The position numbers were made by a program, and so were the translations under genes. The notes beneath the pieces were generated by a model. It made no database searches, was not told where the DNA came from, and saw nothing but the letters and a program-made list of their open reading frames with translations. 33,108 bases of DNA from Corallochytrium limacisporum Hawaii (lineage: Eukaryota; Protista; Pluriformea), in assembly GCA_002811645.1 (NCBI GenBank), contig PDIP01000177.1, positions 1 through 33,108 on the forward strand. The letters are read 5' to 3'. Shown here in pieces: positions 1-33,108 of this stretch (the first letter of the stretch is position 1; each line of letters starts with the position of its first letter).

Positions 1-239
1 GGGGGGAGGGCAAAGAAAGACGGGCCGGGTTGGTTGGTTGGTTAGGGTCCCGTCATCGCATCGGTGAGACGGAGAGGGGTGGGTAGGCAGCAAAAAACAA
101 TAGAAAAACCAAGCCAGCCAATGCAGGAATGGTAATTAGCGGTTGTTGGGCTACCGGGCTTCTTTTTCTTTCCAAAAGACAGAGCTCACCAAATTACCGC
201 CCACCCCTCCCTGCGCAACTTTTTTTTCTCGGTGCAGGT

Positions 240-1460
240 CCCCCCCCGGAAGGTTAGCGGATGAACCAAATTAAAAAAGCCGCTGGCTAATGCTGAAAAA
301 ACACCACCGGTCTCTCTCTCTCTCCCTCCACCCCCTTTTTTTTTCACCCCCATAGCCAAGAATAAATAGACCCCCGCGCGCGCCCATACCAAGAGTATAC
401 GGACGGCAGGTGGGCAAATTTTTGATTTGTCGTGGCTTACGCACAACCCCTCCTTAATTTTTCTCAAAGGGAGAGAGAGAGAGAGAGAGACATAGGGGAG
501 AAAGTTTGGTTGGTTGGGGGTATGGTGGTGGTGGTGGTGGTGGACTCTGAAATACTCCTGCAAACGGGCACCCGCCCCTCCCGGGCCTACGGGCAAAAGG
601 CGATTTTTTCTTCCTCTTTGGCTTTTTGGGTACATTTTCCTTTGATGGCGGCGAGTGTTTCGGTCTTCTTTTCTTCATTCTTTTACACAGCAGCGCACCG
701 AAAGGAACCCGGGGAAGACATTCCTGCGGCACCACAGCAGAGGAACGGTGGTGGTGGAGGGGGTCAGAGACTATTGGGAATCTGCTACTACGAGACTTCC
801 GTTGAAATTCCACTGCGAAATCGATCGATGGTTGTCTGTTTTATTGTTTTTCTTGGGTAGTGGTGCTGGGGTGTGTGTGTGTGTGTGTGCGTGAGTTGTG
901 CACTGTTCGACCCTCGCGGAGTGGAAGGGGGAGATCGCGTAGACTGCGGCGGGCGGACGCGCAAACCAAAACCAACCAACCCCGCCTCCCCAACACAGCC
1001 AGCCAGCCAGCCACCACCGGCCATCTCTCCCTCTCTCCCCCCTCTCTCTCTCCTTTATTTTTTTTTTATTACTTCATTGTCCTCAGTCACCCGTCCAAAC
1101 GAGGAAGAAGAGGCTGTGTTTTTTGCACCCCGCACCCGCTGCAACCCTCCTCGGGGGGGGGGGGGCTCATAGAAGAAGAAGGGCGCTGTGGTAGAGGAGG
1201 AGGCCCTGGGGGGGGGGGGGGATTTCAAGGAAAAGAGCCTCTCTGCTCATTTTCATTTTCTTTTCCTTTTTTTTTTTTAAATTTCTCTCTTGGCGATGTT
1301 ACGCAGGGCACCGCGCAAACACCACCCGCACACCCGCAAGAATTTTTCCCCCTTGTCTCTTCCTTTATTTTTTTTTCAACAGAAAGCGGCGAGAACCGAA
1401 AGAAGCCGCCCCGCCGCTCCGTCCCAATGCACACAGACACACACACACACTCTCTCTCTC
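240..1460. repeat. Low-complexity/microsatellite field upstream of the RPEL gene: (CT)n, (GA)n, (GGT)n, (GT)n, (CA)n, poly-G, poly-T
   Basis: For example (GA)n ~471-490, (GGT)n ~523-543, (GT)n ~871-889, G runs at ~1153-1165 and 1208-1221, (CA)n then (CT)n at ~1430-1460. Confidence 0.9.
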
Positions 1461-2060
1461 GCTCGCCGAGAACACCCTTCCCCATCGCTGCGAGGGGCCC
1501 GAATCTTCGGCGACTGTGCGCCTGTGTGTGTACCCCGAGACAATGGAAACGCAGGGCAAAGTGAAAACAAATAACAATGACCGTGGATTTAGACTGGCAC
1601 CGCGACAGTCCCTTTGCGTCAGCATCGAAAGTGGAAACGCTTTGCTCGGAAATCTCTTACAAAAGGGCAGTGGTACCTTGCATTGGGGCCCAGCACCAAA
1701 GGAAGCAGTGCGATTGGTCGAAGCCTTCGTACACGCACCAACACATTCGAATCCGTGTGAGTTTGAGAGATTGTGGCGGGTCATTTGTTGTGTGTGCATT
1801 GCTAAGAATAGGTTAGGTTACACCAACAATGGCTCTTCTGTGCGTGGTACTTGGAAAGATGTGGAATGACAACTAGTAATCGAAGGATACACGGATGCAC
1901 CCATAGAACAGCACCAGGAGGCAGTGGTACTTTTACCAGACAGCTAAGTTTCCCCTGGGAATATCAGTTGTCTTTTGTGCACTGCAAGTCTAACCAAACG
2001 AGTTAGAAAGGGAAGAGAGATCTTGTATCGTCCATATCGAGAAGTAAAACAAAAGCACAC

Positions 2061-2799
2061 ATGTCAGCTGTGCCTGAAGCCAATGGGGCTGACCCCAAGG
2101 ACGTGCTGTCCAAGAAGATGGCCATGCGCCCCGATCCCAAGGACCTGGTTGACCGTGGCGTCATGAAGGATCCCCACGTAGCTCCCTCTCTGCAGGCTGC
2201 TCAGGAGAAGTTAGAACGGTAAGTTTAGCCACGCAATTTCAGGCTGCTTTGCAGCCGAAGCCCACCCCCCATTTGATATCTGTCACCGTGGAACCAATGA
2301 TCAACTAACATCGAGAATGTACCCCTTCATTTCTTTTCTTTTTATCTATAGTGAACGTACCAAGGACTTCCTGGAGACCGTCGTAGCCACCCGCCCGGAC
2401 CGTACCGAGCTCGGCGACGCCCTCAAGCAGCCCCCTGAGACCATGACCCTGGAGGAGCGCGAAGCTGCCCTGGAGAAGTCCCTGTCCCACCGCCCGGACC
2501 GCACCTCCCTGGAGGAGAAGAACATTCTCCACGACCACCGCGTCAGTCCCGCTCTGGCCAAAGCCCAGGATGAGCTCAAGAAGGCCCAGCTGGAGGACCA
2601 GCTCGAGAAGAACATTGCACACCGCCCGGACAAGAAGGACCTGGTCGATCACAACATCTTGCCCGCTGCTAACGTGTCCGCTCCGTTGGCTGCCGCTGCG
2701 ACCTCGTTGGAGCATGCCATGCAGAAAGATGCGCTGGATCGGGGCATCAAGGCTCGGGAGTCCGTGGATGAGCTCAAGTCGAAGGGAGTCATGCAGTAA
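2061..2799 (+). CDS. RPEL-repeat-only protein (G-actin-binding motif family), 2 exons: 2061-2218 + 2352-2799, 201 aa
   Basis: The ATG at 2061 (context AAAAGCACAC-ATG) opens MSAVPEANGADPKDVLSKKMAMRPDPKDLVDRGVMKDPHVAPSLQAAQEKLE. It splices in phase 2 (CG|T = Arg) into the 2317..2799 ORF frame. Five RPEL-like units: RPDPKDL, RPDRTEL, RPDRTSL, RPDKKDL, RESVDEL, mostly followed by xx(N/G)(I/V)(L/M) and with 'V(A/S)PxLxxAQxxL' linkers like fungal RPEL-repeat proteins. Strong G/C-ending codon bias. Confidence 0.9.
2219..2351 (+). other. Spliceosomal (U2-type) intron, 133 nt, in the RPEL gene
   Basis: Donor GTAAGT at 2219, branch-point-like ACTAAC at ~2304-2309, pyrimidine tract, TAG acceptor ending 2351. 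Removing it restores a continuous frame and regular RPEL spacing. Confidence 0.9.
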
Positions 2800-3270
2800 A
2801 GTGAAGGAAACAGAAGACAGGAGCGTGGAGTCATGCAGGACTTTGTTTCGGGACAAAATGTCTGTCACGTCGGGTTCGCTGTTTTACACCGGACAGATGA
2901 TGTGGGCAAGACAAAGACGGCGCGATCTAGCTCAGCGAGATATGAAAGCTTTTCCGACATGAACCCCAGATCTGTGTTTCTCGTTAGTTTCTTTCATCTA
3001 TGTTGATATGAATGTACAGCAACAAAACTTATCTGTCTGTTTAAATGATTATATAAACCTTGAGAACCAACCCCCCAAAAGAAACAAAATAAACGCAAAA
3101 GAAACGAAAAAAAGAAACTTGACTCTTGAGTGGTAATGGATTTGGAACATGAGCCGCCGAGCTCTTACGGGAAGTAGGAGCAATGCGACCTGGTACGATG
3201 TTATTAAGTTTCTGTTCATGTTCTGTTCAATTTACTGGTTCCGAAAGACTTTCTTCAGGTTAATTACGGC

Positions 3271-4551
3271 CTACAAGGACTCCATAATCTGCCGCACATC
3301 CACGCACTGTTGCCGGAAGCCGAGACCTACGTTAAAGATTTCGACTTTGGTACCTCTGCCGCAGACCGCCAGGAGCTCCGTGGAGGAAGATCCGTCAGTT
3401 GTCTGCCGCTGCTGCTGCACCCGCTCCTCACCACTGTCTGTAGCCGCCGCGATACACTGTCGTGCCAGTCCGTACAGCGAGGCACTTGCGGTCCGAAGAC
3501 AGTGACTCTTACTACCATTAATTCGAAACCGACAGACAAGGCCCTTGGAGTCGGCAACCAAAATATCACCTGAAGTTTGGTCTCTGTCAGCATCAGAGCC
3601 ACTGCTGCGGATGAACTGTACGACCCTCGGCAGTCCCTCTGTCAAGAGCTGTGTGGCAATGGTTCCGCTTGTAATGTGCACAAGGGTCGCTGGGAATGAT
3701 CCACCGCAAACTAGCCATTCTCCATTCGGACTGATATCGAGACAGGAGGCAAATTGAGTGGCATGGGGCGGTCTGGTTGTTTGTGAACCATGCTCACTAG
3801 TCTGATCAAACGTAAAAACGCTAACCTGACTCAAAGTGCGATTGTTGAGGTCAAGATCCCAAAGCACCGCCTTGCTATCGTCGCCACAGGTCACGACCGG
3901 GACCAGAGGTCTCTCCGCAACCGCCTTCTTCTCTACAGAGTGCATACACTGGAGGCCATAAACGGGCCCATCATGGGCTGTGAATGATGCAACCACAGAT
4001 GGACCCTGCAGATCAACAAGGCAGAGCCGCCCAGTGCCCAGGGCAAGGAGTAGAGCGTTAGGTTCCGATGGCACAGCCGCTTTCGTTTCCACCTTCTCCG
4101 CACCTTTTTTGGCCTTTGACTTAGTTTTGGCAGGGCGGTTCGATGCCGCTGCAATTGGCCCTTCGGAGGGTACGGAAGAGATGGCAATGATCTCACTTGG
4201 TACTGGCAGTGGCGTGTCCATTGGTGCCCGTGTCCGGCTGAGAATTGTCCGCGCAGTGGAGTCAGTAAGAATCAGCTCATCCCCCACCCCCCAGGCAAGC
4301 CGATCCGCGCCAATCTTCACGACGCAAGAGACGGCAGCGCCAAATTTCTGTACTTGAGCCGGTGGTTCCTGCGGCAAGCATGGGACGCGGTAAACGAAAC
4401 CGAGGTCCGATCCCACAAATACGTTGTCGCCCACAAAGATGCAGCACAGCACGGACCCCTGGTCGAGTTTACGGCTCTCTGCCAATCCGTCTACATACTC
4501 ATTGAGATCAAAGATCAGACGCTCCGCCGGCGTGGACTGTAGTATGTCCAT
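3271..4551 (-). CDS. THOC6: WD40-repeat protein, THO complex subunit 6 homologue
   Basis: 426-aa ORF with an A-rich start context (AAAAAACA-ATG). WD motifs FTAHDGPVYGL and VVTCGDDSKAVLWDL. EWLVCGGSFPATLVHI and the C-terminal LAVCGRGTKVEIFNVGLGFR resemble the recalled THOC6 signatures (WxVCGGG...LWHL; L.A.G....VDVF.NLGY). An alternative upstream exon (donor GTAAGT at 4634) cannot be excluded. Confidence 0.78.
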   Translation of the reverse strand: MDILQSTPAERLIFDLNEYVDGLAESRKLDQGSVLCCIFVGDNVFVGSDLGFVYRVPCLPQEPPAQVQKFGAAVSCVVKIGADRLAWGVGDELILTDSTARTILSRTRAPMDTPLPVPSEIIAISSVPSEGPIAAASNRPAKTKSKAKKGAEKVETKAAVPSEPNALLLALGTGRLCLVDLQGPSVVASFTAHDGPVYGLQCMHSVEKKAVAERPLVPVVTCGDDSKAVLWDLDLNNRTLSQVSVFTFDQTSEHGSQTTRPPHATQFASCLDISPNGEWLVCGGSFPATLVHITSGTIATQLLTEGLPRVVQFIRSSGSDADRDQTSGDILVADSKGLVCRFRINGSKSHCLRTASASLYGLARQCIAAATDSGEERVQQQRQTTDGSSSTELLAVCGRGTKVEIFNVGLGFRQQCVDVRQIMESL

Positions 4552-6328
4552 TGTTTTTTCGTCGTAAGAATTTTTTTCCTTAGTCTATGTGCTACGTTCC
4601 CAGCGTGAACCCTTCACACATTGTCCTTACTTACGGGACTGCTGCTGAACACACCAAATGCACGCACACATGTGGTCGCATCCATTGCATATCAGAATTC
4701 CCACTCTATTAAGATCGTTTCGAACCAAAGCCCTAAGTATAAAGCTTGTTCCTTCAGACCATCCTATGTCTCTCCGATGTACCTCTTTGCGTGCAAACCG
4801 AATACACACCGAATACAGATGCACTCTGCCAACGGGCCACGGTCACTAACAACTGCTCGACCTCAACACGGGAGCCCCGTTCGGCACTGATTAAATGAAA
4901 CCCCTATTAACCTATTTATTTGAATTCAATACGCGCCGATCGGGCAGGTTTTGAATCCGGCCCGGACATATGCACTCCCCAGATGAGCATGAGCCACCGA
5001 TTCGGTATTGCGGACGAGAATGTCGGAAGACAGTTCGCGCGAGTGCACTGTGCTCTCTTGTGTTGCATGGCTGTACCAGTGGTATACTTAGAAATTATCA
5101 TCGGTTTCCTTCTCTTGGAGCCCGTTCCATACCAAGGTAGGCTTGGATAGTGGCAAACATTGAGACACCCAGATCCACTTGCACTCTGTAAGCTCAACCA
5201 AGAAGATCGCCCCTCAGGTCCGAGAAAAAGTCGAAAAGCCAGTCGCGCCTTTGAGATACTCCACGAACTTACCGACAGTCGCGAATCGTGTGTAGGCTTC
5301 GATGGGGTGTTTTTGTTCCTTTTGGTTTGTCACCTGGACTACTGCCGTTTGGTCCAAAGGGATGGGGACTAAAAAGATGCGCGAGGGCAAGATCACGAGT
5401 GCGGAGTGGCACATTCTTTGTTGCTTAACGATAACAAACGTGTCTTGGGCACAATCTTCACATCCCTTCCCCACGTTTCGTTCTATTGTGACATGCGCTT
5501 GCTACTCGCTCTATCAACCCATGCTCAGCCACCATTGCGCGCACAAATAGACCCGTACAGCATGGAGCTTCTCCAACGGGATTATCAGGTGCACATGGTT
5601 CCCCCAAGGACTCAATAGCGCAGAACAAAGAAAAAGGCGATGACCATCGGGCCATCAGCAGCGAGTGCAGGTCAAAGGTCTGGAGCATGCTAAAAAACTA
5701 CGGAGCAGAGGGTGTTGTTCGATGCCGAGATCAAAGAGCACGCCTGTGAACAAAGTTGATGACTGTCGTATGTCAGATGGGACGCTGGAGATGAACATCG
5801 TTGGCGCGTCAGTCGGTGAATTTGGCCCACCTTTACGCACCAAGTTATTCAGTGTTCTTGCAAGAAACTGCATGTGCGGTTTTGGATGAGACGGTTTGCT
5901 GATGGCAGACTCGCGCACCAAGTCGGGTTACCTACTCGGTTCCACATATCACCGGATGAGCATCCACAAGTAGGGCACCGATTTGCACGCGGTTTGTCGG
6001 GAATCGCATCACCACATCCCTCAGCATAATATATACGACTGAGCACAACCGTCAGCATCACCCATGTATGGTACAGAAACCGAAACCAGCAATCGGCGGT
6101 GCCACCAGCAGCAGCAACATTTCGAGCCGACCCACACCACGAACCCGGCCGGGAAGTGGGGATTCGAAACCGAAGCACCGTGGAGCCACGGCTCGAAACA
6201 GAGCGCGCCTGAAAACCGGGGTAAAGTTGGGGTGAGAGAGAGAGTGTGTGTGTATGTGTGACTGTGTGCGTGGGTGTTTGGCAAGGAAGGAGGCCCACCC
6301 CCCGGGGGGGGGGGGGGGGGCCTTTGCA

Positions 6329-6622
6329 NNNNNNNNNNNNNNNNNNNNNNNNNNNNNNNNNNNNNNNNNNNNNNNNNNNNNNNNNNNNNNNNNNNNNNNN
6401 NNNNNNNNNNNNNNNNNNNNNNNNNNNNNNNNNNNNNNNNNNNNNNNNNNNNNNNNNNNNNNNNNNNNNNNNNNNNNNNNNNNNNNNNNNNNNNNNNNNN
6501 NNNNNNNNNNNNNNNNNNNNNNNNNNNNNNNNNNNNNNNNNNNNNNNNNNNNNNNNNNNNNNNNNNNNNNNNNNNNNNNNNNNNNNNNNNNNNNNNNNNN
6601 NNNNNNNNNNNNNNNNNNNNNN
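6329..6622. other. Assembly gap (N run)
   Basis: Ns, flanked by G17 and C-rich runs. Confidence 1.
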
Positions 6623-8769
6623 CACCGGGGAGGCTCCCCCCCCCCAACTCTCTCTCTCCCCAGCGGAGCGCGCAGGGGGAGGCTGGGTTCGGGTGCTTCC
6701 ACGTTGCCCATTTTTGGTCAAAAGGAAGGAATGGCAGGGAACAATGCAAGGAGAAAAACCAACTGACTGGCAAAAAAATGAGGGAGGGGGGGGGGCAAGG
6801 GACGACCGAAGACTACACCGAGAGAGAGAGAGACTGTGTGTGTAAGGGAGAGAGAAAACTCAGCGAGAGAGAGAGAGAGAGCGAGCTTTAATGCTCTGCT
6901 CTCTCTCCTTGCCAATTTTTGTGGGATCTCAAGGCGGTGGTGGGCAATGGACACGGCGCAAGTGTGCGTTTCGACAAGCTTTGAAACCGGAACACCGCAG
7001 GAGAACAGGTGAGATCACGGGATTCCGCGATAGCTTTGGCTGCCGGCGATACACATTGCGCACGGTTTACCGCGCACTGCTCTGGAAACGGACCACCGAC
7101 GCGAGCACTTTGCGGTTACACTTTCGGTATGACTGTGGACTGCAGACATGTAACACATAGGTACATGATACACTGTTCTTGCGAACATATGTTGCGTGGG
7201 CCCACCGTGCGATGCAATACATAGCCGGTCGGCCTGAGTGAGCGCAGCGCTGAGCGAGGCGTTGGTTGGGTACGCGCATTGGAAATGACGACAAGGCACG
7301 AGGAAAGGAAGGGCGGGTGAGATACAGTCACTTTTCCTATCCGCATCTCTTTACAAAACAGGGTGGTCGGCGCCCATGAGTGTGGAGAGGACACAGGCGC
7401 ACATCGGAGCTTCGAGATGGGTGCGGTATGCAAACACCTTGAGTAGCTCTGCTACGTACCAGATCAGCCGGCTAAGAAATTCCCATCTGTACTTTGCGTA
7501 AGCAATGTTCGTCGTCGGAACGAACTGGCTTGACGTCTGAATGGCCGACAGACCCAATGCTTGGATCCTCCGTGAACAGAAAGGGGCCCTGCTATGGGTT
7601 CCGGGGAATGTTATCTTTCCAAACGTAAGAACCCCCTTGCAGACACTCAAAATATATGGACAGTATAGCAGCGGCATCATCATGCATGGTACGTGGAGGG
7701 AGTAGCAGCTGGCAGAGCTGCGCAGAGGCGACTGGCGGCAGCATGCCTTGAGTCTACCAACGTTCCGAACTTGGGTTCGGTCCCTCCCCCCCCCCCCAAA
7801 ATCCTCCGCAGCAAGAAAGAAGTAAGTTCCCAGTCGGGTTTTACAGCACAAGGACCGCCACGGTCAGCAGGGAACGAGACCCCGTGAAATAAAACATTTC
7901 CCAACATCCCCGAACTGCCAGTCCCCTTTCAAAAAACTCCCCCCCCCCCTCCTTCCCTGCGGCGGGCCGCACAATATCACAGAAAAAAATGCGCTCTATT
8001 TTCCATTAAACCGGGCGGGAGGGAAACGATCAAAACCCCGGCTCACGTTAGGCACAAATGTCCAAAGAATTTTCTCCCAAAAATCAAAAAGTAAAAAAAA
8101 GAAAGAAAAAAAGGAACGTGTTTTCATCGCCCCCTCAACGGTGGTGCGTTGCGAACTATAAAAAAATACATCATCCGCGCACGCACAAACACACACACAC
8201 ACACGCACTACCAACAAAAGCCGCATCGTCCGTACAGGTAAACCGCGCCCTTGCGAGCTGGTGCACCGGGCCAACACAAACAAATAGTAAAATAACAAAA
8301 GAAAAGGGCAGGGGCGGCCCGGGGAAAAAGCAAAGGAAAAGAAGAAAGAGAGAGAGAGCGAGCGATAGGGAGAGAGACAGCCGGCCCCCCCCCCCCCCCC
8401 CCCGGGAGGACGCGAGGGGTAGCAGGGGACGAATGGGAAAATCAGTCCCGGGAAAATGATCATTTCATCATCATCGCCACGGCATCATTATCATTCCTCT
8501 CATTCGTCGGTAATGGAGTGGAAGAGGTAAAGGTATTGGTCAACAACGCACCAGCGAGCCCACTTGTGGGTATCTCTCACATCGCTTGCTCTGGAGCACA
8601 TAAATATTGTCTGTCCTGCCTGTTGTACTGCCAGCCTCTGTATGTGTGTGTATGTGTATGTGGTGTCTGCTTACGGGATTTCGAACACCCCTAAACTACA
8701 ACATCCAATCATCGTCGGAAAGACATGTCTCCGGGTTCCCTTCCAGTTCATTGGGCAGATAGAGCATGG

Positions 8770-8958
8770 ATGGCAGTCTCGACACCGCGCAAGAGCGCAG
8801 CTAGCTCCCTGGATGCGCCCGGAGTGGAGAAGGACATCATCGACCGCACAGCCGGCATCCACTGCTTCAACACCCAGACGACATCGGGGGTATACCCCTA
8901 CCGGGCACCATGCCCGAATATCGAGCTGTCGGCTGAACACAGACGGAGAACGATTTAA
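8770..8958 (+). CDS. Possible small protein or exon, 62 aa (MAVSTPRK...HRRRTI; alternative start 8725), unknown function
   Basis: About 45 of 62 codons end in G/C, including 18 of 19 in VEKDIIDRTAGIHCFNTQT. This matches the bias of the RPEL and Pil1-like genes. No recognisable domain. Confidence 0.3.
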   Translation: MAVSTPRKSAASSLDAPGVEKDIIDRTAGIHCFNTQTTSGVYPYRAPCPNIELSAEHRRRTI

Positions 8959-10023
8959 CTGGCCATTGCAACCGTCGCACCGGAGCCAACCGGAATACAT
9001 ATTGTACTAAATCGTGGATGCATTGCTGTCAAGATAGGGCATTGACCATTACCGCACGTCTGCGACTGCAAGCCCCCTGTCCCCGCTTGCACGACGGGTT
9101 CGGGGGACGGAGGCAAAAACCCAAAAACGTTCCCGTTCCTCGAGAGACGCCTTCTGGGCGGGGAAATTTTATAGTGAATGTACTGAGAAAAGTATGCGGC
9201 GGCGGAACGAACCACAGAGCTGAAATTTTGAGGACGTCACTGAAAATTTTGGACTGCGCCCTCCCCTCCCTCCCCACCCCTGAGTAACGTCCGTTGCTGC
9301 TCTCTGACCTCTCCCTTCCCACTATGCTGAAATGTGTAAAATCTTCTACAATATGCGTAATATATTTTGTATATAACATACGTATTGTAGACCTACTGGG
9401 ACCTATGACCAAGAACAGTGGGGGCGGTCCCGTGACGAAAAAAAAAAAAGAAAAACTCTTTCCCTCCCGCTGGCTTGCTACGCTGGCGGTTGGTGGTGGT
9501 GGACCGCTCCTTTCCTTCAAACCGGCCCCCGTTTTTCATTTTGATTTCGTTCACATTTTCACTATTTTCGATGAAAAAAGAAAAGAAAAGAAAAAAAAAA
9601 AAGAAGAAAATCGCCGACCGGGAAAAAAATACCCCCGGACCATATCAACTTTTCTCGCTTTGGGTCTTTTTGAGATTTTTAGTTTTCTAAAGTCTAATTT
9701 GCGTATTATGTGTGTATTTATGTATATTCCTTTCTCCTTTGTTTTCAATTTTCTGTTTTTATTTTGTTTTTCTTTTTAAAGGGAAACTGAGATATTGTTC
9801 GTTGGCTTTCCCTTTACCCTTTGTCCCTCGTTGGTACGTTCTTTTGCTTGCTTTCCCAAATCAGCTATCATCTTTGAAGGATAATCTATCCAACCATCTA
9901 TCACGAAGCGACGACGACGACGACGGGCGGGCCAGGGGAGGGAGAGAGAGAGAGAGAAAGAGAGAGAGATTGAGGTTTAAAGGCAAAAAGGAGAAGGGGG
10001 AGGGGGGGGAAGCCCGCCCGGGG

Positions 10024-10302
10024 NNNNNNNNNNNNNNNNNNNNNNNNNNNNNNNNNNNNNNNNNNNNNNNNNNNNNNNNNNNNNNNNNNNNNNNNNNNNN
10101 NNNNNNNNNNNNNNNNNNNNNNNNNNNNNNNNNNNNNNNNNNNNNNNNNNNNNNNNNNNNNNNNNNNNNNNNNNNNNNNNNNNNNNNNNNNNNNNNNNNN
10201 NNNNNNNNNNNNNNNNNNNNNNNNNNNNNNNNNNNNNNNNNNNNNNNNNNNNNNNNNNNNNNNNNNNNNNNNNNNNNNNNNNNNNNNNNNNNNNNNNNNN
10301 NN
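10024..10302. other. Assembly gap (N run)
   Basis: Ns, with an identical 20-mer on both flanks. Confidence 1.
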
Positions 10303-11159
10303 GGGGGGAAGCCCGCCCGGGGGGGGGGAGGGGCCCCGCAGTAGAAGGACACGGCATTCCAGAGCTGAATCCCAAAGGGAAACCCGACCAAGAACCACGA
10401 AAAGACAGGATTGTGTGGAGAGCAAAGACCCAGAGAAGAGCGAGAGTAGAGAGAGAGAGCGAGGGAGAGAGTCGCTGTGTCTCCCCGTTCTTTGCGTCTT
10501 CCTTTCGTCGTCATTCATGATGATCGGGGTGGTTTTGTTTGCATCAATACGGATCTTTGCGAGGCGCCGTGCAGGACGAGGCACAAAACTAGTGGACGGT
10601 CCAGGATCATTTACCTGCCATCCTGCCATTCTCTATTAGCGAGTGTGTGTGTTGTATTTGCGTGTGTGTCTGTGTCCATGTCCTCCTCGTCTGTCGCTGC
10701 CCCCGGTTTGCAGCACTGTGGGGGGATGTCGGGATCATGTGTTTTTGGTTCCCTTTCTGCCTCTTTTGCCCGTCGATCAGTAGTGATCCTTACTTCCCCC
10801 CCCCCCCCCCTGGCTCACTCACTCTCTCGATTGTTGTCTGTCCAACCTTGGAGTGGCAGTTGGATGTGTTGTTCCTTTGTTGTATTGTTCCTTCGTTCGC
10901 ATACACTCGGTGTCAGCTCTCCTCTCTCACCCTCTGTGTGGCTCCGTGCTTGTCTCCCCCGGTCAGTCGGTTCTGTCAGTCTCTCTGGCCGTCCTTGTGA
11001 TTGATTCCCTGACTCTACAAAAGCAAAAAAGTAAAAAAAAAGACCTTCCGTTCGTAGGACAACCGCCATCAATCGCTCTTTGATCGCGCTCCTGAAACAA
11101 AAAACGAAAGAAAGAAAGGTTAGTAGCGGTTGTAATGGCATCTCTCGTTAGAAATCCGC

Positions 11160-11533
11160 AAAGCCGAGAGAGAGCGAGCGAGAGGGAGGGAGAGAGAGAG
11201 AGAGAGAAAAATCCTGCAAAAAAAATTGTTGGTGGCCCCAGTTTGGTGCAATATTCTGCGGCGGTGGCTGGCTGGAATGTCCTGGTGCAGGAAAATGGGG
11301 GAGGGGAGGGGGTAAGTTGTTGTGTTGGGGAAGGCGAAGGAAGGAAGGAAGGAAGGAACCAAGGAGGAGGAGGACGGGGGAGGGGGGGGAAGCGAAAGGA
11401 ACCAAAGAAAAAAAAACAGTGGCCAGAAACCCGCTAAGTTTTTTTATTGCTTTTTATCGCTCGGTGCCCCGTGCGCGGCCCTAAACGAGACCGAACCCAA
11501 GAAGAGAATCTAAAAAGAAATGATAGAAAGAAA

Positions 11534-11576
<43 letters not shown>

Positions 11577-12188
11577 CGGCCCTCGGCGGGCAAGGGAAAG
11601 TACGGACGGGAGAAGGGCCAAAGGCCAGAGATCGCGACGGAACCCAACCGTCTCACAAACGAGACCGAGAGGGTAAGTAAAGAGAGAGAGATATATATAT
11701 ATATATAGACATACACACACACACACACACACCGGGGGCCCGTCAGAAGAAGAAAAACAATGGGCGGGCCACGGAAAAAATAGCCACCCCAGCCTTCCCT
11801 TTCCCCGTTCCTTCCACGGCTCGTAACAATCCACGAGAAACTTTCGGTGCCCGATTGTTAAAAACACAAGGAAAAAGCGGGAAGAAAATGGCAGGTAAGG
11901 CAATCTGCGAACCTCTACCCAAAAAAAAAGAGAAAAGGAAAAAAAAAGCGAAAACAGCCCGGGGGACCGAAACGAATGAAAAGACACCGACCAAGGCAAA
12001 AGAGAAACACAGGCACCGGAGTGTAAGGAATAGTCCCCGTGCTCTTTCTTGCATTCTTTGGTTACCATTCCGAGAGAGAGAGAAAGAAAGAGAGAGAGAG
12101 AGAGAGCGAGAGACGAGAGAGAGAGAGAATACGCACACACCGATCGGACATAGACACAGAGAAGAACAGATGAGAACGGCGAGGCCGA

Positions 12189-12233
<45 letters not shown>

Positions 12234-12240
12234 GTGTGTG
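11160..12240. repeat. Purine-rich microsatellite field upstream of the Pil1-like gene: (GA)n, (AAGG)n, (AT)n, (CA)n
   Basis: (GA)n at ~11166-11206, 11536-11572, 12072-12128 and 12200-12230; (AAGG)n ~11337-11358; (AT)n ~11691-11707; (CA)n ~11713-11732. Confidence 0.9.
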
Positions 12241-12438
12241 TTAAGAGAGATCACCGACAAGAGAGAGAATTGGGAAAGTGTCGACTGTCAGCGTCCTTCG
12301 GTCTTTTGGTCCCGAAGAATGTACAGTGTACGAGCTGGTGGCTTTCCGGACTGGCACTGGGTGAAAGTTTGAAAGACGGGGCATGCACGGGCTGAAGATG
12401 AGGTACTTGATCTTAGGCATCAGCCGCACGGCTGCCAA

Positions 12439-12505
12439 GTACGTGATGCCATTTCCTACACACAAGAAAAGGGATTGTACCATAGCTCACCTTTCTTTAA
12501 TTCAG
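12439..12505 (+). other. Probable 5'-UTR intron of the Pil1-like gene (acceptor well supported, donor uncertain)
   Basis: GCTCAC branch-like element, CTTTCTTTAATT tract and CAG acceptor ending 12505, 26 nt before the ATG. The nearest good donor is GTACGT at 12439; GTAAGT donors also occur at 11312 and 11673. Confidence 0.45.
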
Positions 12506-12531
12506 TCACAAATACCCAAGTCTCTGGAACC

Positions 12532-13755
12532 ATGGCCGGACTCATCTCTGACGCCAAGAAGCTCACTAACAAGGCTAAGGCGAACACTGCCTTGAACGAC
12601 CTGCTCATCGATGAGAAGAATGTCGTCGAGGGTATCTTCACGGTGGCCACTCGCATGGACCATACTGCCACCAGTGCTCGCCACTTTGCCCTCCACGAGT
12701 TTGAGGAGGATCAGCAGGAGGATGTCCAGGACCTGTTGACCACCTTTTATGCCGTCGACGGTGTCATGGCAGCCGCCCTCACCGACTTTGCCAACGCCCG
12801 CGAGGCCAACCGCCAGGGGCTGAAGCATCTGCGGTCCAAGATTGCCCACCTTCAGGAGGTCACCAAGCGCCGTAACAAACTGGAGGAGAAGCTCCGCAAG
12901 CTGGAAGCCAATCAGAAGACCAGCGAAGCCGAGGAGGTCAAGCTCAACCTGGATGCCGCCGAGAAGGAGTACGAGACCTGCACCTCTTCCATTGACGAGG
13001 AGCGTCGTTCCATCATCAAGGAGCACTACGAAGACCTGGCGGAGGCATACCAGACTCTGGGTCAGCAGATTGCTGCTGTGTCTCACTACTTCCAAAAGAC
13101 CCTGGACATGATTCCTCCCAAGGCCAAGGAGGACATGACCACTGACTACTACAAGGGCCGCCCGGCCACCGCTCTCCTGGTCAAGAACGCCGCGGAAGCT
13201 CGCATGGGCGCCGAAACCCAGAAGCTGGACGGTACTTTTGATATCCCCGCTGACGTGAAGGAGGCCATGGACAAGGAGCCTACCCCGGAGGAGCGCCGCG
13301 AGGCACAGGAGAAGGCCCGCCAGGAGGCTGAGGCTGCCGCCCAGGCTGCTAAGGAGGCCCGTGCCCAGCAGCCCATGGCACAGCGCATCTCTGGCTCAAT
13401 CGAAAAGATTTTCGGTGGTGGTAAGGCCAAGAAGGCCGCCGGTGAGGAGGGTACGTCCCCAGAGGGTGAGGGTACCGCGACTACCCCCGGCGAGGAGAAG
13501 GCCTCTCCTGATACCGACAAGAAGAAGTCCGGCGGTGGCTTCCACATGCCCAAGTTCATGCAGAACCTGACCGGCAAGAAGGCTGCCCCTGCTGAGGGTG
13601 CGGCTGAGGGTGCTGCGACCACCACTGCCGCCAAGACTGAGGCTCCCGCCGAGCAGACCGAGGCAGCTGCCAAGGAGGTCAAGGAGGCCGCTGAGGAGGC
13701 CAAGGAGACTGTCAAGGCTGAGGCTGAAGGTAAGAACATTCCGGCCAGCGCCTAA
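12532..13755 (+). CDS. Pil1/Lsp1-like eisosome core BAR-domain protein with an Ala/Glu/Lys-rich C-terminal tail, 407 aa
   Basis: ATG at 12532 in ACCATGG context. Colinear similarity to yeast Pil1/Lsp1 as recalled: LNDLLIDEKNVV ~ LSQLVKIEKNVL; EDVQDL ~ DDVSDI; NRQGLKHLR ~ YRLTLKSIR; RRNKLEEKLRKL ~ RKDKITDKIAYL; NLDAAEKE ~ ELVRAEAE; QQIAAVSHYFQKTLDMI ~ EKIALIAGYGKALLELL; YKGRPATALLVKNA ~ YDGYEASKQIIIDA. Very strong codon bias suggests high expression. Confidence 0.8.
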   Translation: MAGLISDAKKLTNKAKANTALNDLLIDEKNVVEGIFTVATRMDHTATSARHFALHEFEEDQQEDVQDLLTTFYAVDGVMAAALTDFANAREANRQGLKHLRSKIAHLQEVTKRRNKLEEKLRKLEANQKTSEAEEVKLNLDAAEKEYETCTSSIDEERRSIIKEHYEDLAEAYQTLGQQIAAVSHYFQKTLDMIPPKAKEDMTTDYYKGRPATALLVKNAAEARMGAETQKLDGTFDIPADVKEAMDKEPTPEERREAQEKARQEAEAAAQAAKEARAQQPMAQRISGSIEKIFGGGKAKKAAGEEGTSPEGEGTATTPGEEKASPDTDKKKSGGGFHMPKFMQNLTGKKAAPAEGAAEGAATTTAAKTEAPAEQTEAAAKEVKEAAEEAKETVKAEAEGKNIPASA

Positions 13756-14993
13756 GGAACAAATTGACAAAAACAGCGAAACCTTTTGGGGGACCATGAC
13801 ACATGTACTCAAAACACCAGCAGCAACACCGGATCTTGTGTTTAAGAGCAACAGCACGCAAGGTTGCCCAGGGACGCATGTCTGAGAAGGCAAGAAAGGA
13901 GGAGGGTTCTCCATGCAATCCCAACCTACTCGTGAGCAAGGGTAACCTCACTGCTTGACGAGAACGGCATGTTGAGCTGGATATGGAGTAGAGACAAAAA
14001 GAACATGGCCAATCGCGGCCTGTGGCCGAGGAATCTCGAGCTCATTTCTTTCCGTCTCTTTTCCCATGTCTGCTGCTCCTGACGCTCTCTCTCACACATT
14101 CATTCCGTGGACAAACCGTTGCATGCCCTTTTGGCGTGCCTTTTGTGTGGCCATGCGTACCGGTACGCGCACCTCGTTTAACCTTTCTTTCTTTCCCTTC
14201 TGGTGGTACCTTTTTGTAGTCGTCGGTGTGACCGTGCTCAGGTCACCCCACGCAACAGGGTACTCGACTCTAACTGTGCCAAAGACCAAAAAAAAAAACA
14301 AACATGGAGCAAGGAAACATGCAAAATGCGCAGGGTGGGATCTGATTTGTGGAAGGGGTGGGTTTTTGGCATGACATGAACACGCCACAAGACGCCGGGT
14401 CTCCTTTTCTTGGGGAGGTTCGGGTCAATCATCTGTTTGCTCTTTCTCCGTTTCTTCTTCCCCCGCACTGTTGTGGAGTTTAGGGGCCCGCCTGCAAGTC
14501 CTTGACGGACATTCAGACGCAAACCCTTCTTGTCCTCAACTACCCAACGAGTCATGGAAAACTTGAACAAAGAATCGAATCCAAAAGAAAAAGTTTTCTT
14601 AAATACCATTGTAACAGTAACCCAACATACCCCAAACGCTCGATCCAACCCTAGATTTGCTGTTTGTTTTTAATCGTGTCTCTTAAGGCTACTTATCACT
14701 TAACTGGTGGTGCGCTGCTGCTGGATCCCATTTCTGCTGTGTGTCAAGTTACCCCAATGCGCACAATTGGCAAGAACATGATTCCCAAAGGACAAAGGAG
14801 CTGACAATACTAACCTTCGTGACCCTTTCCCATTCTCTTTGACCAAGGTACAGGCAACTGAGTGAACGGTACCCTTCCATTGTCATCAACCTCCAATGTA
14901 GTAGACATCACAAAACTGCGCGAGCATTAGAAATACACTTTGGTCATTTACAAAAAGAAGCTTTGGCTGTACTTTATTGGTGTGACTTACAGG

Positions 14994-17900
14994 TCAACGC
15001 AACTGTTCCGTGTCCAAAACTAGGTCCACGACCTCCGTTTCGCGGTTGATCACGTCGGTTCCCGCCATGCGTTTGACAGGGGGCGCTCCGGGCGGTGACG
15101 GGCGCGGACTGAGCGTTCCTGCGTTGGCCGGTGGCTCGGTCGACGACGGTTGCGAACCGGGACTGTTCAATGTCAGAGATTGATGCATACCCGTCGGGGA
15201 CTGACGAGTGGTCGCTGCTGTCCCTGCCGCTGCCGCTGCGGCCAAGGCAACGGACTGTCCACCGCCACCGATCGCCAGTGTCATACCCGAGTGCCGTCGC
15301 TTGCCGGCCGAGCTCGTGGTCCCGCTGCCAGTTGCCGCCTGCGCCAAGGCCACTGCCGCGACGGGAGGCAATGAATGTGCGAGCATGAGAATACCCCAGA
15401 GCACGCTCCATACGTAGCCAAAGATCACGAAAGCGAGCACAAACTGACACTGCGCAGTCCACAGCGCCACGGCGAGCTGCAGGCAGCGCTGGGGGAAGGT
15501 CTTGTGGCTCCGTTTGGCCATAGGGTGCCGCTGGGGTTGTTGATATCGTTGTTGTGTCTGTGACTGTTGTGACTGCGGCGCACGGTATCGTACCTTCGGC
15601 AGTGCAGGGTCGGTGATGAACGCCGCAGAGGCGCCGACCACCGAGCCTGGCTTGTCGCTGTTGAAATCGCTGCTGCTGCCGTCACCACCCACTGGGCCCA
15701 CTGTACCCATACGAGGGCCACTGTCGGCACCCGCTCCTGCGCATCCGACGCTGCGGAACGTCCGACCACCAGACGACGGTGGGTCCTCAGCAGTGGACCC
15801 AGTCCACGGAACTTGCGGCTGAGACGGCGGCGGCGGCGGCGCTGCCACTGGCGTCGCTCCAGCGTTCACGTCAACCCCTATGAAAAGCAGCGCCGATCGC
15901 AACGCGAGTCCAAGTTGCGCAGCGACCGCGGCAATGGCACCAGTGCCTGCGGGCACCGCTGAACGCGGGAATTTCGCGCTTGGACCGCCACTGCCGCTAC
16001 CATAGTCACTGCCACCGCTGTAGTACCCAGTGCCCGGTGTCATGCCGTTTGACGGTGACGAAGACGGGCGCCGTGAATCATAGATTTCGCCTTCGTGACC
16101 TGCACAGAGCAGGACCGCTGCCAGTGCCGTGCCGCTGCCGCTGAGCAAACAGTTCAGAAACATCGCCGTGATGGCTGTCTCCCGCGTAAGGGGCGAGGGC
16201 AGTGACATGGCTATGATGCGCGACAGTCCCTTTACAAAGTCACCACCGGGGAGTCCTTTCATGGGCAAGGAGCGCGGTAGGACTCCGCGGATGTATGTAG
16301 GCTGTCCGAACGTTGGCGTCGATGTCCCAGAGGCGCGCACCGATCCGTCTCTGTGGCGGCGTGATGGTGTCGCGCTGCTGTGCCGGCTGCTGCGATGCCG
16401 GGGGCCGCCATAACCTCCGCTATAAGCACCATAGGCCCATTTCGAGGCCACGGCAGATGGCCCAACCATGGCTCCGGCCCCGGAAAGGACCGAATGATCT
16501 TGTACCCAAGCTCTGCCAAAGCCCAGGAACCGCGACAGGGAGATGCCCGCACCTCCCTGGCCGCCACTGTTGTCCCGGGGTATACGACTGGTACTACCAC
16601 TACGCCGGCCGCGTTGGTGATAATGACTACCACGTGGTCCGGTACCATCGTAGAAACTCAGACCCTGTGCCATGCGCGTTGTTATCACGTCCGGCAGAAG
16701 TGCATTAGCCGATGCAGTTACAAAGCCTGCGAGCCCGCTACCAATGCCTCCAGCAGGCCCACCGCTACCGTCGCTACCGGCATTATCACCGTACAACGGA
16801 CCACTGCCGACCGCGGCAAGGAAGGGCGGACCATTTCGCCGACGGTGTCCATGCCTGCGGCGCCTGCGGCGCCGTCTGCGGTGGGCCGGTCTTTGGAAGC
16901 GACCCGAAGGTTCCAAACTGCGGCTCCGGCGGCGCGAGAATCCCTGCACACGACTCCCGCCCGCTAACCCACCACTGACAGTATCGTCCGCACCGCTGCG
17001 CTTGCGAATGTCTGCAGCATGGACAGTGATGTCGCCTTCGACATCGGGTTCGTCGCCTTTTTGGTCGTCGTCGGCATCCGAAGTGCTCCCACCACCACCA
17101 CCACCAGGCGGTGGGATATGGAAGTCATCTACAGACTTTTGTAAAGCTGGTGCCCCTGTCGCTCCGTAGACCGTGCGCTCCGATGAGCATGGAGCAGCAG
17201 ATACAGGCGCCGAACCACACGGACCGTTGGCCTTCGACACTGCAGCGCGGTCACAGTCATCGGCCAGCGATCCCGAGCCGTGAATCTCCTCTTCTGCGTG
17301 CCCACTTCCCGAACCCACACGCTTGAGAATGCTCCGGCGATTGTTGCTTTGGTTGTCGTTGTCCTCGTCGTACGAGTCGTACTCATCCTCGTAGGTATAA
17401 TCATCGTCATCGTAGCCATCCTCATCGTCGTATGTTTCTTCCTCGTCGTAGGAATACTCTGACCCGTCCGAGTCACTCCCGTTGTGGTTTTGGTAATCCT
17501 CGTCCGAATAGAACCCATAGCCAAAGTCCTGTTGCGGATTATACATGCCGCTCAGTCCTGAATGATTGTCTGGCCCACTATCATTGACGTAGTAATAGTG
17601 TGGATAGAAATGAATGTGCGTGTGAGGCTGCAAGTCCATCAATCGATTAGCACTGGAGCTGCGTGAGATACCGGAACGCGGAGTGTACGCACCGGATGGG
17701 GTGCGCATACCCTTCGGTGTGCGCAACCCAGATGCCAATTGATCGTAGATAGCGGATCCGTAGATCGGCTGAGGACGCACGTATGAAGAAGAATGGTAGT
17801 ACCCCAACGCATCGTCAGCGTCAAAGTCTTGTGACGTAGCGATGGGGTCCGGGCGGTATGGGTCAAACCCCTCTGTAGCTGCCGCGTGTGTTTCTCTCCA

Positions 17901-18227
17901 GTCGTTGCTGTGATTCCCGCCGTCGTCTCCATCTCCACTGCTGAATATCCGATCTGGATCAGGCGCTGTAGGAGGCGGTGCGTCGGTAGACTCTGCGGGC
18001 ACTTGACTAGTTGCACTGCTGCTCGGACCTGCCAGAGCAGCGCTGCTGTCATTGGTTTCTGTGATGTTACTGCGCTGGGCTAATGATCTCCGTCGCTGTT
18101 GCTGTTGTAACCCTTCCAACGAAGACTGCAGCTCGTCGGCGCTGAGTCCGCCCGTTGGAGACCGGGCCATGGTGGCCGACGAATGCGTTGGGTTGTCCTC
18201 ATCGACCATCTTATCTGGCGGATGCAT
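14994..18227 (-). CDS. Large low-complexity protein with a C-terminal Stum/SPEC3-family membrane domain split by an insertion, ~1077 aa
   Basis: Uninterrupted ORF, first in-frame ATG at 18227. LPSPLTRETAITAMFLNCLLSGSGTALAAVLLCAG (16202-16098) matches the first Stum/SPEC3 half (P..A..C..LN...PG.GT......LC). LAVALWTAQCQFVLAFVIFGYVWSVLWGILML (within 15488-15381) matches the second half (A..Q.......VGW..SI.WG...). AATAAA lies ~16 nt after the stop. Confidence 0.78.
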   Translation of the reverse strand: MHPPDKMVDEDNPTHSSATMARSPTGGLSADELQSSLEGLQQQQRRRSLAQRSNITETNDSSAALAGPSSSATSQVPAESTDAPPPTAPDPDRIFSSGDGDDGGNHSNDWRETHAAATEGFDPYRPDPIATSQDFDADDALGYYHSSSYVRPQPIYGSAIYDQLASGLRTPKGMRTPSGAYTPRSGISRSSSANRLMDLQPHTHIHFYPHYYYVNDSGPDNHSGLSGMYNPQQDFGYGFYSDEDYQNHNGSDSDGSEYSYDEEETYDDEDGYDDDDYTYEDEYDSYDEDNDNQSNNRRSILKRVGSGSGHAEEEIHGSGSLADDCDRAAVSKANGPCGSAPVSAAPCSSERTVYGATGAPALQKSVDDFHIPPPGGGGGGSTSDADDDQKGDEPDVEGDITVHAADIRKRSGADDTVSGGLAGGSRVQGFSRRRSRSLEPSGRFQRPAHRRRRRRRRRHGHRRRNGPPFLAAVGSGPLYGDNAGSDGSGGPAGGIGSGLAGFVTASANALLPDVITTRMAQGLSFYDGTGPRGSHYHQRGRRSGSTSRIPRDNSGGQGGAGISLSRFLGFGRAWVQDHSVLSGAGAMVGPSAVASKWAYGAYSGGYGGPRHRSSRHSSATPSRRHRDGSVRASGTSTPTFGQPTYIRGVLPRSLPMKGLPGGDFVKGLSRIIAMSLPSPLTRETAITAMFLNCLLSGSGTALAAVLLCAGHEGEIYDSRRPSSSPSNGMTPGTGYYSGGSDYGSGSGGPSAKFPRSAVPAGTGAIAAVAAQLGLALRSALLFIGVDVNAGATPVAAPPPPPSQPQVPWTGSTAEDPPSSGGRTFRSVGCAGAGADSGPRMGTVGPVGGDGSSSDFNSDKPGSVVGASAAFITDPALPKVRYRAPQSQQSQTQQRYQQPQRHPMAKRSHKTFPQRCLQLAVALWTAQCQFVLAFVIFGYVWSVLWGILMLAHSLPPVAAVALAQAATGSGTTSSAGKRRHSGMTLAIGGGGQSVALAAAAAAGTAATTRQSPTGMHQSLTLNSPGSQPSSTEPPANAGTLSPRPSPPGAPPVKRMAGTDVINRETEVVDLVLDTEQLR

Positions 18228-18793
18228 CGTTCCCGAGCTCTGCAAATATGGTGTTCATTCAAATGCTCACATGAGCAAATATGTTACCCCATGTTCCAGG
18301 CTCTTCCCGACAAGGCTTTGCCAGTTGACCATGAACTGTGCTCTACTACTTGAGCGACGGAGTGATTCACTTGGTTCCTTGAGTCCATCCAATGATAGCA
18401 GTACTTGGTTCTTTGCACTAAAGTTCACGGACAGCTTTTGGACAGGAATTCAAGTCACAGGAAACCTCCTTCAGGAACGGGAGGTCTTGAAATAACAGGG
18501 AGATTCCTGGAACCTTTGGACAAGAGATTCGCACCTCAAACACCAGCAGCACTGGTGCTTAGTGTGATATCACTGCTGTAATCAAGACAAATTCCACAAA
18601 ACTATAAACTCGAGTTTACCGAATACACCATATGCGAACAAATACGGACCAGAAAACTAAACAGCCGGCCAAAAATTATCGACACGGATCCCTTGTTATG
18701 CGTCGGAAATTTTACCCTTTTTCTCGTTTTGCTCTCCGTTCCCGAGGGCCGCCTCTCCAACCTTGGGCCCACTGACACACCCCAACCGCCCTT

Positions 18794-19434
18794 NNNNNNN
18801 NNNNNNNNNNNNNNNNNNNNNNNNNNNNNNNNNNNNNNNNNNNNNNNNNNNNNNNNNNNNNNNNNNNNNNNNNNNNNNNNNNNNNNNNNNNNNNNNNNNN
18901 NNNNNNNNNNNNNNNNNNNNNNNNNNNNNNNNNNNNNNNNNNNNNNNNNNNNNNNNNNNNNNNNNNNNNNNNNNNNNNNNNNNNNNNNNNNNNNNNNNNN
19001 NNNNNNNNNNNNNNNNNNNNNNNNNNNNNNNNNNNNNNNNNNNNNNNNNNNNNNNNNNNNNNNNNNNNNNNNNNNNNNNNNNNNNNNNNNNNNNNNNNNN
19101 NNNNNNNNNNNNNNNNNNNNNNNNNNNNNNNNNNNNNNNNNNNNNNNNNNNNNNNNNNNNNNNNNNNNNNNNNNNNNNNNNNNNNNNNNNNNNNNNNNNN
19201 NNNNNNNNNNNNNNNNNNNNNNNNNNNNNNNNNNNNNNNNNNNNNNNNNNNNNNNNNNNNNNNNNNNNNNNNNNNNNNNNNNNNNNNNNNNNNNNNNNNN
19301 NNNNNNNNNNNNNNNNNNNNNNNNNNNNNNNNNNNNNNNNNNNNNNNNNNNNNNNNNNNNNNNNNNNNNNNNNNNNNNNNNNNNNNNNNNNNNNNNNNNN
19401 NNNNNNNNNNNNNNNNNNNNNNNNNNNNNNNNNN
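18794..19434. other. Assembly gap (N run)
   Basis: Ns in the divergent Stum-like/AVL9 intergenic region. Confidence 1.
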
Positions 19435-21114
19435 CTCTCCCTTCCTCTTCGCTCCCCCCTTCCCGTCCCCAACAACCTCCCCCCTTCCCCCGGCCTTTGC
19501 TAGCCAAGCGTAGGGACAGCAAAGGACGTGTAAACAGAGAGATAGTGTGATGAACCAGGAATATGGTAGGGTGTGTGTTTTCATTGGGCCTTGACCCGGT
19601 TTGTTTCTTGGGACACAGGCCGATCTGACACAAGCGAGAGATCGGGAGAAACCGGAGCGCCAAACGGTCTGCACACGATTACACATACACACCGCAATCG
19701 TACCTTACGCAGGGTAAACAGACCACATCCCATCGCCCGGCGAGGCGGGAGCGAAAGCCGCCTGAACCCGGGCTGACTGCGCAGCCCGCCTCAATGCAGA
19801 GCACTTACGCTAACGTTGGTGATTTCGACTCCAAAACTTCGGCGGAAATGCATTGCAAGAGAGTCTTAGAAACACAAATCACCTTGAAAACACCCATACC
19901 CATCACACACACACCTACGTTTTGCACAGCGAAGCCGGTCAGGGTAGAGAGAAACAACCGGGCCAAAGCGTCAGGAACCAGATTCAACCAATCCCCACCC
20001 CGGCGACACCCCGACCCAGCGAGCCAGAGACACAACGGCAGAGAGATCTCCCGCTGGCTAGGAATTAAAAAAAGCCACCGCTTACTCCAGAGTCCCCGAC
20101 CCCACACCCCCATCTCCCCCCCCCCCGGGGGGGGGACCAAACGGGAAAAAGCCGTGTACCCGGCCGTTTCCTCTACCTTCTCTCCCGTCCGTCGTCCTTT
20201 GGTTTTCAGTGGTGGACGTACCGTCGATGGCAGGGCACTGAACATGATGATGATGCACATACGGGGTGGTTCATATGAGAACGGGAGGGCAACCCCCAGG
20301 CTTAGTCATAATTTTTTTGTGGCCTAGGCTGAGGCCCCCCCCCCCCCGGGGGGTCACTGTCACGGGAACTCTTATGCTCTGGTCCCGTTTGTGTGACCTG
20401 TTGTTGATGCGGCCCATTGAAAACAATAAGGCGGCGGGGACCGAAAGGGATAACATACACCCATTCCCATCCACACGTTTGTGTTCGTCTGCATCAACCA
20501 CCACCCGTGGTCCAAGCGATGGCACACGGACTCACACACTCCGAAAACTGGCAGGCCACGGTGAAAGAGTTCGGACGCAAATCATGGGCCGGCACGAGTG
20601 GACGTCTCATCCAATACTCCTCCGCCCCTTGGCCGCTCCTGCCCCAAGGCACACCACTGAGTGGAAGAAGGGCCTCTCCTTCGGCCCAATCTACCGCCGA
20701 AGCCAGCAAATTTTGTTCGGGGTCCACGGCCCTTGCGCCGTAGAATTGGGCAAGGGGAGACGAGGGGCCGCTGTTGGGGGAGGGTCGGGTGTGGAGATAG
20801 GCAGTCAATCGGGGCCACGGGAGAGATGGCGAAGATCTGGGGCTGTGCGCTTTACTGTTTTCTTTGGTTGCATTCCCTGGCAACTAGGTACAGGGGTATG
20901 GTACTTCTGTGAGAGAAAGAGTGTTGTTTGGACAACAATGTTGTTTGAATTGAAGACATAGCGTTATATAGAATTTATTCGCTCAGGACTTCCAGACGAC
21001 GTGAATTGAGCACGCATAAACATGGGATCAATGGAAGTATGACCGAGTTTCCAAGAAAAGAACATGGTTACTTGCGCTGTATACATACTGTAATTTATAT
21101 ATTCTAAAGGAACT

Positions 21115-24100
21115 ATGGGGCAGCCGGGCGATACTCCTCTTTACGTGCTTCTTGTAGGATTTCACCACACTCAGGGACCAATCGCTGAGTACTGCTACCC
21201 CAACCCGTACCCTCAGGGATTTGAGGCTGAATACGAGAAAAGTAGCGACAATGGCATTGCTCTGCCGAAATTGTGGAAACACATGCCATTCCTGTGCTTG
21301 CCGGATGGGTCACATCGAACCATGAAGGACCACACATACTTTATCTTGCCTCCTCTGCCGGTGTCGGGACCCAATACAGAGTATGATCCGGAGGATGCCC
21401 AGACATTCCAAGACGCACAGGGGCATGCTATTTTTGGTGTGGCAGCCTTTGCACAGGTAAAATCGGATCTTCTGAAGGCCAAGGATGATCAGGTAACCCG
21501 AACGTTTGTGCAGAAATCGGTGGTCGTGCTGAGTCCGAAACAAGGGTTTCCCAAAGTCCGGGAACGATTGCGTCTGGTCACGGACGCCCTCTTTGCGCAG
21601 AAAGACTTTTCCATGCTCGATCTTCTACATCAGTGTCACGCATCCATGACTCGAAGTGGCATTACGAACTTGTCACGGGCGTCAATTGTGAAGCTTACCT
21701 CGCTGGCTCGTGGTGAGCAGGGCGCAGGGAGCCAGCTAGAGGACATTGCAGAGGACGATGACGACTCGGAGCTGGAAGAGCTTGGAGGGGAGAGTCAGAG
21801 AATACCTTCATCCCGATCACGGACGGTGACTAGCGATGCCAGCCTCGAGCGCCTACCATCAGGTCTCACAATGCGCGTCCTGCGCCGTATGCGCGCGAGC
21901 CAGGGATCCGTGGTTACTCTCGATGTCAGGGATATTGAGGACAGCGAAGCGTCAGTACAGAGCGGTCTCCTCTTCTTGCGATACCACCACAAGGCCCTAG
22001 CTGTGCTGAAGGCTGTGCTGCTGGGTGCCAGCGTCGTGGTCTTTAGTAGGAACGGTGGAGCTGCCTGCTCCAACGACGTCGTTGAGCTGATGAGCTTAAT
22101 CCCCCTGGAACTGGCCAGCCTGTCACTACAGCTGTGCCCGCAGGCCCGAGCTAAGCAGGCCATTCTCAAAAACCGGAGGGAAAGGCATGGCGGGACAGAA
22201 AGCTTTAGGATGGCGACAGTGATGCAGGAGGACAGCGTGGAGCGCCAGCGGGACACAGCCATGCCCCTACAGCTGGTGCATCACAGCGGTCTCTTGTTTC
22301 AACCGTACGTATGCATTCAGGAGATGGACGATATCAAGGCGGCCAGCACATATATTGTGGGCACATCGAATCAGATGATAACTGAACTGGCCGAGCCAGA
22401 TGTGTTGATGCTGTGCGAAAAGAAGGATGAGTTTGCATCCAGAAACTCGGGCCCTTTGGTGAAGAAAATCCAGCAGCAGGAGGACAACGGAAGATCTTCG
22501 CTGGGCGCCTCACCGGACCAGAGTTCAACATCCAGCATTGATGATCTTCTTAATGAAGGCCGTGTGGAGTTCCGCTCAAAGAAAATGAGAGAGCTGTGCA
22601 TCCTGACCACTTCGGACTTCCGTTTTGCGGATTATATTGTGCGTGCCGTGCAGGAGCACCGGGCCGGCGAGATTCGAGAGGCTCAAGAGGCCCAGGAGGC
22701 TGTCAAGCAGAGGCAGCGAGACCTGGACCGTGAACGCTGCCCCACAACTGCAGAGAACCGTTCGGTTACAGACACGGGCGGCGCCGATTTGAAGCGGCAG
22801 TCTGGATCGGCCACTGGTAATGTGCCACGGGCCCCGACGCGACTGAAGGACTTGAGCACCGAGACACGATACAAGGGTAGCGACGAGTGGGTTCGCCATC
22901 AGTGTCATGAATACATCCTCCGCTTGCTGTCTTGTATGCGAAGGGCTGGATATCTGGACTGTGAAATTAGCGAGCACGGTGTCTTTGCGAAGGACCACGA
23001 AGGCTTCCGCATTTGGGCCTCGCGACAATCTTCGGAGGTAGAGGACGAAGATGCTGACCCGTCCGCACTGGATATGCAGGGCCCTTCGCTAGATAAGCGT
23101 GCGACATCCAAGACGTTGCCCGCGTCGACCGATGAGACAAGCGATCGCAGCCGTAGCAGTGTCGGATCAGCCTACGGTATGGGAAGCGATCCTGCAATCC
23201 TGTCTTTTCGACGGCGTGATCATGGCAAGGTCCGGTCCTACGGCAGTCAGTGGACGAACGAGTTTGCGAAGACCCCTGTGTACAAGCGCTGGTGTAGTGT
23301 TGTGGCCGCGCGGGAAGCCCTGGAATTTGCGGCCGCCGACGGACACAGTCCGACGCGCAGCGATTCCGGGCACTCGTTGTCGCAATCGCAAGGCCCTGGT
23401 GGTTGCTTGCGGGTGCCGAGGGTTGTGGCAAAACACCCCGGTGACGAGCCAGAAATGGGCCAAGGCGGTTTCTTCGGTGACGTTGCGCAGCGGCTCAAGG
23501 CCGGTGACCTGCACTTTACACCCGTTTTCCGCGATGATCTGGCGCACTCTGCTAAGGCTACAGCCGTGAGCATTACAAAGGGCGTTGAGGGGCTATTCGG
23601 TAGAGTCCTGGGTGCGGCCAAGACTGTGACGGAACCGATACAGCACCGCAACACTCCGAGATCTGGAACAGCCTACGGCCAGGGTGGCAGCAGCAGCACA
23701 GAAGATAGTCTGGCCGTCCCCGAGGTCGGCGAGGCGACCCGCACACGCAAAGGCAGTGAGCACAGCACGACCAGCATTAGTAGCTCTAGTAATATCAAGC
23801 AATCGTTGCAGCAAGGGTGGTCTGGTCTCAGGTCGATGCTGCCGGGTGCAAGCTCAGCAGGCGACACCAGCAAGAAATCCGACAGTGTGTCACATTCGTC
23901 GTCACGATCCAGCGTAGGGACCGGAACCGATGGACAAATGTCAAGACCACTATCGCACTCTGAACGGCCCAAGAACCGGCCTCCTCCGGTGCCCATGGTT
24001 GCACCTGATGACGGTACATACATGGAGAGCCCTGCGGACAGTCCCTTAGATCTGCTGAAAGAGGACATTGACGTCCAGGGCCTTACCCATGGCAACGGTG

Positions 24101-24165
24101 AAGGATCCGCAAAGGGCAACAACTCAGAACGGCCGCATCGTCCAGCCCCGCCGCCGCCACCATAG
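21115..24165 (+). CDS. AVL9: Late secretory pathway protein AVL9 (DENN-related), 1016 aa
   Basis: Hallmarks: LLVGFHHTQGPIAEYCYP, WKHMPFLCLPDGSH, IFGVAAFAQV, VTRTFVQKSVVVLS, RLRLVTDALFAQKDFS, FQPYVCIQEMD, YIVGTSN, LTTSDFRFAD, YKGSDEWVRHQCHEYILRLL. Confidence 0.95.
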   Translation: MGQPGDTPLYVLLVGFHHTQGPIAEYCYPNPYPQGFEAEYEKSSDNGIALPKLWKHMPFLCLPDGSHRTMKDHTYFILPPLPVSGPNTEYDPEDAQTFQDAQGHAIFGVAAFAQVKSDLLKAKDDQVTRTFVQKSVVVLSPKQGFPKVRERLRLVTDALFAQKDFSMLDLLHQCHASMTRSGITNLSRASIVKLTSLARGEQGAGSQLEDIAEDDDDSELEELGGESQRIPSSRSRTVTSDASLERLPSGLTMRVLRRMRASQGSVVTLDVRDIEDSEASVQSGLLFLRYHHKALAVLKAVLLGASVVVFSRNGGAACSNDVVELMSLIPLELASLSLQLCPQARAKQAILKNRRERHGGTESFRMATVMQEDSVERQRDTAMPLQLVHHSGLLFQPYVCIQEMDDIKAASTYIVGTSNQMITELAEPDVLMLCEKKDEFASRNSGPLVKKIQQQEDNGRSSLGASPDQSSTSSIDDLLNEGRVEFRSKKMRELCILTTSDFRFADYIVRAVQEHRAGEIREAQEAQEAVKQRQRDLDRERCPTTAENRSVTDTGGADLKRQSGSATGNVPRAPTRLKDLSTETRYKGSDEWVRHQCHEYILRLLSCMRRAGYLDCEISEHGVFAKDHEGFRIWASRQSSEVEDEDADPSALDMQGPSLDKRATSKTLPASTDETSDRSRSSVGSAYGMGSDPAILSFRRRDHGKVRSYGSQWTNEFAKTPVYKRWCSVVAAREALEFAAADGHSPTRSDSGHSLSQSQGPGGCLRVPRVVAKHPGDEPEMGQGGFFGDVAQRLKAGDLHFTPVFRDDLAHSAKATAVSITKGVEGLFGRVLGAAKTVTEPIQHRNTPRSGTAYGQGGSSSTEDSLAVPEVGEATRTRKGSEHSTTSISSSSNIKQSLQQGWSGLRSMLPGASSAGDTSKKSDSVSHSSSRSSVGTGTDGQMSRPLSHSERPKNRPPPVPMVAPDDGTYMESPADSPLDLLKEDIDVQGLTHGNGEGSAKGNNSERPHRPAPPPPP

Positions 24166-24278
24166 TGAATCAGCTTCCTACCAACGGGACAAACGGTTCC
24201 TTACCCTTTTCCGTACATATAGCAATTTGACACCTTGGCTATTGATTGTATTCGTACTAGTGAACTGTATTTTCAAAT

Positions 24279-27200
24279 CTATAGCAGATCCTGCAGCTTA
24301 ATGTTTCGTCGCACAGCGTTTGTGACACCCTCATTGTACTTGTACCACAGCGGATGAGTCGCCAGGAAGTGTTCTTTGCCTGTCTTGCGGCGCTTCTCGC
24401 CGCCGGCATCTGACTCGATGATGCGACCGAAAAAGTCCCTGCGCACGACCGTGATCGAGTCTGCAGAAACTTTCTTCTTCTTGGCCTGAGCCAAAGAGAT
24501 GCCCTGTGATGCCCGGCTGTGGCCACTGGACTGGGACATGAGCTGGCTCAGCGATGTGACCGTGGCACGACCGTTGCGTGGGGTCTCCAGAACATTGGTA
24601 CTCGCATCCGTTTCCATGCCTGCATCTACGTCCTGTTCCTCCCCCTGGTGCTGATCACCATCAGCCCTTTTCTTCATCATGTTCACCAGAGCACCACCCC
24701 TTTGCTTGTGCCTACGCTCGAGCTCCTGTTGAAGTTCCTTGCGGCGGGCTTCCTTCCTTTGGATTCGCAGTTCGTGGCACTTAGAGGCCAGGATGGTTTT
24801 GGAAATTCCTGACCGAGGCTTCCGGTCACGCACCAAGGCCAATTTGGCCGCAGCAGCAGCATCCGGGTCCTCACCGCGAAGCAGTGCCTGTCGTCGAGCT
24901 TCGCGCTCTTTCCACGTCAGGCGTTGTGTAGCATCTAACCCGTGGACTGCGCGCATGGCATCCGCCGGATTGTCGGCGTAGCTGAGCATGCGGTCGATCT
25001 CAGGCACGAGCACCCATTCGTATTCGTCACCATTTGCGGTTGTGGCACTGGACGTGTTCTTGGAAGAGTCTTTGATGCCGTTATGGTTGGAAACTTTACG
25101 TTGCACCATGCTTATCCCATGGTCGAGCATTACATTGGCTGCCTGTTGAATCATCTTCCGCTCGTACCGGGGCATCATCTGCGCACTAATGCCCCGAATG
25201 GCCGGAGTGATGATGTCGTAAATGTCAGACAGGCTTTGCGTGACCGCATTGCCCATAGCGTGTCGACCGAATGAGCCCCACAGACTTCGAAGGGATTGCA
25301 CATCACCGGGGTCGACAGCGTCCGCTGGGTTGTCCTCATGCGGAGCAAGGGACACTTTGCCACTGCTCTGCACGGACTGCAGGTTAGAGTCCCGTGCATT
25401 ACGCTTGCTGATCTGTTCCTTCGGATGCAGACCCATCATAACATCACGCAGCATCTGTCGGCGTTGATGAAATTGAAAGCCTTCGTTTGGGAATTTCAGG
25501 CGCGGTACATGTTTTGCACTGCATTGCACGTGATACGCGGCAAGAGCATATGGAACGTATCGATCCATGCCTTGCACACCATCTGTATACTTCTTGTTCA
25601 TGAGAATATCACACCACGTGTTCCACTCGCCGATTTCGGGTAGATACTTCAAATTGGCATTTACGACAGGCATGGCCAAATAGTTCTCAAAGCAGCCATC
25701 CCGCAGACGCTCGTAGTCACCATTCGCATAAATAGCCTCAAGTGTACTGGCCAAATTAATGCCCACAGAGGATGTCTTGCTCTTTCTTCCGCTCTTGGCC
25801 CGATGTGTCGCGTCGAGTGGCCGTGGGACATCATCCGTATCCTGCATTCGTCGCTTCCCCTTACAGGCAGCATTGTTTCTGTCTGGTTGCCTCTTGAAAA
25901 TATGGTCCCACACTTTGAACTGATGTTCAGAGGAGTCCTTGGAAGGCAATGACGCCAAATCCTTCTGGCTTAGCAGGGTCTTACGTTGCCGGAAGAATTG
26001 AAGGGTGTGTAAACAGCTGCGCATGTCATGGTCCAGGCGACGCATAAGTGCAGTCATCGTCTTGCGGTCAACACTCAGACCTTCGAGCTGACAGATGTCG
26101 TTCAGACGATGGTACAAGGCGACTTCATTAACCTTAGCAATGTTCAGCACCAATGCTTGCTCTCTTAGTTGCTTCAAGTGCGGCACGTAGAGATTGTTGC
26201 AGATGCAAATGATAGGCCGCAACAATCCCATTCCTGCAAATTTGGCCTTTTTGCTTTTCTCTTTTTCCTTGTCCTCTAGACGCCATTTTGAGGATGAGGA
26301 GCCCTTGCTGTCACCACGGTCCCGACGGGAGTTAACATTGGTCCAGATACGATCTTTGTCCAACAAGCGAGTAAGGTAGCCAATGGCAGCCCGGTCAGCA
26401 CCATCGATTTCGTCAATGATGAGGCAATTTGGCCTGGGGTTCTGACTACTACCCTTCACGTGGCGCATCTGAACCGCCGAGTACACCTTTTCTGAAAAGA
26501 CAGAGTACTGCCGATCATCACTGGCATTCATTTCCACAGGTTCATAGCCGCAGTGTCGAGCCACGATGTGTGCCACTGTGGTCTTTCCCAGACCAGGAGG
26601 ACCAGCAATCATGATGATGCGGTGTTGAGGGCGGCGCATGGAATCGTTCCGCTCCATAATCGGCTTCTCGCGCTCCAGCTTGGCCTTTAGACTATTCCGG
26701 TTCTGTCCTTTGTCGTGTTGAGAAAACAATGTAGAGGAGTCTGAATTCACGTTGGACCGCTTCTGTCCGGTCAGCCCTTTGTTAAGAAGCACTTTCTTGG
26801 GACCCACACCTGCGGCATGTTGCAGAGCACGTCGCTCTGCCGCGGCCTCGACGTTGGCCCGCATACGCTCCAGGGCAATCGTACCCTCATTGGGTATAAA
26901 AGTCACCTCCCCCTTCTGCACCTTTGTGCCATCACTGATCATTGTTTGTGCATGAATGCCCGTGAGCTCACCAAAGCAGCAATAGTTCCACGCCTTGAGC
27001 CAGCCCAGAAGGCGCAAGTTGAGACTGTCATCACTAATCAACTGTGCAAAAGTTTTTGGAGAGTACTTGTCAACCCAAAGTTTGTGTTCCCGTAATCCGC
27101 TTTCCGGGTCCACGAAATCTACTGCCTGTCGCTCTGCCATACTTACACTGGCAAGCAATTGCTCCTGACGTCTGCGCTCATCGTTCTCTGCTCGTAGATC

Positions 27201-27722
27201 GTCAATGCTCTTGTCCAGAAGCAGCCCATTGCGGCTCAAAGAGCGAAGATAGGAGCTCTGGTCCTCAAGCGACGCTGTGATAGCTACACCACGGCGCACC
27301 TGCTTACGGGATAGATGATTTCGGTAGGTCACAAAACGGCGGGTGAAGTTAAATTCTGCAAAAACCTCGATGCTATCCTGGTTCGTGGGTCGAAACTGAT
27401 AGACTCTGCCGCTACTTGTGGGTGGGTCAATGTCGCTCTCATCTTCGTCAGTGTCTACACCCGCCACATTGACCTGATTTGGGGCGGAAGGTGGAGGATT
27501 TTTGGCATTTTCTGCGTCGAGAAGAGCTTCAAATTCTTCATCATCGATATCGTCCGCCACCGACGGAATGTCTTCCAAGTCACTGAAATTGTCTGGCATC
27601 TCCATTTGATTGCAGTCTGCATTTTCCTTGCCTGTTGAAGAACTTTCCATTCCCGTCTTCACCATTTCCTGAGCATTGAGGAACGCCTCGGCCTCTGCGG
27701 CCATCCGCTCGTACTCATCCAT
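24279..27722 (-). CDS. CTF18: Chromosome transmission fidelity protein 18 (alternative RFC large subunit, AAA+), ~1147 aa
   Basis: LWVDKYSPKTFAQLISD, Walker A GPPGLGKTT, EMNASDDR, Walker B RPNCLIIDEIDG, RPIICICNNLY, DMRSCLHTLQF, RDFFGR and the diagnostic C-terminus WYKYNEGVTNAVRRNIKLQDLL. Start placed at MDEYE (27722, ACCATGG context); ATG 27800 is an alternative. Confidence 0.97.
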   Translation of the reverse strand: MDEYERMAAEAEAFLNAQEMVKTGMESSSTGKENADCNQMEMPDNFSDLEDIPSVADDIDDEEFEALLDAENAKNPPPSAPNQVNVAGVDTDEDESDIDPPTSSGRVYQFRPTNQDSIEVFAEFNFTRRFVTYRNHLSRKQVRRGVAITASLEDQSSYLRSLSRNGLLLDKSIDDLRAENDERRRQEQLLASVSMAERQAVDFVDPESGLREHKLWVDKYSPKTFAQLISDDSLNLRLLGWLKAWNYCCFGELTGIHAQTMISDGTKVQKGEVTFIPNEGTIALERMRANVEAAAERRALQHAAGVGPKKVLLNKGLTGQKRSNVNSDSSTLFSQHDKGQNRNSLKAKLEREKPIMERNDSMRRPQHRIIMIAGPPGLGKTTVAHIVARHCGYEPVEMNASDDRQYSVFSEKVYSAVQMRHVKGSSQNPRPNCLIIDEIDGADRAAIGYLTRLLDKDRIWTNVNSRRDRGDSKGSSSSKWRLEDKEKEKSKKAKFAGMGLLRPIICICNNLYVPHLKQLREQALVLNIAKVNEVALYHRLNDICQLEGLSVDRKTMTALMRRLDHDMRSCLHTLQFFRQRKTLLSQKDLASLPSKDSSEHQFKVWDHIFKRQPDRNNAACKGKRRMQDTDDVPRPLDATHRAKSGRKSKTSSVGINLASTLEAIYANGDYERLRDGCFENYLAMPVVNANLKYLPEIGEWNTWCDILMNKKYTDGVQGMDRYVPYALAAYHVQCSAKHVPRLKFPNEGFQFHQRRQMLRDVMMGLHPKEQISKRNARDSNLQSVQSSGKVSLAPHEDNPADAVDPGDVQSLRSLWGSFGRHAMGNAVTQSLSDIYDIITPAIRGISAQMMPRYERKMIQQAANVMLDHGISMVQRKVSNHNGIKDSSKNTSSATTANGDEYEWVLVPEIDRMLSYADNPADAMRAVHGLDATQRLTWKEREARRQALLRGEDPDAAAAAKLALVRDRKPRSGISKTILASKCHELRIQRKEARRKELQQELERRHKQRGGALVNMMKKRADGDQHQGEEQDVDAGMETDASTNVLETPRNGRATVTSLSQLMSQSSGHSRASQGISLAQAKKKKVSADSITVVRRDFFGRIIESDAGGEKRRKTGKEHFLATHPLWYKYNEGVTNAVRRNIKLQDLL

Positions 27723-28182
27723 GGTTACGTAAACGCGTAAAGGGTTTCCTAGATCATGATCAGTTCTTGCCCAGGAGAGCCCTTCACCGATGTGAATCAT
27801 TTTCGTCAACTCCTGTGATAAACTGTATCAAATACATAGTCAAGTACCAGTCCATGCAAAAACGCAAATGAAAATGTAGGCAAGCGAGCTAAGTTGCAGA
27901 AACTCCGTCCCACCAATCGTCGTGGTGCTGCCAAGCGGTGAGACTCAGGGAATACCCAGCGTCCTTCTCCCTGTGCGCTCCTCTGTGTCAGGGATTCCAA
28001 CTTTTTCGCGCCCAAAGTGGGCCCCTTCCCCTTCCCGTCCTGCACCCGCAGAACCGACCTTCACTTGTTCACAAGAAGGGTGGTACTGGTACCACCGTCA
28101 AAGGGAAGAGAGCTGGGAGTCTGTTTCTTTCCGCCGAGGGCCCGGAGAAAAAAGTCCCCCCCGCCCCCCCCGGGGGGGGGGG

Positions 28183-28251
28183 NNNNNNNNNNNNNNNNNN
28201 NNNNNNNNNNNNNNNNNNNNNNNNNNNNNNNNNNNNNNNNNNNNNNNNNNN
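28183..28251. other. Assembly gap (N run)
   Basis: Ns, with a C-run/G-run on both flanks. Confidence 1.
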
Positions 28252-28449
28252 CCCCCCCCCCCCCCCGGGGGGGGGGGGGGGCGGCGGGTCCACAATCATT
28301 GCAAAGTGGTGGTACGAAGAGGACCAAACGATTCTCATATGGGTACGATGTTATGTCATGATACGAGTGTATTCTGATTGTGTGGTCTGATTGAAAAGAA
28401 CGATTGTCTGTACTTATGGGTGAGTGCGTGTGTGTGATTACAGAGCCAC

Positions 28450-29457
28450 CTAGAGGCGGCTAGCATTAAGGTAAGGGGTGGTCCGCTTGACGGTTTTCCA
28501 GACCTTGTGGCTTTGTTCCAAATGTTCCTCAAGTTTCTCGTTAACAATCCGTTCGTGCTCTCCGATGACTCCGTGACCACCGTCTGCAATGATGAGGAGC
28601 TCACCTCCAAGATGCTCATGCAGCCAGGTTGAGTTCGCGGGACGAATGAGACTATCAGAGTCACCGCACATGACCAGAATAGGCACTTCACTCTTCCTGA
28701 CCATAGCAGCGCGTGAGGAGGTGAACCAGTGGCGTGATCCAGCCATCATATGGCTGATACGTCCTGCGGGAGAGGCAGCTCCCAAGTAGTACACCCGTGC
28801 CTGGTCCTTCATGAGCATGGTCACGAACTCCGTGTTCGCCCGCGTGACATCTGAATACAGAAACTGTGCTGCAAGCGTGGCCCTCTGCTTAGGATCGGTA
28901 GACATGACGGCCCGGAAGAAGTCCCAAAGCATAGAGACACCAGGCCAGTAGGACGGGGTCATCATACCTGCAGTGGTGTTCAGTAGGCTCACACTGATGG
29001 CCTTCTCCGTGTGCCAGTAAGCAAATTCCTGAGCAATCATGCCGCCCATACTGATACCAACGATGTGTGCTTGATCCCATCCAAGGTGCTCCATGAGCTT
29101 GGACAGGTCATCTGCCATCTGCTTGGTGGTATTAAAGATCGAAGGCACTGAGGACTCACCACAACCACGGTTATCGTAAGCCAGGATATCGTAGTCACCC
29201 TTATTCATAAAGTAATAGATCTGTCTCTTCCACGCCTCGCAGCGCATGCCCAGACCCATGATCAGTACCAGTTTCTTCTCAGCAGAAGCGTTACCATACA
29301 AATGGTACTTGACCCTCACATCTCCATAGAAACCCTTGTCCACAGGTGCGAAGTCACGCACGCGCGGGACAGGAAAGTGCTCAGAGCCGAATCCCGGGAA
29401 GCGGGTACCTACCGGGTAATCATGCACTATGTGTGTGTGAGGATCAGAAGCTACCAT
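28450..29457 (-). CDS. Alpha/beta-fold hydrolase (Abhydrolase_1 type) with C-terminal PTS1 -SRL, ~335 aa
   Basis: Oxyanion region LIMGLG, YDNRGCGES, nucleophile elbow GISMGG, acid in CGDSDSLI, His in GGHGV. ATG at 29457 in ACCATGG context; the ORF-track start is a GTG. Confidence 0.92.
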   Translation of the reverse strand: MVASDPHTHIVHDYPVGTRFPGFGSEHFPVPRVRDFAPVDKGFYGDVRVKYHLYGNASAEKKLVLIMGLGMRCEAWKRQIYYFMNKGDYDILAYDNRGCGESSVPSIFNTTKQMADDLSKLMEHLGWDQAHIVGISMGGMIAQEFAYWHTEKAISVSLLNTTAGMMTPSYWPGVSMLWDFFRAVMSTDPKQRATLAAQFLYSDVTRANTEFVTMLMKDQARVYYLGAASPAGRISHMMAGSRHWFTSSRAAMVRKSEVPILVMCGDSDSLIRPANSTWLHEHLGGELLIIADGGHGVIGEHERIVNEKLEEHLEQSHKVWKTVKRTTPYLNASRL

Positions 29458-30906
29458 GGTTATGAGTTGTGCCTTACTCGTATGTATTGAGATGTAATGC
29501 ACGCTGTGTATCGCTCATAACATCTCGCTACCATGTCCTGATATTCTTCGTTTCAATACCTTGTCCTTCCTCTGCGGACAACATCCCGCCCCCCTTCACC
29601 AGCGACCGGTCGAAGGATCTGTTGCCTGCAGCGGACACGGGCGGCGTGTTTGGGGTGTGTACGTGTCGGTTGGTTTCAAGGACCGGTGCTTTCCTATGCT
29701 CGTACAATAGCACTCCATCTGCGCAATGGTGACGGGTGGAACACCTGCGAGTGCGTAGTGTTTTCTATTTTTGTGGCTCTCCGTTCAAACGACGTGAACC
29801 CGTCCAAGGAGGAACGGACTCAAGGAAACGCACGGAGTGAAACGCGTGCGAGAACCGAGCGAACACAGGAAGCTGAACGGGGCAAATAAAATCTTCCCTT
29901 CTGATATTCATGCAACACACACATCCACTCGACACGGACCAGGGAAAGTTCTGTGGCGGCTGCTGACCCCTAACGTCGACCCCACCGACTCGCCAGAGAT
30001 TGTTCCTGTCCTTCCCAATCACTCTCTGACCCAAGAATTGAGTGACACAGCAGCGGCCGTGGACCACAGAAAGAAAGGTTTTCTTCTTTTCTGCCAAATT
30101 TCACCAGCAAGCCGTCTCACTTCCCCACCACCCAACCGGGCCACCCAATAGTTGGACAACCACCGCGGATGATTGTGTACGGTTGGTTAGGATCTATTTG
30201 GAGTTTTGGGTATGTGCAGATGTGTTCTATGCCTGCCATTGGGTGATATGCCGGTACACTATGTACTGGGAGTATGTGGTGGAAATGTGAGTTCCAGGAA
30301 GGGAACTAAGTATGCTGTTGATCCTTGCTCAATCAAAGGCACAGACAAGGGGGGGTTTCGAGCTGGGAACGTTAAAAACTTTATAGTAAAAGTACTAGAA
30401 AAGTTCCCAGCCAGAAACACCTTGGGAAAGCCGTGGACGCTGGCTCTCGATGGTTCGTTGCCGTCCGCCTTACGTTTTCGAAGTCCCTTCGGTTGCGGTT
30501 CCATAGTGAACATATGGATCAGGCAAAGGTCAGGTGACAACAGGGAGACTTCCTGCCTTTCGCTGGCGGGCGGGAAGGGGTTTGTGCACTTTCCTCGCTG
30601 TAAGTGCTCCCAGCATACGGACGTCTGCGGTTGTCCCGCAGAGAGTTCGGGGTGCCAGTGCGGTCGTTTCATGCCGGCGCCGATTCGGTTTCTGACTTCT
30701 GAGGATGCCCTTTTGATCCTTTTAGGATGGCGGTGAGGGCACAGAGGAACAGTGGATCAAGGCACTTGCCACATGGTAGCAGCGTTCATGCTAAAGGATA
30801 CGTGTTGCAACGTTGGTATCGTCTGTACTAATACATATGTACCGAGGTAACTTTGCCTAGGTTGATGGCCATGGTGATTCTTGTACTAAGAAAGAAATTA
30901 AGTTTT

Positions 30907-32043
30907 CTAAGGCCGCTTGGGAAGGCCAAAGGCGATGGGATAGTGCAGGCCGTTACGAGTGGACCACTTCTCCTCAGCCTTGTCAATGAAGTCGCAGATG
31001 CGTTCAGAGACCACCTCCGGATGTTCATTGACCACATCATGACCAGCATTCTCGACTGTGAAAAGTTTCGCATTCAAGTGCTTCCGCATGTGGTAAGAGT
31101 TGGTGGGAGGGACAAGCACATCGCTGTCTCCACAGATAAGCTGCACGGGCACGCCACTGTCGCGGATCTGGTGCATGCGGTCTTCACGCATGCAGTGTCC
31201 CAGTCCAGCTGCCAAGTGAGTCAGTCCAGCGAAGGGTGCGTGACCAAGCTGAAGAATGTCTTTCAGCCCAACAAGCAGCTGCTCGACGCGTTTTTCGTCT
31301 CTGCAAGTCTTATCGCTGTAAAGGAATGACGAGATGTTGCGCATAGCTTTGTCATTGTCGTTCTGGACTTCCAAGTAGCAATACCTCAACATTGTTTCAA
31401 GTGATGGCAGGAGGGTCGTGTTGTACAGACCAGGTCCAGTGTTGATCAGAGTACATGACTTCAGCTGGACAGTGTGACGACTCATAAACTCTTGACCAAT
31501 CATGCCACCCAGAGAAATACCGACGAAATGAGCAGTGTCCCATCCAAGGTGAGAAATCAGGTATGAGGCATCGCGAGCCATGATAGACGTGCTACTGGCG
31601 AGATTGGGCATGGAGGATTCACCACAGCCCCGATTGTCATATGCGCAGATCTCGCAGTCGTTGTTCTCTAGGAGCAAGTTGATCAGGTTGGCCCATGCCT
31701 CCAAACGCATACTCAGACCCATCACGAGCAAAATCTTCTTTGGTGCGTCCTCGTCACCGTACAAGTTGTACCTGATCCTAATGTCTCCATACATGTTTCC
31801 ATCGACCAAGCAAAAGTCACGGACACGTGGCCTAGGGTAACCCAGTTCGCAACCGGGCCAGCTGGTACAGCTGCTTCTTGTGCTGCTCCTACGGAGCTGT
31901 ATGGTTTGGTCCACATGCCACCCATGGCTCTCAGCAGTGGCCGCTGGAGCGGAATTGTTAAGGACGTCAGATGCCTTTGTCATGGGGGTAGGCTCAGATG
32001 TTTCTGTACCGGCAACGTTTGCAGGAGATTCGGTGGCCAGCAT
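30907..32043 (-). CDS. Alpha/beta-fold hydrolase, tandem paralogue of 28450-29457, 378 aa
   Basis: LVMGLS, YDNRGCGESS, GISLGG, CGDSDVLV, AGHDV. Shares the N-terminal PRVRDF..VD...YGD.R..Y.LYG block with its neighbour. Confidence 0.92.
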   Translation of the reverse strand: MLATESPANVAGTETSEPTPMTKASDVLNNSAPAATAESHGWHVDQTIQLRRSSTRSSCTSWPGCELGYPRPRVRDFCLVDGNMYGDIRIRYNLYGDEDAPKKILLVMGLSMRLEAWANLINLLLENNDCEICAYDNRGCGESSMPNLASSTSIMARDASYLISHLGWDTAHFVGISLGGMIGQEFMSRHTVQLKSCTLINTGPGLYNTTLLPSLETMLRYCYLEVQNDNDKAMRNISSFLYSDKTCRDEKRVEQLLVGLKDILQLGHAPFAGLTHLAAGLGHCMREDRMHQIRDSGVPVQLICGDSDVLVPPTNSYHMRKHLNAKLFTVENAGHDVVNEHPEVVSERICDFIDKAEEKWSTRNGLHYPIAFGLPKRP

Positions 32044-33108
32044 GACTAAAGGTTATATTATCAGATACGAATTATTGCACACACAAATTCTCACAATCTA
32101 GATCCGAAGAGTTGACTTTGTCTTTCTTATACCTCAGAATATAAAATGCTGTTCACACAGGCTCTGATATGGTCAACGATATTTCTGTCCGAATGATACC
32201 GTCATTCCTGGGGGTTTGTGCAATATTTCGTACCTAAACTCCTAAGCAAACCAGCATATCTGTACGCATGTTCCTTTGCCACGCCGAGAATCCATTCTGG
32301 GATTGCAGAACGGGCCCACTATAGCTACAATCAGGAGCCACTTGACTGCCCGCCCCACCGATTTAAGATATCTTCCTACGATAAAGGACGGAGCTCCTTC
32401 AAAAAGGCAAGAAAGCCGGGGGGCAAGCGTGTGTACATAATCAATGGATGATAATCGCTTGGGATAGTACATGCGAACACCTAACCAGCACGCTACACAA
32501 GCGGGGTTGAGCACTGGGCCGCGCTCTCATGCTTGTGGTCTCCTCGGAAGACCCGCCCCACTCGCTCGGCTGTGGAGTTTTCCTTCCGCTGCCTCCTGGA
32601 CACCACCCCTTGCAACTATGTACCCTACCCTTCTCCGGCACAGACCCCGAAAAAAAATCCGTCACTCCAGTACTGTATGAATGTGGTGGGGGAGTTCTAT
32701 TCTCTGCACTGCACCTGTAGGAGGGCCACCTCACCTGAATTCTCATGAATCATTACATGAGGATATCTTGTGGCACATGTAAGCCCCCGTCTCTTCTATT
32801 TTTTGGCCATGGGAGATATCTTATGTTAACCGCCATCAGGGAAAATGCCATCTGGGCCTTCATATGTGGTAAGCAATTTCTCACTGATAGGGTTAGCCAA
32901 TGGTAAGCGTAATCGGTCCATAAATTTGGTACCCCTAGGGTATCATTAAGTAGCACCCACCTATCGCACATTCCTTTCACCCTCAAATCATTGAGCTATC
33001 GAGTTTTAATCCCGCGCAGCGCACCAAAACTCGTGATTACCAACCTCTGCCCCATAAGTTAAGGAGGAATCTGCCTAAAAACATGCACCGTAATATAAGG
33101 AGGGAGAT

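Follow-up and report, generated by a model that had tools for sequence, protein, structure and literature searches.

The window that we analyzed, a stretch of 33,108 nucleotides from the genome of Corallochytrium limacisporum, contains on its forward strand, at positions 12532-13755 including the stop codon (13753-13755), an intronless, uninterrupted open reading frame encoding a Pil1-like protein of 407 amino acids; an identical 407-residue protein is present in EukProt. The segment 12532-13206, in which the first-pass annotation recognized a BAR protein of the Pil1/Lsp1 type, corresponds to residues 1-225, that is, to the 5' part of this frame. The initiation codon (ATG 12532) is preceded by an in-frame stop codon at 12370-12372, with no in-frame ATG between the two, and its context features A at position -3 and G at position +4. 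The product consists of a short, lysine-rich and weakly amphipathic N-terminus that lacks aromatic residues (residues 1-20; 12532-12591), a predicted BAR domain of the Pil1/Lsp1 type that starts within this region (residues 8-225; 12553-13206; net charge -8), and a tail rich in Ala, Glu, Lys and Gly (residues 236-407; 13237-13752; net charge -7), which is predicted to be mostly disordered (pLDDT mostly below 50) except for two short helices.

A contig of 1825 nt from a 2015 run, presumably of RNA, the ends of which coincide with the gene borders, matches positions 12474-14298 of the forward strand without differences, gaps or joints. It has the appearance of an unspliced transcript, with a 5' leader of ~58 nt, the coding sequence and a 3' region of ~540 nt, and is consistent with an unspliced mRNA and with the 407-residue gene model. 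In a contig from a second strain, there is a single change in 991 coding nucleotides, which is synonymous (GAG to GAA at 13263); downstream of the coding sequence, the same comparison yields 9 substitutions and one indel in 845 nt. Three short contigs (210-415 nt) from marine metatranscriptomes of 2025 also map to the coding sequence, each with one or two differences.

The extreme codon bias claimed in the first-pass annotation is readily reproduced. The effective number of codons (Nc) is 36.1 vs 50.9-57.4 in the six adjacent genes, codons ending in A account for 4% of the total compared to 13-18% in these neighbors, and the AAG:AAA ratio is 41:1. An aldolase-like gene encoded elsewhere in the genome shows a weaker bias (Nc 43) than the Pil1-like gene. 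Such codon usage is typical of very abundant proteins, and the Pil1-like protein is probably one of these, as are Pil1 and Lsp1 of yeast, which are known to be very abundant.

The assignment of the protein to the Pil1 family is not apparent from routine searches. The curated Pfam model of the family (PF13805, Pil1; gathering threshold of 27 bits) is absent from the Pfam matches of the 407-residue protein even at E <= 1. The matches that this protein does produce below the Pfam cut-offs (ISG65-75, TetR_C_28 and others) were regarded as chance. A phmmer search of the PDB sequences with the single protein returned noise only, word-index protein searches started from this protein, its paralogue or a Synchytrium protein (see below) retrieved nothing but the respective query, and no relatives turned up in two metagenome scans. 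When 1.84 billion representative sequences were searched exhaustively with phmmer, the sole non-self match was a Pil1 protein of Synchytrium endobioticum (E 3e-4), and in the Corallochytrium genome itself, the sole other match was a Pil1 paralogue (E 4.8e-7). Both of these proteins pass PF13805, with 54 bits for the paralogue and 65 bits for the Synchytrium protein.

We relied on a profile that consisted of just these two proteins, both above the Pfam threshold for Pil1, with the 407-residue protein left out. This profile matched the 407-residue protein with 67-70 bits (69.6) in one colinear domain spanning residues 8-225, whereas the best of 4000 shuffled sequences (2000 shuffled globally and 2000 locally) reached 14.8 bits and the reversed sequence 5.1 bits. 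When other BAR genes of Corallochytrium were scored with this profile, the two PF03114 genes reached 3.7 and 2.1 bits, and the FAM92 gene remained close to zero. Thus, the colinear match to the Pil1 BAR domain, originally aligned by eye, is recovered, as is the assignment to the Pil1/Lsp1 type rather than to another type of BAR. A three-sequence profile identified Lsp1 (80 bits, E 1.4e-21) and Pil1 (64 bits, E 1e-16) in the PDB, with the next match at E 0.03, although, given that the 407-residue protein is included in this profile, these scores do not isolate its own contribution. The models of the FAM92/CIBAR (PF06730) and classical BAR (PF03114) families have no match in the 407-residue protein and, elsewhere in the genome, match other loci only. 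Taken at the sequence level, the protein is a true, yet divergent homologue of the Pil1 family that falls below the Pfam cut-off for membership. The divergence that the first-pass annotation considered unusual for the family is evident from this failure of PF13805 and from the identity of 16-19% to Lsp1 and Pil1 in structural alignments. The comparison with PF13805 and other BAR families, which that annotation had suggested, likewise brought up no rival family: with PF13805 silent, the best profile and Foldseek matches still belong to the Pil1 family.

AlphaFold2 predicts three long helices (residues 2-56, 59-126 and 130-192), followed by a short turn and a C-terminal helix (residues 211-231). 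In this respect, the model resembles Pil1 and Lsp1 of Saccharomyces cerevisiae (PF13805; 3PLT, 8QB7-8QB9), in which the three-helix BAR is likewise followed by a C-terminal segment that folds back and by a disordered tail; the tail of the Corallochytrium protein is a different, Ala/Glu/Lys-rich sequence. All good structural matches are BAR domains. In Foldseek searches with the single-sequence model, the top ranks are taken by all six Lsp1/Pil1 chains present in the PDB (E 2e-3 to 7e-3). The same six chains lead the list for the domain model (pLDDT 74; E 4.7e-5 to 4.1e-4), which was built on an alignment containing two Pil1 members, and BAR proteins other than Pil1 (SNX1, APPL, endophilin, FAM92A) follow at E 4e-3 or weaker, the FAM92A structures at rank 18 (E 1.8e-2). 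Geometry-only comparison with VIA is less discriminating: the Z-scores of Lsp1 and Pil1 (12.0-12.8) tie with those of arfaptin (13.2), Vps5 (12.6), endophilin and APPL, with an overall range of 11-13, so that the shape alone says "BAR" and no more. Lsp1 and Pil1 superimpose with a high rmsd (6.6-7.4 A) and stand out in VIA by the length of the alignment (203-204 residues, with the last helix included) and by a higher identity (16-17%). A fold search of the ESM Atlas returned unrelated helical bundles only. The three-helix crescent is shared with other BAR proteins in general, including PF06730, PF03114, arfaptin, SNX-BAR and the algal "Red-BAR" 3CAZ (VIA Z 10.5-13), but these have no sequence-profile relationship with the Corallochytrium protein, give Foldseek E-values 10-400 times weaker, and, in the case of FAM92 and classical BAR, are represented in the genome by separate genes. 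It is therefore highly improbable that the resemblance to Pil1 simply reflects the helical composition of some other BAR or coiled-coil protein (FAM92/CIBAR, arfaptin-like or SNX-BAR): this reading would agree with the lack of a PF13805 match, with the equal VIA Z-scores, and with language-model features that score FAM92 and BAR clusters about as high as Pil1 clusters, but it is contradicted by the gap between 69.6 bits and the shuffled and reversed controls, by the scores below 4 bits of the genuine BAR and FAM92 genes, by the restriction of the matches among 1.8e9 proteins and in the own genome to the Pil1 family, and by the retention of family-specific residues together with a motif after helix 3. 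A generic coiled coil in particular was rejected on the basis of the shuffle controls and of the other BAR genes of the genome.

BAR domains act as dimers in yeast Pil1 and Lsp1, where the homodimer is symmetric and antiparallel, and a similar arrangement is predicted here. Two copies of residues 1-235 were modeled with a score of 0.82 (0.82, 0.82 and 0.76 in the individual runs) vs 0.42 for the best control, a pass that, because BAR dimers have already been solved, may reflect the memory of the model. Among homodimers of known structure, 21 of 30 attained the mark employed, compared to none of 23 monomers. The runs had at least 79% of the contacts in common, with a partner pLDDT of at least 79, and the predicted interface is symmetric, involving helix 1 (residues 13-58) and helix 3 (residues 155-198), with self-contacts at residues 34, 38, 177 and 180. 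The predicted geometry is that of a BAR dimer, which is to be read as a likeness, not as proof of binding. Of the two structural checks suggested in the first-pass annotation, dimer prediction yields a BAR-like geometry, and comparison by Foldseek places Lsp1 and Pil1 first, though the geometry-only Z-scores tie with those of other BARs.

Alignment with yeast proteins, colinear across Pil1 residues ~45-260, reveals both absent and conserved features. L21 of the 407-residue protein aligns with L58 of Lsp1 and Pil1, so that ~37 N-terminal residues are absent, in agreement with the first-pass view that the protein starts almost directly at the BAR helix. In the VIA superposition, residue 11 of the model falls opposite residue 49 of Pil1, placing the protein start at about Pil1 residue 38. 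The closed upstream frame and the transcript contig, which contains no extra exon, support the absence of this region. In Pil1, the N-terminus provides lattice contacts, an amphipathic helix (residues 39-48) and the sterol-binding residues F33, Y40, F42 and F50 (PMC11324527). The fold formed by Pil1 residues 1-38, these four aromatic residues and R43 are not kept in the aligned 407-residue protein, which, compared to yeast Pil1 and Lsp1, lacks most of the amphipathic helix; the hydrophobic moment of its residues 4-14 is 0.54.

Several lipid-contacting residues of Pil1 are retained. K29 (12616-12618) lies in an invariant alignment column and corresponds to K66 of Pil1 and Lsp1, which contacts phosphatidylserine and, with R70, forms a second lipid site (PMC11324527); the partner residue R70 is replaced by E33. 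The array R94-x3-K98-x2-R101 (12811-12834) aligns with R126, K130 and R133 of Pil1, the pocket for the PI(4,5)P2 headgroup (PMC11324527). R113 and K116 (12868-12879) correspond, in the Lsp1 alignment, to R145 and K148, which were targets of charge reversal in the positive patch on the concave face of Pil1, a patch concluded to play an important role in eisosome nucleation and in the association with the membrane (PMC3128537). Finally, the segment after helix 3 (13105-13206) has the arrangement D-x-I-P, Y-x-G and a helix that is common to the Pil1 family, with D192, I194, P195, G209 and P211 invariant and Y-K-G opposite Y-D-G of Lsp1. As features that count against an eisosome scaffold, we note the net charge of -8 of the BAR domain, the lack of R70 and R43, and the absence of the N-terminal lattice region.

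The Pfam-positive paralogue (Clim_evm9s199 in EukProt, 100% identical) is a 410-residue open reading frame on another contig (G000:C231, L001:1456-2688). It is 27% identical to the 407-residue protein over 160 residues (E 6e-11), belongs to the same BAR family, has an equally short N-terminus and keeps the R-K-K/R triad. Unlike the protein in the window, it passes the Pfam Pil1 model, hits Lsp1 directly (3e-10), and continues, via a linker rich in proline, into a UHM/RRM-like domain at the C-terminus that is similar to RBM39. In a language-model search, the same arthropod cluster ranked first for both Corallochytrium proteins. The paralogue gene also lacks codon bias (Nc 55 vs 36), so that, of the two, the divergent gene is expected to encode the abundant protein. 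The chytrid protein (TPX42842 of Synchytrium endobioticum, 415 amino acids) shares the BAR domain and the disordered tail, but differs in being fungal, only 24-27% identical, recognized by the Pfam Pil1 model, and in possessing R70. The pairwise scores among the three proteins are ~50 bits each, and this near-equal three-way distance suggests that the split is ancient and does not stem from a recent duplication. By these sequence comparisons, the product of 12532-13755 represents a paralogue line of its own within the Pil1/Lsp1 family.

By analogy with yeast, we consider it probable that the 407-residue protein is a divergent membrane scaffold of the Pil1/Lsp1 family in a holozoan, eisosome-like in its mode of action, and that it would form furrows. 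Under this model, two chains would pair antiparallel into a crescent, the concave, locally basic face of which (K29, R94, K98, R101, R113 and K116) would bind the plasma membrane on its inner, PI(4,5)P2-rich leaflet. A coat of many such dimers would then stabilize curved, furrow-shaped invaginations beneath the cell wall, similarly to Pil1 and Lsp1 in eisosomes, and the long, acidic, Ala-rich tail would project into the cytoplasm. The probable partner is a tetraspan protein of the SUR7 family, the gene for which maps to a different locus of the genome (G000:C181:227930-228442, reverse strand). The respective 200-residue open reading frame encodes a four-helix membrane protein that matches PF06687 (SUR7/PalI) with 35.9 bits (cut-off 29.6), the match extending over positions 5-198 of the 201-position profile. 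A search of the genome with PF12757 (Eisosome1) was blank, as were its controls, and is uninformative. Because the ~37 N-terminal residues that in yeast contribute the lattice contacts and the sterol-binding aromatics are gone, both the lattice and the lipid selectivity are expected to differ from those of yeast.

A member of the Pil1 family might, however, shape a membrane other than that of static eisosome furrows, such as a cellularization or ingressing membrane, or an endocytic or intracellular one. There is precedent in the Pil1 relatives Meu14 and Ssp1, which act at the yeast forespore membrane, and Corallochytrium has cleavage-type divisions; specialized members arose repeatedly in the Pil1 family (PMC12470953), and the two Corallochytrium copies, which split long ago (~50 bits in pairwise comparison), may differ in function. 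The lack of the N-terminal region that provides the lattice contacts of eisosomal Pil1 would also be compatible with such a role. Nevertheless, the strong codon bias of this gene (Nc 36, compared to 43 for the aldolase-like gene) is more in keeping with a structural protein made constitutively and in large amounts than with one made at a particular stage. Furthermore, the protein retains the PI(4,5)P2 pocket that characterizes Pil1 of the plasma membrane, and the genome encodes a SUR7-family partner. Taken together, these observations make this alternative unlikely.

The first-pass annotation, made from the DNA without knowledge of its source, suspected a non-fungal opisthokont, and the host is indeed Corallochytrium limacisporum, as also borne out by the EukProt label Clim_evm9s199. 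The NCBI taxonomy lists this organism as Opisthokonta incertae sedis, and it has been placed in Holozoa, within Teretosporea (PMC5560861), which sets it apart from the yeast owners of Pil1 and Lsp1. Neither of the outcomes that the first-pass annotation had named as fatal to its reading, a better match to another BAR or coiled-coil family or a host inside fungi, has come up. Pil1 and Lsp1 have been described as present in Dikarya only, with the suggestion that eisosomes are confined to fungi (Olivera-Couto et al. 2011, PMC3128537), and a 2023 survey reported Pil1 and SUR7 domains in Mucoromycota, but not in Zoopagomycota (PMC10079182). In the literature that we searched, the Pil1 family is described from fungi only, and there is no paper joining Pil1 with Corallochytrium and none on eisosomes in Holozoa or in non-fungal opisthokonts. 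Reviews mention similar furrows in walled fungi and microalgae. The algae, as Lee et al. are said to have reported in 2015, lack the fungal eisosome genes.

Two routes could have brought these genes into a holozoan. The Pil1-type genes, and the SUR7 gene with them, might have been acquired from a fungus by horizontal transfer, in which case they would be silent on the opisthokont ancestor. Such an origin would account for the reports of the family from fungi only, in the literature searched, and is conceivable ecologically, given that Corallochytrium is a walled marine saprotroph with habitats in common with fungi. We regard it as somewhat unlikely because both copies are far from the fungal sequences (20-27% identity to the chytrid protein and 16-19% to yeast Lsp1/Pil1), one of them is below Pfam detection, and the codon usage shows complete adaptation to the host. 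Moreover, the distance between the two copies is as large as that of either to the chytrid protein, so that a transfer, if any, is unlikely to have been recent. For the Pil1 genes of Corallochytrium, we tentatively infer vertical inheritance; the Pil1 family may predate fungi, and it is plausible that Pil1-based eisosomes are older than fungi as well. More tentatively, with a likelihood that we place short of even, the last ancestor shared by fungi and animals would already have possessed a module of Pil1 and Sur7. This module would have disappeared along the animal lineage but persisted in Corallochytrium, an osmotroph with a cell wall, where the N-truncated, abundant paralogue would scaffold eisosome-like, tension-responsive furrows of the plasma membrane through a lattice unlike that of yeast.

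Eisosomes are a leading model of how a protein lattice and specific lipids produce a stretch-sensing membrane microdomain, and their core proteins have been regarded as having arisen in fungi. Here, a transcribed Pil1-type gene with strong codon bias, the coding sequence of which differs little between two strains, is described from a unicellular animal relative that also encodes a canonical Pil1 paralogue and a SUR7-family protein. Depending on the route, this finding would either imply that the module arose before animals and fungi diverged or reveal an old transfer. The presence of a Pil1-type gene in the walled Corallochytrium fits the reported link between furrows and the cell wall. Finally, as a natural "minimal" Pil1 without the N-terminal lattice and sterol element, the protein would be useful for dissecting lattice assembly and lipid sorting.

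The Corallochytrium genome encodes a second Pil1-family protein of 410 amino acids (EukProt Clim_evm9s199; contig C231, plus strand, positions 1456-2688 of the excised locus L001), the BAR domain of which is a canonical Pil1 domain, with a Pfam score of 54 bits and a match to Lsp1 at 3e-10. Downstream of the BAR domain, this protein contains a proline-rich linker followed by a C-terminal UHM/RRM-like domain that resembles those of RBM39, Man1 and Tat-SF1. To our knowledge, such a BAR-UHM fusion has not been described. The gene shows no codon bias (effective number of codons, Nc, of 55).

Among chytrids, the Synchytrium endobioticum protein TPX42842 passes the Pfam threshold for Pil1 at 65 bits; the 2011 survey found Pil1/Lsp1 to be apparently missing in Chytridiomycota (PMC3128537). 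In the comparison of language-model features, the ESM-Atlas cluster nearest to both Corallochytrium Pil1-type proteins (0.90 and 0.92) is an arthropod family of ~300-aa proteins that have neither a Pfam domain nor a family name, and this cluster was placed above the fungal Pil1 clusters in both cases. This closeness could be due to chance or could reflect an unrecognised animal relative.

The sole FAM92/CIBAR match of the genome (contig C48, 4556-4900, minus strand; locus L005) covers only profile positions 111-225 and includes one TAA codon; probably, an intron interrupts the gene, or the gene model is split.

Within the window, the Pil1-like gene is convergent with an ORF of 1083 amino acids (14994-18245, minus strand) that contains a Spec3/Stum domain (39.5 bits), and the pair is a possible candidate for a mechanosensing locus. 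The neighbouring genes encode a WD40 protein, putatively THOC6 (3271-4551, minus strand), Avl9 (21115-24165, plus strand; 215 bits), an RFC/Rad17-like AAA+ protein, putatively CTF18 (24279-27809, minus strand), and two tandem alpha/beta hydrolases (28450-29502 and 30907-32043, both on the minus strand). The intergenic region upstream of the Pil1-like gene is filled with dinucleotide runs of the (GA)n/(CT)n type (11481-12260), which yield long spurious ORFs in several frames and were left out as repeats in the read and contig matching.

Marine metatranscriptome contigs (2025) match the Pil1-like gene at 12792-13062, 13272-13686 and 13309-13518, with 1-2 differences each, including S102T, S153A and R263H; C. 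limacisporum, or an organism very closely related to it, therefore shows transcriptional activity in the sea. On the 3' side, in the region 14269-14317, several short transcript contigs start or stop around 14288-14298, and one such contig carries 15 A's before 14288 on the plus strand. Possibly, the assembly joined the two convergent genes here at their 3' ends.

Finally, a Pfam match identified a SUR7/PalI-family gene with moderate codon bias (Nc 43) on contig C181 (227930-228442, minus strand; 1441-2043 in locus L004). The encoded four-transmembrane protein of 200 amino acids (35.9 bits versus the 29.6 cut-off for SUR7/PalI) would add a second component of the eisosome/MCC type to a genome that is not fungal.
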